DNA from: Alphaproteobacteria bacterium
GTDB taxonomy: Bacteria; Pseudomonadota; Alphaproteobacteria; UBA7887
Length of the DNA: 64,000 nucleotides
Direction of reading: 5' to 3'
Assembly: GCA_965216755.1 (NCBI GenBank)
Contig: CBDCGL010000011.1
Span: 2,400,001-2,464,000, forward strand
Shown here: piece after piece, positions 1 to 64,000 of the stretch
Numbering within the stretch: the stretch's first letter is position 1
Layout: each line of letters starts with the position of its first letter
Notes under the pieces: generated by a model
What the model was told of the DNA's origin: nothing
Databases searched by the model: none
What the model saw: only the letters and a program-made list of their open reading frames with translations
Position numbers and translations under genes: made by a program

Positions 1-1089
1 AAGATGCGTGTGTTGACCTATGACCCGTTCTTATCGGCGGACCGCGCCGAAGACTTGAATGTCGAAAAGGTGGAATTGGACGAGTTGTTGGCCCGCGCCG
101 ACTTCATCAGCTTGCACACGCCGCTGACCGATACCACGCGGGGCATTCTTGATGCCACGGCATTGAAAAAGACCAAGCCGGGGGTACGCATTGTCAACTG
201 CGCGCGCGGCGGCCTGGTCGTCGAACAAGACCTGCGCGCGGCAATCGAGTCAGGACAGGTCGCCGGCGCCGCGTTTGATGTATTTTCGGCTGAGCCAGCC
301 AAGGACAATCCGTTGTTTGGGCTCGAACAGGTCGTGGCGACGCCCCATCTCGGCGCCTCGACCAGTGAGGCACAAGAAAAAGTCGCCGTCGAAGTGGCCG
401 AGCAAATTGCGGACTATCTGCTCGACGGCACCGTCACCAATGCCCTCAATATCCCCTCAGTGAATGCCGAAGAAGCGCAAAAGCTCCGCCCTTATATGGC
501 ATTGGCCGAGCAATTGGGCCGGTTCGCCGGGCAAATCACGGAATCGGGTTTGCGCAAAGTGTCGGTCGAGTATGAGGGCCACGCGGCAACTCTCAATACC
601 CGTCCTTTGACAGCCGTCGTTTTGCAGGGCCTGCTGAGTCCATTGATGGAATCGGTCAACATGGTCAATGCGCCGCTGGTCGCGCAAGAGCGCGATATTG
701 ACGTGACCGATAGTAAGAGTACGCGACCGTGCGACTATCACACCCTGATCCGGCTTACGGTGACCACCGAAGCGCGCACGCGCGATGTGGCCGGGACGCT
801 GTTTGGCAATAGGCCGCGGATCACACACATCAAAGGCATGGAGATTGAAGCCGAGCTTGGCCCGCACATGCTGTTCGTCACCAACAATGATCGCCCCGGC
901 TTAATCGGCGATTTGGGTCACGCGCTAGGCGATGCCGGCATAAACATTGCGACGTTTCACCTGGGACGCACCGGGCGCGGCGCCGAGGCGATCGCACTGG
1001 TCGAAGTCGACCAGGTTATCGAAGACGATTTGCTTCAGAAAGTGGCGGCGCTGCCCAATGTCATCCGGGTCAAGTCACTGACGTTCTGA
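1..1089 (+). CDS. serA: D-3-phosphoglycerate dehydrogenase (5' end outside window)
   Basis: ISLHTP, NCARGG, FDVF and TPHLGAST motifs; C-terminal ACT domain (NNDRPGLIG); upstream of hisZ-purA. Confidence 0.95.
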   Translation, partial: KMRVLTYDPFLSADRAEDLNVEKVELDELLARADFISLHTPLTDTTRGILDATALKKTKPGVRIVNCARGGLVVEQDLRAAIESGQVAGAAFDVFSAEPAKDNPLFGLEQVVATPHLGASTSEAQEKVAVEVAEQIADYLLDGTVTNALNIPSVNAEEAQKLRPYMALAEQLGRFAGQITESGLRKVSVEYEGHAATLNTRPLTAVVLQGLLSPLMESVNMVNAPLVAQERDIDVTDSKSTRPCDYHTLIRLTVTTEARTRDVAGTLFGNRPRITHIKGMEIEAELGPHMLFVTNNDRPGLIGDLGHALGDAGINIATFHLGRTGRGAEAIALVEVDQVIEDDLLQKVAALPNVIRVKSLTF

Positions 1090-1121
1090 GCGACACGGAT
1101 ATTCAAGCGAAACGACGCATC

Positions 1122-2270
1122 ATGGACGAAACCGCGAAACGCGCCTTGCTCCCAGCTGGTTTGGGCGACTTGCTGCCCCCCGATGGCGATCGCGAGGAAT
1201 TGCTGACCCGCCGATTGGTGGACTGCTTTCGCAGTTTTGGTTACGAACGCGTCAAGCCACCGATGGTCGAGTTCGAGGATAGTCTACTCGACGGCGTCGG
1301 CGCGATCGTGACCGAGCAGACGTTCCGTCTGATGGATCCGATCTCGCAACGGATGATGGGCTTGCGCGCCGACATTACGCCGCAGATCGCGCGCATCGCG
1401 GCCACCCGGTTGAAGAGTGCGCCACGCCCGCTCAGGCTCAGCTATGCGGGCGAAGTCATGCGGGTCAAAGGCGATCAATTGCAGCCGGAGCGTCAGTTCC
1501 GCCAGGTTGGCGTCGAACTGATCGGCGCCGCCAAGGCCGCCATGGGCGACGCCGAAGTGATATTGTTGGCGGCACGGGCGTTGGGCAGCATCGACATTGC
1601 ACCCTTGTCGGTTGATATCAATGCACCGACCCTGGCCGCCAGCGTGTGCACGGAATTGGCCGTGCCCGACCATCAGCGCGACGCACTGTTGGCGGCACTT
1701 GACCGAAAGGACGCCGCCGCATTGGCCGGTATAGACAGTCCGGCGGCGGAAAAGCTGGGCCAGTTGTTGGCCACCGTGGGCCCAGCGGCGACGGCCACTA
1801 CGGCCCTCGCAAGAATCAAGCTGCCCGGTGAATCCGCTGCCTTGGCACAGCGACTGATCGAGGTGGTTGAATTGGTCACCGATTTCGCGCCGACCCTGGG
1901 CCTCACTGTGGATCCTGTCGAAAGTCGAGGCTTCGCCTATCACACCGGGATCAGTTTTACTCTGTTGGCCCCGGGCTATCGCAACGAACTTGGATCCGGC
2001 GGCCGCTACTTGACGGCGGATGGCGAGCCGGCCACGGGGTTCACGCTTTTCATGCATAACCTGCAGCGTGCTTCGCCGGTGACGATGCTGACAAAACGCA
2101 TCTTCCTGCCCCTCGGCACAGACGGTGCCACGCGCCAACAACTTTGCGGCGACGGCTGGACTACGGTCATGGGTCTGGTCGCCGCCAGCGATGATATCGC
2201 CGAAGCCGCGCGTTTGCGCTGCAGCCATGTCTGGCAAGACGGCGTCATTGTTCCGGTTAACGACACTTAG
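1122..2270 (+). CDS. hisZ: ATP phosphoribosyltransferase regulatory subunit
   Basis: HisRS-like LRADITPQIAR, RQFRQVGVELIG and GGRY; directly upstream of purA. Confidence 0.92.
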   Translation: MDETAKRALLPAGLGDLLPPDGDREELLTRRLVDCFRSFGYERVKPPMVEFEDSLLDGVGAIVTEQTFRLMDPISQRMMGLRADITPQIARIAATRLKSAPRPLRLSYAGEVMRVKGDQLQPERQFRQVGVELIGAAKAAMGDAEVILLAARALGSIDIAPLSVDINAPTLAASVCTELAVPDHQRDALLAALDRKDAAALAGIDSPAAEKLGQLLATVGPAATATTALARIKLPGESAALAQRLIEVVELVTDFAPTLGLTVDPVESRGFAYHTGISFTLLAPGYRNELGSGGRYLTADGEPATGFTLFMHNLQRASPVTMLTKRIFLPLGTDGATRQQLCGDGWTTVMGLVAASDDIAEAARLRCSHVWQDGVIVPVNDT

Positions 2271-2290
2271 GGTCAAAGGCCTGACACAAC

Positions 2291-3583
2291 ATGGCGAATG
2301 TCGCTGTAATTGGCGCCCAATGGGGCGACGAAGGCAAGGGAAAGATTGTCGACTGGCTGTCGCATCGGGCCGATATCGTGGTTCGTTTCCAGGGTGGCCA
2401 CAATGCCGGTCATACGCTGGTCGTTGACGGTGAGACCTACAAACTGAGCCTACTACCCTCTGGCACGGTGCGTCCTGGCAAAATGTCGATGATCGGCAAT
2501 GGCGTCGTGATTGACCCGTGGGCGCTGATCGAAGAAATAGACCGGCTGGCGGAACAAGGGGTCAAGGTCACCCCCGAGACCCTGCGGATCGCCGAAAATG
2601 CCTGTTTGATCTTGCCGTTCCACGGCGAGCTGGATCGCGCCCGCGAGGGCGCGCGAGATGGCCAGCGGATCGGCACGACAGGGCGTGGCATTGGGCCGGC
2701 CTACGAAGACAAGATCGGGCGCCGTGCAGTGAGACTGTGCGACCTGGCCGACGCCACCACGTTGCAGCACCGCGTTGCGCAAACCCTTGCCCATCACAAC
2801 CTGTTACGCGCCGGGCACGGTTTGAGCGCCGTCGATGGCGATGCGCTGTGCGCCGCTCTGACCCAGATCGCACCCCGTTTGCTGCCGCATATGGACCGCG
2901 TCTGGCAATGCCTGGACCAGGCTCGCCGCGAGGGAAAGCGTATCTTGTTCGAAGGCGCGCAGGGCGCCATGCTCGACGTCGACCACGGAACTTACCCTTA
3001 CGTCACCTCGTCGAACACCATTGCCGCCGCCGCCGCCGCGGGGTCAGGGGTCGGACCCGGCGCGGTCGGTTACGTGCTTGGGATCACCAAGGCCTACACA
3101 ACCCGGGTCGGCTCGGGTCCGTTTCCGACCGAGCAGCCCAATGATATCGGGCGCACACTTGGCGAACGCGGGCACGAGTTCGGCACGGTGACCGGGCGTC
3201 AGCGTCGCTGTGGCTGGTTCGACGCCGTCATGGTGCGTCAAGCTGTGCGCATCGGTGGCATTGATGGCATCGCGCTGACCAAGCTGGATGTGTTGGACGG
3301 CTTTGAGACCATCAATGTCTGTACCCACTATGAGTGTGATGGTGAAACGCTCGACCATCTGCCCGCCTCCGGCCGGTTGCAGGCCGGCGTGACGCCGGTA
3401 TACGAACAGTTTGAGGGCTGGCGCGACAGCACCAGAGGCGCGCGCAGCTGGGCCGAATTGCCGGCCACCGCGGTCAAGTATATCCGGCGCTTGGAGGAGC
3501 TTATCGAGACCCCGGTGGCGCTCTTGTCGACCAGCCCCGAGCGCGAGGACACGGTCTTGGTGCGCGATCCCTTCGCCGACTGA
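2291..3583 (+). CDS. purA: Adenylosuccinate synthetase
   Basis: [35 protein letters not shown]. Confidence 0.98.
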
Positions 3584-3746
3584 TCCCATGGTACCATGTT
3601 ACCGCACCGCGCCGTTTGCGGCGATGTTGCGGTCAGGCAGACCGACCGCCCGATAGCCGGTTACCCACGCTGGTCGGTCAGACCGATCGTACTATGCTTG
3701 CATAGTATGCACGCGCCCTTCACGCAGACGGCAACGGTCGGATTGC

Positions 3747-5774
3747 ATGGCCATAGGTGACTCCGCCCCGGTGACCGAAGACGCAGCGGCGGACGGGCCA
3801 ATTCGGCTGGAACCGAAAGGCCGATTGCCCGACCTGGATCAGCCGGACGCCTTGGGCTTTGCCATCAAGACCACGACAGAAACGCAGCGGTCAAAATTCG
3901 CACTGGTTTGCGATATGTGGGGCTTGCCGCGGGTGCGCCGTATCAACCGCGCGCACAATCTCGATCACCCGAACCTTCTCAAATTTGAGGGCGCGAGTGT
4001 GGTCACGCTGCCCGGCAGCGGCGGGCGTCGTTTCGCCCTGTTGTATCAGCGGCCAAAGGGGAAGCGGCTGGCCCTTCCCGAGAAGGGAGTCACGACGCGG
4101 CTTGACCCAACCGAAATCATCGACGATGTGATTCTCCCGGTCGCGCGGGCCCTCGGCGCGCTGCACAAGACAGGCGTTGTGCACGGTGCGGTGCGTCCTG
4201 AAAACATGTACTACCAAACCAGCCAAGGCCGCGGCGTGATCCTGGGCGATTGGCTGACTGCGCCACCCGGGCGCTATCAAACAGCGGCGGCCGTCCCAAT
4301 TGAGATGACAACCGCCGACGCCCCGGCCCGTGGCGCGGGCGGTCCGGCAGTCGATTACTACGCGCTCGGCGTTGCGGCCATGACGCTATATTTGGGCCAA
4401 GATCCTGGGCGCGGGCGAGCGCCACAAGAGCTACTGGAAGCAAAACTCGCGCGCGGATCATTCGCCGCCCTCGCCGACCATGACAAGATCCCGCGCTCGT
4501 TGGCGGCCTACCTCGAAGGGCTATTGGCGGACGATCCGAAAATGCGCTGGGAAGAAAGTGCGGTCCAGCGCGGCCAAGGCATCGCCACATTGCCCCCCAG
4601 TGGTAGCCGCGTGGTCTATCCCGCGCAGCGACCGTTCAGTTTCGCCGGCGCAAACTTTGATAACCGCCAAAAACTTGCGCACGCTTTTGCCGAGAACAAT
4701 TCGGATGCCGCTACGGAAATTCGCTCGGGCAGCGTTGCCGAATGGCTGCGCTCCGTGCTCGGCGATCGCAAGGCTGCCGAGCAGCTGGACGACGCGAGCT
4801 TTACCAACGAGCCGCGTGAATTGCGGCGCACCGCCGAACCTGAGGTCCTCGTGGCCCGCGCAATTCAGATCTTGGACCCGAAGGGCCCGATTCGTTTTCG
4901 CGGTTTGAGTCTTACCTTGGACGGCATCGGCCCGGCGCTCGCCGACGCCGTTTCACGCGAGGACAATGCCACGGCAGAGCATATCGTCGCGATGCTGGCG
5001 CGGGGCATCCATATTGCGTGGATGGACCGCAATGCCGAGGACCTGACGCGCTTTGACAAGCAGCGATTGTACTGGAAGGCGGTACAATCGAACGCCCTAC
5101 GCACCGAGCCCGGTTTTGGTATCGAACGCTGTTTGTACGATATGAACCCGACGTTATCGTGTCGCACACCAATTCTTGCCGAGCAATACATTAACAATGT
5201 GAGTGAACTGATTCCCGCATTGGAACTCCTTTATGCGGGTGGCAGCAACGCGAGCGATCCGGTCGATCGCCATTTCGCCGGATTTGTCGCCTGTCGGCTT
5301 AAGTTAGCGACAAGTTCCGACCTGTCCGACCTACAACAAAACAGCCTGCAACCAGCCCGCCGGCAATGCGCCGTTCTAAATCTCCTAGCTACGCTGCATG
5401 CCGACTTCGGCAGCCCCAAAGTGCCCAATTTGGCGAAATATGTCGCGGATCATCTGTCTGATGCGCTGGACGAATTCCATAACCGCGCCATACGGCAGGA
5501 CCTCACCGACCGGGTCAAACGCGCCGCCAAAGCCGGCAATTTGACGTTAATGGCGCGCATTTTGAATGATAAGAGTTTGCGCACCGCCGATAGTCGCGCG
5601 TTTAGACGCGCGCGCGTGCAATACGCGGCCAACAAGAACCGTCTCGACCAGTTGCGCGACCGCGGCGCCATTTACCTTGCCGCCATTCGCGCCATGGGCT
5701 ATCGCCTGTCGGAAATCATGGCTTTGAGCGTGCTTGGCGTCGCGGTCGCGCTGGCTATCGTGTCACATAGCTAA
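3747..5774 (+). CDS. Protein-kinase-fold protein (probably degenerate) with C-terminal membrane anchor
   Basis: LDHPNL, VVHGAVRPEN (catalytic-loop position), LGDW (DFG position), DYYALG; hydrophobic C-terminus. Confidence 0.6.
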   Translation: MAIGDSAPVTEDAAADGPIRLEPKGRLPDLDQPDALGFAIKTTTETQRSKFALVCDMWGLPRVRRINRAHNLDHPNLLKFEGASVVTLPGSGGRRFALLYQRPKGKRLALPEKGVTTRLDPTEIIDDVILPVARALGALHKTGVVHGAVRPENMYYQTSQGRGVILGDWLTAPPGRYQTAAAVPIEMTTADAPARGAGGPAVDYYALGVAAMTLYLGQDPGRGRAPQELLEAKLARGSFAALADHDKIPRSLAAYLEGLLADDPKMRWEESAVQRGQGIATLPPSGSRVVYPAQRPFSFAGANFDNRQKLAHAFAENNSDAATEIRSGSVAEWLRSVLGDRKAAEQLDDASFTNEPRELRRTAEPEVLVARAIQILDPKGPIRFRGLSLTLDGIGPALADAVSREDNATAEHIVAMLARGIHIAWMDRNAEDLTRFDKQRLYWKAVQSNALRTEPGFGIERCLYDMNPTLSCRTPILAEQYINNVSELIPALELLYAGGSNASDPVDRHFAGFVACRLKLATSSDLSDLQQNSLQPARRQCAVLNLLATLHADFGSPKVPNLAKYVADHLSDALDEFHNRAIRQDLTDRVKRAAKAGNLTLMARILNDKSLRTADSRAFRRARVQYAANKNRLDQLRDRGAIYLAAIRAMGYRLSEIMALSVLGVAVALAIVSHS

Positions 5775-5969
5775 GCGTGACATGTCTGCGATCTGGCTGC
5801 GCGTTCAACCAGCATGTCGTGAAATTTCTCGAAAAATTGCACATAGCAATATTTGAGTAAGCACCTTGCCCTATTTTTTTTCAGGGTGCCCGTTTGGGCA
5901 TCCTGAAAGCGCGCGGGTGACAAGCGAGGCTGCCAGCCCCGCCCCAACGTCATTGATGGCCCTTTGACG

Positions 5970-6506
5970 ATGAGCACAGAGAAAAAGATCGACCAGTCAG
6001 AACAGTCGGTCACCAAGTTGTACGGCACGCTCGCGTTGGGCTTAACACTCATTGCCCTTGCGGCCCTGATGCTGGTCGTCATGGCGCCGGCCTTGTGCAT
6101 CATCGGCTCAATCGGGATGTTTCCAACATTGGCCGCGGCAGTCATAGACGATAGCCCCGGAATGCGACAGACCCGCATCGTGGCGATCATGAATCTGGCC
6201 GGAACGATTCCGGTGATCGCCATGTCTTGGGAACACAGCCGGTCGCTGTCCAGCGCGTTGGAGATCATGACCGATCCGTTGGTTTGGTTGATGATGTACG
6301 GGGCGGCCGCAGGCGGTTGGGCGCTTCTGCGCATCGCGCCATGGTTCGCGGAAATCATTGTCAATATGCGGGTTGCCAACGATATTCGGCTACTCGAACA
6401 GGAACAAAAAAAGCTGGTTAGCGAATGGGGACGCCACGTCACAAGCACCGCGCTCAATCATCCGGCCGATGCAATTGTGCCAAGCGACGACGGCGCCAGC
6501 GAATAG
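5970..6506 (+). CDS. Hypothetical membrane protein
   Basis: Several hydrophobic segments; C-terminal EQKKLVSEWG. Confidence 0.65.
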   Translation: MSTEKKIDQSEQSVTKLYGTLALGLTLIALAALMLVVMAPALCIIGSIGMFPTLAAAVIDDSPGMRQTRIVAIMNLAGTIPVIAMSWEHSRSLSSALEIMTDPLVWLMMYGAAAGGWALLRIAPWFAEIIVNMRVANDIRLLEQEQKKLVSEWGRHVTSTALNHPADAIVPSDDGASE

Positions 6507-6596
6507 AGCGAAATCCGGCCATGGCGTACCGGCCCTGCCGGCGACCGTAGTCGCACCGCCGACAGCACGACCCCCGATCACCTAAAGATCAAACGA

Positions 6597-7520
6597 CTAC
6601 GGCCGATCAGCGAACGCCGCGGCGTCAGCGCGGCGTGCCGCGGCATCGGCCTCGATTTCCGTCGTCCGCGCCTGCATGGCCAGTTGCACTTTCTCGAAGG
6701 CCCGCACTTCCACTTGACGCACACGTTCACGGCTGATGCCGTAGTGCTGGCTCAATTCCTCAAGCGTCGATGGGTCTTCCTGCAGCCGGCGCGCCGACAA
6801 AATATGGCGTTCGCGCTCATTTAGATCTTCCATGGCTTCAACCAGCAGCACGCGACGTTGCTCGAGCTGTTCGACCTCGGCGTAACGGACTTCCTGGTCA
6901 ATGCCCGGATCAACCAACCAATCTTGCCATTCGCCATCGCCATCCACACGCAACGGCGCATTCAATGAATGGTCAGGCGCGGCCATGCGGCGGTTCATCG
7001 AGATGACTTCGTCCTCGGAAACGCCAAGGCGATCGGCGATCTCTCGCACAGTTTCCGGCGTCATGTCACCTTCGTCGATCGCCTGCAGTTGACCTTTCAG
7101 TTTGCGCAGATTGAAAAACAACTTCTTTTGCGCCGCCGTCGTGCCCATTTTGACCAGCGACCACGAGTGGAGAATGTATTCCTGAATGGCAGCGCGGATC
7201 CACCACATGGCATAGGTCGCGAGCCGGAAACCACGGTCCGGATCGAAGCGCCTGACCGCCTGCATCATGCCGACATTGCCTTCCGAAATCAGTTCGCTTA
7301 CCGGCATGCCATAACCCCGATAGCCCATGGCGATCTTGGCGACCAGACGCAAATGGCTGGTGACCAAACGATGGGCGGCGTCGGAGTCTTCGTGCTCGGC
7401 CCAGCGTTTCGCCAGCATGTATTCTTCCTCGGCGCTCAGCATTGGGAAGCGTCGGATCTGCTCGAGATATCCCGACAGACCGCCTTCGGAAGAAATCGTC
7501 GGAAATTTGGAAGATCTCAT
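6597..7520 (-). CDS. rpoH: RNA polymerase sigma-32 factor
   Basis: LVTSHLRLVAKIA, RpoH box QKKLFFNLR, ISRERVRQVE; rluD-rpoH synteny. Confidence 0.96.
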   Translation of the reverse strand: MRSSKFPTISSEGGLSGYLEQIRRFPMLSAEEEYMLAKRWAEHEDSDAAHRLVTSHLRLVAKIAMGYRGYGMPVSELISEGNVGMMQAVRRFDPDRGFRLATYAMWWIRAAIQEYILHSWSLVKMGTTAAQKKLFFNLRKLKGQLQAIDEGDMTPETVREIADRLGVSEDEVISMNRRMAAPDHSLNAPLRVDGDGEWQDWLVDPGIDQEVRYAEVEQLEQRRVLLVEAMEDLNERERHILSARRLQEDPSTLEELSQHYGISRERVRQVEVRAFEKVQLAMQARTTEIEADAAARRADAAAFADRP

Positions 7521-7660
7521 AATGTGGCTCCGGCCATGTGATCAGTAATATCACGCGAATTCAGTCGACGCTGAGAGAACAACGCCATGTCGTAGAATTC
7601 ATCTTGGCCATAGTTCTTCGTCGATAATGTGAGCGAACTTGGACAATAATGTGGCGGGCT

Positions 7661-8626
7661 TCACGAGTTCTCGATCGAGTTTATTAACTTATTGATATCG
7701 TGTGGCGTTTCTGATTCAAACTGTAACCAAGTCTTACAGATTGGGTGCTCAAATCCCAACAAATAAGCGTGAAGAGCCTGCCTCGACAGGTTGAAGAGCG
7801 GTTGTCCCTGGCGATCGCGCCCCGTGCCGCGCCTCTTGCTGCCATAGACCGGGTCGCCGATCACGGGGTGGCCGATCGATGCCAAATGGACGCGAATCTG
7901 GTGGGTGCGACCGGTCCCCAAATGGCAATTGACGATGCTGGCAATACCGTTTGCCAGCACACGTGTCAGAGCATAGGTCGTCCGCGCGGGCTTGCCGCCG
8001 GACTGGCTAACCGCCATGCGCTTGCGGTTGGTCTTGCTGCGCCCAATCGGCTTGTCAATCACGCCACGGGCCGGCGCCGGCACGCCGTGGACGACGGCAC
8101 GATAGGCGCGTTCGATGCTATGCGCAGCGAATTGCGCGGCCAAACCCTGATGCGCGCGATCGGTTTTGGCAGCGATCATGACACCACTTGTGTCCTTGTC
8201 GAGCCGATGGACAATCCCCGGGCGGCGAACGCCGCCGATACCAGACAAAGCGTCACCGCAATGGGCAAGCAGTGCGTTAACCAGCGTGCGATCTGGATTG
8301 CCCGGCGCCGGATGGACCACCATCCCAGCCGGTTTCTCGATGACAATCAGATCCGGATCCTCATACAGTATGGCCAACGACAGCGCTTCAGGCTGCGGTA
8401 TGGGATCGCGCGCCGGCGGCACCGTCACCGCGATCCGCGCGCCAGCCCTGGGCCGATATGAAGCATCCCTACGGGGCACGCCGTCGACCGTGACGGCACC
8501 ATCGGCAATCAAGACTTGAAGACGGGTCCTGGACAGTGCCGCTAGGGATGCGGCCAATATGCGGTCCAAGCGGCCACCGGCATCGCCCGCGGCAACCGTC
8601 ATCGTGTAGCGACTCGCGGTCACCAT
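7661..8626 (-). CDS. rluD: RluA/RluD-family 23S rRNA pseudouridine synthase
   Basis: S4-like N-terminus, KPAGMVVHP, HRLDKDTSG, GRTHQIRVH; start codon uncertain. Confidence 0.88.
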   Translation of the reverse strand: MVTASRYTMTVAAGDAGGRLDRILAASLAALSRTRLQVLIADGAVTVDGVPRRDASYRPRAGARIAVTVPPARDPIPQPEALSLAILYEDPDLIVIEKPAGMVVHPAPGNPDRTLVNALLAHCGDALSGIGGVRRPGIVHRLDKDTSGVMIAAKTDRAHQGLAAQFAAHSIERAYRAVVHGVPAPARGVIDKPIGRSKTNRKRMAVSQSGGKPARTTYALTRVLANGIASIVNCHLGTGRTHQIRVHLASIGHPVIGDPVYGSKRRGTGRDRQGQPLFNLSRQALHAYLLGFEHPICKTWLQFESETPHDINKLINSIENS

Positions 8627-8659
8627 GCGCGGCCAAAACAAATTTGACACGGAGCTGCC

Positions 8660-8968
8660 ATGAACATTCGGGCGCTCAAGATCCTAGTCAGTGTCATGGG
8701 CGTGATGATCATCGTGGGCGTCGTTGTGATCCTGGTCACGATCGTCAATAGAATCCAAGCCAAGGTTACCGTAGCCAAAGACACGCCGGCGGCGGTCTTT
8801 GGCTCCATCGACGTACCGGTCCCGGCCGGCACGCGCCTTCTTGGCGCCTCGGGCGACGGCGAGACACTGCTGCTGCAAGTTGAAGACACGGCAGGGCAAC
8901 GCGTCATCGTCATCGATCTCGGCACCGGCAGCGCGCGCGGCGCCGTGCGATTGGTTCCGATGCCATGA
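8660..8968 (+). CDS. Small hypothetical membrane-anchored protein
   Basis: N-terminal TM helix; GGAG RBS; ATGA overlap with next gene. Confidence 0.65.
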   Translation: MNIRALKILVSVMGVMIIVGVVVILVTIVNRIQAKVTVAKDTPAAVFGSIDVPVPAGTRLLGASGDGETLLLQVEDTAGQRVIVIDLGTGSARGAVRLVPMP

Positions 8969-9462
8969 TCAGCGCTACAGCCGCGGCGACGGTCATGATC
9001 GACGGTGCGATGCTGCACGCCATCGTCGAGCAAGCTGAAAACGCCTATCCAAACGAATGTTGCGGTCTGTTGGTCGGCCGTCAAGAGACCCCACCCCTAT
9101 GGCGCATCACGGCGCTGCATCCAAGCCCGAACCTGGCGACGCAACCACGCAAACGCTTCGAAGTGGACCCAGCATTGCGCCTGTCATTACAAAAACAAAC
9201 ACGTGCCGGCCCGGATCAGGTGATCGGCTTGTATCATTCGCATCCTGACAGTCCGGCACAACCGTCGGAAGCCGATCTGGCTATGGCCTGGGAGCCGGCT
9301 TTGCTGTGGCTGATTACCGCGGTGGCCGATGGTCAAGCGATCCACACCACGGCCCATCGGTTGATCAAAGAAGGCCGCCAATTCGCGCAGCTGTACCTTG
9401 TCACCAGCGACTGGAAACCGTATGCACGACGAACGCCGATAACCGGCGAAGGCTTGCCGTAG
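8965..9462 (+). CDS. Mov34/MPN/JAB (M67) metallopeptidase
   Basis: ECCGLL and JAMM motif YHSHP-x4-PS-x2-D. Confidence 0.88.
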   Translation: MISATAAATVMIDGAMLHAIVEQAENAYPNECCGLLVGRQETPPLWRITALHPSPNLATQPRKRFEVDPALRLSLQKQTRAGPDQVIGLYHSHPDSPAQPSEADLAMAWEPALLWLITAVADGQAIHTTAHRLIKEGRQFAQLYLVTSDWKPYARRTPITGEGLP

Positions 9463-9471
9463 GGATCAGGT

Positions 9472-10527
9472 ATGATCAATTTCCGCAGCGACAACGAGGC
9501 GCCTGTGGCGCCGGAAATCTTCGACGCCTTAACGCGCGCGAACGCGGGCACGGCCCCCGCCTATGGCGCCGACGCCGTGACCGCGCGCCTGGACGCGCAG
9601 TTCAGCGAGCTGTTCGAGACCGAGGTGACCGTGTTTCCCGTTGCCACCGGGACCGCCGCCAACGCCCTGTCGATCGCCCAGCTGTGTCCGCCCTACGGCG
9701 CCGTCTATTGCCATGCCGGCGCGCATATTCACGTCGATGAGTGTGGCGCGCCGGAGTTTTTCAGCGGCGGTGCCAAGCTAATGCCGTTGGCCAGCGCCGA
9801 CGGCAAGATGCCTGTGGCGGCCCTGCGCGATGCCTTGGACAGCTTTGGCGCCCATGGCGACCACGAGTCGCTGCCGGCGGTGTTGAGCCTCACCCAAGCG
9901 ACCGAGGCCGGCACGGTCTATAGCCTGGATCATGTCCGCGATCTGACCGCGTTGGCGCGGCGTCACCGCATGAACGTGCATATGGATGGCGCGCGCTTCG
10001 CCAATGCGCTGGTTCATTTGAAATGCGCGCCGGCGGACGTGACCTGGCGCGCCGGCGTCGATGTGCTGTCATTTGGGGCGACCAAAAACGGCGCCATGGC
10101 GGCGGAGGCGGTGGTGGTGTTTCGCCCCGAGCTGGTCGACGGCTTGGGTCGCCAGCGCATGCGCGGCGGTCATTTGTTCAGCAAGATGCGCTATTTGTCG
10201 GCCCAGCTTGAGGCCTATATCGCGGACGGGGTGTGGTTGGGGTTGGCGGCGCAGGCCAACCGCTCGGCATCGCGGTTGGCCGAGGGGATTTCGGCGTTGC
10301 CCGGCTGCCGACTGGTCAACCCACCGGCGGCCAATGAAGTGTTTGCGGTGCTGCCGGCGGTCGTACGCGACGGACTTGCGGCGGACGGATTTGCCTTTCA
10401 TCCATGGGCCGGCGAGCCCGGCACCGTGCGGCTGATCTGTTCTTACGCGACGACCGACGACCAAATTGATGAATTCTTGGCCCGGGCCCGGCACCATGTG
10501 AGCGCGCCCGTGCGCACGTCAGGTTGA
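9472..10527 (+). CDS. Low-specificity L-threonine aldolase (PLP)
   Basis: FRSDN, TGTAAN, HMDGARFANA, SFGATKNG. Confidence 0.9.
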   Translation: MINFRSDNEAPVAPEIFDALTRANAGTAPAYGADAVTARLDAQFSELFETEVTVFPVATGTAANALSIAQLCPPYGAVYCHAGAHIHVDECGAPEFFSGGAKLMPLASADGKMPVAALRDALDSFGAHGDHESLPAVLSLTQATEAGTVYSLDHVRDLTALARRHRMNVHMDGARFANALVHLKCAPADVTWRAGVDVLSFGATKNGAMAAEAVVVFRPELVDGLGRQRMRGGHLFSKMRYLSAQLEAYIADGVWLGLAAQANRSASRLAEGISALPGCRLVNPPAANEVFAVLPAVVRDGLAADGFAFHPWAGEPGTVRLICSYATTDDQIDEFLARARHHVSAPVRTSG

Positions 10528-10863
10528 AGAGGCTTCCGAGGCTTCGGTTTCGCGCTCCTGTGCCGCCGGTGTCTCAGTGACCAAGCGGCCTTTCTGGACA
10601 ATACCGGTGGCCTGGGCCGACATGTTTTTGCCACGTATGACCCTGACCGGCCGGGCGACACCACTTTTTCGAATGGCTTCGGCGGCAGATGTCGCCTGGA
10701 CCGGTACCGCGTTGGCGTCGTCGACGAAAACGAAATAGCGCACGTCATAGGTTTTTTCCGCCCACTCGCGCGCCGGAAAATCGACGTCGCGGAAACCGAC
10801 GCCGCGGCCGGCGCTGCGGCCGACCTTGCCCATGATGCTGATAGTTCGTTCGCCGTCGTTCAC
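10519..10863 (-). CDS. Hypothetical protein
   Basis: 114-aa ORF with GGAG upstream of a GTG start. Confidence 0.55.
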   Translation of the reverse strand: MNDGERTISIMGKVGRSAGRGVGFRDVDFPAREWAEKTYDVRYFVFVDDANAVPVQATSAAEAIRKSGVARPVRVIRGKNMSAQATGIVQKGRLVTETPAAQERETEASEASST

Positions 10864-10991
10864 GACAGGGCTCCTGCATTCTCTACAAAGATATAGCGCT
10901 GGCGGCGCACGTTGCTCGCTGGGGACGCATGGTATGTCGACGAATCCCCTTGAAGCCGCCGGCCCATACGCTTATCAATTTGGGGTGGCCC

Positions 10992-11067
10992 GTCCCCATC
11001 GTCTAGCGGCCTAGGACATCGCCCTCTCACGGCGAAAACGGGGGTTCGATTCCCCCTGGGGACGCCA
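10992..11067 (+). tRNA. tRNA-Glu (anticodon CTC)
   Basis: 76-nt cloverleaf GTCCCCA...TGGGGAC, anticodon loop CT-CTC-AC, TTCGA T-loop, encoded CCA. Confidence 0.96.
11051..11067 (+). repeat. attL core (tRNA 3' end)
   Basis: TCCCCCTGGGGACGCCA, identical to 25531-25547. Confidence 0.95.
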
Positions 11068-11127
11068 ATTTTCTAAAGCGTTATAAATCAACGATTTAGA
11101 AACCAGTTTCCTGCCAAAATCCCTCTT

Positions 11128-11153
11128 AGTCTGTGCTCCGAGTCTGTGCTCCG
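11128..11153 (+). repeat. Tandem 13-bp repeat, probable integrase arm-type sites (left)
   Basis: AGTCTGTGCTCCG x2, recurring at 25444-25469; IHF-consensus AATCAACGATTTA at 11086-11098. Confidence 0.75.
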
Positions 11154-11176
11154 AGAGCACTGCACAGAAGGGAGTT

Positions 11177-12691
11177 TTGGCCATCACCCAATATCTGAGT
11201 CGGCGGAACGGCGGCGGCTACTTCTATCAGCGTCGAGTGCCGAAGGACCTGCGGTATCGCCGTGACGTGTTCAAAAGCCAATTCATTGAAGTCTACTTAG
11301 GCACCTCAGACAGGGCCGTGGCCAAGCGCAAGGTGTCCGCCATCAATGAGCAGTGGGAACGGACGTTCGACGCCATGCGGCGCGGTGATGCGATCACGGC
11401 GGAAACGATAGAACGGATCAGGTTGGCCGCCCAACTCAGAGCGTACAAGGCGATGGTGGCCGATCCTATCGACGGCCCAGGCCGGATAGCCGACGACCTT
11501 GAGCGGTTCTTGCCCGATATTGAAGCCGACACGAAACGGTACCTGGTACGTGCCGGGCTCGACCCGAACGACGAACGCAATAAGGCCGCCGCCATGCGGG
11601 CGATCTATATCGGCACCATGAACGCACAGGTGTTTTTCGAGAAGGGAGTCGAGCCGCCACCGGTTCCGGCGTATGACCCGTTGGTGTTCGATACCCCGCC
11701 CGACGGCCTCACCATCATGGAAGCGGCGGAGGCATACGAGAAGGCGGCGGACGTTGCCACGTCGGAGAAGACGCGCAAACAGTTGAAACAGTCGGCTCGG
11801 CTGTTTGCCGATCACTGCGGCAAGGACAAGCCGGTGGCGGCGATCACCGGACGAAACGCGGTGGCGTTCCTCGATAGGCTGGCGAAGATCAATCCCGATT
11901 ACCGACGTGATCCCAAGTCGGCTGAATTGACGCTAACGCAGCTTGAGGAGTCGTATCCCGCTGTAGACGGAAAGGGATTGTCCGCCGCGACCTTGAACCG
12001 TCACGCCATGAACATGCGCGTGCTGATCAACTGGCTGATCCGCCGCCACGAATTACCCGAGGAGCACCGAAACCCGTTCGACCGAAAGTCGCGGAAGGTG
12101 AAGGCGGACGGATATGAGCCCATGTCCGACATCGAGATTGCCACGCTGCTACATGGTGAACCGCTGGCCCGTTCCTTTGGTCGAAATTTTGGAGAATGCA
12201 TCGGCTGGCTGGTTGCGCTCGGAGCCTACACCGGGGCCAGGGCTGGCGAGTTGTGCGCGCTGACCAAAGACGACGTGCGCAAGAAGGACGGCGTTCACTA
12301 TCTGGCGATCTGCCAGGGCAAAACCGAGGCTGCCGCGCGCGTCATTCCGATACACCCGGAGTTGGTCAAGGCGGGATTCATCGAATACGTCAAGACGTGC
12401 CAAGACTCGTTGTTCGGTATCACCGGGAAATATCTCGCGAAACGATTCCCAGACTACCGCCGAAAGCATGGTGTGGACCGACCCGGCCTAGTGTTTCATT
12501 CGTTGCGCAAGTCCTTCGTCACGTCCTTCGAAGAAGCCGAGGTGCCCAGCGATACCGTTGCGCTCCTGGTAGGCCACAAGTCCGGGCGATCCTTCACCTT
12601 CTCGGTGTACTCCCCGCATGGGCCGACGCTTAAGAAGCTGGCGGCTGCCGTGGACAAGATCATCTACAAGACCGTGAAGCTGGCGCGATAG
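11177..12691 (+). CDS. Tyrosine integrase with DUF6538-like N-terminal domain
   Basis: YFYQRRVPKDL N-terminus; catalytic TGAR, GKT, HSLR, LVGH and VY. Confidence 0.92.
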   Translation: MAITQYLSRRNGGGYFYQRRVPKDLRYRRDVFKSQFIEVYLGTSDRAVAKRKVSAINEQWERTFDAMRRGDAITAETIERIRLAAQLRAYKAMVADPIDGPGRIADDLERFLPDIEADTKRYLVRAGLDPNDERNKAAAMRAIYIGTMNAQVFFEKGVEPPPVPAYDPLVFDTPPDGLTIMEAAEAYEKAADVATSEKTRKQLKQSARLFADHCGKDKPVAAITGRNAVAFLDRLAKINPDYRRDPKSAELTLTQLEESYPAVDGKGLSAATLNRHAMNMRVLINWLIRRHELPEEHRNPFDRKSRKVKADGYEPMSDIEIATLLHGEPLARSFGRNFGECIGWLVALGAYTGARAGELCALTKDDVRKKDGVHYLAICQGKTEAAARVIPIHPELVKAGFIEYVKTCQDSLFGITGKYLAKRFPDYRRKHGVDRPGLVFHSLRKSFVTSFEEAEVPSDTVALLVGHKSGRSFTFSVYSPHGPTLKKLAAAVDKIIYKTVKLAR

Positions 12692-12865
12692 GTCGCCCAA
12701 CCAAGCGGACCTCCGCCCCACCGCCGCCGTGGTCATAGGTTTAATCATGTATTTCAGTTAGTTACGGCGAAAGTTACTCGAAAACACCCCGTAACCCACT
12801 GAAATCAATAGAGAAGCCCTTGACCAGAACGGCGGTCTAAGTCATTGTTTTTATTGATATTTTAC

Positions 12866-12894
12866 TTGACACCTGGCCTGGCTTGTGGTATGGT
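12866..12894 (+). promoter_or_regulatory. Near-consensus sigma70 promoter with extended -10
   Basis: TTGACA-17 bp-TATGGT with TG before the -10; AT-rich upstream tract. Confidence 0.75.
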
Positions 12895-12911
12895 TCGCGT
12901 ATCATTGGAAT

Positions 12912-12983
12912 CCCGATGTAGCTCAGTTGGCAGAGCACTCCCGTTCGGGGGAGAGGCCGGAGGTTCGAAACCTCCCATCGGTA
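12912..12983 (+). ncRNA. tRNA-like RNA / pseudo-tRNA (tRNA-Pro-like body, 6-nt anticodon loop, no encoded CCA)
   Basis: Stems CCCGATG/CATCGGT, GCTC/GAGC, CTCCC/GGGAG and GGAGG/CCTCC; D-loop AGTTGGCA; T-loop TTCGAAA. Confidence 0.8.
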
Positions 12984-13131
12984 TCAGCCTTCAATTGATG
13001 TAGCCACGGCTGAACGCTGAACAGCGTCACAGATACGGGCTGCGGATGAAGCGCATCTTGCGCCAGATATCTGCGGCCCGTTTTGCATTTGGCCGCCTCC
13101 ATTTCTGGCGCGCAGACATGGAGGAAGAACG

Positions 13132-13590
13132 ATGCAGCATGATCTTTATTCGCCACGCGAGGCAGCAGATTACTGCGGCCTTTCGCTCAGCAAGTTCAAT
13201 CAGCTTCACAGTGCTGGTACCGGGCCGCGCTATAGCAGGCTCGGAACCGAAAAGACCGCGCGTCTTGTATTTCAGCGGAAGGACCTGGATAGGTGGCTGA
13301 ATGGACGCGGCGCGGACACCGTCGCGCGGGCAAAGAGGTACCGGGAGCTGCGGCGGGCCGTTGAACGGGCGACAGCCGAGAGGAAAAAGACGCACGAGGC
13401 CGAAAGCCGTTTTCGTAAGCAGCTTTCAGAAATTATTTCAGGCGCGCCTCACTTCGGAATTGATGACCTTCGTGGCCTTATGACGCGTTCGGGTTACACG
13501 ACCATTCGCGGCATTCCCGCCGATCAGCGCGACAAGTTCCTTACGGCGCTGGTTGACGCAGCCATGTCGGGAGGGTCCGACAATGACTGA
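13132..13590 (+). CDS. AlpA/excisionase-like HTH protein with C-terminal extension
   Basis: YSPREAADYCGLS...GPRY...FQRKDLDRW; GGAGG RBS. Confidence 0.8.
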   Translation: MQHDLYSPREAADYCGLSLSKFNQLHSAGTGPRYSRLGTEKTARLVFQRKDLDRWLNGRGADTVARAKRYRELRRAVERATAERKKTHEAESRFRKQLSEIISGAPHFGIDDLRGLMTRSGYTTIRGIPADQRDKFLTALVDAAMSGGSDND

Positions 13591-15628
13591 GAACAAGTCG
13601 CGCCTCGATATGGCGCAGTGGTTCGCGGAGAAGGGCATCTCTGTCTTCATGTGCGAACCGAACAGCAAGCGGCCCCTCGACGGCTATAGTTGGTATCTCC
13701 GGCAGAGCACCGACGCAGACACGATTGCCGGATGGTTCGATCAGGTGCCGGACGCGAATTTTGGCTGTCATTGGGGTGCCAATTATGTGGCAATCGACCT
13801 GGATATCAAGCCACAGCATAACGGCGTGCGTGAGTTCGAGAAAATTTGCGCCGAGCACGGCGTTGACAACTTTCTGTTGGAACTCGACACCCTCATTGTG
13901 CAAACACCCAGCGGCGGATACCACCTCGTATTCCAGGCTCCATTCCCGTGCGCCAATACCAACAGCTTCCCGGAAGGCATCGATGTGCGCGGTGTGGTCG
14001 GATACACCGTGGGAGCAGGCAGCGAAGACAGCCGTGGCGAATGGCGGATCATCAGCGATGCAGAGATTGCGTCGTTGCCTGAGTGGCTGACAGGCTACTT
14101 GGAGGAACCGGGTCGCAAGAACCCGAACCATGACGTGCCAGTCGTCGAACTCGATCTCGACGAGAACGTAGAGTACGCGCTGGGATGGCTGCGCGACCGC
14201 GAACCCGCCTTGCAGGGACATAATGGTGACGATCACACCTACGAAACAATCCAGTTCCTTCGCGACTTTGGTTTGAGCCAGGACAAGATTTTCGAGACGT
14301 TGAACGTCGAATGGAATGGCCGTTGTGATCCGCCATGGGGTCACGAGGAGTTGTTGGCGAAGATCAAGAATGCCTGGGCCTACGGGCAGAACCGTCCGGG
14401 CGTTAAGAGCCCAACGTGGAGGATGCAGCGGATCAATCGGGCGCACGGTGGCTGGTCCGACTACATCGCCACGCACTATCCCCGGCTTGCCGTAGATAAC
14501 ACTGCGCACAATCTGGCGCTGGCCGTGGACGCTAACGATATTCCTGAAAACAATCCCGTTCCAACGCACCGTCGCAGCTTCAAGCCTCGCAGCGAAGCAG
14601 AACAGGATGCGCAGCCCGATCCAGAATGGCTGATTAAGGGCGTATTGCAGAAGGAAACGCTCGCGCTGTTTTATGGGCCGGAAAATTCCTTCAAGTCGTT
14701 TCTGGTTCTCGACATGGTGCTTTCAGCGGCGGCGGGCATACCATGGGCCAGCTTTGGCGGATGCGAAGATGCTGGAGGCTTTGCGCCTCGGAGGCCGTTG
14801 ATCACGGTTTACATTGCCGGGGAAGGATCGCACGGTATCGAGAAGCAGCGCAGGCCCGCATGGCGGCAGCATCGCGGCGTTACAGAACCTTTGCCATTCT
14901 ACACCGTGAATGAGATGCCTTTCTTCAAGAGCGCCGATGAAGTAGAGCGACTGATTTCCGAAATTAGGGAGGCCGAGATCGAGCCGGATATTATTGTGGT
15001 CGATACCGCAGCCCGCGCCATGCTCGACTTGGACGAAAACTCCGCCAAGGATACCGGCGTATTTGTTGCCGCGTGTGATCGGCTGAAGCGGGAATTTCGC
15101 TGTGCCGTGGTCGTAGTCCATCATTCAGGTAAGGACAACGCCAAGGGCTCGCGCGGCTCTACCAATCTGCCAGCTTCTTTCGATGCGCGCTTCATGGTGA
15201 CAGGCGACACCGGCTCATTGGTCGCGAAGATCAAGAATGAGAAGCAGAAGGACGGTGAACCATGGTCAATGGCGATCACCTTTCAGGGCGAGCAGGTCGC
15301 AACCAATCTCGGCAGGAACTCCCTCGTATTCAAACGCGTGACTCCGGGTGCCGCTAAGGCCAAGGAAACAGACCCCCGCCTCGATCTGGCCCTGGAGATT
15401 ATCTCAAAGTGCAAGGGCAAGATGCCGCTCAGCATGAACGCATTGGCCGAAGAAATGGCGCGCCGCTACGCCACCGAGGAATTGACCGATGGCGAGTTGG
15501 AGAGGGCCAAGGAAGGCATGAGGAACTACCTCAAGAAGGCGGTCATGGGCGAATTGGCTGCCTGCGCCCACAAGGCAGACAAGGCCAGGAACGCGCGGTG
15601 GGTATTCGAGGATCGGTCCGGGAGGTGA
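13583..15628 (+). CDS. Bifunctional primase/polymerase (Prim-Pol) fused to an AAA_25/RepA-type helicase
   Basis: SKRP, AIDLD, QTPSGGYHLVF, GIDVRG; Walker A GPENSFKS, Walker B IIVVDT, VVHHSGK, RGS. Confidence 0.88.
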   Translation: MTENKSRLDMAQWFAEKGISVFMCEPNSKRPLDGYSWYLRQSTDADTIAGWFDQVPDANFGCHWGANYVAIDLDIKPQHNGVREFEKICAEHGVDNFLLELDTLIVQTPSGGYHLVFQAPFPCANTNSFPEGIDVRGVVGYTVGAGSEDSRGEWRIISDAEIASLPEWLTGYLEEPGRKNPNHDVPVVELDLDENVEYALGWLRDREPALQGHNGDDHTYETIQFLRDFGLSQDKIFETLNVEWNGRCDPPWGHEELLAKIKNAWAYGQNRPGVKSPTWRMQRINRAHGGWSDYIATHYPRLAVDNTAHNLALAVDANDIPENNPVPTHRRSFKPRSEAEQDAQPDPEWLIKGVLQKETLALFYGPENSFKSFLVLDMVLSAAAGIPWASFGGCEDAGGFAPRRPLITVYIAGEGSHGIEKQRRPAWRQHRGVTEPLPFYTVNEMPFFKSADEVERLISEIREAEIEPDIIVVDTAARAMLDLDENSAKDTGVFVAACDRLKREFRCAVVVVHHSGKDNAKGSRGSTNLPASFDARFMVTGDTGSLVAKIKNEKQKDGEPWSMAITFQGEQVATNLGRNSLVFKRVTPGAAKAKETDPRLDLALEIISKCKGKMPLSMNALAEEMARRYATEELTDGELERAKEGMRNYLKKAVMGELAACAHKADKARNARWVFEDRSGR

Positions 15629-15673
15629 GGGACTGCATTGACCGGATTGGCGACGCATGGGTATAGGTCATAG

Positions 15674-16774
15674 ATGACAACACAAACTGTCCTCACATTG
15701 GACGCTAGGGACCACGTGATGCTCGAAGTCATGCGCGATTATTTCAACGTGCCCCCTGACCGCATGCAGCGAGAAATCCAGGGAATGCTCGCTAAGACCG
15801 TAGCTGTGTTATCTAGTAAAGGAATTAATTACAGCGACTTGAAAACCGCACTCGTGCCCGACCCGAAGAGACGGGAGATCGCACTGGTGTTTGATACGTA
15901 CGATATGAAGGAGTCATGGTATGGGCTTCCGATCCATGCCGCATTGATCCCTCTTTTCAACAAGCAGAGCAATCACAGCATACTTACCGGCGACTACACT
16001 GGTGGCAATGACCAGCAAGATCCGCTCTACGAAGCGTTTGTCGCAGATGTCCAGCTAGTTAGAAATGTTGATTGGCGACACAGCACCCAGTTCTACATCG
16101 TCTACATCAACAACCTGACTGACAAAATGGTCGAGACGTTCCACAACGGTCTGTTGAATTTCGCGCCTTACGTCGGGTTTGCGGATACGACTTTCGCGTC
16201 CCGCTTCAAATTTTATCTCTCAGCAAAGCTCGTCAATTTGTGCATCAAGCATCGGCGAATCATCTTGATGGGCCACGAGGACGATGTGGACAATAATGAA
16301 GACACAAATATGCACGGCTACCCTTGGGAAGATCACGGATATACATGCAGAAGTCTCCAGGGTATGTACTTCGGAGTTCTACTTTCCTATAAAATCGAAC
16401 GACCGGTTTTCGAGGGATTTGAAGTGGACAGCGAGTTCTCGATTAACGCAGTGCACCCCAATCCATTGCCGTTGTCTGATTTCGAGATTCGGATTGATGA
16501 GAGCAAATTCGGCTACCTAACTTCCGAAAAGGCCGGAACTCTAAAGCGAATGGGACTGCTTGACGGCGATCTCTCCGACCTGAAGAAACTCGTGGCCCAA
16601 AAAATATCGTCTAATTACATCTACAACATGACGCACGACGAAAGGCACAACACGACCAAGTTCGATATTATTCTAGAAGTGCATCCGACTGACGGTTCAT
16701 CGCCACTTCGCGTCCTAGTGGCACTTGAGTACATTCCGAAAGATAAGTGCCTTCGTCTAATAACGCTTTATTGA
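15674..16774 (+). CDS. Hypothetical cargo protein, possible C-terminal DUF6883/BECR-like RNase domain
   Basis: 366-aa ORF, visibly lower GC; C-terminus IDESKFGYL...KFDIILEV...LRLITLY. Confidence 0.6.
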   Translation: MTTQTVLTLDARDHVMLEVMRDYFNVPPDRMQREIQGMLAKTVAVLSSKGINYSDLKTALVPDPKRREIALVFDTYDMKESWYGLPIHAALIPLFNKQSNHSILTGDYTGGNDQQDPLYEAFVADVQLVRNVDWRHSTQFYIVYINNLTDKMVETFHNGLLNFAPYVGFADTTFASRFKFYLSAKLVNLCIKHRRIILMGHEDDVDNNEDTNMHGYPWEDHGYTCRSLQGMYFGVLLSYKIERPVFEGFEVDSEFSINAVHPNPLPLSDFEIRIDESKFGYLTSEKAGTLKRMGLLDGDLSDLKKLVAQKISSNYIYNMTHDERHNTTKFDIILEVHPTDGSSPLRVLVALEYIPKDKCLRLITLY

Positions 16775-16829
16775 ATGTGCGGAGTTTACGTGGAGTCGCC
16801 CGCGTCTCATGGCAGCTATTTTTCTTGCT

Positions 16830-16993
16830 TACCAACGGTTGGTAGCCAGCAATTTACCAACGCTACCAACATTGCCATAAGTCATTGATTTCGCTGTTGG
16901 TAAGTTACCAACGAAATCTACCAACCGTGGCGTCCTGGTTGGTTGGTAGGTACCCCCTCCTATAGGGGTACCAACTACCAACGCCATACCAAG
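16830..16993. repeat. Iteron cluster, probable replication origin of the element
   Basis: TACCAAC x7 forward and x3 reverse; central IHF consensus 16878-16890; GGTACCCC/GGGGTACC inverted repeat. Confidence 0.8.
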
Positions 16994-17106
16994 GCCAAGG
17001 GATCATCCTGGCCATAAGGATTCTCCGAAGCGGCCTGTGGCCCCGAAATTGGCCCCATGAAATTCGTCCCACGCGCGCGCGTGACTCCCCGTCATCATGA
17101 CCGTGA

Positions 17107-17823
17107 TCATGCTGCTTGAACCTTCACCGTCGCGTCGTCCAACTGAAGCCGTTCCCGTAGCCGCCGAACAGCAGTGGCCGTCCATGCCCCACCCTTCACC
17201 GACGACTCGCCGCGCCGGCTCAAAGTCCGCGCGATCTGACAGTTGCCCATACCCCTGGCCAGCATATCCGAAATCTCCCCCCTCCATGCTTCGGCCCTAG
17301 CATCAGCCGCCCTAGATTTCCCCGCCAGAGCCGCTGTGTTGCCATTGGCCCTGATATGCTCCACCAAGGCCGCTCCGCCGTCCGGGTTGCCCAGGCGTTG
17401 CCCTCTTGCCTTGGCGACCTTCAACGCGGCTTTGGTGCGCTCGCTAATAAGACCAGCCTCAAGCTCTGCCACGGCTGCCATGGACGTGAGTAGAAACTTT
17501 CCCTGCGGTCCCGAAACTTGCGGCAGATCGCAGAACCGAACTTCAACGCCGCTGTCTAGTATGGTCAGAAGAAAATGTGCGCTACGGGCCAACCTGTCGA
17601 GCTTCGCTACCACAAGCGTTGCGCCGGTACGACGACAGTGGTCCAACGCCCTGCCGAGTTCCTGCCGGTCATCACGTTTGCCGCTTTCGGTTTCAGTGTA
17701 GCTTGCAACGATATCAGCATCCGGGCCTAGGTGTTGCTTCACAGCTTCACGTTGCGCAGCCAAACCTAAACCGGACTTGCCTTGTCGGTCGGTTGAAACT
17801 CGATAGTACATGATAGCTTTCAT
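17107..17823 (-). CDS. Small serine recombinase (resolvase/invertase family)
   Basis: YYRVST..QG.SGLGL.AQ, ETESG, KLDRLAR, ISERTKAAL, LGNP; GGAG RBS. Confidence 0.92.
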   Translation of the reverse strand: MKAIMYYRVSTDRQGKSGLGLAAQREAVKQHLGPDADIVASYTETESGKRDDRQELGRALDHCRRTGATLVVAKLDRLARSAHFLLTILDSGVEVRFCDLPQVSGPQGKFLLTSMAAVAELEAGLISERTKAALKVAKARGQRLGNPDGGAALVEHIRANGNTAALAGKSRAADARAEAWRGEISDMLARGMGNCQIARTLSRRGESSVKGGAWTATAVRRLRERLQLDDATVKVQAA

Positions 17824-17881
17824 GGTCTGTCTCCTACTTGGATGGAAAGATTTTCTGCGGCTTGGCTGTACGCCGATCACG

Positions 17882-17916
17882 GCAGCTTCGATGTACGCAG
17901 CAGCTTCGATGTACGC
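17882..17916. repeat. 17-bp direct repeat upstream of the resolvase
   Basis: GCAGCTTCGATGTACGC at 17882 and 17900. Confidence 0.7.
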
Positions 17917-18729
17917 CAGCCGAGGCAGTTTGACTGCACGGCCTGAACTTTGCTGCGATGGTTGGCGTTGATGTTCTGGTCATGCCCGGTTCAATTTCGA
18001 GAGTCTTTGTGCGACTGGGCTAGGCGGCTGGCTCAGAGTCCGTTGGCGGCCAAGATCGCGAGCGCACGGCCACAGCAGAATGCCCGCCGGTGAAAAGGCC
18101 TGTGGCGCGTGACGCTGAAGCTGGCGGAAACCTGCGGTTCCATAGCCTTTTCCTTGCGAATACTTGTGTCTGTGTCGTTTTGCAAAACGAGCATTTCGTT
18201 GTCTGACACCACAAAATATAGACGAAAATCATTACCGAGTCGTTAATATCGAAGCATTGAAGAAGAAAAAAATGAGAGAAACCAAAGACTAGCGAAGATC
18301 TCCCCCTAGGTCGATCAAACTCGGAATACAACATCTGGGGCCTGGCATCCCGACATGTCCATGTATTCTCCATTTTTCTTCATTTTTATTCGACCTATCA
18401 GATTTTTTGGGGCCTATTTTACTTGTAGTCCTATGCCCCGGATCATTTTCTACTTGGATCGTTTTGTCATCCAAAATTACAGTTCATTATTTTTGGGGTT
18501 TGCTCCCGAAAAGCATAGATTCACCGCCGCCAAAGTCAAAATTCCAGTTTTGCAGTGCGGTAAACTTGGCGGCGATTTGACAGATATTTGACACGTGATA
18601 CCATTAACTTGGCTTCATTACATAAATCTACGCCTAGAAAGCCCTTGGAAGCCCGCACAGAGGCTCTGCCGGTGGCGGCCAAATCCTAGGCCGGGATGCC
18701 GGGCGGGCGCTCACGGGGCTCTGCAGGCC

Positions 18730-19389
18730 ATGGAGACACGAATTTTGGGAAAGCGCGGACCAGCGAAGAACAGTTTGGAAATGCCGATCACCGTGGAGCG
18801 GCGGAAGGTGTTTTTGGACGCCTTGCGGGAGACTGGCGTATGGGCGCACGCCTGCCGCGTGGCGAGCCCGCATTCGCCGTCCGACACTTCAAACCCGCCT
18901 TGTAGCTCCAGCTTCCGGGCCTTGGTTCGTAGGGACATTGAATTTGCCGCTGCCGTCGAAGACGCGATGGAAACAGCAAGGGCAAACGTCTTGCTCGAAA
19001 TTCAGCGCCGTGGGCAGGACGGCTGGGACGAAAAGGTTTTCCAGAAGGGAATGCAGGCCGTTGACGCGGATGGAAATCCAGCCGTCATTCGCAAGTATTC
19101 CGACAACCTCTTGTTGGCCCGTGCGCGTTCGATGATGCCAGAACTGTTCTCGGAAAAGCATCACCACGAACACACGGTAAAGCGTGCAATGGGTGCCCAC
19201 ACGTTCGTCTCCGAAGATATCCATTTGCTCGACCCGGATCAGCGCGCGGCTCTTACCGATATCTTGCTCACGATTCAGCGCCGCCGTGGCGAGGCCGATA
19301 GCGCCCTCGAATATCAGCCAGCGGAAACAATCGACGCCGATTTCGAGGAAGTCGAATACGCAGAATTTGATTTGGGTAGGGAGGATTAA
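18730..19389 (+). CDS. Terminase small subunit-like protein
   Basis: FLDALRETG...ACRVA...EFAAAVEDAME...RRGQDGWDEKVFQKG...IRKYSDNLL pattern. Confidence 0.65.
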   Translation: METRILGKRGPAKNSLEMPITVERRKVFLDALRETGVWAHACRVASPHSPSDTSNPPCSSSFRALVRRDIEFAAAVEDAMETARANVLLEIQRRGQDGWDEKVFQKGMQAVDADGNPAVIRKYSDNLLLARARSMMPELFSEKHHHEHTVKRAMGAHTFVSEDIHLLDPDQRAALTDILLTIQRRRGEADSALEYQPAETIDADFEEVEYAEFDLGRED

Positions 19390-19394
19390 AACAA

Positions 19395-19634
19395 TTGGCT
19401 GACACGATGGATGCGACTGACCTTTTGTTGAGGGATTTGGCACTTAAGGATTCGGGATGGAGCCGGGTCGAAGGTCCGAACGGCTGTGCGTATTTCCCGG
19501 AAACGGCGAATGACGTTGATGCCTTTGACGCGCGCTGCATTGCTATGCACGAAAGCCAGAAGCCAATCGTCTTGGAGGAAAAGCCCGCCGTTACAGATTA
19601 CGCCGATTACATGCGGCTCAAGCGGGGAGATTAA
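19395..19634 (+). CDS. Hypothetical protein
   Basis: GGAGG RBS; TAATG overlap with next gene. Confidence 0.55.
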   Translation: MADTMDATDLLLRDLALKDSGWSRVEGPNGCAYFPETANDVDAFDARCIAMHESQKPIVLEEKPAVTDYADYMRLKRGD

Positions 19635-20131
19635 TGACGGTGCGCAGGCCAACTACATTGGCCGGTGACGCCGATTCCATTCTCGGCAATCTGCATAACG
19701 CCTCGGACATTGATGACCGGCCTATCACAGCTGAACGCCGGCTGTGGATGTCTGTGATCGCCAGGGCATGGCTGGACGCATTCGAAGCGAGCGATTGGTT
19801 CTTGAGGGCCAGCGAGTCGAAGTTGCGCCACCTCGATTTCGATCCCGCCATGGTCCGCCAGGAAGCGCGTAGGTGGCTGACCCTTGATTTCGGAGAATGG
19901 AAGTCCTACCGCGAAACCGTTTGCGATTTGGCGGGCGTTGACGAGCAGATGTTGCGGAATGCCGCTCGCTGTAGTCTCAATCTGGTGAAGGCGGACCAAC
20001 GGCCCACGGTAGAAATCGTCAATTTGGATACGATGTTCGCGGCGTTGCTGGACCGGGAAGGCGATGGAGAGGACTCCGACGAACTGGACGCGGCATTGGA
20101 GCGGCTGGCCCGTCTTGAGGTAGCAGCATAA
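19634..20131 (+). CDS. Phage-type hypothetical protein
   Basis: ERRLWMSVIARAWLDA...ARRW...VCDLAGVD; translationally coupled to upstream gene. Confidence 0.6.
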   Translation: MTVRRPTTLAGDADSILGNLHNASDIDDRPITAERRLWMSVIARAWLDAFEASDWFLRASESKLRHLDFDPAMVRQEARRWLTLDFGEWKSYRETVCDLAGVDEQMLRNAARCSLNLVKADQRPTVEIVNLDTMFAALLDREGDGEDSDELDAALERLARLEVAA

Positions 20132-20460
20132 CTCATTGAATTTCGTTATTTTAAAGTGATATAGGTCAGTAATATTGACCAAAAACTTGACAAACTATGT
20201 AGCTGCCCGGAAAATGAAAATTCATCGTCATATTCCTCACAGCCGGGGCGCGGCGAGCGATTCAATGCTCCCGGTTTCTATCTTCTAGCGGTGCGATGCC
20301 GCTAGTCGTACTCGACGGCCAATGACGGCGTGATGCCAGAGGCCACCTGCGGCGGGATGCTGCGCCAATCCGACAATTGAAATCTGATCGCTTTGCCCGT
20401 GGTGGGCGGAGCTTTGTCTTGATCGCTGCCCGCGTGAGAGCGGACGGCACAGCATGAGGA

Positions 20461-21435
20461 ATGCAAAAAATGTCTACAGCTACATCGAAGATTCGTGCCG
20501 GACTCGACGCGCACGAACGCGCAAAGTCTGGCGGAACTTTCAATCTGTCCAATCTTGCTGGCGCACCTGCCAGTGTTTCCGACCTGAACGATCTCGCGAA
20601 CAAGGCGACCGCCAAGAGGGATCGCCTCAAGGTCCTGGCCGAGTCGATCAACGCTGCGGTCGAAAAGTACAAGACGCAGAAGACGGTGGAGTATGCCGAG
20701 CTTGGCCGCATTCGCGACGGCAATCTTGTCACCGATACTTTGGGCGAAACCCGCAGGCGGGCGATGCTCGAACGCGAAGTGGCGAAGTTCACTCGCGATG
20801 CCCGCAAGGTTTCGGCGGACGAACGTTCGCGGCTCTTGTCTGAGCTCCACGATATTACGTCAAAGATTGCCGCTGTCCGCGACTCCTGGTCGGACCCGGT
20901 TGCGGTCCTGATGCGTCGAACGCTCGCAGACGCCAAGCGCGGTGTCTATGCGCAGAACCTTGCATCCGCTGGCCCCGTGGCCGTCGAAGACGCATTGCGT
21001 GACGCGGTGATCGGCAGAAACGCAGCGTTGGCGGCGGCTGCGCTCGATAGGCTGTCGGCCATGTCAAAGGATCAGGCGAAGTCGGTTCGCTTCTCCAAGC
21101 GCGACGTAGCCGAAAGTCTGGTTGCAGAGGAGTGGACCAAGGCGCGCGCTTTAATCGCCATGGTGGACCTTGCGACCGAGGAGTCTGAACTTGCCCAGGC
21201 TCAGGCCGAAGGCAGCCGCGACACGGCCAAGATGCTTATGCGTGTTGGTCGGTTGCGTAACGAACTCAGTGCCCTCGTGCCCGAACCTGCATCCCTGCCG
21301 GATGATGCCAAGCCGAGCAACCCTAAGCCCGGCATCTTGTCGAGTGAGGATTGGGAAAAGAATCTGAACGCTCGCTACCCCGCCCTGCCGGTGCCGAACA
21401 ATGTGCAAGTGATTGGTGGAGGCGGCAATGAGTGA
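20461..21435 (+). CDS. Alpha-helical/coiled-coil hypothetical protein
   Basis: 324-aa Ala/Arg/Glu-rich ORF with Pro-rich tail. Confidence 0.7.
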   Translation: MQKMSTATSKIRAGLDAHERAKSGGTFNLSNLAGAPASVSDLNDLANKATAKRDRLKVLAESINAAVEKYKTQKTVEYAELGRIRDGNLVTDTLGETRRRAMLEREVAKFTRDARKVSADERSRLLSELHDITSKIAAVRDSWSDPVAVLMRRTLADAKRGVYAQNLASAGPVAVEDALRDAVIGRNAALAAAALDRLSAMSKDQAKSVRFSKRDVAESLVAEEWTKARALIAMVDLATEESELAQAQAEGSRDTAKMLMRVGRLRNELSALVPEPASLPDDAKPSNPKPGILSSEDWEKNLNARYPALPVPNNVQVIGGGGNE

Positions 21436-21658
21436 CCCCGATTTCACCCGTGATGATGTTCGGACTTGGCTCGCCCGTCGCCCCGGCACGTTCGAGCAGG
21501 ACTCGGAGCGGCGGTGCTGGCGCGCGGCGTGGGAGCATTTCAATGACGCCCACTATCCGGTGGGTCACGATGTTGAGTTCATGATGATCGTCGAGGATTT
21601 GGGATTTGGCGTGCGGCCCACAGCCTTGGGCGGATTCATTCTCGACAAGGTGACATGA
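21428..21658 (+). CDS. Small hypothetical protein
   Basis: Overlaps stop of upstream gene; GGAGG RBS. Confidence 0.55.
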   Translation: MSDPDFTRDDVRTWLARRPGTFEQDSERRCWRAAWEHFNDAHYPVGHDVEFMMIVEDLGFGVRPTALGGFILDKVT

Positions 21659-22014
21659 GTTCGGCGGTGGGGATCACTAGCTCACTTCGCCGCCATGGGT
21701 GTCCGACTGGCGCTAGCGGTCGGACTCCCTCCAACTCCCCAAGTGGCGATATTGGGCGTGCTGATCGCATGGCCTACAGCGAGAGTGCGCGCAATGCTGC
21801 TGTGGCGAAGGCCGCCGACTAGACGGCTGCGCGGGCCGAACGTTTGGGAACGACTCCCGAGGCGATCCTGGAAGCGATCCAGGACGCGCATGGTTGCCGG
21901 AACAGATTGAGCGCGTGACGAGTCGCTATGTGCTGGAAGGAAGTCCGCCTCCATTGGAGGGCGTTCCGGCTTGGGTTGATAGGGAGATTGAGCGAAACGC
22001 GAGGCGATGGCGGC

Positions 22015-22884
22015 TTAGTAGTCGGGAGTCCAGTTACGTTGAATCTCGCGCAACTTCGCACGGTCAACTTTCCTTAGACCGAGACACAGCGACCAGAGTG
22101 GGAAGGACCAGTCATCTCGTATAGACCGGTTGCCTTTCTCATCATCGATGGCGAGTAGCCCCCTCGACTCCAAAGTTTCGAGAGTCTGCCAGTTCAACCC
22201 CTCCAATTCGTCCTTAGTAGTCTCCAGCTTTACCTCGACTGGTCGCCAGACTTCCGCAACAACAGCCAGTCCCTCATGCGTTGTCATCCCGGCTTGTTGC
22301 ATTGCGATGATCAGGCGAATCGCAGGTGACGTCCAATAGAAGGGCAAACGATCGATGATCGGGTGGTGCCAGTACCTTCCCGCTTCGTCGTTTCCTTCCC
22401 GAACATAGCCAACATAAAGATCGTCTTCTCTCCGCTGTGTGATGCGGTTTGGGAAAATCCAATCCACGTCTACCGGACCGTCAAGGTAATACTGCTCCCG
22501 TGCGTCATCTATGTGCCGCGTGATCTCAGCAAAGTTCGCGGGGCTCAATCCGGTAACGTCGACATAAATGCCCTTCGCTAAATGGCTGTAGAAGTAGCTT
22601 AGTGTCCGTGCTTTTTGCTTTGATTTCGCTGGTGGGCACCGCACGGCGTCAATGAGAATGAGAGCCTTAGCGGCTTCCTCCTCCGCAAGGTTGCCGATGA
22701 TCCTTGCGGCGTGGTGGTCGTCACTCTTACTTAGTTTCTGGGCTGCCGCGTCCAGGCGATTTGCGCACTCGACTATGAGAGACGTACCCTCAGCGACTTC
22801 CTTGAAAAGGTCAGCGTCCTTTAGCTGGCACAAATCCTTAATAGCGCGTTCCATCCGGCGTGATCCCAATGTGTGATTCGCCAC
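22015..22884 (-). CDS. AbiV-like (HEPN) abortive infection protein
   Basis: LAEEEAAKALILID and FYSHLAK motifs, later RE..LYV. Confidence 0.7.
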   Translation of the reverse strand: MANHTLGSRRMERAIKDLCQLKDADLFKEVAEGTSLIVECANRLDAAAQKLSKSDDHHAARIIGNLAEEEAAKALILIDAVRCPPAKSKQKARTLSYFYSHLAKGIYVDVTGLSPANFAEITRHIDDAREQYYLDGPVDVDWIFPNRITQRREDDLYVGYVREGNDEAGRYWHHPIIDRLPFYWTSPAIRLIIAMQQAGMTTHEGLAVVAEVWRPVEVKLETTKDELEGLNWQTLETLESRGLLAIDDEKGNRSIRDDWSFPLWSLCLGLRKVDRAKLREIQRNWTPDY

Positions 22885-23054
22885 GACGGCGTGCGGTCAT
22901 CTCAAGACGCCACGTCGTCAGCCCCTACATCGCAGCGATTTTGACTGGCGTCACCGCTTTGGCCTGAACTGCGTTGGCCGTTGCTTCTATACAGTCCATT
23001 CCAGGGCCCATTTAGGAAACTTGGCCCGTGTGACACTGCGCCGAAGTGATGGTC

Positions 23055-23576
23055 TCAATCTGACCATTGAAACTCCCTCGACTCATCTTCATCGACGAAA
23101 CTGTCTTTATCGAGGTTCTGGGTGTAGATGATGAGGTTTTTGCAGTCGTATCGCGCGGACGGCACAATTAAGCCGTCACAGCCCAGGTAATTTAGCGCAT
23201 CAGAAATCCCTTGGGTGCGCGAATAGTCTCGATTTTGATAGTCTGCTTGGCGTACACCGAGTTTTTCAAGGTCCTCGAAACTAAGTTCGACGACGCGCTT
23301 CAAGCGGACCTTTAGTTTCCAGTTTAGGGCCTTCCTGTCGGGCCGTTGCTCGAACAGCGACCAAAATGTTTCGAACTCTGCGTCAGCCCCTTCGGCCATG
23401 AACGACGTATTGAGGACTTCGAACTCGCTATCCGGACTATTCCAACGACCACGCTTTCCGTTACTACCTTGGAGGGGGCTCTTGTCAGCCCAGACAACTC
23501 GATTGGTGTCTCCCTCAAAGGGTCTTTGGGGGCAACTCTCTAGCTGCTCCAATAAGCCGGGATCGCGCTCCAACAT
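23055..23576 (-). CDS. RES-domain toxin (putative NAD+ phosphorylase / ADP-ribosyltransferase fold)
   Basis: GRWN...LNTS, AEF, GLIVPSAR, NLIIY. Confidence 0.85.
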   Translation of the reverse strand: MLERDPGLLEQLESCPQRPFEGDTNRVVWADKSPLQGSNGKRGRWNSPDSEFEVLNTSFMAEGADAEFETFWSLFEQRPDRKALNWKLKVRLKRVVELSFEDLEKLGVRQADYQNRDYSRTQGISDALNYLGCDGLIVPSARYDCKNLIIYTQNLDKDSFVDEDESREFQWSD

Positions 23577-23594
23577 GTCCCGGTAGACCTAACG

Positions 23595-23972
23595 CTATGT
23601 GTATGTGGGATCAGCCATTGCCTGAATGGCTTCCAAGACCTCCTCAATTCGACCTTCCTGTATTAGATCAGCAGGCCGAAGGCCGTTAAAATACTTGTGC
23701 CTAGAATACAGCCAAGCGCGCGCAGTCTTTGGGTCGGAATAAAACTCTGAGAGTCGCTCCACGATGTACTCTAGATCAACAAGAAGGCTTTCCTTGTTTG
23801 GCCGGGGATAGGCACGACCTTGGTTCCACCGGGAAACAGTCTCAGGCGTGGTCCCGAGCATATTCGCGACATCGACCCCACGAATTGCCGCCCGCCTCTC
23901 TAAAAGTTCCAGTTTTTCCGCGACCACGTTTCTTTCCGTGACCGCATCCCTTTCCGCGACTGCATTTGACAT
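23595..23972 (-). CDS. Xre/MbcA/ParS-type antitoxin (HTH + DUF2384-like)
   Basis: DVANMLGTTPETVSRW HTH; ARAWL...FNGLRPADLI. Confidence 0.85.
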   Translation of the reverse strand: MSNAVAERDAVTERNVVAEKLELLERRAAIRGVDVANMLGTTPETVSRWNQGRAYPRPNKESLLVDLEYIVERLSEFYSDPKTARAWLYSRHKYFNGLRPADLIQEGRIEEVLEAIQAMADPTYT

Positions 23973-24015
23973 TGTTAGCCTCCGATGGTTCCGCTTTCTA
24001 CAGGTGAGAACTCAA

Positions 24016-25299
24016 TCAACCGCGCGCCGCACGACGCTGAGGTATCTGCGAAAACGAAACTGCGCGGCTTTCTTGTACGAATTTCCCTAAGCCTACTCGA
24101 AGACGCTCCAGAACCTTCCTGTTCTCACTCATTCGCTTGGCCAAGTTTTCCTGAGCTTCGAGCGGCAGAGATTCCGAGAACACTGCCGCATCCGTTGCCG
24201 GACGAAGAGTTTCTTCCATGAAGCGCTGTGCGCGAAGCTGTTCGGGAATGGCACTAAGGCGTCGAATTTCACCCGACCGCTGGATGAGACTATGCCGAAC
24301 CGGGTTGTCCAGCATATCCTTCCAACCTTTTGGACAGCATATCTTTTCCCTACAGCCAAACCGGGATTTCGACCCATGCGCTCCAAAGAATGCTTCTGCC
24401 TCTTCCCTCTTCAGATGAATGTCCAAAGGAGCAATGTGGACCCTCGGAGCCCAAGTGAACCCATGGCTATTGGAGTTAGCGGGACGCGTCCATGAACTTG
24501 CGTTGAAACTCTCTTTTTGGGTGACGCCGTGGGAAATCCCTCCGACCGCGCCGAACGCCAATGCGCTAAGCCCGCGAAGTCCACCCATCATGTCTCCGAC
24601 GAGGGGCACACCAAGTAAATGAAACTCAGCAGCACCATTCACCAGATTTCTGACCGCAGCGTGAGTCACAGTTCCGCTCTGGGAAACTTTGATCCACAGG
24701 GAGTCGATGGGCAGCCCTCTCAACTTTTCGAGAATAATCTGACGTTCATCAACGGTTCGAAACGCTTCATACGACACGGCCAGGGAATAAAAGATCGGCA
24801 CATTCTTGGCACCCGCTCTATCCAGATACAGCCGTAGGTGCCTCGTGGATCGAACGTCAACTTCTAACCATGGGCTATTGGCGCTTTCGATAAAGTGAGT
24901 TGGGGCGAGAACTGCGGTGTAGCGCTGACCCACAACGTACTGAGCAATCGCGTCAGCAATCCGACGGGCACTTATATCATCGAAATCACCCGGCCCTTGC
25001 GGACGATCCAAGGCCCAAGGCAACGCGGACAACCGTTCATTGAAGCCGCCTATCGACCCTAGTTCCTGGGTTCGTGGATCGAGAATTGCGTCTCGGTTTC
25101 GCTCAATCATGAGATGATGCAATTCTGAGTGGCGGTCCTCATGAAGAGGATCGAAAACCACGCCATGTAGGCCAACAGAGCCACTAGCTACCGCGTCCGC
25201 AATTGCTCGATGGTCGATATAGGATGGGCGCACGTACCATCCCAGAGGTTCCGGAGCGGCCCGGACAGCCCGAGGGAACTGTGCTTGTGATGCTGACAT
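24016..25299 (-). CDS. Uncharacterised 427-aa protein, probable TIM barrel with a Cys/His cluster
   Basis: Alternating beta/alpha segments (GVVFDP, AILDP, VLAPTH, IFYSLAV, LWIKV, GGISHG); C-x4-CC...H near C-terminus. Confidence 0.6.
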   Translation of the reverse strand: MSASQAQFPRAVRAAPEPLGWYVRPSYIDHRAIADAVASGSVGLHGVVFDPLHEDRHSELHHLMIERNRDAILDPRTQELGSIGGFNERLSALPWALDRPQGPGDFDDISARRIADAIAQYVVGQRYTAVLAPTHFIESANSPWLEVDVRSTRHLRLYLDRAGAKNVPIFYSLAVSYEAFRTVDERQIILEKLRGLPIDSLWIKVSQSGTVTHAAVRNLVNGAAEFHLLGVPLVGDMMGGLRGLSALAFGAVGGISHGVTQKESFNASSWTRPANSNSHGFTWAPRVHIAPLDIHLKREEAEAFFGAHGSKSRFGCREKICCPKGWKDMLDNPVRHSLIQRSGEIRRLSAIPEQLRAQRFMEETLRPATDAAVFSESLPLEAQENLAKRMSENRKVLERLRVGLGKFVQESRAVSFSQIPQRRAARG

Positions 25300-25343
25300 C
25301 TACGGTCTCCACGGCATTATGCCATGACATATTGATCGACAGA

Positions 25344-25373
25344 AACATAGACGAAAAGATTGACGTTGTCAAT
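25344..25373 (-). promoter_or_regulatory. sigma70 promoter with overlapping palindromic operator
   Basis: Minus-strand TTGACA(25372-25367)-17 bp-TATGTT(25349-25344); palindrome ATTGAC-GTT-GTCAAT at 25359-25373. Confidence 0.7.
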
Positions 25374-25443
25374 GACATTCTTGGTGGGGCGTAGAGACCG
25401 GTCACGTCTACGGAATGCGACGCGATAAAGGTAAACAGGGTTG

Positions 25444-25469
25444 AGTCTGTGCTCCGAGTCTGTGCTACC
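25444..25469 (+). repeat. Probable integrase arm-type sites (right)
   Basis: AGTCTGTGCTCCG-AGTCTGTGCTACC, matching 11128-11153. Confidence 0.75.
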
Positions 25470-25530
25470 ATTGGTCAAAAAGGCGCAGAAATCAGGGATT
25501 TTAGGCGTTTCAGGGTCCTACCGGGTCCCC

Positions 25531-25547
25531 TCCCCCTGGGGACGCCA
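25531..25547 (+). repeat. attR core
   Basis: TCCCCCTGGGGACGCCA duplicate of tRNA-Glu 3' end. Confidence 0.95.
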
Positions 25548-25612
25548 GACAATTCAATTAGTTAACACTTCGGCACTCAAATCTTCGGTAATATTTCGGT
25601 ATTATCGGTCGC

Positions 25613-25969
25613 ATGGGCGTGAGAACGACGACGCGTTTGACGGCGTTAGACGCTGCCGCTTCCGACCGACCAATGGCTGCCCTGCCAACCCTCGAACGCG
25701 AACTCCACGGGTGCCTCATCGAATACGAGGCGTTGTCAGAGGCATGGCCGCGCGGCCGGACCGCGATGGAGCGCTATCGGATCGGCAAGAAAGTCGACGC
25801 GGCGTTGAAGCGGATCGCGGAGCTCGAGGCCGCTATCGCCGGCGCCAAAGCCATGACGCTCGAAGATGCCGCGGTCCAGCTGCGCCGGGTACTGGCCAGG
25901 CTGGATGACGCCTCGCTCGAGGCGCTCGTGATGTCGGCGTTGGGGGCGGTTGAGGCGGCTGGCGGGTAG
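25613..25969 (+). CDS. Hypothetical helical protein
   Basis: 118-aa ORF with high-GC codon pattern. Confidence 0.5.
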   Translation: MGVRTTTRLTALDAAASDRPMAALPTLERELHGCLIEYEALSEAWPRGRTAMERYRIGKKVDAALKRIAELEAAIAGAKAMTLEDAAVQLRRVLARLDDASLEALVMSALGAVEAAGG

Positions 25970-26021
25970 CGCGCCAGACTGTTGTCCGGTATCTTTCGAC
26001 CTTGAAACCTGGATACGGCGT

Positions 26022-26480
26022 ATGGGCTCACCAGAAAGCGTTTATGATTCACGGGCGGTAGCTAACTATTTGATCAAGCGAGCCGTTGAGCGCGGCATAT
26101 CGGTTGATCCACTAAAACTCATGAAGCTTGTGTACCTCGCTCACAGTTGGACCCTGGGGCTTCTCGAGCGCCCGTTGCTGAGCGACGATATTGAAGCTTG
26201 GCAATACGGCCCCGTCATTAGGCGTTTGTACAGCTGCATTGCAGGAAGTCGGCAAACAATATCGGAGCCTGTCTCCGCGCACCGGGCCCGCCTATCGGAC
26301 CAAGAAGCTCATATTGTTGACCAAGTCCTTGATAAATACGGGCCGCTCAGCGGCGTGCAGCTTTCGGCTTTGACCCATCGCGCTGGCACGCCGTGGGACA
26401 TCACCTGGCGCGCCTATGGAAAAAACGCCGTGATACCGCAAGATTTGATTGAACGGCACTTTAGGTCACTGGCGAACTAG
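26022..26480 (+). CDS. Panacea-domain (DUF4065/SocA/GepA) antitoxin
   Basis: VANYLI, LKLMKLVYLAH, IEAWQYGPVI, LSALTH...TPW. Confidence 0.9.
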   Translation: MGSPESVYDSRAVANYLIKRAVERGISVDPLKLMKLVYLAHSWTLGLLERPLLSDDIEAWQYGPVIRRLYSCIAGSRQTISEPVSAHRARLSDQEAHIVDQVLDKYGPLSGVQLSALTHRAGTPWDITWRAYGKNAVIPQDLIERHFRSLAN

Positions 26481-26495
26481 GCTGAGGACACATCC

Positions 26496-26897
26496 GTGGC
26501 CAAGAACCAGGGCCCTGCCAGTTTCGACAATGATAAGCCCCTGGAGGTCCCCGGACCAACTGACATTCCAAAAGGCGGCGATAAGCTGGCAGAACGGGAG
26601 CTCCAGGCCCTCTGGTCGCACGAGCATCTTGTGGCCCCGGAATATTATGCTCGTCAGAAGCGCATCATTCGCGATAGCCAGCTTGAAGATGCTGTGCATT
26701 GGGCAGTGCGCTTATTCGTTAGATTCGTCGCTATGCTGTTGGTCATCGGTATTGGCGTTTGGGCATTTCATATCCTCGGCAAAGATAGCTGGCGTTGGTT
26801 ATCGCCTGAAGACGTCGCGGCCCTGCAGTCTCTGTTGTTCAGCGGAACAATTGGCACGTTGGCGGCGACGATTGGACACAAAGTGTTTCGTCGCTAA
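26496..26897 (+). CDS. Two-TM membrane protein, candidate Panacea-paired toxin
   Basis: 15 bp after Panacea stop; GAGG RBS; two hydrophobic segments. Confidence 0.6.
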   Translation: MAKNQGPASFDNDKPLEVPGPTDIPKGGDKLAERELQALWSHEHLVAPEYYARQKRIIRDSQLEDAVHWAVRLFVRFVAMLLVIGIGVWAFHILGKDSWRWLSPEDVAALQSLLFSGTIGTLAATIGHKVFRR

Positions 26898-26984
26898 CTG
26901 ATCGCATGCCCCGCCCGGAGTAGGTGCAATTTCGCGACTGGTGCTATCGGCATGTGTGAGCCAAGCATTACGGGTGAGAACGCT

Positions 26985-28406
26985 ATGACGTTTGAGGATC
27001 AGGACAGACCGCGTTTTGTCTGCCATGCCTGCATCGGTGATGCATACTTGAGGGCAGAAATCAAAGCCGAAGGATCACCACGCAAATGTATGGTCTGTGC
27101 AAAGCGCAGGAAGGCGATGGCATTCGACGAGCTGTGCGATCGCGTCCACCTTGTCGTTAGCGAAGAGTTTTGTCCGACCGCGAGCGAGCCCGATAGCTGG
27201 GCCGCATACAGCGAATTTGGGCGGGAACGCGAAGGCGATCCGATTGAGGAAATCCTCTACGAAATTGTGAATTCCAACGAAGAACTAATCCTGGCGCTGA
27301 AGAACCAATTGTCCAATTCACATTTCTCTTTCGACGATGCCGCCGCGGGTGAAGAAGATCCCTATGGCGACGAAGTTCACTACGTTTTACGCGAGCCGAA
27401 CGACTACGAGCTGCTCGATGCGTGGTCAGTATTCCAGGAAGAAATCCGAACCCGAGCGCGATTCTTCAGTCAGAACGCGCAGTCAGTACTTGACGGTATA
27501 TTCAGCGACCTGGATCGCTTCCGCACAGGAGAGCGCGCTTTGATTCGGCATGCTGGCCCGGGCACATCGACAGTGTTCTTCTATAGGGCGCGCCGCGCCT
27601 TCACTGATCATGATATTGCCCGCATCGTCGAGCATCCGGCGCGGGAACTAGGCGCGCCACCATCGCGGTCTGCAGGCAGCGGCCGCATGAATCCGCGCTG
27701 GATTCCGATGTTTTACGGTGCGCTGGATGCCGACACATGTATCGCCGAGGTCCGGGCACCGGTTGGCAGCTCAGTCGTAATCGGCAAATTCAAGATTATT
27801 CGCCCCCTGCAACTGCTCGATCTCGGCGCGCTCCGGGATCTCACCGTGGAACAAACGAGCTTTTTTGATCCAGCGTTCCGCCGTCTGCGGGACAAGGCTC
27901 TCTTTCTCAAGCGGCTCGTCTGGATCATGAGTCGCCCTGTTATGCCGCACGACGAAGACTTTCAGTATCTCCCGACGCAGGCCGCCGCCGAGTATCTCTC
28001 GGAGATGATGGAGCCCAAACTAGACGGCCTGATTTTCCCATCGTCGCAGCGAGGTGGTCCCGGAGAGAACATGGTGCTCTTCCGACGCGCCTCGATTGTT
28101 AAGCCCGATGGCTCCGACGACATGGATCTCCGTACGGATTTCGGATGGACGTCAGAGGACGATGCGGACTTGGATATCATGGTCTTCGCGAAGGAAAAGG
28201 CGAAAGAACCTACAAAAGTGGAACGGAAAGGGGTGTTTGTTTTTGACGATGACTGGACGGATCTCCCACCTAAGCCGGACGAATCGCCCGCCCTTCGGAT
28301 CGATCTCGATGCCATCCAGGTCTTGGAAATCCTAGCGGTCGAGTACCGCACTTGTCCTCGCCGCGTTCGCCGGGTCTCCGAACCAGCTGACGATTTACCT
28401 TTCTAG
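26985..28406 (+). CDS. Large RES-domain protein with Cys-rich (HEPN/RES NTD-like) N-terminus
   Basis: VCHAC..D..L and CMVC; FYRAR, GRMNP..IPMFY, AEVRAP, YLPTQ..AEY, IFPS. Confidence 0.85.
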   Translation: MTFEDQDRPRFVCHACIGDAYLRAEIKAEGSPRKCMVCAKRRKAMAFDELCDRVHLVVSEEFCPTASEPDSWAAYSEFGREREGDPIEEILYEIVNSNEELILALKNQLSNSHFSFDDAAAGEEDPYGDEVHYVLREPNDYELLDAWSVFQEEIRTRARFFSQNAQSVLDGIFSDLDRFRTGERALIRHAGPGTSTVFFYRARRAFTDHDIARIVEHPARELGAPPSRSAGSGRMNPRWIPMFYGALDADTCIAEVRAPVGSSVVIGKFKIIRPLQLLDLGALRDLTVEQTSFFDPAFRRLRDKALFLKRLVWIMSRPVMPHDEDFQYLPTQAAAEYLSEMMEPKLDGLIFPSSQRGGPGENMVLFRRASIVKPDGSDDMDLRTDFGWTSEDDADLDIMVFAKEKAKEPTKVERKGVFVFDDDWTDLPPKPDESPALRIDLDAIQVLEILAVEYRTCPRRVRRVSEPADDLPF

Positions 28407-28431
28407 TGGATCATTGAATTGCCTCATCGAT

Positions 28432-28467
28432 GAGAAAAGGGACGGAGGTCCTACTGCTCCGCCCCTG
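28432..28467 (-). terminator. Intrinsic terminator
   Basis: Minus strand AGGGGCGGAG-loop-CTCCGTCCCT followed by a T run, just after the 28485 stop. Confidence 0.55.
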
Positions 28468-28484
28468 TCACAGCTGCCCTATGA

Positions 28485-28940
28485 TCAAACCGGCCGCCAG
28501 ATCCACCTGTCGCCGGTCCTCGTATCGATTGCCGTCAAGCGCCGAATTCGTTGCTTGCGTGGAGCTAGCCGTTTGCGGAGTGCGCGGTCCTTTGCGTTGA
28601 GCTTGTACGCGTCGCCGCCTTCCGCTTCCGGTTCCCTGCCTTCGTCCGGTTCGTCTTGCAGATCCGATTCGCGGTCGTCGGTCTCGGCGCCAACCGCGGC
28701 CAGCATGTCGATTAGGTCGGCGTCGACCGGGACCAGCATGAATGGCCCGGCCGACGTCTCAAGCAAGTCGGCTGTCTCCGCAATCTGCATCAGCGCCCGC
28801 CGTTCCGTGGGTGCCAGTGCACCAATCACGAAGGCCAGTTGGTGACTACCCATTGCCGGCAAGGTGTCGTCGGCGCCACCGCGCTTGGGGATCAGGAAGT
28901 GGCGATCTGTGTCACGCTCGGTCATGACCCGTCTCCCCAA
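28485..28940 (-). CDS. Phage/island-type hypothetical protein
   Basis: 151-aa ORF with acidic DDRESDLQDEPDE patch. Confidence 0.5.
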   Translation of the reverse strand: MGRRVMTERDTDRHFLIPKRGGADDTLPAMGSHQLAFVIGALAPTERRALMQIAETADLLETSAGPFMLVPVDADLIDMLAAVGAETDDRESDLQDEPDEGREPEAEGGDAYKLNAKDRALRKRLAPRKQRIRRLTAIDTRTGDRWIWRPV

Positions 28941-29229
28941 GAGCGTTCGCGCAGGAACTGACCCAAATCCGGCGTCAGCGGCCGCGCGGCACCAAGCACC
29001 GCACGTGGCTTGAGATCCCTGAACGCGGACAGCGAGGCCGTATGAAAGCCGCGCTCGCCGCCGTCGAGGGTCATCGTTACCCGGTCACCCATGTGGTTCA
29101 CGCGATAAAGGCCAGGCGCGCGGCTATCCAGCTGAACACAGTACACACCGTCGCCCTGCCACCTGCCAGGTTCGCCGAGGAACGCGATCGTGTCGTGGCC
29201 GAGCGTCAGCACCGTGTTGCGGTCAGCAA
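28922..29229 (-). pseudogene. Probable 3' part of an island gene, fused in frame to an IS66 remnant
   Basis: ORF 28922-29287 continues directly from IS66-like sequence; no clear own start. Confidence 0.4.
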
Positions 29230-29500
29230 TCAGGAACGCGGCGACAAAGGCCGTGTTGGCCGTCGCGGGTATATGGCCGGCGAGCAAGACACTGTTGCGA
29301 TACAGGACGATCGGATGGGTGGTGAGCGCGACGACGTTATTGTCGATTTCAATCCAGCCGTCATCAAGGAGCGGCTGTAGGCCATACCAGTGTTTGGCGA
29401 TGGAGCCAAGCGCCTCACCAAGCCGGGATCACGGCAAGATGTGGGCGCGTCCTGGCGACTATCAACGCGCGATCGAGAGAGGCCGCGGCGAAACGATAAC
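29230..29500 (-). mobile_element. Degenerate IS66 transposase (TnpC) fragment
   Basis: Manual translation SRLGEALGSIAKHWYGLQPLLDDGWIEIDNNVV...HPIVLYRNSVLLAGH, preceded by an in-frame TGA. Confidence 0.75.
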
Positions 29501-29555
29501 TGCGCGCGGTCGGCAGGAAGGTTGGCGTACCACTCAAAATTCACCGACACAACGA

Positions 29556-30356
29556 TTACATCGGTCTCCATTCTTTTGCCAATTTCACTGCCTTAGCAAT
29601 TTGTTCTGCACTCATTATTTCGGCGACGAATTCGCGGCCTTTGATCGCGTCTTGGTCTCCTTGGCTAACCGCAAGGTTGAACCACATATGGGCTCGAACG
29701 TAATCCTGCGACACACCCCTGCCGTCGGCGTACATGATAGCGAGGTTGGCCTGGGCGCGATCGTGGCCTTGTTCGGCGGCCTTTCGGTACCACGCCGCTG
29801 CTGTGGTATCGTCCTGCGGAACGCCCCAGCCCTTGGCGAACATTATGGCAATGTTGTACTGGGCGCGGTCGTTACCCTGCGCGGCGGCCTTTCGGTACCA
29901 GGTGGCCGCCTCGGCATAGTCCTGTGGCACGCCCAGGCCTTCGAAGTAGATGACGCCGAGGTTGTACTGCGCCAGTGCGTTGCCCTGCTGGGCCGCCCTG
30001 CGGTACCACTTGACCGCCTCCACATAGTCCTGCGGCATGCCCAGGCTGACGGCGTGCATGACGCCGTAGTTATATTGGGCAAGAGCGTTGCCCTGCTCGG
30101 CAGCCATACGATACCACTTCGCGGCCTTGGCGTAATCCCGCACGACGCCCCGGCCATTGGCGTACAAAACACCGATGTTGGCCTGGGCACGGGCATCGCC
30201 CCGGTCGGCAAGCGGGCGCCAAACCCGGAAGGCGGTTGCGTCATCGCCTTTATTGTAGGCGGCAAGCCCCTCCTCGAAGGTCCCCGCGGCCACCGGCGCG
30301 GCAAACGCCCACAATAGAACAAGGGCGATAAATGCGACCTGGATGACATTTTTCAT
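29556..30356 (-). CDS. Secreted Sel1-like repeat protein
   Basis: Signal peptide; tandem 36-aa AQYNLG..Y..G.GV.QD..A..WYR.AA.QG repeats. Confidence 0.92.
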   Translation of the reverse strand: MKNVIQVAFIALVLLWAFAAPVAAGTFEEGLAAYNKGDDATAFRVWRPLADRGDARAQANIGVLYANGRGVVRDYAKAAKWYRMAAEQGNALAQYNYGVMHAVSLGMPQDYVEAVKWYRRAAQQGNALAQYNLGVIYFEGLGVPQDYAEAATWYRKAAAQGNDRAQYNIAIMFAKGWGVPQDDTTAAAWYRKAAEQGHDRAQANLAIMYADGRGVSQDYVRAHMWFNLAVSQGDQDAIKGREFVAEIMSAEQIAKAVKLAKEWRPM

Positions 30357-30799
30357 GGTCTCCGCCTCCTGACTTCTTTATGCGCGATAATGCCGTTGTG
30401 CAAAAATAGAAGCTCTCGTGGCCACTGCGGTGGCATGGTGGGTTGGCCGTCCCGCCCCCGACTCTTGATACCATGGGAGTTTGGCAGTCTCTCCAAATTA
30501 AGCCGTCGGCGATCCGCTCGCAACCTATCCATGGCGTAGACAATACATACCATGTGCGGCATGAAGGCCTGTAAAGCCTGATGGAGTTACGCCAATATCC
30601 GATCCAAATGAGATCCACTTCACAGGGGTACGTGAGAAATTGATCCAGGGCACTATCCGTTCGGGTGGATTCATCTTGTGGTTCAATCGAGTCGGAATGC
30701 ACTCTCGTGTTGTAGATTGGCAGTCCGCTCAGGCGCGACTGATCGATACCACGAACTTCGCTTTGGCAAAGACACGTGCCACGGGAAAGAGCGACAGAC

Positions 30800-31627
30800 A
30801 TGACCGAAAGTTACGGAACCGACCCGGTCTCGGCGATCGCAGAAAACGACGCCAGGGGCGAGGTCGCGGATATCTTCGCCGACATTCGCGCGACCATGGA
30901 TATTCCCATGCTGACTTCGATTTGGCGCACCCTTGTGGCGACCGACGGTGGCTTGCCCGCCGCATGGGCTGCCGCGAAACCGCTCTACCGAACAGGCTTG
31001 CCGGCTGCGGCATTGGCGCGCGTGATCGCGCACGCGGACCTGCCTGTGCCGGAACAAGTTGTGCCGGGGCAACTGGCTTGTGCCGGTGTTCCGCCAAGCG
31101 AGCTTTGCGCGGTGCGTGCCATTGTCGATGCCTACAATCGCTCAAACGGCATGAATATGGTCGCGCTGACCGCGCTAATCGTCGCACCGGCTGCGACACC
31201 ATGGAATGATCCGCAAGTGGCCTCGCCTTCACCTTGGCCGACCCTGCGACCGTTGTTGGCGGCCGACGACATAGACAACGAAACGTGGACATTGCTGCAG
31301 GAAATCAACGGTTTCGGTGGCGGCAAGGGGGGCTTGGCCACGTTGTGGCGACATCTGGCTCATTGGCCGGGGCTTCTGGCCGTGATTCACGCCGGATTCG
31401 CACCATTGCAGCAAAGCGGCGCATTCGCGCGTGCGATGCAAACGGTGCATGAACTTGGCCGGGCCGAAGCCGCGCGCCTCGCCCATCTGCGACCCAATCC
31501 GTTGGCTCTGCCGGACGCACCTGAACGCATGATCGTGAATTATGTGGCGACGCCGGAGGCGGTCGCGCGCATGGTCACTCTTGGCCACGTACTCGCCCGC
31601 TGGTTGGCGCCCGCGTCGTCCCGGTAA
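30800..31627 (+). CDS. Hypothetical protein, DehI/AhpD-like helical fold possible
   Basis: E.DARGEVADIFADIRATM; LWRHLAHWP. Confidence 0.5.
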   Translation: MTESYGTDPVSAIAENDARGEVADIFADIRATMDIPMLTSIWRTLVATDGGLPAAWAAAKPLYRTGLPAAALARVIAHADLPVPEQVVPGQLACAGVPPSELCAVRAIVDAYNRSNGMNMVALTALIVAPAATPWNDPQVASPSPWPTLRPLLAADDIDNETWTLLQEINGFGGGKGGLATLWRHLAHWPGLLAVIHAGFAPLQQSGAFARAMQTVHELGRAEAARLAHLRPNPLALPDAPERMIVNYVATPEAVARMVTLGHVLARWLAPASSR

Positions 31628-31824
31628 CACGCCAGGCCCCCACCGCGTGAGTCAGCGTCGGGTCGTTTTTCACGGTCCGAAGGCATCCGGCGTCACGTCG
31701 CGTGGCGCGGGCGTTGCCGACGAATTTGGGACGAAAGTCAGGGATCGGAGCTAGAGCGCTTTCCGACCAACCAAGGCCAGACATGCGAAGCCGCAGTTTC
31801 GATCCGAAGCCGTTCTTGTTGGGA

Positions 31825-32904
31825 CTAGAGCCCCTGCGGATTCGGGGCCAGGCGGACGGCGTCGCGAAATCCGATCAACTTTTGTCGATTCTCGTCCCAT
31901 AAAGCGAGCCGCGCGCATTTCAAACTGCTGAGAAGCGTCAACGGCCGCACATCGCCAAGACTTGGGATCTCATCAAGGCATTCCCGCAAGCGGTAGTTCG
32001 GCACTTTGCTGGATAAGTGATGAATATGATGCAGCCCGATATGGCCGGTCATCCATTGCAGTATGTTGGGCAGAAGGTAATACGAGCTGCCGCACAAGGC
32101 GGCTTGGACGAAATCCCACTGGCCGGCGCGCCGCCAATACGTGTCCTCGAACTGATGCTGTATGAAGAACAGCCACACGCCGATCGCTGAACCGAGCATC
32201 ACAAGGGGCAAATGGACTTTGATCATGGCAACCGGGCCAATCAGCAGGGCTAGGCCGGCGACGGCCGCGGCGATCGCCAGATTGGTCACCATAATACTGC
32301 GCCACAGGCCTGTACGGATAAGCGGCAGGTCGCGCGGCAGACGATGTTTGATGACGAACAGATAGACCGGGCCAATGCCGAACAGAACGAGCGGATGGCG
32401 ATAAAGCCGGTAGACCAGGCGGCGCCACCCGGGTAGCGCGCGGTACTCTGCCGCTGTCAATGTGTTGATATCGCCGATGCCACGACTGTCGAGATTACCG
32501 GAGCTTGCGTGGTGCTCAGCATGAGCCCGCCGCCAATAGTCGTAAGGGGTGAGCGTGATAACGCTGATCGCGCGGCCGACGACATCGTTGGCGCGGCGCG
32601 AACGGAAATAGGACCTGTGTCCACAGTCGTGTTGGATGATGAATAGGCGGACCAAAAAGCCAGCCGCCGGCATGGCCAGCAGCAAGGTTATCCAATAAGC
32701 GTAGTCGTGGGCCAGCCACATACCAATCCACAAACCGACGAACACACCGCTTGTGACGGCAAGCTGGATAGTGCTACGCCAGCGAACCGCACGAAAGGCT
32801 TTGAGCTGGCCAATCACGGTTCGGGGCTCCGGACAGGTCGGCGGCGCCACCTGCCGTGTCACGCGCTGATTATCGCCCGTGGTGCGAGATCCCGCTCGGC
32901 TCAA
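31825..32904 (-). CDS. Membrane fatty acid desaturase
   Basis: His boxes HDCGH, HAEHH and HHIHH; TM segments. Confidence 0.92.
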   Translation of the reverse strand: MSRAGSRTTGDNQRVTRQVAPPTCPEPRTVIGQLKAFRAVRWRSTIQLAVTSGVFVGLWIGMWLAHDYAYWITLLLAMPAAGFLVRLFIIQHDCGHRSYFRSRRANDVVGRAISVITLTPYDYWRRAHAEHHASSGNLDSRGIGDINTLTAAEYRALPGWRRLVYRLYRHPLVLFGIGPVYLFVIKHRLPRDLPLIRTGLWRSIMVTNLAIAAAVAGLALLIGPVAMIKVHLPLVMLGSAIGVWLFFIQHQFEDTYWRRAGQWDFVQAALCGSSYYLLPNILQWMTGHIGLHHIHHLSSKVPNYRLRECLDEIPSLGDVRPLTLLSSLKCARLALWDENRQKLIGFRDAVRLAPNPQGL

Positions 32905-33134
32905 GTGGCCGAATGCCCCATTTTGCGGCGTCGCGACCGTGCCGCTGGCTGGCTTTCATCTTTGGCATGTGATGATGTCCCGGCTGCATCGCGCGCCAGC
33001 CGCGCGTCTCTTTGTGTCGCGAGCAAGACCTGGCGCCGCGCCGCCTCCCTTTCTTGAATCTGCTTCCATTCGGGCGTGTTTGGCTTGCTATCGTCGCCAA
33101 AAACGGCTGCGGCGAGTTTTGTGTGATGGGCCAT
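32901..33134 (-). CDS. Small basic hypothetical protein
   Basis: Lies between csp and desaturase; stop overlaps desaturase start. Confidence 0.45.
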   Translation of the reverse strand: MAHHTKLAAAVFGDDSKPNTPEWKQIQEREAARRQVLLATQRDARLARDAAGTSSHAKDESQPAARSRRRKMGHSAT

Positions 33135-33267
33135 GAAATGAGCGCTCCCTCCGAGCGTATTGGATGCGCGTCGAGGCCCGGTTCGTCCGGGCGTTGAGGA
33201 TGCGGCGGGACGAGTGCGTTCACGCACCTATCCCGCCGCGCGAATCGAATATTACGAAACGCCTATG

Positions 33268-33471
33268 TCAGGCGTTTTTCAGGTTATCTGCGGCAGACTT
33301 TCCGCGCTCCTGAACGACGTCGAATGAGATCTTCTGTCCTTCGACAAGCTCGTCCATGCCAGCCCGCTGGACCGCGCTAATGTGGACGAAGACGTCTTGG
33401 CTTCCGTCGTTCGGCTCGATAAAACCGAAACCACGCTGATGATTGAAGAATTTTACAGTACCAATAGCCAT
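33268..33471 (-). CDS. Cold-shock protein (CspA family)
   Basis: GTVKFFN, RGFGFI, DVFVHISA; GGAGG RBS. Confidence 0.95.
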   Translation of the reverse strand: MAIGTVKFFNHQRGFGFIEPNDGSQDVFVHISAVQRAGMDELVEGQKISFDVVQERGKSAADNLKNA

Positions 33472-33975
33472 GAAGGCCTCCTTTGGATTTGAGTGAGCCC
33501 GATCCGCGCGCGATTATCTCGACGCGCGGCGCGGCGTATTCATTGGCTTCATGGATGTCTTGAGGAGACGCCCTCAGCGGGCGAGTCGGCAAGCGGCCGA
33601 AGCAAATAACTACCCACCTAGTGTGGGCCCCATCGCATCGGATTGCAAGGTCACCGAAATCCGATACCCGACATGCACAATTGAATCGGCCGTCTTCGCC
33701 ACGAAAATACCCATCGCGCATCAAATCCCCAAATCGCGGTCAGTTCCACCCACTCAACCACAACACGACGCCTTACTTTCCCCATAGCGTTAAACTCGCC
33801 CGCGGTTTCTTCCACTGCGCTTGTCCGACACCTGCCGTATCGGTGCCCGTCGCCACCTTCGAGCAGCGGCACGTGTCCTAGAACCCTTCACAAGCGCACG
33901 CATGTCGTCCGGCAGTGATTCCGGTCCTGAATTGGGGATCGCGCGGAAGAAACGGCCGAAGCAGGCAGCGAACGC

Positions 33976-34911
33976 CTATTCCTTCCAGCCCCAAGGGTCG
34001 CCAATTGTGGGATGTCCGACAACCGACCGCAAATCCCAATTCTGCGGCGACGCCAGCGTCTTGCTGCCACTGTGAAGAATACAAACACCGACAACGCCTA
34101 GATCGACGGCGTGGGCAAACTCATTTCGCCGACGCAGGATGTCCCAAGCCTCGCGCATGTCGTGTGACCACGATATATCGTCAAAAACGACAACCGCTCC
34201 GTCGGCCAGGTACGGCAAGAGTCGATCGAGATAATGGATCGTCGCGACTTTTTCGTGATGTCCGTCAATATACGCAAAGTCAATACGCTCATCGAGCGCC
34301 GGGAGTTCGCTGTCGATTGCCTCATCGAAGAGGCGATTGATGACCCTTGCATGTGGTCCGATCTGGGCAAGGCTCTCGGCGGCAATGCGCGCCAGAGCTT
34401 CCGAGCCTTCGACCGTGATGAGTGTTCGAACCGTTGGTGCCAAAGCTAAATAACTTGCCGAGATCCCGGCGCATGAACCCAATTCGAACACAACGTTTGA
34501 CTCGAAGCTTCGCGCGAGCAGATGAAGAAAAGTGCCCCAACGTTTGTCTTTGCCGGTTGCCGCGATTCGCTCCCTTGTGAGCTTCAGAACCTTGCCCGGT
34601 TTCGGCCGACGCGACTCCGCGTCTCCATCACCAACCGCGCTGCCAGGTTTCGGTGAATACCAAATCTCAATCTCTTTATTCCCGCGCGATGAAATCTCAG
34701 CGCGCCGTGTTTCTACCTTAGCAGCGACGACCTTCGCCGCAGGATCGAGCTTTCCGGTTATCAAATAAGTGAGCGGCAGCGAAAGTTCTAAAGGCATGCC
34801 GGATTCAACGAGCGACATCAATTTTGCTTGATTTCGCCCTCGTCGAGCCACCCGAGTTATCGCCGGCCCCACTTTCTTAAGGATTGTCTGCAGTCGTGCC
34901 TCCGTCGGCAA
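33976..34911 (-). CDS. Class I SAM-dependent methyltransferase (Methyltransf_24-like)
   Basis: FELGSCAGIS, YIDGHH, VVFDDI.WS; start uncertain. Confidence 0.8.
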   Translation of the reverse strand: MPTEARLQTILKKVGPAITRVARRGRNQAKLMSLVESGMPLELSLPLTYLITGKLDPAAKVVAAKVETRRAEISSRGNKEIEIWYSPKPGSAVGDGDAESRRPKPGKVLKLTRERIAATGKDKRWGTFLHLLARSFESNVVFELGSCAGISASYLALAPTVRTLITVEGSEALARIAAESLAQIGPHARVINRLFDEAIDSELPALDERIDFAYIDGHHEKVATIHYLDRLLPYLADGAVVVFDDISWSHDMREAWDILRRRNEFAHAVDLGVVGVCILHSGSKTLASPQNWDLRSVVGHPTIGDPWGWKE

Positions 34912-35568
34912 AAATGTCCGTGATCCTCCGACCGCATTGGGTCGGGTGGCTTGTTGTCACCATGCCCCACACCTTTGCGAGGTTACCATAATTCGTTCCC
35001 AACCAGTGATTTCAATCACCGGCGTTCTGGAAAAGATCGCATGCCCGAAAACGCCGGGTTGGGTCTCTCGGTCCTCGAATGTGCCAGTGAGATCTGTCCG
35101 GTAATTGGCCAACAAAGATAATTCAACCGTTTGCAATCGATTTGGGCGGACGCCGAAAGGTCTCTATTTTTTGTCGTGCTAACTAGAATCTGATATAAGT
35201 TAAATCAGATACTTAGAGAAATCGCGATTCCCCGTATTTCACCGACTTGGTCGGCAAACAAGTGCCCGATCGGCCTCTTTAGCAGCCTCGGCTATCTCCC
35301 CTACGTGTCTAACGCCATGAATTGCATGAATTTAGTCCATCGTTGAGACGACAAGAGTGTGCCGTTCGGCGGTTTTGTCGCCGCTACCGCGCCAGCCTCG
35401 ATCAATGGCGCGACACGGTGCGTTTGCTGGCGATTGCGGTGTGCCCGCTTCCGAACAATCACTGGGTGATCAGCAGGCCCATACTGACGGTCCCGACAAC
35501 GCCGGCCACCTGCCCGATGCGTTTGCGATCGGTTTGAAAATGGCGGATGTTTAGGTCGACGCCGATTC

Positions 35569-36564
35569 TTATGGTACCGTGACCTGTTTGCCCGTTTTCG
35601 CCGACTCGAACACCGCTTCCATGACGGCCGTATTGCGAACCATCTCATCGGGCCTGATCGGGTAGTCGGCGACACCCGCTACAGCATCCGCAAACGCCTC
35701 CAGATTGTCGCGGACCGGCTGCGCGGCGGGCACGTCCTGGACCACGATGGCGTCTTCTTCGTAGCATGTCTGCACGATCCAGCCGCGCGGGTTCTCGACA
35801 TGCGCTTTGTCGCGGATTTCGATCCAACCCTTGGCGCCATAGACCGCGAATCGCGAGATAAACGGCGTGGCCGAAAGCGCGGAAACGAATGCAATAGCGC
35901 CGGACTTGTACTTCACCATGGCGCACGCGGCATCGCCATTCGGCATGGTCGAGGCAAGCGTTTCGGCCGAGGCCAGCGCGGTGTCAGCTTCGCCGAGCAT
36001 GGCGGTTGCGAGGTCGAACATGTGAATACCGGTCGCGGTCATGCCACCCGCGGGCGCATCGGTGGGCGCGAGCCGCCAATTCTCGCTACCCAGTTTGCAA
36101 AAACGATCATGGCTAAAATTCGCCTCGACTTGGAGTATTGTGCCCAACGTGCCGGAACGGACCGTGTTGAGCGCATCCGCGACCGGCGGCTCCCAGCGGC
36201 GCTCATGGCCGATGCCAAGCACCAAGTTGCCCGCCCGGCACGCCGCGACACTGGCTTCGGCACCGGCCTTGGTGAGAGACAATGGCTTCTCGCAGAACAC
36301 GTGCTTGCCGGCAGCCGCAGCCGCGCGGACCTGCTTGTCGTGCAAATTGTGCGGTGTGGCGAGGATCACCGCGTCGACCTCTTCGTCGACCAACGCGGCG
36401 TCAGAGTTGTCGAGGATTGGGAAATTGACCGTTCTGGCGACAGCCGCCGCAGTATCCGCGTCCGGTTCAATACCCATGACGATGGTCATTTTATCGCTGC
36501 CGGCAATCGAGGCCGTCAGCTTTTTGCCCCACCAACCGAGCCCGACAATCGCCACGTTAATCAT
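35569..36564 (-). CDS. Gfo/Idh/MocA oxidoreductase
   Basis: VAIVGLGWWG, LATPH..H, HVFCEKP. Confidence 0.92.
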   Translation of the reverse strand: MINVAIVGLGWWGKKLTASIAGSDKMTIVMGIEPDADTAAAVARTVNFPILDNSDAALVDEEVDAVILATPHNLHDKQVRAAAAAGKHVFCEKPLSLTKAGAEASVAACRAGNLVLGIGHERRWEPPVADALNTVRSGTLGTILQVEANFSHDRFCKLGSENWRLAPTDAPAGGMTATGIHMFDLATAMLGEADTALASAETLASTMPNGDAACAMVKYKSGAIAFVSALSATPFISRFAVYGAKGWIEIRDKAHVENPRGWIVQTCYEEDAIVVQDVPAAQPVRDNLEAFADAVAGVADYPIRPDEMVRNTAVMEAVFESAKTGKQVTVP

Positions 36565-36619
36565 TGCAAACACCTTTTCAGATCGGTCTGGCGCAATGTG
36601 CGCGTATGAGTAGACGACG

Positions 36620-36849
36620 GTGGTCAAATTGAGCCGAGCGAAACTTGAATGTGAACTGCTCGATCGCCGAAAGTTCCAAACCAAGGCGGAGGCGCGCATG
36701 GCCATCTTCGAGTTCATCGAGGGCTGGTACAATCGCGGTCGACGCCACTCAGCCCTTGGATACAAGTCGCCCATCAATTACGAAAGGTGCGTCACCAAAC
36801 CGCTAGAATCTGCAAGCCTTTAATTGTCCACGAATACAGGGGAATTCCA
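36620..36849 (+). mobile_element. IS3-family remnant (transposase C-terminus and right end)
   Basis: LECELLDRRKFQTKAEARMAIFEFIEGWYN..RRHSALGY; terminal TGTCCACGAATACAGGGGAATTCCA. Confidence 0.85.
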
Positions 36850-37015
36850 GCCCCAGATCATGCTCTTCCAGCCACGGGCGGATGTCTGACATCAGCCCTC
36901 CGCCGCTCAGTTTACACGCGGCAATTCGCACGTGCAGCTACCCTCGGAACGATCAGTAATGGCTAACTTGACCCGTGGTCTAAAAGGGCAGAGCATGGCA
37001 GCTCTGCCCTCAGAT

Positions 37016-37652
37016 TCAGACATCAACCTGTTCTGCGACGTTGGGCGCGTCGTCAACCTCAATTCCGAGATGTCGGACCGTGCTCTCGGTTTTTTGTATG
37101 ACCGAGCGGCAATTGAACGGCCCTGAGATTGCCTGTGCGCCGATCGATCAGGGTCGCCTTCGTTCGGCGCAGAGAATGGGTCCCAGACAGGGCGGGATCC
37201 AGCCCAATGCTGGCTATCCAGTTCGATACCAAACGGGCATATTGGCGGGTCGTGAGCCGGCGGTTTCTGCCCTTTCGGCCTGAAAACAGGAACTCACCCG
37301 CCTGCTTGTTGGCAGCTTTGCGGTATTCGTCGACGGCCTGTCGTGTCTGCTCGGCAATCTCGAATTTGATGGGTCGCTTGGTTTTCAGTTGGCGAACGGT
37401 CGTGCGCTCGAGGGCATAGCCATGCGGCGCAACATTTTCGACCTTTAGGTTGACGACGTCGCAACCAGGCAACTTACTGTCGTTCGCAAGATTGAATAAC
37501 GCCAAGTCCCGCACCCGTTTGGCCAACTGCAAGCGGATCCGAATCGCCCAAACATGCTTTGGCTGGAGGGGTGGTTTTGGGCTGATCAGCTTGCATTTGT
37601 TCCACGGACCACGTCGGCGGGCGATAACCCGAAACTGCCTGACATCCTGCAT
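37016..37652 (-). pseudogene. Tyrosine recombinase pseudogene
   Basis: PPLQPKHVWAIR, THSLRRTKAT; catalytic Arg position reads DSKLPG; frameshift in A-run after GHTK; tail reads TESTVRHLGIEVDD (Tyr position is His). Confidence 0.82.
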
Positions 37653-38220
37653 CTGACATCTCCTTAAGCCGGAATTCAAAGCGAGTGATCAGATTGGATG
37701 GAGTGTGGGTTTGTTCAGACTGATTTACTGCTGGAAAAACGCCGCGATATGACCAAAACGTGCGCTGAGGGCATACCGGTCGATCATGGCCCTTTCTCGG
37801 CACCGGAACGCTTAGCCAGGATCAGTCATTCCAGATCGCAACGACTCCCGGGCGGTTGTGCGCGTGTCATGGCGTCGAGATGCGCGCGCGATTGTAGCCG
37901 TGCACACTGGTTCGGTGCCTTTGGCGGGGCGCACGAACGCCACGCTCTCCGATCTCCGTTATGGTATCCTTGGGCCGGCGGGAAATGGGCGATTGGCCAA
38001 CCGCGGTTCGGGAGCCAGGCGAGCTTCGGGTGGTCCGGCGCGTTTAGAAAGCCGACCATCTCTGCGAAGCTGTGCCAGACCCCAAGCTTTGCGTGGCACT
38101 GTAGGTGGTGAGTGACGCCGACACGACCCGGAGTCGCACTTGGATTCCGTGCTCAACATCCTAGGCAGAAAGCGCCCTGGCGGCCAATCGCAATCGGCCC
38201 GGAACAGGAGGGACACAAGC

Positions 38221-39564
38221 ATGCCCCAGTCGCCATTGACCCGTCGAGCATTCCTCGGGGCGGGCACGGCCGCGTTCGCATCGGCGCCATACATCAAGGC
38301 CGGCCGCTCTGCGGGCACATTGTCGTTGGGGCTCTGGGATCATTGGGTGCCCGGCGTCAATCAGGCCATCGAAAGTCTGTGCCTGAAGTGGGGCGCCGCC
38401 AACAACGTCGAGGTGACCGTCGATTTCATCACCAATATCGGCAACAAGCTTCTGCTGACCGCGCAAGCGGAATCGCGCGCGCAAACCGGTCACGACCTGC
38501 TTTATCTCCCCAATTGGGGTCCGACAATGTTCCGCCGGTCACTCGAGCCGCTCGATGACGTGATCGAGGAGATCGTGGCGGTGTACGGTCCAATCGATTC
38601 GACCGCAACCCATCTGGCGCGTCTGGACGGTGCCTGGCGGGCGGCTCCGGCGCCGAGCGGATCGCTGGCATTCGCGCAGGCGTCGCGCACAGATTTGTTC
38701 GCAGCCCACGCCGGGATCGACTTGAAGGCGGTCTTTCCCTTCGGCGGCAGCCGTGACCCTGGGCTGGTCGAAGGGTGGAACTACGATGCGTTTCTGAGTG
38801 CGGCGACGGCCCTGCATGACGCCGGCTATCCGTTTGGCGCCGGCATTGCGCCGACGCCGGACTCGGCGCACTGGTTGGGTCAATTGTTCGCGGCCTTCGG
38901 AGTGGTGGTCGCCGATGAAAGCGGCGAGCCGCGGATCAACTCCGAAGAAACACGGCTGGCTCTGGACTATCTGTCGCGACTGACCGCCGTGATGCCGGAG
39001 GGCGTCTATGCCTGGGACGATGCGGGCAACAATCGCTGGCTGATTTCCGGGCAAGGCTCGTCCATCTTCAATCCACCCAGCGCCTGGGTGGTCGCCAAAC
39101 GGGACAATCCCGCGGTCGCGCGCCACGTCTGGCACCACGACTCGCCGCGCGGCCCCGCCGGTCGTTTCCGCGCCATGTCGCCAGCCTACTGGGGCGTATG
39201 GTCCTTTTCCGGCAATATCGGCGCGGCCAAGGCGCTATGCCGGCACGTCAACACGCCGGCGGCCATCGGCCACATGCTGCGCGCCGCCCAGGGCTTCGAC
39301 TTGCCGGTGTTCCCGCGACTGTACGAAACAAGCGATGTCTGGGATGCTGCCGGACCGCCGGCCGGAACGCTGTACAATTATCCGCTCCGCGGCGATGAAG
39401 AGACGTACGTGGTTGGCTATCCGGCGCCGCCTGACCTAGCCTCGCACATTTTCGCGCAGCGATTTCATGCCAATCTGGTTGCGCGTGTGACCCAGGGTGA
39501 CGAAAGCATAGACGACGCGATCTCGTGGGCTGAAAACGAGCTTGAGGGATACATGCGTGGCTAA
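38221..39564 (+). CDS. Tat-exported ABC solute-binding protein (family 1), orphan
   Basis: LTRRAFLG signal; WDHWVPG, WDDAGNN; no adjacent permease or ATPase. Confidence 0.85.
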   Translation: MPQSPLTRRAFLGAGTAAFASAPYIKAGRSAGTLSLGLWDHWVPGVNQAIESLCLKWGAANNVEVTVDFITNIGNKLLLTAQAESRAQTGHDLLYLPNWGPTMFRRSLEPLDDVIEEIVAVYGPIDSTATHLARLDGAWRAAPAPSGSLAFAQASRTDLFAAHAGIDLKAVFPFGGSRDPGLVEGWNYDAFLSAATALHDAGYPFGAGIAPTPDSAHWLGQLFAAFGVVVADESGEPRINSEETRLALDYLSRLTAVMPEGVYAWDDAGNNRWLISGQGSSIFNPPSAWVVAKRDNPAVARHVWHHDSPRGPAGRFRAMSPAYWGVWSFSGNIGAAKALCRHVNTPAAIGHMLRAAQGFDLPVFPRLYETSDVWDAAGPPAGTLYNYPLRGDEETYVVGYPAPPDLASHIFAQRFHANLVARVTQGDESIDDAISWAENELEGYMRG

Positions 39565-39725
39565 CGCTCAGTGACGCTCTCGGCCCGTCGGACTCAGGGT
39601 CGACGCCAACCCATCTTTTGAGCGCCGTGTCCACGCGACAGCGACCAGCGACTTAGGGGCCGGTGTCCGTCTTAGGTCGAAAAGCGCTCCAGACGCGCAT
39701 TCCAGTGAGCAACCGGTCAGGTCAC

Positions 39726-40919
39726 TCAATAATTCCCATATTGGAGAATTCGGGTGTCGTTGTCCCACAGGCGGCCCAGGCTTAGCCCTGGTTTGTATGC
39801 GAATGGTTTCTTGGTCAGCACATCCTCGTCCAAGTCGACGCCCAAGCCCGGCTTCTCCGGAAGGTCGATAAAGCCATCCTTCGGTATTGGGAAAGATGGG
39901 TCCTTCAGGATCTCTTCATAGAGTGGGATGTCGCGCGTGAAGAACTCCTGTATCAGAAAATTGGGGGTCGACGCATCGACATGCAGATTTGCCGCGACCA
40001 TGTATGGCCCTTGCTCGGTATGCGGCGCCACGGGGGTGTAGGACGCGTGCGCCATGGCGGCGATTTTCTTCATCTCCAAAATGCCGCCGCAGTGGATGAT
40101 GTCGGGTTGGGCGATCGCCACCGCCTGTTTCTCGAAGACCTCCCACCAACGCCACTTGGTGACGATGCGTTCGCCGGACGCGACCGGGATCTTGATTGCG
40201 TTTCTCACTCGAGCCAAAGCGTCGACACTGCATTCAGGGCAGATCGGTTCTTCGAACCAATAGGGTTTGAACGCCTCGATATCCCGCGCGGCTTGGATCG
40301 CATCCTCAGGGCTCAGCCGGCCGTGGACTTCGATCAACAGTTCAACATCATCGCCGACAGCGCTGCGCACCGCGCCGACGATGTCCCGGACTAGGCGCGC
40401 ATCTTTTCTGGGGACGAAAGCGTCGCTACCGGTATGCCGCCACGGGTCAAACTTTAAATGTTTGAAACCCTTGGCGACCGCATCCGCAGCAAGCCTGCCG
40501 TAATAATCCAGAACGTTTTCGTTTGATTCGGACGGGTACGGGATGAACCACGTGTTGCCGTAGACCGGTATGCGGGGATGGCACGCGCCGCCCAGGAGTT
40601 TGTAAATCGGGACATTGAGGCTCTTGCCCAAAATGTCCCACAGCGCGATTTCAACGCCGGCCAGCGCATTGAGAAGCGTGTCGTCCGGCCGCCGGTAGCT
40701 ATCTCGATAAATAGTATTCCAAAGCAGCTCGATTCGACCCGGGTGTTGGCCGATCAAATAGTGTTCAAGTTCGTGAATTGTTGCTTCGCAGGCCCGCTCG
40801 CGCCCCATGCCGCCGGCCTCACCCCATCCGTAGAGGCCTTCATCCGTTTCGATTTTCACAAAAATCAAATCTCGAAAAACGCCGTCGTAGGGCAATGTTT
40901 TCACGGCCGTGATTTTCAT
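39726..40919 (-). CDS. Mandelate racemase/enolase-superfamily dehydratase (DgoD-like)
   Basis: VKIETDEG..GWGE, ALWDILGK, EVHGR, FEEP, SGER, QPD, APH. Confidence 0.88.
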   Translation of the reverse strand: MKITAVKTLPYDGVFRDLIFVKIETDEGLYGWGEAGGMGRERACEATIHELEHYLIGQHPGRIELLWNTIYRDSYRRPDDTLLNALAGVEIALWDILGKSLNVPIYKLLGGACHPRIPVYGNTWFIPYPSESNENVLDYYGRLAADAVAKGFKHLKFDPWRHTGSDAFVPRKDARLVRDIVGAVRSAVGDDVELLIEVHGRLSPEDAIQAARDIEAFKPYWFEEPICPECSVDALARVRNAIKIPVASGERIVTKWRWWEVFEKQAVAIAQPDIIHCGGILEMKKIAAMAHASYTPVAPHTEQGPYMVAANLHVDASTPNFLIQEFFTRDIPLYEEILKDPSFPIPKDGFIDLPEKPGLGVDLDEDVLTKKPFAYKPGLSLGRLWDNDTRILQYGNY

Positions 40920-41086
40920 ACTTTGATCCCCCCTCGCGAACGCGCCGGATGTCGTGTTCAAGGTTGGTCCGTACGCGCGATCCGGCAACAAACTTAACAT
41001 ACGTGGGAGGGCAAACGGCGTGCCAGGGCTCCGACAGTGGCATGCGCGTTTCGCAATTGTGGGGCGCGACAATATCGGCCCGTTGC

Positions 41087-42715
41087 TTAGGCATGCGACA
41101 GGATCAAGTCCGCGCATTTTTCGCCGACCATGATGCTGGGCGTATTGGTGTTGCCCGACGGCATGGTTGGAAAGATCGAGGCATCGGCGACGCGCAGGCC
41201 TTGCATGCCATGCACCCGCAATCGATCGTCGACCACCGCGTCCTTGCCCGGTCCCATGCGGCAAGTGCCGATCGGGTGGTAGGCGGTCTCGGCGTTCGCG
41301 CGAAGCCAACTCTCGATCTTGTCGTCGGTATCGATCGTGGGCCCGGGCGAAAATTCTTCTCCGCTGTAAGCCGCCATCGCGGGCGCGTCGACGATTTGGC
41401 GTAACATCTTAAAACCTGCGTTGGTTGTATCTCGGTCGATGGGGTCGCTCAGGAAATTGAAGTGGATCGCCGGCTGCTCGCGCGGATCCGCAGACTGGAT
41501 ATGGACAGTGCCCAAACTTTCGGGACGCAATTGATAGCAGGCGGCGGTCATCGCCGCGAAATCGTGCAGCTTACGGTGCTTGGGATCTTTCACCGCGTAG
41601 GGAACGAAAAACATCTGCACATCAGGCGTTTCGAGCCCCGTGCGGGTTTTCAGGAACGCGGTCAGCGGGGCTGACGGTAGGCTCAGAAAACCGGTCGATG
41701 CGGTGACGTATTTGAACAGCTCGACGGCGCCACGAACGCCACGCACCCGCCCGTTGTACGACGCGCTTTCAGCCTTCACGCGCAATTGTAGCCGCGCGAT
41801 GATGTGGTCGCGGAGGTTCTCGCCGATGCCGGAAAGCGCGTGGCGTACGTCGATGCCGCATGCCCGCAATATCTCCGGCCTGCCGATGCCGGAGAGCTCA
41901 AGCAGCTGTGGCGAGGCGATGGCACCGCCGCAAAGAATAACTTCGCGCTCGGCACGCACCTCTTCGCTTTGGCCGCGTCGTGCATAGACGACGCCATGGC
42001 ACCGCAGGCCGTCGAGTATGAGCCGCCGGGCCTCAGCCTCGGTGACCACGTGCAGGTTTGGGCGCTTCATCGCGGGACGCAGATAGCAGTGCGCGGTGCT
42101 CATCCGCCGGCCGCGCCAAATGGTCGCCTGGGTCTTGGCGATTCCTTCCTGGTCCGGCCCATTATAGTCCGGGTTGCGGCGATGGCCGACTTGTTCGGCT
42201 GCGTTGAACAGCGCATCGTAGAGCGGATTTTTGTCGCCCACCTCGGATACCCCGAGCGGCCCACCTTTGCCCCGCACGCCGTCCACGGCTTTGTCATGAT
42301 TTTCCATGCGCCGAAATAGAGGCTCGACGTCCTGCCAGCTCCAGCCGCGATTGCCACGCTGCGCCCAGGTATCGTAGTCGAGGCTCTGACCGCGTACGTA
42401 GACCAGGCCATTGATAGACGACGAACCGCCAAGAAGTTTTCCGCGCGGCACCGGAATGACCCGGGTGTGGGTCCCATCTTCGGGCTCAGAACGATAGCGC
42501 CAGTTGACACCGGGGTGATCGATGAACAGCCCAAAGCTCACCGGTAGCCGCGCTAGGGGGTGTCCCGCTTTGCCCGCCTCGATCAGCAGCACCCGGTTGC
42601 CCGGCTTGGCGGTCAATCGATAGGCCAGCGCAGAGCCCGCCGAACCTGCTCCAACGATGACATAGTCGTAACGTGCGTCCGCCAAATCTCTCACTCCCAC
42701 CACACGTTTGGTCAC
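41087..42715 (-). CDS. GMC oxidoreductase (choline dehydrogenase-like)
   Basis: VGAGSAG, RGKLLGGSSSING, YHPIGTCRMG, SGNTN. Confidence 0.92.
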   Translation of the reverse strand: MTKRVVGVRDLADARYDYVIVGAGSAGSALAYRLTAKPGNRVLLIEAGKAGHPLARLPVSFGLFIDHPGVNWRYRSEPEDGTHTRVIPVPRGKLLGGSSSINGLVYVRGQSLDYDTWAQRGNRGWSWQDVEPLFRRMENHDKAVDGVRGKGGPLGVSEVGDKNPLYDALFNAAEQVGHRRNPDYNGPDQEGIAKTQATIWRGRRMSTAHCYLRPAMKRPNLHVVTEAEARRLILDGLRCHGVVYARRGQSEEVRAEREVILCGGAIASPQLLELSGIGRPEILRACGIDVRHALSGIGENLRDHIIARLQLRVKAESASYNGRVRGVRGAVELFKYVTASTGFLSLPSAPLTAFLKTRTGLETPDVQMFFVPYAVKDPKHRKLHDFAAMTAACYQLRPESLGTVHIQSADPREQPAIHFNFLSDPIDRDTTNAGFKMLRQIVDAPAMAAYSGEEFSPGPTIDTDDKIESWLRANAETAYHPIGTCRMGPGKDAVVDDRLRVHGMQGLRVADASIFPTMPSGNTNTPSIMVGEKCADLILSHA

Positions 42716-42878
42716 TCGACCATCGGATGCAACGAGCTTTTGCCAAGGTCAAGCGAAGCTCGCCAGTTTAGCAACTATGCTGCGGCCATGTGATAACCGA
42801 GGACCGAGCGCGGCCGGTACGTGCTTTGGCAGCGCAGCTGATCGTGCACCACCGAGCATTCACGAGAAGGGCCCGCAT

Positions 42879-43886
42879 ATGCAGATTGATGAAAACTGGC
42901 TCGCCCAACACACCGAGACAGCTCTTGAACCGGACCTGCCGATCATCGATCCGCACCATCACTTATGGGACCGACCGGGCGACCGGTACATGCTGCGTGA
43001 TCTGGTCGCCGACACCGGTTCCGGGCACAACATCACCGCCACCGTCTATGTCGAATGGAGCGCCATGTATTGCGCCGACGGTCCAGCCCACATGAAACCG
43101 ATCCGCGAAGTGGAATTCGCCAATGGGATCGCGGCCCAAAGCGCGCGTGGCGAGTTCGGACCAATCCGCGCTTGTCACGGCATTGTAGGCTATGCAGACA
43201 TGACCCGGGGCGCGGCGCTGGATGAGGTCTTGGCAGCGCAGATGGCCGCCGCGCCAACGCGCTTTCGTGGCATACGCCATTCAGTCTGCTGGGACCCGCA
43301 TGAGGATGTGCGGCCGGTCAAGGACCGGCCGCCGCACCTATACGCGGATCAAGCATTTCGCGCCGGTGTCGCGCGGCTCGGCGCCTTGGGGCTTAGCTTC
43401 GAGGCTTGGATGTATCATCACCAAATTGCCGAGCTCACCGAATTGGCACGCGCGATTCCCGACATCACAATCGTCTTGGACCATTTTGGCGGTCCGCTCG
43501 GGACCGGTCCCTATGCGGGCCAGCAAGAGTCGATCTTTCGCCAGTGGCAGGCAGATATTGCGGCCTTGGCCACATGTCCCAACGTGGTCGCGAAATTGGG
43601 TGGTATCAATATGGCGATCAACGGCTTCGGCTGGCACCTACGTGCGCACCCACCGAGCTCCGCGGAACTCGCCAGCGCAACCCGGCATTATTATTTGCAC
43701 AGCATCGATTGTTTCGGACCGGACCGATGCATGTTCGAAAGCAATTTCCCGGTCGATAAAATGTCCTGCAGCTATGCCGTTTTGTGGAACAGCTTCAAGT
43801 TGATGACCAAAGACTTCTCGGCAGCGGATCGGGCTGCCTTGTTTCACGATACGGCCGCGCGCGCCTACTGCCTAGATGGTGTATGA
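42879..43886 (+). CDS. Amidohydrolase_2 family protein (lactonase-like)
   Basis: IDPHHHLW, FRGIR, VLDH, MFESNFPVD. Confidence 0.88.
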   Translation: MQIDENWLAQHTETALEPDLPIIDPHHHLWDRPGDRYMLRDLVADTGSGHNITATVYVEWSAMYCADGPAHMKPIREVEFANGIAAQSARGEFGPIRACHGIVGYADMTRGAALDEVLAAQMAAAPTRFRGIRHSVCWDPHEDVRPVKDRPPHLYADQAFRAGVARLGALGLSFEAWMYHHQIAELTELARAIPDITIVLDHFGGPLGTGPYAGQQESIFRQWQADIAALATCPNVVAKLGGINMAINGFGWHLRAHPPSSAELASATRHYYLHSIDCFGPDRCMFESNFPVDKMSCSYAVLWNSFKLMTKDFSAADRAALFHDTAARAYCLDGV

Positions 43887-43955
43887 TCCGGCCCATGGCG
43901 TAGCGTCGCCGTGGTCACCAGAGAAAACCGCGAGTAAGTCGGGCGGATGTCGGGC

Positions 43956-45236
43956 TCAAGCGAAAGTCATTGCCACCGGCTCGCCGGTGATCTCGAGGCG
44001 CGAATGCGCAGCGACTTCGTCGCGCATGGGCTCGGAAACGTGAATGTCCACGAGGTCCAGCGTGTTTTTGATGCGAACGATACGTGCCGCCAGTGGCTCT
44101 CTGTTGCGCAAGGTCCTTATGGCTAGGCGGACAGCGGCCGCGCCATCAGCCATCGCGATCGGGATCTTCACGGCTTCGAGATAGGTCGAGGCCACGAGGT
44201 TTGAGTAGGTCACGCCGAAGTCCACACGGTCGAACAGACGCTGCGTGATAATGTCGGCGGCGGCGATACCCGCTGCGTTTCCCTTGGTCGCATCGGTCAG
44301 GTCGAGAAACACCATCTTGGCGACGCGTGGCTTGTTGAAACCGGGGGCGCCGCGTGCGCTGCGACCGGTGACGTTGGCGTCGGCACCGCCACCCGAGATG
44401 TTCTTGCCGATCTCGTCGACCACCAGCACGTCAATATCCTCAAAGAACAGACGCGCCATCAGCTCCTTCGCTCGGCTTTGCAGCTGGCGCTCGCGCGCGA
44501 ACAAGGTTTCTCCGGTCATCGCCTCGACAATTGCCGTGGTGTCGAAAGCATCCTCCACCAGGCCAATGCCGAAAAGGAAAGGGATGTGGCCCATCAGTGC
44601 CTCGGCAGCGTCGGGGATATCGGTGCCGAAGTCGTCCAAGGGATAGCCACGATGAATAGCGCTGGCGCCGGCGATCTTGCCCATGCCGATGACCATCATT
44701 TTCATCACGCCGCTTTCCACCGGCCCACGATAGGCCGGGTGAGGCTTGACCCGATTGATGCAGACGACGCCGTCTGCCTGGTGCGCGTACTTGTCCATGT
44801 GGATGGGCACGCCATGCGCCGTTTCGGCGACCACCACCGTCTCCATGGTGGCACGCACCGGCGCGCCGGTCTCAGACTCGGTGATGCCATAGCCGGCGAG
44901 TAATCCGGCCTGCGCCTCGGCGTCGCCGCCGCCGTGGCTGCCCATGGCGGGAAAGACGAAGGGCGATGCGCCCCGCGACTTGAGTTCGGCCACAAGTGCT
45001 TTGACGGCGATATCGATGTTCGCGACGCCGCGACTGCCGACGCCGATAGCGATGCTCGCACCTGCGGAAATGGTGGCGGCAATCTCAGGCTTGGCAAGCT
45101 CGGCGCGCACGGCAGCGGCGACGTCGTCAATGGTGTGGCGCGCGAAGCGCTGGCGCACGGTAAACATGCGCGGTACGGCAAAATCGAGACCGCCGGGAAT
45201 GTTGATTTTGGCTTGCGAAATGGAGCCCAACGGCAT
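43956..45236 (-). CDS. LarA-like lactate racemase domain protein
   Basis: GSRGVAN, PAMGSHGG, NRVKPH, GKNISG. Confidence 0.75.
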   Translation of the reverse strand: MPLGSISQAKINIPGGLDFAVPRMFTVRQRFARHTIDDVAAAVRAELAKPEIAATISAGASIAIGVGSRGVANIDIAVKALVAELKSRGASPFVFPAMGSHGGGDAEAQAGLLAGYGITESETGAPVRATMETVVVAETAHGVPIHMDKYAHQADGVVCINRVKPHPAYRGPVESGVMKMMVIGMGKIAGASAIHRGYPLDDFGTDIPDAAEALMGHIPFLFGIGLVEDAFDTTAIVEAMTGETLFARERQLQSRAKELMARLFFEDIDVLVVDEIGKNISGGGADANVTGRSARGAPGFNKPRVAKMVFLDLTDATKGNAAGIAAADIITQRLFDRVDFGVTYSNLVASTYLEAVKIPIAMADGAAAVRLAIRTLRNREPLAARIVRIKNTLDLVDIHVSEPMRDEVAAHSRLEITGEPVAMTFA

Positions 45237-45741
45237 CAGCGGTCTCCTCACGGATCACGGCCATTACATATGGCACGTGTCGGAGCGTTCAAGGCGCGTA
45301 CAACCCGTGCAGCCAGCCGGAGGGGCAAAGGCTCTTCACGGTGGCTAACGTGAGCTGGCGCGGTCGCTCGCGTCGCGGAATCAGACTGATCGAACATCGG
45401 GCGCAGACGGGCGCAGACGGGCGCAAGCGATTGAGGTCAACGCAGGCCGGCAGACAACGCACGCAGGAACACAACCCACTGAAGCGGTGGTTCTGCCACA
45501 ATATTGTTGGGGAATGCCGCGGCGTCGGCGCCCATTGCGATCGGTACATTCCAAACATCCAATGCGGCCAAAACCGAGGTTCAGGCGCCGTAGTCGTTTG
45601 GGCCGCTTGGAATCATTTCCCGCTGTCAGAGCAGCGACCGATGCACGTCCGGTAGCAGCTGAACGAAAGACGTTTCAGTAGCTTACGTCGGCTTGTCGGT
45701 GGAATCCGGATGTGTGAGCCAGGGCCCAAGTGAGTAGGCCC

Positions 45742-46205
45742 CTAGAGCGCGTTCCGAGCATATTGAATTAATTCTGTTTGCGGTCCGGCGCGGTGGTCCA
45801 CACAAAGGGCGCCGCAACGCGCCGCTCGTGTCCCGAAACCGCAGTTCGTCACGTCTGACCCCAGGCACCTTACGAACTTCGGTTTCGTCAGGACACGAGC
45901 CGAATATTTGGATCTCGTGCGGTTCACGGATCGAACGTTCGCTCTGGTGCTCGCTGCGAGATCAAGCGAACGTCCGATCCACCGCACGCGCGCATCGGGC
46001 AAGTCGGCCGACCAATGTGGTCGTCCACATGGATTCCCATTGGGGGACGCCTGCCGGTCGCAAACCCGCAGGGCCGGGCGATTTTGTGACAATCGCGACG
46101 ACGCTGTCCGTAGCCGTATGCCCGATACGGCCTGCGGACATCGACTTGATCTTGTCACAAAATCGCTTCGGCAGGATGGTTCAATATGCTCGGAACGTGC
46201 TCTAG
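45742..46205. mobile_element. MITE-like element (464 bp) bounded by 26-bp inverted repeats
   Basis: CTAGAGCGCGTTCCGAGCATATTGAA ... TTCAATATGCTCGGAACGTGCTCTAG (25/26 match); no transposase. Confidence 0.75.
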
Positions 46206-46229
46206 CCAAGGGGAGATATCAACAGCCTG

Positions 46230-46454
46230 TCATCGGCAGCAACTCGTTCCCGCCTGAATTGGCGGACAAGGCACCGTCCCATACGAACAGAAGACACAGC
46301 AATCCCCAGCTTTCGGCTTCAACAGAGCCCCACACCCTTCGCAATCGTAGAACCACTGACACGAATCCGTGGGCATGACCTCCTGCTTACGATGGCCGCA
46401 TTCGGGACACGTCACCGTGGATTTCAATTCGACGTGGCTATCTGCCGCTTCCAT
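46230..46454 (-). CDS. GDCCVxC-domain protein
   Basis: TCPECG, CEGCG, GDCCVFCSYG..PCPPIQ. Confidence 0.85.
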   Translation of the reverse strand: MEAADSHVELKSTVTCPECGHRKQEVMPTDSCQWFYDCEGCGALLKPKAGDCCVFCSYGTVPCPPIQAGTSCCR

Positions 46455-46636
46455 AGCACATAAACCCTTAACCAGATGAACAATACAAGCGCCGGCATCA
46501 GGACGTCGTCGATCCAACCGAGGACCCGGGACACGCCGACGGCGGTCGGCAGGACGACCCGCAACGGCGTGAAGCAGCAGAGGGTCGCAACCACTTTGGC
46601 GACGATGCCGACACCCAGAAGCGTCGAGATTCGCAT
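46424..46636 (-). CDS. merF: MerF-like mercury transporter, degenerate
   Basis: LCCFTP and W.D.VL.PAL; charged or Pro residues within TM segments; no C-terminal Cys pair. Confidence 0.65.
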   Translation of the reverse strand: MRISTLLGVGIVAKVVATLCCFTPLRVVLPTAVGVSRVLGWIDDVLMPALVLFIWLRVYVLWKRQIATSN

Positions 46637-46644
46637 CCGGTGGG

Positions 46645-47043
46645 TTACAGGTGTCGCGAACGGGCTGACGCCAACCAATGAGACAGGCCAACCACGGCGC
46701 CACCATAGATCAAAAACCCGGATAAAGGTCCCGCGAATTCGTATAGCTCGTGATCTGACTTCCACGTGTGGCCCACCGCGTGGGCTATGAGAATTGCATC
46801 GACAACTATCTGGCTAGCGCGCCTGAGACTCGGTGACCGATGACCGGTTAGCCAGAAGATAACGAAAAACAGTGGGATGTGGCCGACCACGAACACTGTC
46901 TGCCCGGTCTCATCTGGGAGCAACTCCAGTAGCGGTAGAAGACGCCATTCATGACGCGCCATTGCGTCAAGTTCGTGACACGCGAGAAGCGAAAGTCCCA
47001 GATAGAACAGGACATGTTTCCAATCACTGTGGTCGCGTTCCAT
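46645..47043 (-). CDS. DUF6713-like membrane protein
   Basis: HELDAM..HEWRLLP, GHIPLF. Confidence 0.6.
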   Translation of the reverse strand: MERDHSDWKHVLFYLGLSLLACHELDAMARHEWRLLPLLELLPDETGQTVFVVGHIPLFFVIFWLTGHRSPSLRRASQIVVDAILIAHAVGHTWKSDHELYEFAGPLSGFLIYGGAVVGLSHWLASARSRHL

Positions 47044-47475
47044 TCTTACTCTCTACCCTTGTGGCGCTCAAAGCCGGCAATAAGCTAGGGGCGTCATCTA
47101 GGCAACGTCTGGAATTGAGCAGGATTCTCCAACACGTGCCGTGGCTTGATGGTTGAGCGGGCGCGGTCGCGGCAGATGTTGGAGAACCCTTTACATGTTC
47201 GGCTGCCCCGTGAAGCTTTGGATAAAGACCGCAGTTGATACTGAAGCGGCCGATCCATGAACGCGCCCTGGGTCAAATTGGGATTCATGCAACCTCATCA
47301 AGGGTGCTTTGTGCAGTCGAACATAAGGCCCTCTCCAGCAGCATGCGAGCCAAGAATGCCGCCGCGTGTCCCCATTGCCCTATAATCGTGGCGAGCCATG
47401 AAAGGACATAGACCAGCGAATGCCGGGAACCGTCGCCAATTGAGGCAACCACTTCATGCTTGGGAGGCGTAGACC

Positions 47476-47808
47476 GTGACGGAAGAAGACGAAGTACTGA
47501 TTGCTCGAATCCGCCCGATCCTGAAGCACCACAAGGGATACTCCGAGAAGAAGATGTTCGGGGGCGTTTGTTTCATGATCAACGGCAACATGTGCGCCGG
47601 ACCTTGGAAGGGTTCGCTGATAGTGCGGCTGGACAAGCAAAACCACGCCGAAACCCAATCGGAGCCGCACGTGAAGCCGATGGACATCACCGGCAAGGTC
47701 ATGCGCGGTTGGGCGTTGGTTGAGCCGCCTGGGATCAGTTCAGATCACGCCCTCAAGGTGTGGCTACAGCGAGCAGTCAAGTTCGCCCAATCGTTGCCAC
47801 CCAAATGA
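47476..47808 (+). CDS. TfoX N-terminal domain protein
   Basis: EKKMFGGVCFMINGNM, MRGW. Confidence 0.8.
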   Translation: MTEEDEVLIARIRPILKHHKGYSEKKMFGGVCFMINGNMCAGPWKGSLIVRLDKQNHAETQSEPHVKPMDITGKVMRGWALVEPPGISSDHALKVWLQRAVKFAQSLPPK

Positions 47809-47888
47809 TCGTGCGTTTGTCGGGCGGTGGCGGCGAAAGAGCCTGAACGGCACTGCCGATTGTGCGAAATCTCACCCAGGCGGAGATA

Positions 47889-48416
47889 TTATGGCGCCGG
47901 GGAACCGTCCACGATCAGCGCGTCCAGAGCTTCAAGCTCTGCGGCGCGCGGTGGTTGCCACCTTGCTTCAAAGAAATCGAAGATTGGCCTTGGTATGGTC
48001 AATCCGCCGAGCTCGTTAGCTGTTCGATTACGTTCCTCAACACGCCTCCATCTTTCCGCAGGATCAACTTTCAAATAGTGCAGTTTGATCCCCGCTCCCC
48101 GCTTTCGGATGGCCGCGGCAACTTCCGCCCGGCGTTTCGCTTGGGCAAGACCAATTTCAATGACCGAGGACGAACCCGTGTTTGCCAACTCCAGAGCGGT
48201 TTCCAGTATTCTGTTTTCACAACGTGTGGCGCGTTCGCTGATCCAGTCCCAGTCTGTGGGATCATTGAGGTCCGGGCCGAACAGGCCGACCATCCAGTCG
48301 TCCAGCGTAAACCGGACAATGTTCATGTCCTTGCTGATGCATTCCGCATACGTCGTTTTTCCAGCACCAATTGATCCGCAGATGAGGTGAATTGTTGCCA
48401 GTTCTGATCGTTTCAT
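47889..48416 (-). CDS. P-loop kinase (AAA_33-like)
   Basis: CGSIGAGKTT, LDDWM, RVEERN. Confidence 0.8.
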   Translation of the reverse strand: MKRSELATIHLICGSIGAGKTTYAECISKDMNIVRFTLDDWMVGLFGPDLNDPTDWDWISERATRCENRILETALELANTGSSSVIEIGLAQAKRRAEVAAAIRKRGAGIKLHYLKVDPAERWRRVEERNRTANELGGLTIPRPIFDFFEARWQPPRAAELEALDALIVDGSPAP

Positions 48417-48949
48417 AGAATTTCTTTTTCAATCCTTGCACACAAAGCCCGGTCAACTTAGCAGAGAGAAGGACTGCGTTCCCAGCCAAGTGAACACGCT
48501 TGGTCAGCGAAAGATACGAACGAACGCCTGGGCCGCTTTGCATCAGATCCGGAGGTCAGGTCGGAGTGCGCGACGAGTCGGCTATCGGCGCTTGAGCGGC
48601 CGAGACCCCGGAAAACCCGACTTTCGAAGTCCGAAGTCGACTGTCTGGCGCCTGGCAGAAGCAGCACAAGATAACAGCACACAGCCGGCAGCTGTCATTT
48701 CTCGCCGTCGGCTGGCATCTCGCGCGACGTCCCCGGGCAAGGTCGATCAAATCGGGCCGAATGTCAGATCTTGGGGCGAATATGGAATTTGTATCAAACG
48801 CTTACGGACTCCTCGGAATAGCCGGCCCCATCCTTTGATATCACGCCTGTTGAATTGCTTTTCGCCTTCCGTAGATTGCGAACCACTAAACAGCGGACCA
48901 GGGAGGGGCGCGCGTTGCATCGTCGAGCGGGCGCCAGGGCCGAACCTTC

Positions 48950-49868
48950 GTGATGAACGAACCCCTCGCCACGCCCCGGCAAGATCTCACCCACGCCGCA
49001 ATTCCGGCGTTGTTTCTGATGTTGTGGAGCAGCGGCTTCATCGCCGCCAAGATCGGGCTCGCCCACGCCGAGACCCTAACCTTCTTGGGTTTGCGCTATG
49101 CCCTAGCCACGCTGCTGATGACTGCCGTCGCCATCGCCATGCGCGCGCCAAGACCGAAGAGCTGGCGCGACGCCGGCCATATCGCCATCGCCGGTGCCAT
49201 GCTCCAGGCGATTTACTTCGGCGGTGTCTGGCTGGCCTTGGGAAACGGCGTTGGCGCCGGTGTCGCAGCACTAATCGTTTGCCTGCAACCAGTGGTCACC
49301 GCCGCCCTTGTCGGCCCCATGCTCGGCGAGCGGGTGTCGCCGCGCCAGTGGCTTGGCCTGGTTCTGGGTATCGTTGGCGTTGCCCTGGCGGTGGCCCGCA
49401 AACTGGCGCTTGATCCGGGCAGCGCGGAGGGCATGGCTTGGGCCTTCGTCGGGCTGCTCAGCATCACATTCGGAACCCTTTACCAGAAGAAGTTTTTGCG
49501 CCCAGATGGATCCACGCTCGGGCACCGCCCTGCAGTTCTTCGTGGCGACGCTGCTAATAGTTCCGTTAGCGCTGATCTTCGAGGACGGGGTGATCCACTG
49601 GACGCCGGCGTTCATCGCTTCGTTGGCCTATGTGGCCGTGTTCCTGTCGCTGATCTCGATGATCCTGCGAACCGTGATGATCCGTCGCGGAGAGATCTCG
49701 CGCATGACCAGCCTGTTCTTCCTGGTGCCGCCGGTGGCCACGCTGTTGGCGTATCTGGTTCTCGATGAACCGGTGGGACCGACGGCACTCACCGGCATGG
49801 CGGTCGCGATCGCCGGCGTCGCCCTGGTCATGGCACCTGTGGGGAAGGGCCGTCAGACTGCTCGTTGA
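48950..49868 (+). pseudogene. EamA/DMT transporter with single-base frameshift
   Basis: LWSSGFI...GTLYQKKF in one frame, CAQMDPR...LFFLVPP in another; junction at T5 run 49493-49497. Confidence 0.82.
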
Positions 49869-50257
49869 TCGTCGTCCTGGGGGCGGAACGACTTAAGCGG
49901 CGAACGCCGACAGTATGCGGGCGGAACGACGAAGTTGGTCCAAGATTTCCCCGGATTCTGCCGTCTCTGACACTTCTTGGCCTATGCCATTTCTAGCCGG
50001 GGCTGGCGAAAATGTTGCTTCTGCGGGTTCTTTGGCTGTGAATCCCTCCTATACGGGTGACAGGATGGGCCGCGGCGAAGATGGCGCGGCTGGATGTTGG
50101 GGAGAAGTAGCGGCTTTGCCACTTTCATTTCGATGACCAGATCCGCGGCCAAGTTCCGGCACGCAAGCTTGATACCGTGTCGGATTTCGATAGGATCCGC
50201 GCTCCACCAACGCACTGGCGCCTATGCCCCGAAAGATCTGACGAAGAAGACCTGCCG

Positions 50258-51379
50258 ATGACAAAAATCGATCTCTTCACGCCGATGACCATTGGCGGAC
50301 TTCCGCTCTCACACCGCGTTGTGATGGCACCGCTCACACGCATGCGCGCCACGGTACCCGGACACATCGCCAACGAGATGATGGCAACCTACTATGCCCA
50401 GCGCGCGAGCCGTGGCGGGTTGATTATCGCCGAAGCCTCGCAGGTTTCGGCGGATGGCCGTGGCGCGCCATGTACGCCCGGCACCCATTCGCCGGCGCAA
50501 GCCGCGGGCTGGAAGCGGGTCAGCGACGCCGTGCATGCCAAAGACGGAAAGATCTACTTGCAGCTCTGGCATATGGGCCGATTGTCTCATCCTTCGCACC
50601 AGCCCGACGGCGGACTGCCGATCGCGCCGTCGGCGGTGGCTGCCAACTTCGAGATTACCACGCCCGATTTCAAACGCGTGCCCTGCCCGACGCCACGCGC
50701 CCTTGAGACAACGGAGATCCCCGGCGTTATCGAGCGCTATGTCCATGCCGCCCACTGCGCCCTGGAAGCTGGCTTTGACGGCGTCGAAATCCATTCGGCG
50801 AACGGCTATCTGCTGGAGCAGTTCCTTCAGTCACGAACCAACCGCCGCAACGACGGCTATGGCGGCTCGATCGAAAACCGTTGTCGCCTTGTGTTGGAGA
50901 TTACGCAGGCGGTTGCCGCGGTGTGGGGGGCGAACCGGGTCGGTATACGCTTGTCGCCATTCGGCATTGCCAACGACAGTGGCGAGGACGAGCCATTGCC
51001 GCTCTACGCGTATCTCATCCGCGCGCTCGACAAATTCGGCCTGGCGTATCTCCACCTGATCGAGCCACGGGCCAGCGGCGCCGGCCAACGCGAGGTGGAT
51101 CACAAGAATGTGCCATCGGCGGCGGAGCTCTTCCGTCCGATGTGGCAAGGCCCGCTGATTGCGGCGGGCAATTTCCGCGGCGACAGCGCCAACGCAATGT
51201 TGGCAAAGGGTGATGCTGACGCGATCGCGTTCGGCCGCTTCTTCATCTCTAACCCCGACCTCCCCGAGCGACTGCGCGTAAGTGCTGCCCTGAATCCGTA
51301 CGATCGCGCGACATTCTACAGCCGCGGACCGAAAGGTTATCTCGACTATCCAACAATGGATGCGTCTGCGGCAGACTAA
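50258..51379 (+). CDS. Old yellow enzyme / alkene reductase (NemA-like)
   Basis: MAPLTRMRA, QLWHMGR, EIHSANGYL, FGRFFISNPDL. Confidence 0.92.
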   Translation: MTKIDLFTPMTIGGLPLSHRVVMAPLTRMRATVPGHIANEMMATYYAQRASRGGLIIAEASQVSADGRGAPCTPGTHSPAQAAGWKRVSDAVHAKDGKIYLQLWHMGRLSHPSHQPDGGLPIAPSAVAANFEITTPDFKRVPCPTPRALETTEIPGVIERYVHAAHCALEAGFDGVEIHSANGYLLEQFLQSRTNRRNDGYGGSIENRCRLVLEITQAVAAVWGANRVGIRLSPFGIANDSGEDEPLPLYAYLIRALDKFGLAYLHLIEPRASGAGQREVDHKNVPSAAELFRPMWQGPLIAAGNFRGDSANAMLAKGDADAIAFGRFFISNPDLPERLRVSAALNPYDRATFYSRGPKGYLDYPTMDASAAD

Positions 51380-51500
51380 ACCGAAGGCAAAGATGGCCAA
51401 CGCGATGCCGATCCGATGCCGGCGGCTCTTGCGCCCGAACCCCTTGGCCGAGGACGATGGCCTGGCCCGCAAGAACACCGGCCAACCGCACGAACCTGCC

Positions 51501-51686
51501 TCAGCCGGCGTCGAACCTCGCTTTGTTGTCAGCCATCCAATTGGCCATGTCCTGCGCCGTCTTGGTATTGTCACGAATTACATCGGCATGTGCTTCAACG
51601 TAATGTGGTTTAAGCGCCGCTAGCCATTCTTCGAACGTTGCCCCTTGGGCCTCGTGATTACAGAGGTCGCATTTGACGGTCTTCAT
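51501..51686 (-). CDS. Small putative metal-binding protein
   Basis: CDLC and H..EAH; AGGA RBS. Confidence 0.55.
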   Translation of the reverse strand: MKTVKCDLCNHEAQGATFEEWLAALKPHYVEAHADVIRDNTKTAQDMANWMADNKARFDAG

Positions 51687-51904
51687 GGTCTTTTCCTGAT
51701 CAAGAGCGGTCACCTACGCTACGTCCAGCGCCACGGTCATACAAATGGTTGTGGCGGCTTTTCTGGGCCACGCGGCTTTGGCCGGCTGATCGCGCGCGCA
51801 CGACACAGAACAGAGCAAGAAGGCCAGCCTCGACAAACGCGGTGCCCTGACGAAGAGGCCCCAATGAAACGGCGAAGCCCGTGGAAACCGAAAGAAACGG
51901 CGAC

Positions 51905-52357
51905 CTACTCCGCGGCCTTCGGCGCTTGGTCCGCTGCGTCCGGCGTGCGCTGCAATTCCTCCCAGCTCCGATAGGCGGTAAATCCGTCTTCATCGAAGAA
52001 CAGGACCGGGCCATCGCAGAGGAAAAGATAGTCCGTGTCCTCAAGCGCCGTCGTGGCGCCATGCACCATGCCGTTGGGTTCATAGAGATAGTCACCGGCC
52101 TCGAGCGTACCGTCGCGCACCTGAAGCTTGCCGGACAGAATGAAGACATGCGCGCCCGAAAGGTGTTTATGTGGTGGTGCCACGTAGCCTTTCAGCCATC
52201 GGTACAACACCGCCCAGCGACCGCTCTCGGGACTAAGCCAGAGCTTTTTCATGTACGCCTGACCGGGCTTGGTTTCGATCCATTCCATTTCGGCGGTGCG
52301 CACCAGGGTGTCCATGAGTTCGCTGTTCACAGGCGAGATGTCTTGCGGCAGTGCCAT
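51905..52357 (-). CDS. Cupin (ChrR / dihydroxyacetophenone dioxygenase-like)
   Basis: PPHKH, YLYEPNGMVH. Confidence 0.78.
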   Translation of the reverse strand: MALPQDISPVNSELMDTLVRTAEMEWIETKPGQAYMKKLWLSPESGRWAVLYRWLKGYVAPPHKHLSGAHVFILSGKLQVRDGTLEAGDYLYEPNGMVHGATTALEDTDYLFLCDGPVLFFDEDGFTAYRSWEELQRTPDAADQAPKAAE

Positions 52358-52399
52358 GGCTGTTCTCCCGTTGAGGCGCTTGTCGAATCAACAGGCAGG

Positions 52400-53147
52400 T
52401 TAGCGGATCATTCCGATGGTCCGCAATCGACGTGACCCGCCGCCCCAAAGCACAACATGTCGCGATCGCCATCGCATCCAACCGCTGACCAACGGTTCGT
52501 CACGTTCTCTCGGGCCCGTATACGAATAGCTGCCGCATTCCTCCTGTGTCTCGGTTTCGAGACCCCACATGCGGGCCGCGTTGCCGCCGAAGATCTTTGC
52601 CTTGATCTCATCGGTGAGCTGTGGATATCCGCAGCCGTCGATCAGTTCGTCTGGAATGCGGTTACGTTGCGGCTTGAAGGTCTTCAACGCCGCCAGTTCG
52701 TTGTGGTACGGCCAGGCCGAATGAAAGGCGACGAAATCGAGGTCGAGAAAATCGCCGCACGCTCTGTCAAAATCCTCGACATGAGCATAGCGCGCCAAGA
52801 ATTGGCCAACCGGGCTTCCTTTGTAGCAGCCGATATTTTTGATGCCAAGCGCACGACACTTTTCCCAAACCGGGTAAGCAAGCTTTTCGTCGTCGAACCA
52901 CCAACCTCGCGCCACCGTCGTGGACGATCTTGCCGAAGTTCTCGACATTCATGTCGGACGTGCCGTTTTCCATAGCGAAGGCTTTGCCGAAATTATCGAG
53001 CAGCTCGACGAACCACATGCCTTGTGTCGTGGTGTTGACCGCCAGCATGGCACTGGTCAACCGAAGCGCGGACTTCAGAAACTCGCGGCCCGGCAGTTCC
53101 GATTTCTCAGACATTTCATCCATCCGCGCCCGCACCGCATGGCCCAT
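52400..53147 (-). pseudogene. Amidohydrolase-family pseudogene with deletions and frameshift
   Basis: Fragments FLKS..AMLAVN, WWFDDEKLAYPVWEK, FHSAWP and KIFGGNAAR spread over two frames. Confidence 0.65.
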
Positions 53148-53568
53148 GTGACCGCTCCGAAAGAACGCCGTCCCCGCCTGATACCGATCCCACGGGTTAA
53201 TCTTCGCTTTCTCAAATTCCTTGAAATGCCGTAGAAGATCTAGCTCCGCGGAAGTTCCTCCCTGTCGATCACTTTTCGCTGTCGTGTGGTGGCGTTGTCA
53301 TGTGCTGGCTATGCTGCCGCCTCGGTTCTTGGCCGGTCGGGCACCTGCAACAAATCAGCCGAGACTCTTGAACGACATAGCTGCTGAGCCAACTGGTCAG
53401 AGATGATCGAGAAATGTGCAAGATTATTGTGAGTTTGGCAGGGCCACTTTGAGCGCGTTTTTCGACTGCGTGGAATCAATGCTGTTGGCGGCCCGATAGG
53501 GTCTGGGATGGTGGGTCGGCACCACGATGACTCGACCCACCTCTTGCCCATCCGACGTCGTTATCCGG

Positions 53569-55308
53569 TCAGGGCAGCGCGAACACCCAGAGTACGCCAC
53601 CGATCGGCGTCGGCCGCGTGTCGCCGTCCCAACCTCGCTCCGCGGCGAGCGAATTTTCCATGCGCACCGCGTCGACGCCCCAGCCGGCTTGCACGGCAAT
53701 ATACTGCTTGCCGTTGACCGAGTAGGACGAAGGAACCGCGGTAATTCCGGAGTTGGTCTTGAACTGCCAGAGGATCTCGCCGGTCTCGCCGTGGAAGGCC
53801 CGGAAAAGACGATCCCTGGTGCCGCCCGCGAAGACCAGGTTGCCACCGGTGGTGAGCAGTGGGCCCCAGTTGAAGGACTCGAAGTTCTGCGTCCACACCT
53901 CTTCGCCGGTGTTCAGATTCCAGGCCTGGACTTCGCCGATATGGTCCGAACCCTCGACGTAGTACATCTTGATGTCCGGGATCGGCACGCCGAGCCACAG
54001 CTCACCAGGCACCAAGGGCACGTCCTCGCCGATCAACGAACCGCACAGGTTGTCGTTGGCCGGAATATAGAACAGGCCGTTCTTCGGGTTGTACGCTTCC
54101 GGTGGCCAGTCCTTGCCACCCCACAACGATGGGCAGAACTTGATGAGTTCGCCGACCACAGGCTTCTTGGACTCGTCGTAACTCGGCCGCCCTGTTTCCG
54201 GGTCGATGCTTGTGAAGGCGTCTTGGCGCACATATTTATGCGCGTCGACAAAACCGATGTCCGCGCCCGTGCCGCGATCGAGCAGCCACAGATAGCCGTT
54301 GCGCCCCGCATGGGCGAGACCTTTGATCTGCTGGCCGTCGCGTTCAATCGGAACCAGCAACGGGGTGGAAACCTCGTCCCAATCCCACGAGTCGTTCCAG
54401 TGATACTGGTGGTGGCCGACAATCTCGCCGTCCGCAACCCGGATTGCGAGCGCCGAGGTGGTGTAGAGGTTGTCACCCGGGTGCAAGTCGCCGGTCCAGG
54501 GCGCGGCATTGCCGGTGCCCCAGTAGGAGACGCCGGTATCGGGGTCGTAGTTTCCGGTCAGCCAGACCGAGCCGCCGCCCGTCTTCCAAGCATCGTTTTC
54601 CCAAGTTTCATGGCCGGATTCACCCGGACCTGGGATCGTGTGGCGGACCCATTCTATCGCGCCAGTCTCGGCATTTATCGCCGTGATATGGCCGCGGATG
54701 CCGTATTCGCCACCCGACGTGCCGACCATGATTTTGCCTTCCGCAATCAGCGGCGCCATGGTCATGTAGTAGCCTGTCTCCCAATCGTCGGTGGCGGTCT
54801 TCCAGAGTTCCTCTCCGGTCTCCGCGTTGAGAGCGACCACCATGCAATCCGTGGTCGTGATGTAGACGTTGTTGCCGTAAAGCGCGACGCCACGATTGGT
54901 CGGATGGAGCTGGAACAGCTCTTCCGGGATCTCATGCTGGTAGCGCCACAGAAGCTCACCGTTCTCCGCGTCCAGCGCGATCACCTGGTTCTCCGGCGTG
55001 GTGATGAACATGACGCCGTCATTGACCACCGGCGGCGATTGGTGGCCTTCGTTGACATCGGTCGAGAATGCCCAAGCCGGCTTAAGATCTTTAACATTCT
55101 CGGTATTGATTTCTTCCAGAGGGCTGTAGCCCCAGCCGGCGTAATTACCGCGATACATGAGCCAATTCTCGGGCTCAGGGTTGACGAGCCTGTCGTCGGT
55201 AACGGCCGAGTAATCCGCAGCCGCGGCCGCGGCCGCGGCCGCGGGCAGCATCAAAACCCCTGCTACCAGCATGCGACCGATACGCCACACGTATTTTTTA
55301 GCATCCAT
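53569..55308 (-). CDS. Periplasmic PQQ-dependent dehydrogenase (methanol/ethanol family)
   Basis: Signal peptide; NWLMY, YSPL..IN..NV..L..AW, NRGVA, GGEYG, GTGN, WDWD; Trp-docking repeats. Confidence 0.92.
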   Translation of the reverse strand: MDAKKYVWRIGRMLVAGVLMLPAAAAAAAAADYSAVTDDRLVNPEPENWLMYRGNYAGWGYSPLEEINTENVKDLKPAWAFSTDVNEGHQSPPVVNDGVMFITTPENQVIALDAENGELLWRYQHEIPEELFQLHPTNRGVALYGNNVYITTTDCMVVALNAETGEELWKTATDDWETGYYMTMAPLIAEGKIMVGTSGGEYGIRGHITAINAETGAIEWVRHTIPGPGESGHETWENDAWKTGGGSVWLTGNYDPDTGVSYWGTGNAAPWTGDLHPGDNLYTTSALAIRVADGEIVGHHQYHWNDSWDWDEVSTPLLVPIERDGQQIKGLAHAGRNGYLWLLDRGTGADIGFVDAHKYVRQDAFTSIDPETGRPSYDESKKPVVGELIKFCPSLWGGKDWPPEAYNPKNGLFYIPANDNLCGSLIGEDVPLVPGELWLGVPIPDIKMYYVEGSDHIGEVQAWNLNTGEEVWTQNFESFNWGPLLTTGGNLVFAGGTRDRLFRAFHGETGEILWQFKTNSGITAVPSSYSVNGKQYIAVQAGWGVDAVRMENSLAAERGWDGDTRPTPIGGVLWVFALP

Positions 55309-55666
55309 ATCTTGCTCCCTCAGTGGGTATGTGTCGCGGACGCAGGCTCCTGGAGCTCGTCTCAATCCGCGACTGGACTTTTTTTCTGGTTCCGCCAAAC
55401 GACCGTCATGTTCACCGGCAACGATCAGAACGCCCTCGTCCACTGTCGACGGGGCTCAGGCACGGCCCGCTTGCTGGTGCGACCTCCCTTTCTCCCGCGA
55501 TCAATAAGTTTTCTCGTCTACATATTTCCTAGACAATTGTCTGCCGTCGGTTGCACACGCATTCATGATGCGATTTTCTTGACTATGCTTAAGTGTAGCC
55601 ACATCTGCCGGATCGTGGCAGATGTGGCTACGCCCTGGCGCCTGTCGGTCGCTAGGGAGGACTCGG

Positions 55667-56890
55667 TTATGTCAATTTCACGCTCTGATTGCTGTCGCGA
55701 ACAACGATTTCTTTGAAACGCGCCAGGCCGGTTCGGCGTTGGAAAACCGTGTTGGCGATGATCCAAACCCGAACAACGCGCGTCGCAGGGCCACCAATAT
55801 GTTGGGCATAGTCGTCGTAGACGTTGCGGCTCTCTGATATCCACTGACCCAGTGAGTCCCGCCCGTTTCGCACCACCATGTGTGTCTCTATTGGTGTCCA
55901 TCGCGGCAACGGGCAACGAAACACATACCCGACGGGCATGTCCACGCTCCACATGTACGTGATATCCTGGCCATCATCGAATTCGACGGCCATCGACAAA
56001 TAGTCGTGCGTGACGATTTTGTTCTCGGACAATGGCGACGGCAGTTCCTGCACATTCCAATGCCAGTCCAGCACGGTATCAGGGGCGAGCGGCATGGAAA
56101 CATCGCGTTCGAGGATACAAACGTTTTTATGAGTATGGCAGCAGATCTCACCGTCCGCGCACGACGAGAATATGCCGCCAGCGCCGAACATGAAGCCTGG
56201 TCGCCAGCCATCGGGCAGAGGTGGTTCAGTTTCTAGCCGCGTGACCTCTTCACGTATGGCGCCGGCAACATCGCCTTGATCCAGCAGACTACGCAACCCT
56301 GATAGAGGATCGCCGTTCCAGACCAACGCGACGGCCTCGATACGACCATCGCCTTGCTGATAGACGTCTTGTGGCATTGCCACGGCTTCCGCTTTCTCGT
56401 CCACCCAATCGGCGATTGCGCGCGCAACCGAAACCGGACCGGAACGGGCCGCAACCATCGTGCCCGTATTGTTCATTGGCGTGTAGATTGGGCTTTCGCC
56501 GCCGGCACGCGCGAACAGCGCAATGCCAGGTTCGACCCACACGTCGAGCTCTCTCGCAACCCACCAGCGCCCGCTGGCCAAAAAGGTCACGTGCTGACCT
56601 TCTTTAACGTCCAGGCCTATGTCTTTCCAGGGCAGGTCGGTTCCGACGATTTCAAAGCTTGCATAACTATGCAGCTCTGAACTGTCGGCGGCCTGGATGA
56701 TCCGCTCAATGCCTTGGGTAAACTCGTCGGGCGCCATCAAGGTGTGCATCTGGGTGGCCGCCGCGGTGCGAATATATGACATGACCGTCGGCCCAGAGAG
56801 GCCGAGGGCCGCGAGGCCTTTTAGTATTTTCCGCCGCGCGGCGGCGTCTTGAGGCAAATCGAAGTCTGGGTTCTTGATTTCTCTACACAT
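55667..56890 (-). CDS. Tat-exported DUF3047-like protein
   Basis: ARRKILKGL signal; L.W.W.V..LP, HDY, ITYMWS, RNVYDDY. Confidence 0.7.
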   Translation of the reverse strand: MCREIKNPDFDLPQDAAARRKILKGLAALGLSGPTVMSYIRTAAATQMHTLMAPDEFTQGIERIIQAADSSELHSYASFEIVGTDLPWKDIGLDVKEGQHVTFLASGRWWVARELDVWVEPGIALFARAGGESPIYTPMNNTGTMVAARSGPVSVARAIADWVDEKAEAVAMPQDVYQQGDGRIEAVALVWNGDPLSGLRSLLDQGDVAGAIREEVTRLETEPPLPDGWRPGFMFGAGGIFSSCADGEICCHTHKNVCILERDVSMPLAPDTVLDWHWNVQELPSPLSENKIVTHDYLSMAVEFDDGQDITYMWSVDMPVGYVFRCPLPRWTPIETHMVVRNGRDSLGQWISESRNVYDDYAQHIGGPATRVVRVWIIANTVFQRRTGLARFKEIVVRDSNQSVKLT

Positions 56891-57080
56891 GCTTCCTCCC
56901 CAACGGCAATCAATACGCCTTGTACCCTTGCTTGTGTCGCATATGGGGGGCGTCGGTTGGTGATCTTCGCGAAAGTATTTTGTAATTTGATTGTGAGGAT
57001 TCATCGTGGGTTGGCGCGCGAGGCGCCCCGTGCCATGCCGCGTGAATCAGTTTGCCGACCTGCCGAAGGAGATCAAGACG

Positions 57081-57785
57081 ATGAATGTTGCAGACAAAAA
57101 GGCGATTGTGTTCGGCGGAACATCTGGCATTGGCTTGGCCGCCGCAAAGCAACTCGCCGCGCTCGGGGCGTCTGTTATCGCGGTCAGCCGGGACCCGGAC
57201 AAAGCCGGCGACGTCCCGGCCGGCATCAGCCTTCGAAAATGTGATGTGCGCGATCGCACCGCCGTCTCGGAGCTGTTTCAGACGTGCGCACCATTTGACA
57301 TATTGGTGAATGCCGCCACGGGTGGTCGGCGCGCCTTGGGGCCGTTTCTGGAAATGGATATGGACGGTTTTCAGAACTCCTTCGACAAGCTGTGGGGCTA
57401 TGCGAACGTGATTCGCTATGGCACCACACACATGAGCCCGGACGGCACGATTGTGCTGGTCAGCGGGGCGCCGGCGCGCAAGGCGAAACCGGGGCAGGTG
57501 TCGTTGTCCTCGGTTGGTGGCGCGGTTGAAGCTTTTGCGCGCGCCGTGGCGCCGGAAATTGCGCCGCGCCGCTTGAATGTTGTATCGCCCGGCTCGATCG
57601 ACACACCGATGATTTCATTGCAAGGCGACGAACGTCGTGCCTTCTATGAAAAAGCGACCGCCAAGCATCTCATCCCGCGACCGGGCACCGCCGAGGAGGT
57701 TGCACAGGGCATCATTTTCGCGATCCAGAACGACTTCATTACGGGTACGACAATCGATGTTGATGGCGGCGCGCTGCTTTCGTGA
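57081..57785 (+). CDS. Short-chain dehydrogenase/reductase
   Basis: GGTSGIG, NVVSPG.IDTP, ITG..IDVDGG; AAGGAG RBS. Confidence 0.9.
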   Translation: MNVADKKAIVFGGTSGIGLAAAKQLAALGASVIAVSRDPDKAGDVPAGISLRKCDVRDRTAVSELFQTCAPFDILVNAATGGRRALGPFLEMDMDGFQNSFDKLWGYANVIRYGTTHMSPDGTIVLVSGAPARKAKPGQVSLSSVGGAVEAFARAVAPEIAPRRLNVVSPGSIDTPMISLQGDERRAFYEKATAKHLIPRPGTAEEVAQGIIFAIQNDFITGTTIDVDGGALLS

Positions 57786-57924
57786 ACGCGCTGACCACCC
57801 GACACGCCGTGATCGTTATTGCGGGGCGCGCATCCGCATTTGACGATGGCCGCCGCGGCAAGTGCCATCTTGTGTACCAAATTCGTGGATATCTGGGCGT
57901 ATCGCGCCGGGTCAGCGCTGTCGC

Positions 57925-59430
57925 CTAGTCGGCGACGCGGATGGTGACTCGCGCGCGCGCCAGATGGGTCGGATCGATGCGTGAAAAGGACGAAACCAAC
58001 TGGGACATCGAGTCGACCGGAAGCGGCGTCAGATCGGCGACCTTGTAGGCTTCGGGCAGCTTTGTTCCGACCTCCTTATAGGAAGCAAGGCAGACAACCT
58101 CTTCCTGCACGCCAGGTCGTTCGAAAACGATATCGAACAGCGCGTCTTGGGACGGAATCTGCAGGGTCTTGCCACCGATGGCGTAAGGGTCGGGCTGGAA
58201 GCTGTTCGGGAAAATGCGCGCAATCTGGCCCCGGTCGTCTCGGTAATAGCAGTAGACGTAGGAATCCTGCGAGGTCGTCACCGCCAAGCGCAAAACCTCT
58301 TCCACTCTGTATTCGGGGGCGGCGCCTTTCTCGGTCACAAGTTCCAATCCAAGCGGCGGCGGCGCGGTCACGTCGACGGTCGCCGGCTCGGCCAGCTTCG
58401 GTCTGTATCCCAGCGCAAGATCTTGGGCGATCAGCGACCGATAGAGCTGAAGATCGATGTCGCCGTTCGCCAGCAAACCGTTTTCCGCCTGATAGCGGGA
58501 CACCGCTCCTTTTGTACTTGTGTCGAGCGTGCCGCTGATCGGACCGTAATAATAGCCTTCGCTTGCCAGCGCGCGCTGCACAAAAACGATGCGGTCTTGC
58601 GAAGACATGGACTCAAACCACGATCTTGCCACCGCAATCATTTCAGGATTGGTCTGTTCGATTTGCAGGCATCGCCAATACGGCACTTCGGTGAGTTTCC
58701 CCATGATCTCGATAGCGCTGAGTTCAATGAGCGTTCGAGTGGCCGCGTGAACACCTTCGCTGTTGTTCATCGAGACATTGAAAAACAGACCGGCCTTGCC
58801 GATCGTCGCGTTGGCATCACCGCCAACGCCGGTGCGGCTCACCGCAATCGAGTTGTTCGCCGCGATACCTGGCAAAATTTGGCGGGTCGCAAGATGCGCC
58901 ATGTTCATGTCGACTGACACAACCGACACGACCAAGTCTTTGGAAACACCCAAGCTGAAGTCGGGGACCGCGACGCCGCCGCCGACTTGTTCGGCAATCA
59001 CACCCGAATCGAGCTGCGTGATAGCGCCGCGGATATAGTAACTCGGCACGCGGAACTCGTCGGTGTAGCCAATCAGAGCCTGTAACTCTGCAACGTCGTC
59101 TTGGGACTGGTCAAAATCGACGAATGTAAACGCCTTGCTCTTCACGGACATGCGCGAAATCGCCGAAATCAGCATGTCCTTGGTGCCGGCGCCCACCTCG
59201 CCGGTCTCGTCCGGAATGCCATCACTGGTCACCACCACGTCGCGCACGCCAAAAGAATGGAACATATCGTCCATACACTGCAGCGCCGGCGTGAAACTGG
59301 TGATATTGCGCATCGGCGTCGTCTTCGGCTGGGCCACGGTATGGGCGGTTTGCGGATTTGACGTCACGCAGGCCGAGAGCGAGAAGACTAGGCTTAAGGC
59401 TGCCAGGTACTGAACGGTGTTTCGTTTCAT
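57925..59430 (-). CDS. CsgG/HfaB-like lipoprotein fused to peptidoglycan-binding and DUF4384-like domains
   Basis: Lipobox LSAC; TSFTPALQC, IPDETG, YYIRGAITQLD, VVSVDM; VQRALASEGYY...AVSRYQAENGL; YVYCYY...RIFPN. Confidence 0.78.
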   Translation of the reverse strand: MKRNTVQYLAALSLVFSLSACVTSNPQTAHTVAQPKTTPMRNITSFTPALQCMDDMFHSFGVRDVVVTSDGIPDETGEVGAGTKDMLISAISRMSVKSKAFTFVDFDQSQDDVAELQALIGYTDEFRVPSYYIRGAITQLDSGVIAEQVGGGVAVPDFSLGVSKDLVVSVVSVDMNMAHLATRQILPGIAANNSIAVSRTGVGGDANATIGKAGLFFNVSMNNSEGVHAATRTLIELSAIEIMGKLTEVPYWRCLQIEQTNPEMIAVARSWFESMSSQDRIVFVQRALASEGYYYGPISGTLDTSTKGAVSRYQAENGLLANGDIDLQLYRSLIAQDLALGYRPKLAEPATVDVTAPPPLGLELVTEKGAAPEYRVEEVLRLAVTTSQDSYVYCYYRDDRGQIARIFPNSFQPDPYAIGGKTLQIPSQDALFDIVFERPGVQEEVVCLASYKEVGTKLPEAYKVADLTPLPVDSMSQLVSSFSRIDPTHLARARVTIRVAD

Positions 59431-59484
59431 TTCGGCCTCCGTGCGGTCGCGCAGTGCGCTGTCGCTCGCTCGCGTCGTAGCTAG

Positions 59485-59784
59485 CTAGCAGTTCCGATTG
59501 ACGTTGATGATGTCCCTGGCGACGATGATGACCTCTCGTGGTGGCCGCGCGTTGCCACGTAAGTCGCCGACGATCAGGTCACTACACCCGTCATTCGTGA
59601 TACGGCCGAATTTCTTGGGGTCGGCCTTGCGTCGACTCAGGCCTTCCGCGACCACGGAGTTCACCTTGGCTTGCGAGCCGGGGTCAAGATGCGGCCGATG
59701 ATTGATCTCTTTGGCCGACGCGCTGGTGAGCAAACCGATCACCAGGCCGACGCCGGCAAATATCGCGTATGTTCGGGTTTTCAT
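59485..59784 (-). CDS. Small secreted protein with two Cys
   Basis: Signal peptide ending ASA; C...PREVIIVARDIINV...C; GGAG RBS. Confidence 0.7.
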   Translation of the reverse strand: MKTRTYAIFAGVGLVIGLLTSASAKEINHRPHLDPGSQAKVNSVVAEGLSRRKADPKKFGRITNDGCSDLIVGDLRGNARPPREVIIVARDIINVNRNC

Positions 59785-59818
59785 CGCTCTCTCCCTGCGC
59801 TCTGCCATCGCGCGACGG

Positions 59819-60235
59819 TCAGCAGCTATCGCCAAACGCGCCGACAGCGACACAAGACCGAGTGCCGGCGCCGCCGGCCACGTTCAAGACGCTTTCGACG
59901 ATAACCGTTTGCTTGAAGCTCCCGGGGATGGTCACGTCGCCTTGGACAGTGCCGACGTACATTTCGGCCTCGCTGCCAACGCCGTTGGCCAGATTGACGG
60001 CGCGATCGACCGCCGTCGCATTCGTCAGGTTGCCGCCGACACGAATATCCCCGGCAATCGCGCCAATCGACTGAATGGCCGTACTACCGGCGCCGCGCGC
60101 CTGATTGGCGGCCTCGTTGACAATAGCGACATTGACGAGACGCCCGCCGACTTCAATTTCACCCGCCGAAACCGCGCCTGCCGACACTTGGGCCATAACC
60201 GCGGCAACGACTAGGAGCATTATCCTTCGGTTCAT
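59819..60235 (-). CDS. Secreted beta-repeat protein (3 repeats, C-terminal Cys pair)
   Basis: Signal peptide; three ~37-aa imperfect repeats. Confidence 0.75.
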   Translation of the reverse strand: MNRRIMLLVVAAVMAQVSAGAVSAGEIEVGGRLVNVAIVNEAANQARGAGSTAIQSIGAIAGDIRVGGNLTNATAVDRAVNLANGVGSEAEMYVGTVQGDVTIPGSFKQTVIVESVLNVAGGAGTRSCVAVGAFGDSC

Positions 60236-60409
60236 CTATTTGGTCCCATTACACAATTTCGCATCGGCTTGGTTGCCTAAGACCCAACCGCGGGCGGCCA
60301 GCATTCAGCCAAATATACAGCAAAATCTCCCACCGTGGCGTTCGGGCAAACAGCCCATGTCCCGTTCGACGCGGGCGCGCCCGAACCACGGACCGCCGCG
60401 GCGATTTGT

Positions 60410-60736
60410 CTATTCGCCAGCAACGCTGATCGTGCCGATATTCTGCGTGGCGGTGCTTTCGAAGCCATGTGCCAAGTTGACGGCATTCTGGCCCACAACG
60501 CCGACATTGACGAGGTCGCCGCCGACGAAAAGGCCGGCGTCGTCGCTGATGCTGATGGTGCCAATGTTTTGTTCGGCGCTGCTGCCGGCACCAAACGCCA
60601 GATTGACCGCATTTTGGCCGACGATACTCAGGTTCACGGCGTTGCCGCCAACCTCGAGGTCCGCGCCGAAGGCAGTGCCCGCGCTGATCAGACCGATGGC
60701 GGCGGCCACCGGCAGACTTACAAATTTGGCAAACAC
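60410..60736 (-). CDS. Secreted beta-repeat protein (2 repeats, no Cys)
   Basis: AAGGAG RBS; signal peptide; two ~42-aa repeats L.VGG..VN..[IV]VGQNAVNLA.G..S.A.QNIGTIS. Confidence 0.78.
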   Translation of the reverse strand: MFAKFVSLPVAAAIGLISAGTAFGADLEVGGNAVNLSIVGQNAVNLAFGAGSSAEQNIGTISISDDAGLFVGGDLVNVGVVGQNAVNLAHGFESTATQNIGTISVAGE

Positions 60737-60848
60737 GGCTATGTACTCCTTTGAAGTTCTGAGATGTAGCGTTTTTCTCTACACACGAAGGTCGGTCCCA
60801 ATAGGGGTTAAAGTTGCCCAACAAATCAGCGTGAGGGCCCGCTCGCTA

Positions 60849-62294
60849 TCATCTTCCCTCGCCTTTCAGGATGGCGATCGCCGCGTCGATGCCTCCGTCA
60901 ACGCCGTTTTGAAGATCATCCACTGACAGAAATGGCGTCACGACGTCGGGCGGAATGCCGACCGCTTCGAACACTTCGCCGTCTGGCCCGGCATAGATTT
61001 CGTTGGACAGGCTGACCAGCCAACCGTTTGGCAATGACCGATACAGCTCGTCCGAAAAAATGCCATTGGTCGGCTCTCCGACCAAAGTGACCTGCGGCAA
61101 AGACCGCATGGCAAGCGCGAATATCTCCGCGGCGCTTGCCGTTTCCGCGCTGACCAAGACAACAACGGGGCCCTGATAGCGTGGTCCGCGTGCGGGGCTA
61201 AGAACAAGATCGTGCCGTGTGGTCTCGCCTCCCTTGTCGTGCGGACGCTTCGACCCAAAGACGCGTGTCCGGTCGGCAAACCGACTGGCAATGGCAAGCG
61301 CCACGGCATCGTGGCCGCCGCCGTTGAGGCGCACGTCGACAATCATGCCTGGCAAGTGTCCAACATCGGCCAACATTTCGTTCAGCACGGGTTCAAGAGC
61401 CGCCAGGTCATCGGCTGAAGTGTGTGCCCAATAGTCGAGGTCAGACATGCTGTCGACACGGAAATAGGCCGTCGATCCTTCGATCGCGCCCCACATAACT
61501 TGCGCGTCGAGCGCATGTTCGAGCCGACCGTTCAGATAGTCGTTTTTCAGCACTTTCTGATACAGCGCATATTGTTTTTTGAGATACGCGTCCGGGTTAC
61601 AGTCTCCTTCCAAGCGGTCGCGACAAGCTGCGACAAGCCTGCTGGAAAGCGGCGATGCAACCGACACAACATCCTGGTCATCGATGTACAAAGCCACGTG
61701 CGCGTCGCCGAGCCGTTCCAACATTTCGTCAAGCACATGGCCAAGTTCTCGTCTTGTCGAGCCTTCGCCGACGCGAGGGCGGAACTCGGCGTAGATCGCC
61801 TGCCAATCAACATTACGTTCGGGAAAAAACGCGTAGTGTTGATCGAACGTCTGCCACAGAACCTCAAAATTCAGTACCGGATCGTCTGTAGGCCGCGTCA
61901 AGCCTGTCGGGCACACGCGGTCGAAACCGCCATCGTCCGCCGACACAAATGTAATCGGCGCCAAAGTGCCATCGTTGCGAACTTCGAATATTCGCGTTTC
62001 CCCATTCTGGCGTAACGCAAGGTCAGCAGGAAGTCCGTCAGAGTCGTATTCGCCACTCAGCAGACAACTCACCGGTGTCCGTTCTATCAATCTGGCTTTA
62101 TCCGGCGTAATTTCCGCAACCAAGCCGTAGCCTTGGGATTGCCACAGGCCGATCAGTTCGTCCGCTATCGGTTCGCTTGCGTCGCAACCACTTGCGATGG
62201 CCGATGAGGACATCACGAACCATATCGCTTTGAGACCATGCAACCGGCATGCTCGCCGTGTGGATTGACCGCCTTGTTCGCCCCGTATGGTCAT
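60849..62294 (-). CDS. S41-family peptidase, probable lipoprotein
   Basis: FEVLW..FD.HYAFF, DVRLNGGG, TASAAE, VGEPTNG; ASGC lipobox-like; GGGAG RBS. Confidence 0.85.
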   Translation of the reverse strand: MTIRGEQGGQSTRRACRLHGLKAIWFVMSSSAIASGCDASEPIADELIGLWQSQGYGLVAEITPDKARLIERTPVSCLLSGEYDSDGLPADLALRQNGETRIFEVRNDGTLAPITFVSADDGGFDRVCPTGLTRPTDDPVLNFEVLWQTFDQHYAFFPERNVDWQAIYAEFRPRVGEGSTRRELGHVLDEMLERLGDAHVALYIDDQDVVSVASPLSSRLVAACRDRLEGDCNPDAYLKKQYALYQKVLKNDYLNGRLEHALDAQVMWGAIEGSTAYFRVDSMSDLDYWAHTSADDLAALEPVLNEMLADVGHLPGMIVDVRLNGGGHDAVALAIASRFADRTRVFGSKRPHDKGGETTRHDLVLSPARGPRYQGPVVVLVSAETASAAEIFALAMRSLPQVTLVGEPTNGIFSDELYRSLPNGWLVSLSNEIYAGPDGEVFEAVGIPPDVVTPFLSVDDLQNGVDGGIDAAIAILKGEGR

Positions 62295-62389
62295 GGATAC
62301 TCCCACGAATTTGCTGAACCTCATCTGGTGGGCTACACGCACCCCAGCGACGCCCATGGCGCCGCAAAGGATACGCAAGGAACGGATTG

Positions 62390-64000
62390 TCAGATCGCTT
62401 TGGCCGGGTTGCCGAGCCAGTGCGCGTTCGAATCGACTGTCTCGCCCTTCATCAAAAACGAATCCGCGGCCAATATGGCGTTGTCACCCATGGTGACCCC
62501 ATAATGCGCGAACGCGTTGATACCCAGCGTACAGCCTTTGCCAATCTTGATATGATCGGACTTGAACACGCCTTCTTCAAGGGAATGCGACTGCAACGTG
62601 CTTTCCTCATTCAGCGTGCAATAGTCGCCAATCACGGCCAGTGTTTTCTCGGTCGGCATGCAGCCGTCGTCGAAGACCATCTTTCCGACCCGGACACCCA
62701 ACAGCCGCGAAATCACACTTTTGAACGGTGTCCCAGTAAACAAAGATTGCAAGGGCGTGTCGGCGACTTTCCAGTGACGTTCGACCAGCCAGTAGCGGTC
62801 ATCATAAATGGTACATGTCAAGGGACGCAGTCTCCTAAATCCGAGACTGCACCATTCGAGTCCGACAAAATAGCCAATGGTCAAGGCGAACCCGGCGATA
62901 AAACCGACGACCAGCGACGCGAGTCCGAAGTCGTTGTAGAGCATCAGCGCGGTGAGGCCAAGATACATAGTAAGGTAGGAAAACAGCCATTTGCCGAGCA
63001 ACCAAAGCCCCATGGTTCGAATGTTATGGCTGTTCTTCTTGCGCAACTGGCTGTCACGCTCGCCGTCATCGACATTTGACATCTGTTGGTCACGCAGCGT
63101 CGCCCGCGGGATTTCAAAGCTCGGTGACCCGAGCAGGCCGACACCTTCACGCACCGGACCGTCGATCGGGATCATGACCTTGGTCGCCAACAAACAGTTG
63201 TTGCCGGTTTTGCTTTCCGATGGATAAAAGATTGCATTGCCCAAGTAATTATGATCACCGATAACGGTCTTCGAGACTTTGAAAGACGACGTCGAGAGTT
63301 GCGCATTCATCATCGTCAGCCCGTCGGAGACCATCGTGCCGGTCCCGATGTGGCACAGCAGCGGATTGTCGTGTTGCTGCATGGTGCCGAAATTGGAACC
63401 GGTTTGGATGACTTTCGCCAAGTCGTAGCCGATGAACCGCAAGTAACGCGTGATATACGAGCTGTCGCCAAACAGGTCATTGTAGAACTTCACGTTACTG
63501 ACCGCGTGGATGTATTGGAAGATAAGGTAACGGATCCCGTAGATCACGTAGGTCCTGCCCTCCTTCATGAACAAGTTGGCGAGTCGAGGCAACACGCCCG
63601 CAAATATCAGGCCAAGAGGAATGCTGAGCGCGAACACCCCGAAATGCACGGCCGGCAAGTATTGCGTGATGGGGCGCCAGTATGTGGCCAGAAGCGTGGA
63701 GAACCGCGCTAAGGCGTCGCCCTCGCCGAACAAGAACGGCAGAAAGTGAACCATGGCGAGCAACGGCAGCGGCAACACGATGAAATAACCGCTGATGATC
63801 AGGTATGCCGAATAGATGACACGCCGCAAAGTGCCGCAGTTTTTGGTTTCCATTTGGCAGAAATCGGTGTCCGTCTCTTCCGCCGGGGAGCCGTGATAGC
63901 GTTTCCCGGCCGGGACAACTTGACCCGGCTGCAATGAAGACACATGAGCCAGCTGGGTGTTGTCCTCCATAGCGGAATTGATGTCGATGATCGAGGCTTC
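62390..64000 (-). CDS. Pls/PosA-family NRPS-like synthetase, C-terminal membrane/beta-helix region (5' end outside window)
   Basis: TM helices alternating with hexapeptide repeats; QTGSNFG, LLGSP.FEIPR, QSHSLEEGVFKSD, W.GNPA. Confidence 0.8.
   Translation of the reverse strand, partial: EASIIDINSAMEDNTQLAHVSSLQPGQVVPAGKRYHGSPAEETDTDFCQMETKNCGTLRRVIYSAYLIISGYFIVLPLPLLAMVHFLPFLFGEGDALARFSTLLATYWRPITQYLPAVHFGVFALSIPLGLIFAGVLPRLANLFMKEGRTYVIYGIRYLIFQYIHAVSNVKFYNDLFGDSSYITRYLRFIGYDLAKVIQTGSNFGTMQQHDNPLLCHIGTGTMVSDGLTMMNAQLSTSSFKVSKTVIGDHNYLGNAIFYPSESKTGNNCLLATKVMIPIDGPVREGVGLLGSPSFEIPRATLRDQQMSNVDDGERDSQLRKKNSHNIRTMGLWLLGKWLFSYLTMYLGLTALMLYNDFGLASLVVGFIAGFALTIGYFVGLEWCSLGFRRLRPLTCTIYDDRYWLVERHWKVADTPLQSLFTGTPFKSVISRLLGVRVGKMVFDDGCMPTEKTLAVIGDYCTLNEESTLQSHSLEEGVFKSDHIKIGKGCTLGINAFAHYGVTMGDNAILAADSFLMKGETVDSNAHWLGNPAKAI

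What the first reader, a model, noticed from the sequence alone, without database searches (positions are those of the whole stretch)
12866..13131. Strongly promoted tRNA mimic leading the satellite replication operon
Seen: TTGACA-17-TATGGT, then 17 nt later a 72-nt cloverleaf whose D, anticodon and T stems pair perfectly. It has a 6-nt anticodon loop (GUUCGG), a C1-U72 mismatch and no encoded CCA, and precedes the HTH-primase genes. The body resembles tRNA-Pro(CGG) and differs from the tRNA-Glu att site, so it is not an att by-product. Established: satellite P4 uses an RNase P-processed CI RNA from its leader for immunity. Inference: stems are kept while decoding features are lost, suggesting a processing signal, an immunity RNA or a decoy for anticodon nucleases.
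Basis: partly seen in the sequence, partly recalled or inferred. Interest (0 to 1): 0.72.

Follow-up and report, generated by a model that had tools for sequence, protein, structure and literature searches.

The report
Non-decoding tRNA-like gene in satellite island
A small mobile island carries a strongly promoted gene for an RNA that folds like a transfer RNA but cannot read codons; it is found nowhere else searched, so it is most likely a disabled cargo tRNA, though a decoy or control role is not excluded.

Summary
TTGACA-17-TATGGT (12866-12894) lies 17 nt before a 72-nt RNA (12912-12983). Rfam scores this RNA as a tRNA (50.8 bits) and ARAGORN cannot assign it an anticodon. It has a 6-nt anticodon loop, a C1·U72 mismatch and no CCA. 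Three run-level assemblies show the same G5 run, so an assembly slip is unlikely.

It sits between the integrase and an AlpA-like HTH/PrimPol operon. The host element is a 14.5-kb PICI-like island at tRNA-Glu (small-terminase homologue, RES-Xre, AbiV).

New points:
- A strong hairpin plus U-tract (13036-13090) and a hairpin that sequesters the Shine-Dalgarno site separate the RNA from the operon.
- The promoter ties for the best consensus match among the genome's 52 tRNA calls.
- All 50 CCA-encoding calls belong to other genes.

No homologue was found in 240 PrimPol-related loci, about 480 relatives' genomes, the phage and plasmid collections, or IMG/VR and JGI pattern scans. The scan's own notes hold nothing similar.

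P4-CI-like antisense pairing is not supported.

Best reading (0.5): a foreign tRNA-Pro(CGG)-like cargo gene that no longer decodes. Its promoter-terminator cassette now fronts the replication operon. A selected tRNA mimic remains possible (about 0.25).

The parts
10992..11067 (+). Host tRNA-Glu(CUC), intact. Its last 17 nt (11051-11067) form attL.
   Evidence: ARAGORN. Rfam 60.7 bits. The 17-nt direct repeat recurs at 25531-25547.
11177..12691 (+). Tyrosine integrase (DUF6538 plus Phage_integrase)
   Evidence: Pfam. phrog_1 integrase 7.5e-39.
12720..12836 (.). Long imperfect inverted repeat between the integrase stop and the promoter. Possibly the integrase terminator or an operator.
   Evidence: 48-nt arms. 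Folds at -47.9 kcal/mol, z -7.6.
12843..12865 (+). A+T-rich tract directly upstream of the -35 hexamer (UP-element-like)
   Evidence: Read: 19 of 23 bases are A or T, in a region of 57-64% G+C. Calling it an UP element is inference.
12866..12894 (+). Sigma-70-type promoter TTGACA-17-TATGGT with TG extension
   Evidence: Ties for the best consensus match (10 of 12) among the upstream regions of all 52 ARAGORN tRNA calls in the genome.
12912..12983 (+). tRNA-like gene, 72 nt including A73. It has a 6-nt anticodon loop (12943-12948), C1·U72 and no CCA. U(-1) at 12911 can pair with A73.
13036..13090 (+). Intrinsic-terminator-like hairpin (13036-13080) followed by TTTTGCATTT
   Evidence: Folds at -29.4 kcal/mol; 0 of 200 shuffles fold as well. 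The simple terminator scan missed it because its loop limit is 3-8 nt.
13096..13124 (+). Hairpin CCUCCAUUUCUG / CAGACAUGGAGG that pairs the Shine-Dalgarno GGAGG of the HTH gene
   Evidence: Inverted repeat I7. Present in the minimum-energy fold of 13036-13135.
13132..13590 (+). AlpA/excisionase-like HTH protein (152 aa)
   Evidence: HTH_17 1.6e-5, just under Pfam's cut-off. phrog_66 excisionase/regulator 5.4e-7.
13553..15628 (+). PrimPol plus AAA_25 primase-helicase
   Evidence: Pfam. PHROG primase/polymerase families.
18595..19389 (+). Small-terminase homologue
   Evidence: phrog_4044 2.3e-23.
22015..22884 (-). AbiV-family (HEPN) abortive-infection protein
   Evidence: TIGR04498 28.4 bits, cut-off 27. 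Pfam HEPN_AbiV 25.2 bits, just under its cut-off.
23055..23972 (-). RES toxin (23055-23576) with Xre/ParS-type antitoxin (23595-23972)
   Evidence: Pfam RES 6.1e-13 and Xre_MbcA_ParS_C 7.8e-6. NF049845.
25531..25547 (+). attR, the second copy of the 17-nt tRNA-Glu 3' end. The island spans 11051-25547.
   Evidence: Sequence read.

Best explanation
This is a self-contained, foreign, tRNA-derived gene carried in the accessory slot between the integrase and the AlpA-like regulator of a 14.5-kb PICI-like satellite island.

Shown:
- The cassette is an A+T-rich tract, a near-consensus promoter, a 17-nt gap, a 72-nt cloverleaf, a 52-nt trailer, then a strong hairpin with a U-tract.
- The RNA keeps the stems of an L-shaped tRNA. 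By my reading it also keeps the usual tertiary-contact bases (U8, A14, G18G19, G53-U54-U55-C56, A58, C61).
- Its anticodon arm is one nucleotide short, its first acceptor pair is C·U, and it lacks the CCA that the other 50 CCA-encoding tRNA calls of the host carry.

Inferred:
- The promoter fires constitutively and most transcripts stop at the hairpin.
- RNase P, whose RNA is present in the host, trims the 5' leader and leaves a stable tRNA-shaped RNA.
- That RNA cannot present a normal anticodon and is a poor aminoacylation substrate.
- It is therefore a disabled cargo tRNA of tRNA-Pro(CGG)-like ancestry.
- No other sigma-70-like promoter lies before the HTH gene. The cassette therefore probably also acts as promoter plus attenuator for the AlpA-like/PrimPol operon. 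Read-through and opening of the Shine-Dalgarno hairpin would set how much regulator is made.
For: Anatomy.

Foreign origin:
- Island G+C is 48-59% against 63-64% in the flanks.
- No CCA, whereas 50 of 52 ARAGORN calls in the genome encode it. The only other exception is a call that Rfam does not support.

tRNA-Pro-like body:
- The best host match is tRNA-Pro(CGG).
- 13 of the 20 tRNAs found at the best BLAST places in relatives are tRNA-Pro(CGG), with 55-61 identical positions.

Lower score: Rfam gives 50.8 bits against 60.7-76.8 for the 10 canonical host tRNAs scored.

Not a conserved part of the element family:
- 0 of 240 PrimPol-related loci (80 genome, 80 viral, 80 metagenome) hold a tRNA call with an undetermined anticodon.
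- Rfam finds only two tRNA-Gln matches in the 15 nearest loci, both well upstream of the PrimPol gene; I take them for att-site tRNAs, which I did not verify.
- The closest relatives, L028 and L029, have no consensus promoter or terminator before their HTH gene.

Single promoter: only one sigma-70-like site lies in 12400-13600.

Host enzymes: RNase P RNA at 308 bits and a CCA-enzyme-family gene.

Accessory slot: the PICI paper PMC6092414 says accessory genes may lie between int and the regulator (passages read).
Against: - The promoter ties for the best consensus match among the genome's 52 tRNA calls. It is the only one with a perfect -35 hexamer plus a TG extension. A decaying gene would not need that.
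- All three internal stems are perfect. The only stem defect is at the terminal pair, where it harms the fold least. This pattern also fits selection for shape.
- No ancestor or sister copy with a 7-nt loop was found, so 'disabled' is inferred from tRNA rules and not from comparison.
- Expression, processing and termination are all unmeasured. No RNA run was listed.
- The hairpin could be a DNA operator and not a terminator.
Confidence: 0.5

Rival explanations
1. It is a selected tRNA mimic. The satellite makes an abundant L-shaped RNA that is deliberately non-decoding. It could act as a decoy or sponge for a tRNA-binding enzyme, such as an anticodon nuclease or HEPN RNase of the host, the helper phage or the island itself. 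Or it could be an RNase P-processed regulatory RNA that gates the AlpA-like/PrimPol operon.
For: - The promoter is the equal-best among 52 tRNA calls, with an A+T-rich upstream tract.
- The cloverleaf is the minimum-energy fold.
- The defects are confined to the anticodon loop, the 1:72 pair and the 3' end. These abolish decoding but not shape.
- The island carries an AbiV-family HEPN protein.
- The layout of strong promoter, small RNA, terminator and replication genes resembles phage-satellite P4 immunity (recalled, not tested by any paper read here).
Against: - It is a singleton. No homologue was found in any search, so there is no covariation or conservation.
- Its complementarity to leader, operon or island transcripts is weaker than that of shuffled sequences in 8 of 8 non-trivial tests.
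- No Rfam family other than tRNA matches, apart from two chance microRNA hits.
- The HEPN gene lies 9 kb away on the other strand.
- Relatives of the element do without it.
Confidence: 0.27
2. It is a fossil of an earlier recombination event. One version: a chromosomal or phage tRNA gene was captured with its promoter. Another: a former integration target was scarred in the anticodon loop by a tyrosine integrase. In either case the RNA itself has no present role.
For: - Many tyrosine integrases cross over in the anticodon loop (recalled; also a theme of earlier scan notes).
- The lesion is a 1-nt loss exactly there.
- The gene is adjacent to an integrase gene.
Against: - No second copy of the 3' part of the gene exists in the 64-kb window, allowing up to 3 mismatches. 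Repeat searches found no copy of any other part.
- The island's own att repeat is tRNA-Glu.
- The flanks match nothing in 401 class genomes.
- The promoter is in perfect condition.
Confidence: 0.08
3. It is a working adaptor with an unusual loop, for example one that shifts the reading frame or reads a codon after modification.
For: - The body is a good tRNA (50.8 bits).
- The loop retains UUCGG, as in the tRNA-Pro(CGG) loop UUCGGGA.
- The host has a CCA-enzyme-family gene.
Against: - The anticodon arm has 16 nt and not 17, in any register (5 bp with a 6-nt loop, or 4 bp with an 8-nt loop).
- C1·U72 removes the G72 that prolyl-tRNA synthetase uses (recalled).
- No RNase Z equivalog scores above its cut-off (best 104 bits against 293).
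- I saw no island gene that visibly needs a frameshift, but I made no systematic test.
- Full-text searches for phrases naming 6-nt anticodon loops found no relevant paper.
Confidence: 0.07
4. It is an assembly error in the G5 run (12947-12951), and the real gene has a 7-nt loop, giving anticodon UCG.
For: Homopolymer runs are error-prone on some sequencing platforms.
Against: - Contigs assembled separately from three runs (two samples) agree, with 0 gaps.
- C1·U72 and the missing CCA would remain.
- G32 and G37-G38 would be odd for an arginine tRNA (inference).
Confidence: 0.03

Closest known systems
Cargo tRNA genes of phages, prophages and satellites
   Same: A tRNA gene on a mobile element, foreign in sequence, with no encoded CCA and its own promoter. 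The nearest phage hits are annotated tRNA-Pro at 75-81% identity.
   Different: It has a 6-nt anticodon loop, a C1·U72 mismatch and no assignable anticodon, so it cannot serve as a spare or nuclease-resistant adaptor. The T5 tRNA-Lys that neutralises PARIS is such an adaptor (PMC11464382, search listing only).
P4 CI RNA and P1/P7 C4 antisense RNAs (recalled: RNase P-processed immunity RNAs cut from the leader of the operon they control)
   Same: The order of parts: a constitutive promoter, a small structured RNA, a terminator, then the replication genes of a satellite.
   Different: No Rfam family other than tRNA matches. There is no complementarity to the leader. This RNA is a true cloverleaf, not a stem-loop with an antisense box.
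Non-canonical tRNA genes and fragments created by integrating elements (PMC9897764, passages read)
   Same: A low-scoring, undetermined-isotype tRNA call inside an integrated element.
   Different: It is full length, has its own promoter and terminator, and is not a duplicate of the att-site tRNA.
Gram-negative PICIs such as EcCICFT073 (PMC6092414, passages read)
   Same: For the host island: int, an AlpA-like regulator and pri-rep in one direction, a terS homologue, about 14.5 kb, an att site at a tRNA, and no structural genes found.
   Different: That paper's passages describe no RNA gene between int and alpA. Here a near-consensus promoter and a terminator precede the regulator. Helper dependence is untested.
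Non-translating tRNA-like RNAs (tmRNA tRNA-like domain, Bacillus cereus tRNA-Other, viral tRNA-like structures; all recalled)
   Same: A tRNA shape used, or usable, for something other than ordinary decoding.
   Different: Those RNAs are conserved families with known partners and usually an aminoacylatable end. This one is a singleton with no CCA.

Membership tests
Canonical tRNA (Rfam RF00005) | Cloverleaf scoring above the family's gathering score | tested here: met
   50.8 bits against a gathering score of 29. This is lower than the 10 canonical host tRNAs scored, which reach 60.7-76.8.
Canonical tRNA (Rfam RF00005) | Seven-nucleotide anticodon loop with an assignable anticodon | tested here: not met
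   The loop is GUUCGG, 6 nt. ARAGORN calls 'tRNA-???' with a 2-nt anticodon.
Canonical tRNA (Rfam RF00005) | Fully paired 7-bp acceptor stem and a 3' CCA, which this host encodes in its genes | tested here: not met
   C1·U72. UCA follows A73. 50 of 52 ARAGORN calls in the genome encode CCA.
Canonical tRNA (Rfam RF00005) | Aminoacylation and use in translation | not testable with these tools
   No RNA run was listed.
P4 CI / C4-type immunity RNA | Sequence and structure match to the described family | tested here: not met
   The Rfam E-value search of 12700-13300 returned only tRNA and two chance microRNA hits.
P4 CI / C4-type immunity RNA | Antisense box complementary to sites in the leader it controls | tested here: not met
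   Best duplexes of the anticodon arm, the arm plus variable loop, or the whole RNA with leader, operon or island + strand are weaker than most shuffles. For example, arm against leader gives -12.9 against a shuffle mean of -17.6, and 99 of 100 shuffles do as well or better.
P4 CI / C4-type immunity RNA | Processing by RNase P and an effect on termination | not testable with these tools
   The host has RNase P RNA. No RNA data exist.
att-site tRNA duplicate or fragment | Shares sequence with the target tRNA, or has a partner repeat at an element end | tested here: not met
   The att repeat is tRNA-Glu. The 3' part of the tRNA-like gene is unique in the window at up to 3 mismatches.
PICI-type phage satellite (for the host island) | int, regulator, pri-rep and terS, with no structural or lysis genes, about 10-15 kb, at a specific att site | tested here: met
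   Of the 14 ORFs scanned against PHROGs, only integrase, excisionase/regulator, primase and small terminase matched.
PICI-type phage satellite (for the host island) | Induction and packaging by a helper phage | not testable with these tools

The most novel reading that the evidence does not exclude
A phage satellite makes, from the best tRNA-type promoter in the cell, an RNA that keeps the full tRNA shape but has been stripped of every feature needed for decoding. Those features are loop size, the 1:72 pair and the CCA end. The satellite would use it as a molecular decoy for a tRNA-targeting nuclease, or as an RNase P-processed switch in front of its AlpA-like/PrimPol replication operon. Either would be a new class of satellite-encoded tRNA mimic.
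Probability: 0.25. Interest if true: 0.7.

Novelty: new variant of a known kind. Interest (0 to 1): 0.4.

Why it matters
Mobile-element tRNAs are now known to act in phage-defence conflicts as replacements for cleaved host tRNAs. A tRNA-shaped RNA that cannot decode yet is driven by a top-grade promoter would be a different tool: a decoy or a processing and attenuation module. It would also be a compact natural cassette of promoter, RNase P site and terminator.

If it is only a disabled cargo tRNA, it is still a clean example of why undetermined-isotype tRNA calls inside islands should not be counted as tRNA genes. It also shows how a captured tRNA promoter can be reused to drive a satellite's control operon.

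Tried and rejected
Searches for a homologue that found nothing:
- BLAST of the cassette against the own genome found only itself.
- 61 relatives, 23 genomes of the order and 401 of the class. The best non-self hits are 80-83% identical over 61-76 nt, in the tRNA body only.
- Loop-length-agnostic and arm-specific patterns gave 0 hits in IMG/VR and in JGI metagenomes.
- Phage and plasmid collections returned only tRNA-Pro-like hits at 75-83%. One phage record in the >=99% identity band was not among the 15 rows listed and I did not examine it.
- The scan's own index held nothing similar by sequence.

Searches through neighbouring genes:
- PrimPol as a single query found nothing in genome contigs.
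- The PrimPol alignment A1 gave 80 loci each from genomes (80 kept of 341), IMG/VR (80 of 89) and metagenomes (80 of 509).
- ARAGORN found 25 tRNAs in the first 160 loci and 9 in the last 80. All had 3-nt anticodons. One search had scanned only 46 of the first 80 loci.
- blastn of the 440-nt int-HTH spacer against all 240 loci gave nothing better than E 0.014, and that hit was a tRNA body.
- The integrase has no close kin in IMG/VR or in 401 class genomes at E<=1e-40. That threshold was strict.

Ideas tested and dropped:
- Antisense target.
- Nested-element att site.
- Island-borne replacement for a split host tRNA. The host tRNA-Glu is intact.
- Reversed-orientation insertion into a tRNA 5' half. 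No 5' duplicate was found.

No RNA holder was listed for the stretch. Run X5, from a second study, holds only two 151-nt pieces beside the gene and none over it.

Full-text searches for papers naming a 6-nt anticodon loop found 0 papers and 1 irrelevant paper. Searches for tRNA-like RNAs in satellites, prophage immunity or decoys found nothing matching by title or abstract.

The RNase Z equivalog model found no hit above its cut-off. This does not show that 3' trimming is impossible.

Full report
**Observation.**
- TTGACA (12866-12871), a 17-nt spacer and TATGGT (12889-12894) preceded by TG form the only sigma-70-like site in 12400-13600.
- The stricter pattern TTGACA-N16-18-TATNNT occurs twice in the 64-kb window against 0.14 expected. 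Both copies are inside the island.
- Seventeen nucleotides after the -10 hexamer, Rfam's tRNA model matches 12912-12983 at 50.8 bits (gathering score 29).
- ARAGORN reports 'tRNA-???' with a two-base anticodon.
- The ARAGORN drawing and the Rfam alignment show perfect D (4 bp), anticodon (5 bp, CUCCC/GGGAG) and T (5 bp) stems.
- They also show a 6-nt anticodon loop GUUCGG (12943-12948), a C1·U72 mismatch, and A73 followed by UCA in place of CCA.
- ARAGORN also pairs U(-1) at 12911 with A73, giving an 8-bp helix with an internal C·U.
- The anticodon arm has 16 nt where a tRNA has 17. No register restores a 5-bp stem with a 7-nt loop.
- Alone, the RNA folds into the cloverleaf as its minimum-energy structure (-31.6 kcal/mol).
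- By my reading, the usual tertiary-contact bases are all present (U8, A14, G15/C48, G18G19, G53-U54-U55-C56, A58, C61).

**Not an artefact.** Contigs that Logan assembled separately from runs X1, X2 and X3 cover the gene with no differing letter and no gap. These runs come from two samples of one study, at depth 2-6.5.
- They may include the window's source, and they are contigs, not reads. A raw-read check is still worth doing.
- A homopolymer slip is unlikely, and it would not explain C·U or the missing CCA.

**How unusual it is in its own genome.** ARAGORN finds 52 tRNA calls in the 5.0-Mb genome.
- 50 of them encode CCA. The exceptions are this gene and a call on contig C10.
- The C10 call and a 95-nt 'tRNA-Val' call get no Rfam match at E<=1, so they are probably false positives.
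- Ten canonical host tRNAs score 60.7-76.8 bits in Rfam. This gene, at 50.8, scores below all of them.
- Its closest host relative is tRNA-Pro(CGG), with 59 identical positions.
- Of the 20 tRNAs found at the best BLAST places in 19 relatives' loci, 13 are tRNA-Pro(CGG) with 55-61 identical positions. Two tRNA-Thr(CGU) share its acceptor stem and D arm.
- The acceptor and anticodon stems differ from those of tRNA-Pro by paired changes. The gene therefore descends from a distinct, once-functional tRNA lineage, not from a recent copy of the host gene (inference).

**Context.** A 17-nt direct repeat of the tRNA-Glu(CUC) 3' end (11051-11067 and 25531-25547) bounds a 14.5-kb island. The island has lower G+C than its flanks, 48-59% against 63-64%. 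It encodes:
- a DUF6538-type tyrosine integrase;
- an HTH_17/excisionase-like protein;
- a PrimPol-AAA_25 primase-helicase;
- a serine resolvase;
- a small-terminase homologue (phrog_4044, 2.3e-23);
- a RES toxin with an Xre/ParS antitoxin;
- an AbiV-family protein.

None of the 14 ORFs scanned matched a capsid, tail or lysis family. This is the layout of a Gram-negative PICI as described in PMC6092414 (passages read). The word 'satellite' is therefore reasonable, but helper dependence is untested. That paper also notes that accessory genes may sit between int and the regulator, which is where this gene lies.

**The transcription unit.**
- Upstream of the -35 hexamer lies a 23-nt tract with 19 A or T (12843-12865).
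- After the -10 hexamer comes TCGCG. Both features resemble stable-RNA promoters of E. coli (recalled; inference).
- I scored the 90 nt upstream of all 52 tRNA calls against the consensus. This promoter ties for the best match (10 of 12). It is the only one with a perfect -35 hexamer and a TG extension.
- TATGGT also appears in the best-scoring hexamer pair upstream of three canonical host tRNAs.
- Fifty-two nucleotides after the RNA comes a 45-nt hairpin (13036-13080; -29.4 kcal/mol; 0 of 200 shuffles fold as well), followed by UUUUGCAUUU. This looks like an intrinsic terminator. The simple scan missed it because of its loop limit.
- Next, CCUCCAUUUCUG/CAGACAUGGAGG (13096-13124) pairs the Shine-Dalgarno sequence of the HTH gene. 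That gene starts at 13132.
- The RNA gene is therefore a complete unit of its own. No other consensus promoter precedes the HTH gene, so read-through from this unit is the simplest source of operon transcripts (inference).

**Search for relatives.** Nothing like the gene was found.
- BLAST of the cassette found only canonical tRNA bodies, at most 83% identical over 61-76 nt. This covered 61 relatives (25 with any match), 23 genomes of the order (self only) and 401 of the class (13 non-self).
- Four patterns gave no hit in IMG/VR or JGI metagenomes. One of them left the whole anticodon arm free.
- Phage and plasmid collections gave tRNA-Pro-like hits at 75-83%.
- Through the neighbouring PrimPol gene I collected 240 related loci. 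ARAGORN found 34 tRNAs in them, all with normal anticodons.
- Rfam found only two tRNA-Gln matches in the 15 nearest loci. Both lie well upstream of PrimPol, and I take them for att-site tRNAs.
- The int-HTH spacer matches nothing in these loci.
- The two closest relatives (64% and 55% PrimPol identity, from Kiloniellaceae metagenome-assembled genomes) have a divergent integrase. They have no consensus promoter or terminator before their HTH gene.
- The RNA is therefore a lineage-specific addition, not a part of the replication module.

**Mechanism tests.**
- P4-CI-like antisense control needs complementarity to the leader. The best duplexes of the anticodon arm, the arm plus variable loop, or the whole RNA with leader, operon or island + strand were weaker than most shuffled controls in all eight non-trivial comparisons.
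- No immunity-RNA family matches.
- The 3' part of the gene has no second copy in the window, so it is not an att site of a nested element.
- The host tRNA-Glu is intact, so it is not a replacement copy.
- The host has RNase P RNA and a CCA-enzyme-family gene. It has no RNase Z equivalog above the cut-off. So 5' trimming is plausible, and 3' maturation is uncertain.

**Verdict.** Most likely (0.5) this is a foreign cargo tRNA gene that no longer decodes, kept as a promoter-RNA-terminator cassette in front of the satellite's control operon.

A selected tRNA mimic, acting as decoy or switch, is the main rival (0.27). It is favoured by the quality of the promoter and by defects that spare the fold. 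It is weakened by the complete lack of conservation and of any identifiable partner.

A recombination fossil (0.08), a working odd adaptor (0.07) and an assembly error (0.03) are less likely.

Full-text searches found no paper on 6-nt anticodon loops or on such a gene in satellites. Subscription journals are not covered by that library.

Noticed in passing
window 12720-12836: A long imperfect inverted repeat (48-nt arms) lies between the integrase stop and the RNA promoter. It folds at -47.9 kcal/mol with z -7.6. It could be the integrase terminator, an operator or an origin-like element.
   Followed up: partly
window 11128-11150 and 25444-25466: Two identical 23-nt direct repeats (AGTCTGTGCTCCGAGTCTGTGCT) lie about 60 nt inside each island end. 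In the excised circle they would flank the att core symmetrically. They may be arm-type integrase binding sites.
   Followed up: no
window 25344-25372 (- strand): This is the second near-consensus promoter of the window (TTGACA-17-TATGTT). It faces the 427-aa gene of unknown family (24016-25299). It may drive the RES-Xre and AbiV genes behind it.
   Followed up: no
window 22015-25299 (- strand) and 26952-28406 (+): The island's cargo is a RES toxin with an Xre/ParS antitoxin plus an AbiV-family HEPN protein. Just outside attR lies a separate 484-aa protein with HEPN/RES N-terminal and RES domains. Two RES genes therefore sit within 5 kb of each other.
   Followed up: partly
window 29704-30243: Five tandem copies of a 108-nt unit (60-74% identical to the first) lie inside a 375-aa ORF (29190-30317). 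They would encode a repeat protein.
   Followed up: no
G000 C10:16354-16439 and C11:202542-202636 (loci L283, L284): Two other odd ARAGORN calls, an 86-nt 'tRNA-?(at)' and a 95-nt 'tRNA-Val(tac)', get no Rfam match at E<=1. They are probably false positives.
   Followed up: yes
L148, L263, L266, L270 (about 2.4-2.9 kb after the start of the PrimPol match): Four related phage contigs each carry a 90-nt ARAGORN 'tRNA-Pro(agg)' call with the anticodon at position 30. That is an unusual geometry and a recurrent feature downstream of PrimPol.
   Followed up: no
window 12725-12875 and 13141-13291: A run from a second study under another organism label (X5) holds two 151-nt pieces identical to the island on either side of the RNA gene. 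The element or its host therefore occurs beyond the first study.
   Followed up: partly
G000 C11:16122-16198: The host carries a tRNA-Arg(UCG) in addition to ACG, CCG, CCU and UCU. From memory, this is an uncommon isoacceptor in bacteria.
   Followed up: no

Follow-up and report, generated by a model that had tools for sequence, protein, structure and literature searches.

The minus strand of a 64,000-nucleotide window from an alphaproteobacterial genome (lineage UBA7887, contig CBDCGL010000011.1) encodes, between positions 57925 and 60736, two secreted repeat proteins (g1 and g2), a secreted protein with two cysteines (g3) and a lipoprotein (g4). We propose, with moderate confidence, that g1-g4 constitute a curli-like secretion-assembly system with new families of subunit and accessory protein.

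The candidate polymerising subunit is g1 (60410..60736, 108 aa from a GTG start, 84 aa when mature). It is followed by g2 (59819..60235, 138 aa), a secreted subunit with three repeats, g3 (59485..59784, 99 aa), the secreted accessory protein, and g4 (57925..59430, 501 aa), an outer-membrane lipoprotein of three domains with a lipobox cysteine, Cys21. The listed open reading frame of g3 spans 59485-59853, its likely start being the ATG at 59784 (giving the 99-aa form), which is preceded by a AGGGAGAGAG stretch. The N-termini of g1-g3 show a short charged stretch, then a hydrophobic core, then an Ala-x-Ala-like site. Strand, reading frames and positions all agree with the original prediction of four co-directional genes with export signals, the signals of g1-g3 being judged by eye and by a simple hydrophobic-core rule. 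A gene for an S41 peptidase (60849..62378; Pfam Peptidase_S41, E 2.4e-28) lies 112 nt upstream on the same strand. Its homologues adjoin g4 homologues in four of 80 related loci, none of which carries g3 or subunit genes, and its membership of the system is uncertain. A scan of 57400-62800 was uninformative: it found no sigma-70-like promoter site, and its four terminator-like sites are fewer than the shuffle mean of 6.4, none of them falling within a minus-strand intergenic gap.

Behind their signal peptides the subunits consist almost wholly of repeats. The two repeats that had been read in g1 stand letter for letter in its translation; aligned with each other they score 125, compared with 27.2 +/- 5.5 for 2000 shuffles (z 17.9), and the three repeats of g2 match one another with z 7.8-11.0. 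Successive repeats are spaced 42 aa apart in g1 and 36-37 aa apart in g2. Mature g1 is composed mainly of Gly (14), Ala (11), Val (11), Asn (9) and Ser (7), with no Pro, Cys, Lys, Arg, Met, Trp or Tyr among its 84 residues, and it has no extra sequence at either end beyond the two repeats. g2 ends in a cysteine pair (C128...C138) within the family motif A/S-C-x-x-[IV]-G...C. Neither g1 nor g2 has a credible Pfam or NCBIfam match (g1-g3 have none in NCBIfam at E <= 1), and nothing in Pfam, NCBIfam or the PDB sequences matches the subunits or g3. Among 28 candidates only three other proteins are related to g1 at E <= 0.01. The genome of the window carries six subunit genes at three loci; a third apparent paralogue of g1 (E 4e-4) was rejected: it lies inside a 727-aa open reading frame resembling a flagellar hook-associated protein and is a composition match. 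In the ESM Atlas clusters of a Propionivibrio homologue the automatic name "putative DUF3060" was not borne out by Pfam scans to E 10, and the other entries are named only "hypothetical protein".

The AlphaFold2 model of g2 (mean pLDDT 82.9, above 90 in the mature part) is an all-beta solenoid with a rung of 36-37 aa and three strands per repeat. Its best structural match, a weak one, is the CsgA fibril (PDB code: 8enq_A; Z 5.1, rmsd 2.9 over 76 residues; VIA-align against 48161 chains), and its other neighbours include left-handed beta-helices, HET-s and FapC. Foldseek returned nothing for the g2 model at E <= 0.001; the top row, non-significant, was FapC (9u4u_A, E 3e-3, probability 0.41), and CsgA (8enq_A, E 0.18) was also among the top two. 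The subunit had been expected to stack as a homo-oligomer, and this is what the models predict: four copies of mature g1 scored 0.68 in each of three runs, compared with 0.00 for the best of three controls. In a calibration, 20 of 30 proteins with structures solved as pairs attained 0.68, as did one of 23 solved as single chains; these counts hold only roughly for the g1 tetramer, since the calibration runs were of two copies with different alignments. Contact agreement in the tetramer runs was at least 97% and partner pLDDT at least 85. Residue i of one copy contacts residue i+42 of its neighbour, an offset equal to that between the two repeats within a subunit. The predicted stack of g1 copies runs head to tail in the register of the internal repeat, in models of a kind that is prone to stack solenoids.

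The terminal cysteines bear on whether such stacking would be open-ended. They had been taken as the mark of a special cap or nucleator, a view that does not survive comparison: Cys-x(8-12)-Cys is conserved at the C-terminus of 30 of 33 aligned subunits (g2 and 32 relatives), g1 orthologues included. Alternatively, the repeat proteins exported by the channel might be short capped beta-solenoids that remain monomeric or form small oligomers at the surface, without open-ended amyloid-like fibres, and serve as a coat or adhesin or present a face that binds a ligand or ice. We consider this unlikely, though deserving of weight, as the motif could close the last rung (by a strict pattern it is present in 89 of the best 150 family representatives), and monomeric beta-helix enzymes and antifreeze proteins appear among the neighbours of the g2 model at Z 3-4. 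Moreover, the repeat forms covalent arrays of more than ten rungs in proteins of 955-1194 aa, which are thus monomeric rods and of which three were seen to end in the same motif; the rung therefore works within monomers too, and the motif could be a cap. A Pfam scan of 18 family representatives (nine of them of 809-1194 aa) found no family in 17 and a Peptidase_S8 (subtilase) domain beside the repeat in one. Against capping as the general rule, the motif is absent from about 40 of the 150 representatives and from g1 and its two full-length relatives, which also have no extra terminal sequence, and uncapped two-rung solenoids expose both edges. The in-register stack predicted for the g1 tetramer argues likewise for polymerisation, and six subunit genes at three loci of one genome are what would be expected of structural building blocks.

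The N-terminal half of g4 is, as modelled, a CsgG fold (58657..59313, residues about 40-258). Eight CsgG entries rank first in VIA-align with the g4 model (Z 12.3-14.0, model residues 40-258; rmsd 3.5-4.7 over 153-180 residues, with one outlying chain, 4uv3_A, at Z 13.4 and rmsd 12.9 over 190), Foldseek gives E 2e-7 with probability 1.00, and hhalign of a 45-sequence g4 family profile against Escherichia coli CsgG gives a probability of 87% (E 3.9e-6, 212 columns, CsgG residues 6-253). Thus the HfaB/CsgG-like motifs noted in the lipoprotein do mark a CsgG fold, weak as they are at the level of sequence. Matches to both family profiles were found as anticipated, although both fall below the curated cut-offs: 18.0 bits (E 0.0019; 19 bits in the genome scan) against 20.8 for Pfam CsgG (PF03783), and 24.4 bits (E 1.4e-5) against 300 for the NCBIfam equivalog HfaB (NF037935). 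The g4 profile reaches CsgG among PDB sequences only at E 0.19, so the relation rests on the fold and on profile-profile comparison. Two long hairpins (131-179 and 185-224; tips with pLDDT <50 in the AlphaFold2 model) align with the membrane-hairpin regions of CsgG.

The lipobox (L-S-A-C21) has a cysteine that is invariant in 45 family members, as are P73, D74, T76, G82, T83 and K84. The stretch of g4 that separates the D-E-T-G motif from M-L is eight residues long (E-V-G-A-G-T-K-D), none of them aromatic, compared with 20 in E. coli CsgG, a loop which we take to hold the Tyr, Asn and Phe residues of the CsgG constriction ring. The domain is followed by a peptidoglycan-binding PG_binding_1 domain (58435..58599, residues 278-332; Pfam E 1e-9, 38.8 bits with a cut-off of 23) and by DUF4384 (58075..58314, residues 373-452; Pfam E 8.5e-19), a beta-sandwich with pLDDT >90 in which Cys394 and Cys447 are invariant (45 sequences) and which has Ig-like and CARDB-like matches at Z 7-8.5. 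The CsgG constriction consists of concentric Phe, Asn and Tyr rings in an arrangement called required, and the CsgG nonamer is a 36-stranded barrel that passes unfolded subunits, according to PMC4594475.

The third secreted protein, g3, has C67 and C99 (in the 99-aa form) bracketing its C-terminal segment and, in family alignments, a conserved mature N-terminus, K-E-x-N-x-R-P-H-L-D-P-G-S-Q-A-K-V-N. At E <= 0.001 it has relatives in 177 clusters, none of which bears a name or a Pfam family. Of the proposed CsgF-like adaptor, the small two-cysteine secreted protein stands but the likeness to CsgF does not: hhalign gives probabilities of 0.2-0.7% against CsgF, CsgE and CsgC, so that "CsgF-like adaptor" is only an analogy. 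A comparison of the subunit and g3 profiles gave no kinship, the alignment being limited to signal peptides.

Genes were called in the 80 related loci with targeted HMMs, all-ORF clustering being blurred by GC-rich shadow ORFs. g3 is present in 39 loci, in 32 of which it is the gene immediately upstream of g4 and co-oriented with it. At least one subunit gene accompanies g3 in 27 of the 39, spanning Alpha- and Betaproteobacteria (the three betaproteobacterial loci are from Rhodocyclus, Propionivibrio and one labelled Betaproteobacteria), while the other 12 show no subunit gene within the flanking DNA covered. A second locus in the genome of the window reads subunit-g3-subunit-g3-subunit-g4, and an orphan subunit-g3 pair has no g4 alongside. 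Genome G010 carries the gene set at two loci, the g4 of one being cut by the contig end. At the order level g3 was found in two of 23 genomes (that of the window and G010), too few for statistics. The g4 family is wider, with at least 482 relatives in species-representative genomes, Azospirillum included. g4 occurs without g3 in 41 of the 80 loci, among them every Azospirillum-labelled locus, and the Azospirillum loci are without subunits too; where subunit genes are absent, g4 is often accompanied by an OmpA-like gene and by one for a small Cys-Trp-Gln protein. The expected co-occurrence in other genomes is therefore borne out in part: the set recurs in two proteobacterial classes, but the g4 family extends beyond the fibre genes, and its presence without g3 implies a job independent of subunits of the g1/g2 type.

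Alternatively, g4 might export none of g1-g3 and serve as a ring or scaffold lipoprotein tethered to the wall, within the fold class of CsgG, PelC and FlgT; the repeat proteins and g3 would then act in the periplasm or leave by another route, and the linkage would reflect a shared envelope function. The missing CsgG constriction loop, the occurrence of g4 without subunits in 41 of the 80 loci and the orphan subunit-g3 pair would all fit such a role, as would the next fold class in the g4 search: PelC, FlgT, the LPHT ring and HpaA, which are not peptide channels, have the core alpha/beta fold in common with g4 (Z 8.8-9.7), and PelC, FlgT and HpaA are cell-envelope lipoproteins. PelC, FlgT and HpaA, however, match only residues 57-249 of the g4 model (low-confidence hairpin tips left out), CsgG scores 3-4 Z units above these non-channel folds, and its alignment spans two hairpin insertions that they lack. 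In 32 of the 39 loci with g3 this gene immediately precedes g4, which also speaks for a functional connection. Further, a Pfam scan of the seven ORFs from 55667 to 62378 revealed no second outer-membrane export component, the CsgG-fold lipoprotein being the sole envelope component. We thus regard the scaffold role as improbable and retain g4 as the putative channel.

As in curli, the subunits are small, exported by Sec and built of imperfect repeats in which Gly, Asn, Ala, Ser and Gln abound, a CsgG-fold lipoprotein is dedicated to the system, and a gene for a small accessory protein adjoins that of the putative channel. The subunit is also predicted to be a beta-solenoid, for which the CsgA fibril is the best, though weak, structural match (Z 5.1). 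The repeat differs, having 36-42 aa and three strands, whereas the curlin repeat has a period of about 20 aa and two strands. The Pfam Curlin_rpt model (PF07012, 34 positions) matches neither g1 nor g2 (to E <= 10) nor 33 relatives (E <= 0.1), and a six-frame scan of the genome at E <= 1 found none, with a positive E. coli control. hhalign of the subunits gave probabilities of 0.6% for CsgA and 0.2% for CsgB, aligning only signal-peptide or start residues; the repeat is distinct from curlin, as first suspected. The locus differs further in lacking a CsgD-like regulator, in a g4 that is 12 residues shorter at the CsgG constriction loop and carries PG_binding_1 and DUF4384, and in the C-terminal cysteine pair of most subunits.

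The FapC repeat is similar in length to that of g1 and g2, and the repeat is three-stranded in the g2 model, with FapC as the top, non-significant Foldseek row. As to the separation from FapC drawn by the original prediction, the subunit profile matches neither FapC nor CsgA among PDB sequences at E <= 10, and the fold match is weak (VIA-align Z 2.8 only). The outer-membrane component here is of the CsgG fold, without a FapF-type barrel, and Pfam scans of the seven ORFs from 55667 to 62378 showed nothing like FapA, FapD or FapE. The Caulobacter HfaA-HfaB-HfaD/HfaE system resembles g1-g4 as an alphaproteobacterial operon, and HfaB is the best family-specific match of g4 (E 1.4e-5). According to the preprint 10.1101/2022.07.20.500906, small proteins that assemble into SDS-resistant multimers depend on HfaB, a CsgG-like lipoprotein, for their surface localisation; the conserved HfaE motifs given there are absent from g3 as read by eye. 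The holdfast anchor differs in that g4 reaches 24.4 of the 300 bits for HfaB and g1-g3 have no NCBIfam match at E <= 1.

That g1-g4 are an ordinary, merely divergent member of the curli, Fap or Caulobacter holdfast-anchor systems is highly improbable. The logic is the same, small repeat subunits plus a lipoprotein channel, HfaB and CsgG match weakly, and FapC and CsgA are the top two Foldseek rows for g2, albeit non-significant. Against this stand the absence of Curlin_rpt from g1, g2, 33 relatives and the whole genome, the negligible hhalign values of the subunits and of g3 for Csg proteins, the HfaB score far below its cut-off, the lack of FapC or CsgA among the PDB sequences retrieved with the subunit profile, and the two extra domains of g4.

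For the proposed curli-like system we envisage the following mechanism. g1, g2 and g3 would cross the inner membrane by Sec, and g4 would be lipidated and placed in the outer membrane, where its CsgG-fold domain may oligomerise into a beta-barrel channel, anchored to the wall at its periplasmic face by PG_binding_1 and DUF4384. Unfolded subunits would pass through this channel and, outside the cell, adopt the beta-solenoid fold, in rungs of about 36-42 residues, and build fibres by head-to-tail stacking. g1, with two open ends, would be the polymerising unit, and subunits with the cysteine motif, such as g2, could be co-polymerising or end units. g3, whose gene goes with those of the subunits at some loci and with that of the pore at others, may connect subunits and pore by targeting, capping or nucleation, in a role comparable to that of CsgE, CsgF or CsgB.

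Of dedicated systems that secrete and assemble bacterial functional amyloids, only curli and Fap are named in the abstract of PMC12822426, and PMC13723633 names TasA and Bap besides. Literature searches, which covered journals other than subscription ones, found no published description of g1-g4. More tentatively, they may represent a third dedicated Gram-negative fibre system beside curli and Fap, with a new subunit family, a new obligatory accessory protein and a wall-anchored channel without the narrow constriction. The constriction would have been lost perhaps so that disulfide-stapled segments can pass, the subunit rung being usually closed by the C-terminal disulfide motif.

Curli and Fap serve as models for controlled amyloid formation and for the biofilm matrix. 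A CsgG-fold channel kept while subunit, accessory protein and constriction have changed would show which parts of the design are essential, and a new self-stacking solenoid rung would become available for study and materials work. The genes are candidates for matrix or surface fibres in poorly studied Alpha- and Betaproteobacteria of soil, water and wastewater. Azospirillum baldaniorum was recently reported to be without csgA and csgG yet to form amyloid-like matrix material (PMC13723633), a report to which the CsgG-fold g4 relative in Azospirillum may be relevant. If g1-g4 are indeed a third fibre system, the g4 family would be a general export platform, with different cargo in different lineages.

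The four genes lie on the minus strand of contig C11, in a genome of 5.0 Mb that is 99.8% complete, and comprise g1 (60410-60736, 108 aa) and g2 (59819-60235, 138 aa), which encode the secreted repeat proteins (the subunits), g3 (59485-59784, 99 aa), which encodes a small secreted protein, and g4 (57925-59430, 501 aa), which encodes a lipoprotein. The intergenic gaps of g1/g2, g2/g3, and g3/g4 are 174, 34, and 54 nt, respectively. The ORF of g3 extends to 59853; a purine-rich stretch precedes the ATG at 59784, where the signal peptide opens. The description of the four proteins in the original prediction was correct in all details that could be checked: the two repeats of g1 match letter for letter (z 17.9 against shuffles), the three repeats of g2 are real (z 7.8-11), Pro, Cys, Lys, and Arg are all absent from mature g1, g2 ends in a Cys pair, g3 contains two Cys residues, g4 has a lipoprotein signal with the lipobox L-S-A-C21, and the signal peptides are predicted as described, as judged by eye and by a simple hydrophobic-core rule.

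Of 28 candidates from a word-indexed search, just three were relatives of g1 at E <= 0.01. When 8000 candidates were scored with a profile of 33 subunits, 149 clusters matched, with no name and no Pfam domain among the 120 matches listed of the 149; searched exhaustively, it retrieved 567 representatives with E <= 0.001, of which 149 had E <= 1e-10 and 7 had E <= 1e-30. None of the 33 family members has a credible Pfam match. The proteins of the family carry from 2 up to more than 10 copies of a repeat whose rough consensus, drawn by eye from alignments, is [VI]-x-V-G-G-x-x-x-N-x-x-x-V-x-x-x-x-x-N-x-A-x-G-x-x-S-x-A-x-Q-x-I-G-x-I. That this is not the curlin repeat, as had been surmised from its length, is borne out by the lack of any Curlin_rpt match in the window's own genome and by hhalign probabilities of 0.6% for CsgA and 0.2% for CsgB; against PDB sequences, the profile retrieved neither FapC nor CsgA at E <= 10. 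We regard it as highly improbable that the genes form an ordinary curli, Fap, or Hfa member.

The predicted structures are in line with a stacking solenoid. The model of g2 is all beta, with pLDDT > 90 except in the signal peptide and with strands of ~7, 15, and 6 residues per repeat. The structures most similar to it all belong to one kind, though the similarity is weak: the CsgA fibril (Z 5.1) and left-handed beta-helices (Z 3-4), followed by HET-s (Z 3.7) and FapC (Z 2.8; Foldseek E 3e-3). The homo-oligomer check proposed in the original prediction was run on mature g1, and four copies were predicted to stack in the register of the internal repeat, with a score of 0.68 in all three runs (best of three controls, 0.00). 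In the calibration, 20 of 30 proteins with structures solved as pairs attained this mark, against 1 of 23 whose structures were single chains; these counts apply only roughly to g1, which, unlike the calibration set, was run with its own alignment and in four copies. Contact agreement between runs was at least 97% and the pLDDT of the partners at least 85; repeat 2 of one copy (63-108) contacts repeat 1 of the next (25-69), and the contacting residues differ in position by 42, the offset of the internal repeat. A continuous solenoid fibre would be expected to look like this modelled arrangement.

The motif A/S-C-x-x-[IV]-G...C closes 30 of the 33 aligned subunits, the three without it being g1 and its two full-length relatives, and a strict pattern finds the Cys pair in 89 of the 150 best representatives, several more having the pair along with a longer tail. 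The commonness of this end motif and the occurrence of the same rung in long monomeric arrays would suit another arrangement, in which the repeat proteins are capped, non-fibrous surface solenoids; next to the stacking predicted for g1, we consider it rather unlikely. Among the representatives, P0287, P0316, and P0325 (1135-1194 aa) end in the Cys motif of the subunits, and the two of them that were inspected have more than 10 repeat copies after a long Asp/Lys/Gly-rich N-terminal region, while P0323 (663 aa) has the repeat next to a subtilase domain.

Pfam assigns DUF4384 (E 8.5e-19, residues 373-452) and PG_binding_1 (E 1e-9, residues 278-332) to g4, and both channel families named in the original prediction score under their cut-offs: Pfam CsgG at 18.0 bits against 20.8 and NCBIfam HfaB at 24.4 against 300. 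The structural model, based on 45 aligned members of the family (mean pLDDT 74.0, pTM 0.44, low-confidence stretches at 145-165 and 201-224), ranks CsgG chains first in Foldseek (6l7c_A, E 2e-7, probability 1.00). In VIA-align, eight CsgG entries come out on top (Z 12.3-14.0, covering model residues 40-258), seven of them with an rmsd of 3.5-4.7 over 153-180 residues and the eighth, 4uv3_A (Z 13.4), with 12.9 over 190; the next fold class (PelC, FlgT, LPHT ring, and HpaA) follows at Z 8.8-9.7, and for the C-terminal domain the resemblance is to Ig-like and CARDB sandwiches (Z 7-8.5). Comparison of the 45-sequence profile with E. coli CsgG gives an alignment of 212 columns (CsgG 6-253) at 87% probability (E 3.9e-6). 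In a plain search of PDB sequences with the profile, CsgG comes up at E 0.19 at best. The spacing between D-E-T-G and M-L is 8 residues in g4 but 20 in E. coli CsgG, and the stretch absent from g4 holds a Tyr, an Asn, and a Phe in CsgG; we take the constriction rings of CsgG to be formed by residues of this loop. Stacked Phe, Asn, and Tyr rings line the 0.9-nm constriction of CsgG, an arrangement termed required in the description of that channel (PMC4594475). None of the 45 sequences deviates at P73, D74, T76, G82, T83, or K84, which flank the shortened loop. By its fold match, its scores under cut-off, and the shortened loop, g4 is a CsgG-fold protein, yet not a canonical CsgG or HfaB.

Members of the g3 family share a conserved N-terminus of the mature protein and a C-terminal segment bracketed by Cys residues. 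Scored against 1483 candidates, the family profile matched 177 clusters (E <= 0.001), and among the 120 matches listed of these there is no Pfam domain and the sole name is 'hypothetical protein'; PDB sequences gave no match. The label 'CsgF-like' gained no support from profile comparison, which gave probabilities of just 0.2-0.7% for CsgF, CsgE, and CsgC. Since g3 accompanies a subunit gene alone in one locus and g4 alone in others, we read it as the link between subunit and g4.

Two further family loci lie in the same genome. One (L016, C11:3866000-3877000) has the order subunit-g3-subunit-g3-subunit-g4, with three subunits of 170-173 aa alternating with two g3 genes and a g4 paralogue of 59% identity, followed by a small Cys-Trp-Gln protein. 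At the other (L105 5586-6540, C11:2824586-2825540), a subunit-g3 pair stands as an orphan without g4, downstream of ATP-synthase-like genes. Subunit(s), g3, and g4 also occur together at two loci of another genome, G010. When species-representative genomes were scanned with the g4 alignment, 510 stretches matched and 482 of them were confirmed as relatives; in the best 80 of the 482, whose ORFs were scored with purpose-built HMMs, g3 is present in 39 loci and subunit-like ORFs in 31. In 32 of the 39 g3 loci, g3 immediately precedes g4 in the same orientation, in three (Rhodocyclus, Propionivibrio, and one labelled Betaproteobacteria) the two are divergent, and in four g4 is cut or unparsed. 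Subunit genes, one or more per locus, accompany g3 in 27 of these 39 loci; among the remaining 12, three have < 600 nt upstream. Co-occurrence of subunit genes, g3, and g4 is thus seen beyond the window locus, but 41 of the 80 g4 loci, including all Azospirillum-labelled ones, are without g3; in many of these, DUF4399-like genes precede g4, which is followed by an OmpA-like gene and the small Cys-Trp-Gln protein. Because of these loci, g4 is best described as a platform employed both with and without these subunits. Loci lacking subunits, like the loss of the CsgG constriction, would also accord with a non-translocating role of g4, which we judge distinctly improbable.

An S41 peptidase gene of the tail-specific type (60849-62378, minus strand) lies 112 nt upstream of the four-gene set. 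Its close homologues (E 1e-133 to 1e-143) adjoin g4 homologues in four of the 80 loci (L058, L061, L077, and L078), all without g3 and subunits; the peptidase may be a recurring channel partner or a remnant of shared gene order. A short-chain dehydrogenase gene on the opposite strand is convergent with g4. The downstream neighbours, a 624-aa ORF (53569-55443, minus strand) that by eye resembles a PQQ-dependent dehydrogenase and a DUF3047 protein of 445 aa (55667-57004, minus strand), showed no link with the fibre genes in related loci.

A curli-like secretion-assembly system is, with modest confidence, the best-supported explanation. We propose that g1-g3 would be exported by Sec, that g4 would serve as a wall-anchored CsgG-fold outer-membrane channel, and that the solenoid subunits would fold outside the cell and stack head-to-tail, with g3 as a putative accessory factor. 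A full-text literature search found no published description of the system. The nearest alphaproteobacterial analogue is the Hfa system, described in a preprint (10.1101/2022.07.20.500906); a further paper on Hfa is PMC6707917. CsgG-like pores are taxonomically broad according to NanoporeDB (PMC13397529).

The small secreted protein with the conserved Cys-Trp-Gln motif is ~100-120 aa long, and 48 of the 80 loci (L023-L102), among them nearly all Azospirillum loci, have it downstream of the g4 homologue; it is absent at the window locus and present at L016 3808-4173 (-) and L017 7099-7464 (+). Another class of secreted Gly/Asn/Ala repeat proteins, with a recurring G-I-G-N-x-A-x-Q, lies no more than 8 kb from g4 homologues at about seven Azospirillum or Rhodospirillales loci (L099 2273-3455 (+), L075 3622-4460 (-), L094, L095, L096, L098, and L100). 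These proteins gave no match to Curlin_rpt; one member, at 32.8 bits, exceeds the cut-off of Pfam DUF6851 (27 bits), and the rest score under it or are unmatched. The Azospirillum g4 homologues (L073, L082, and others among L064-L102) show 43-48% identity and lie between DUF4399-like genes on the upstream side and an OmpA-like gene on the downstream side. For Azospirillum baldaniorum, csgA and csgG are stated to be absent, yet amyloid-like matrix material is described, in a 2026 article (PMC13723633). A distant CsgG-fold relative in Azospirillum may therefore have been overlooked when csgG was called absent.
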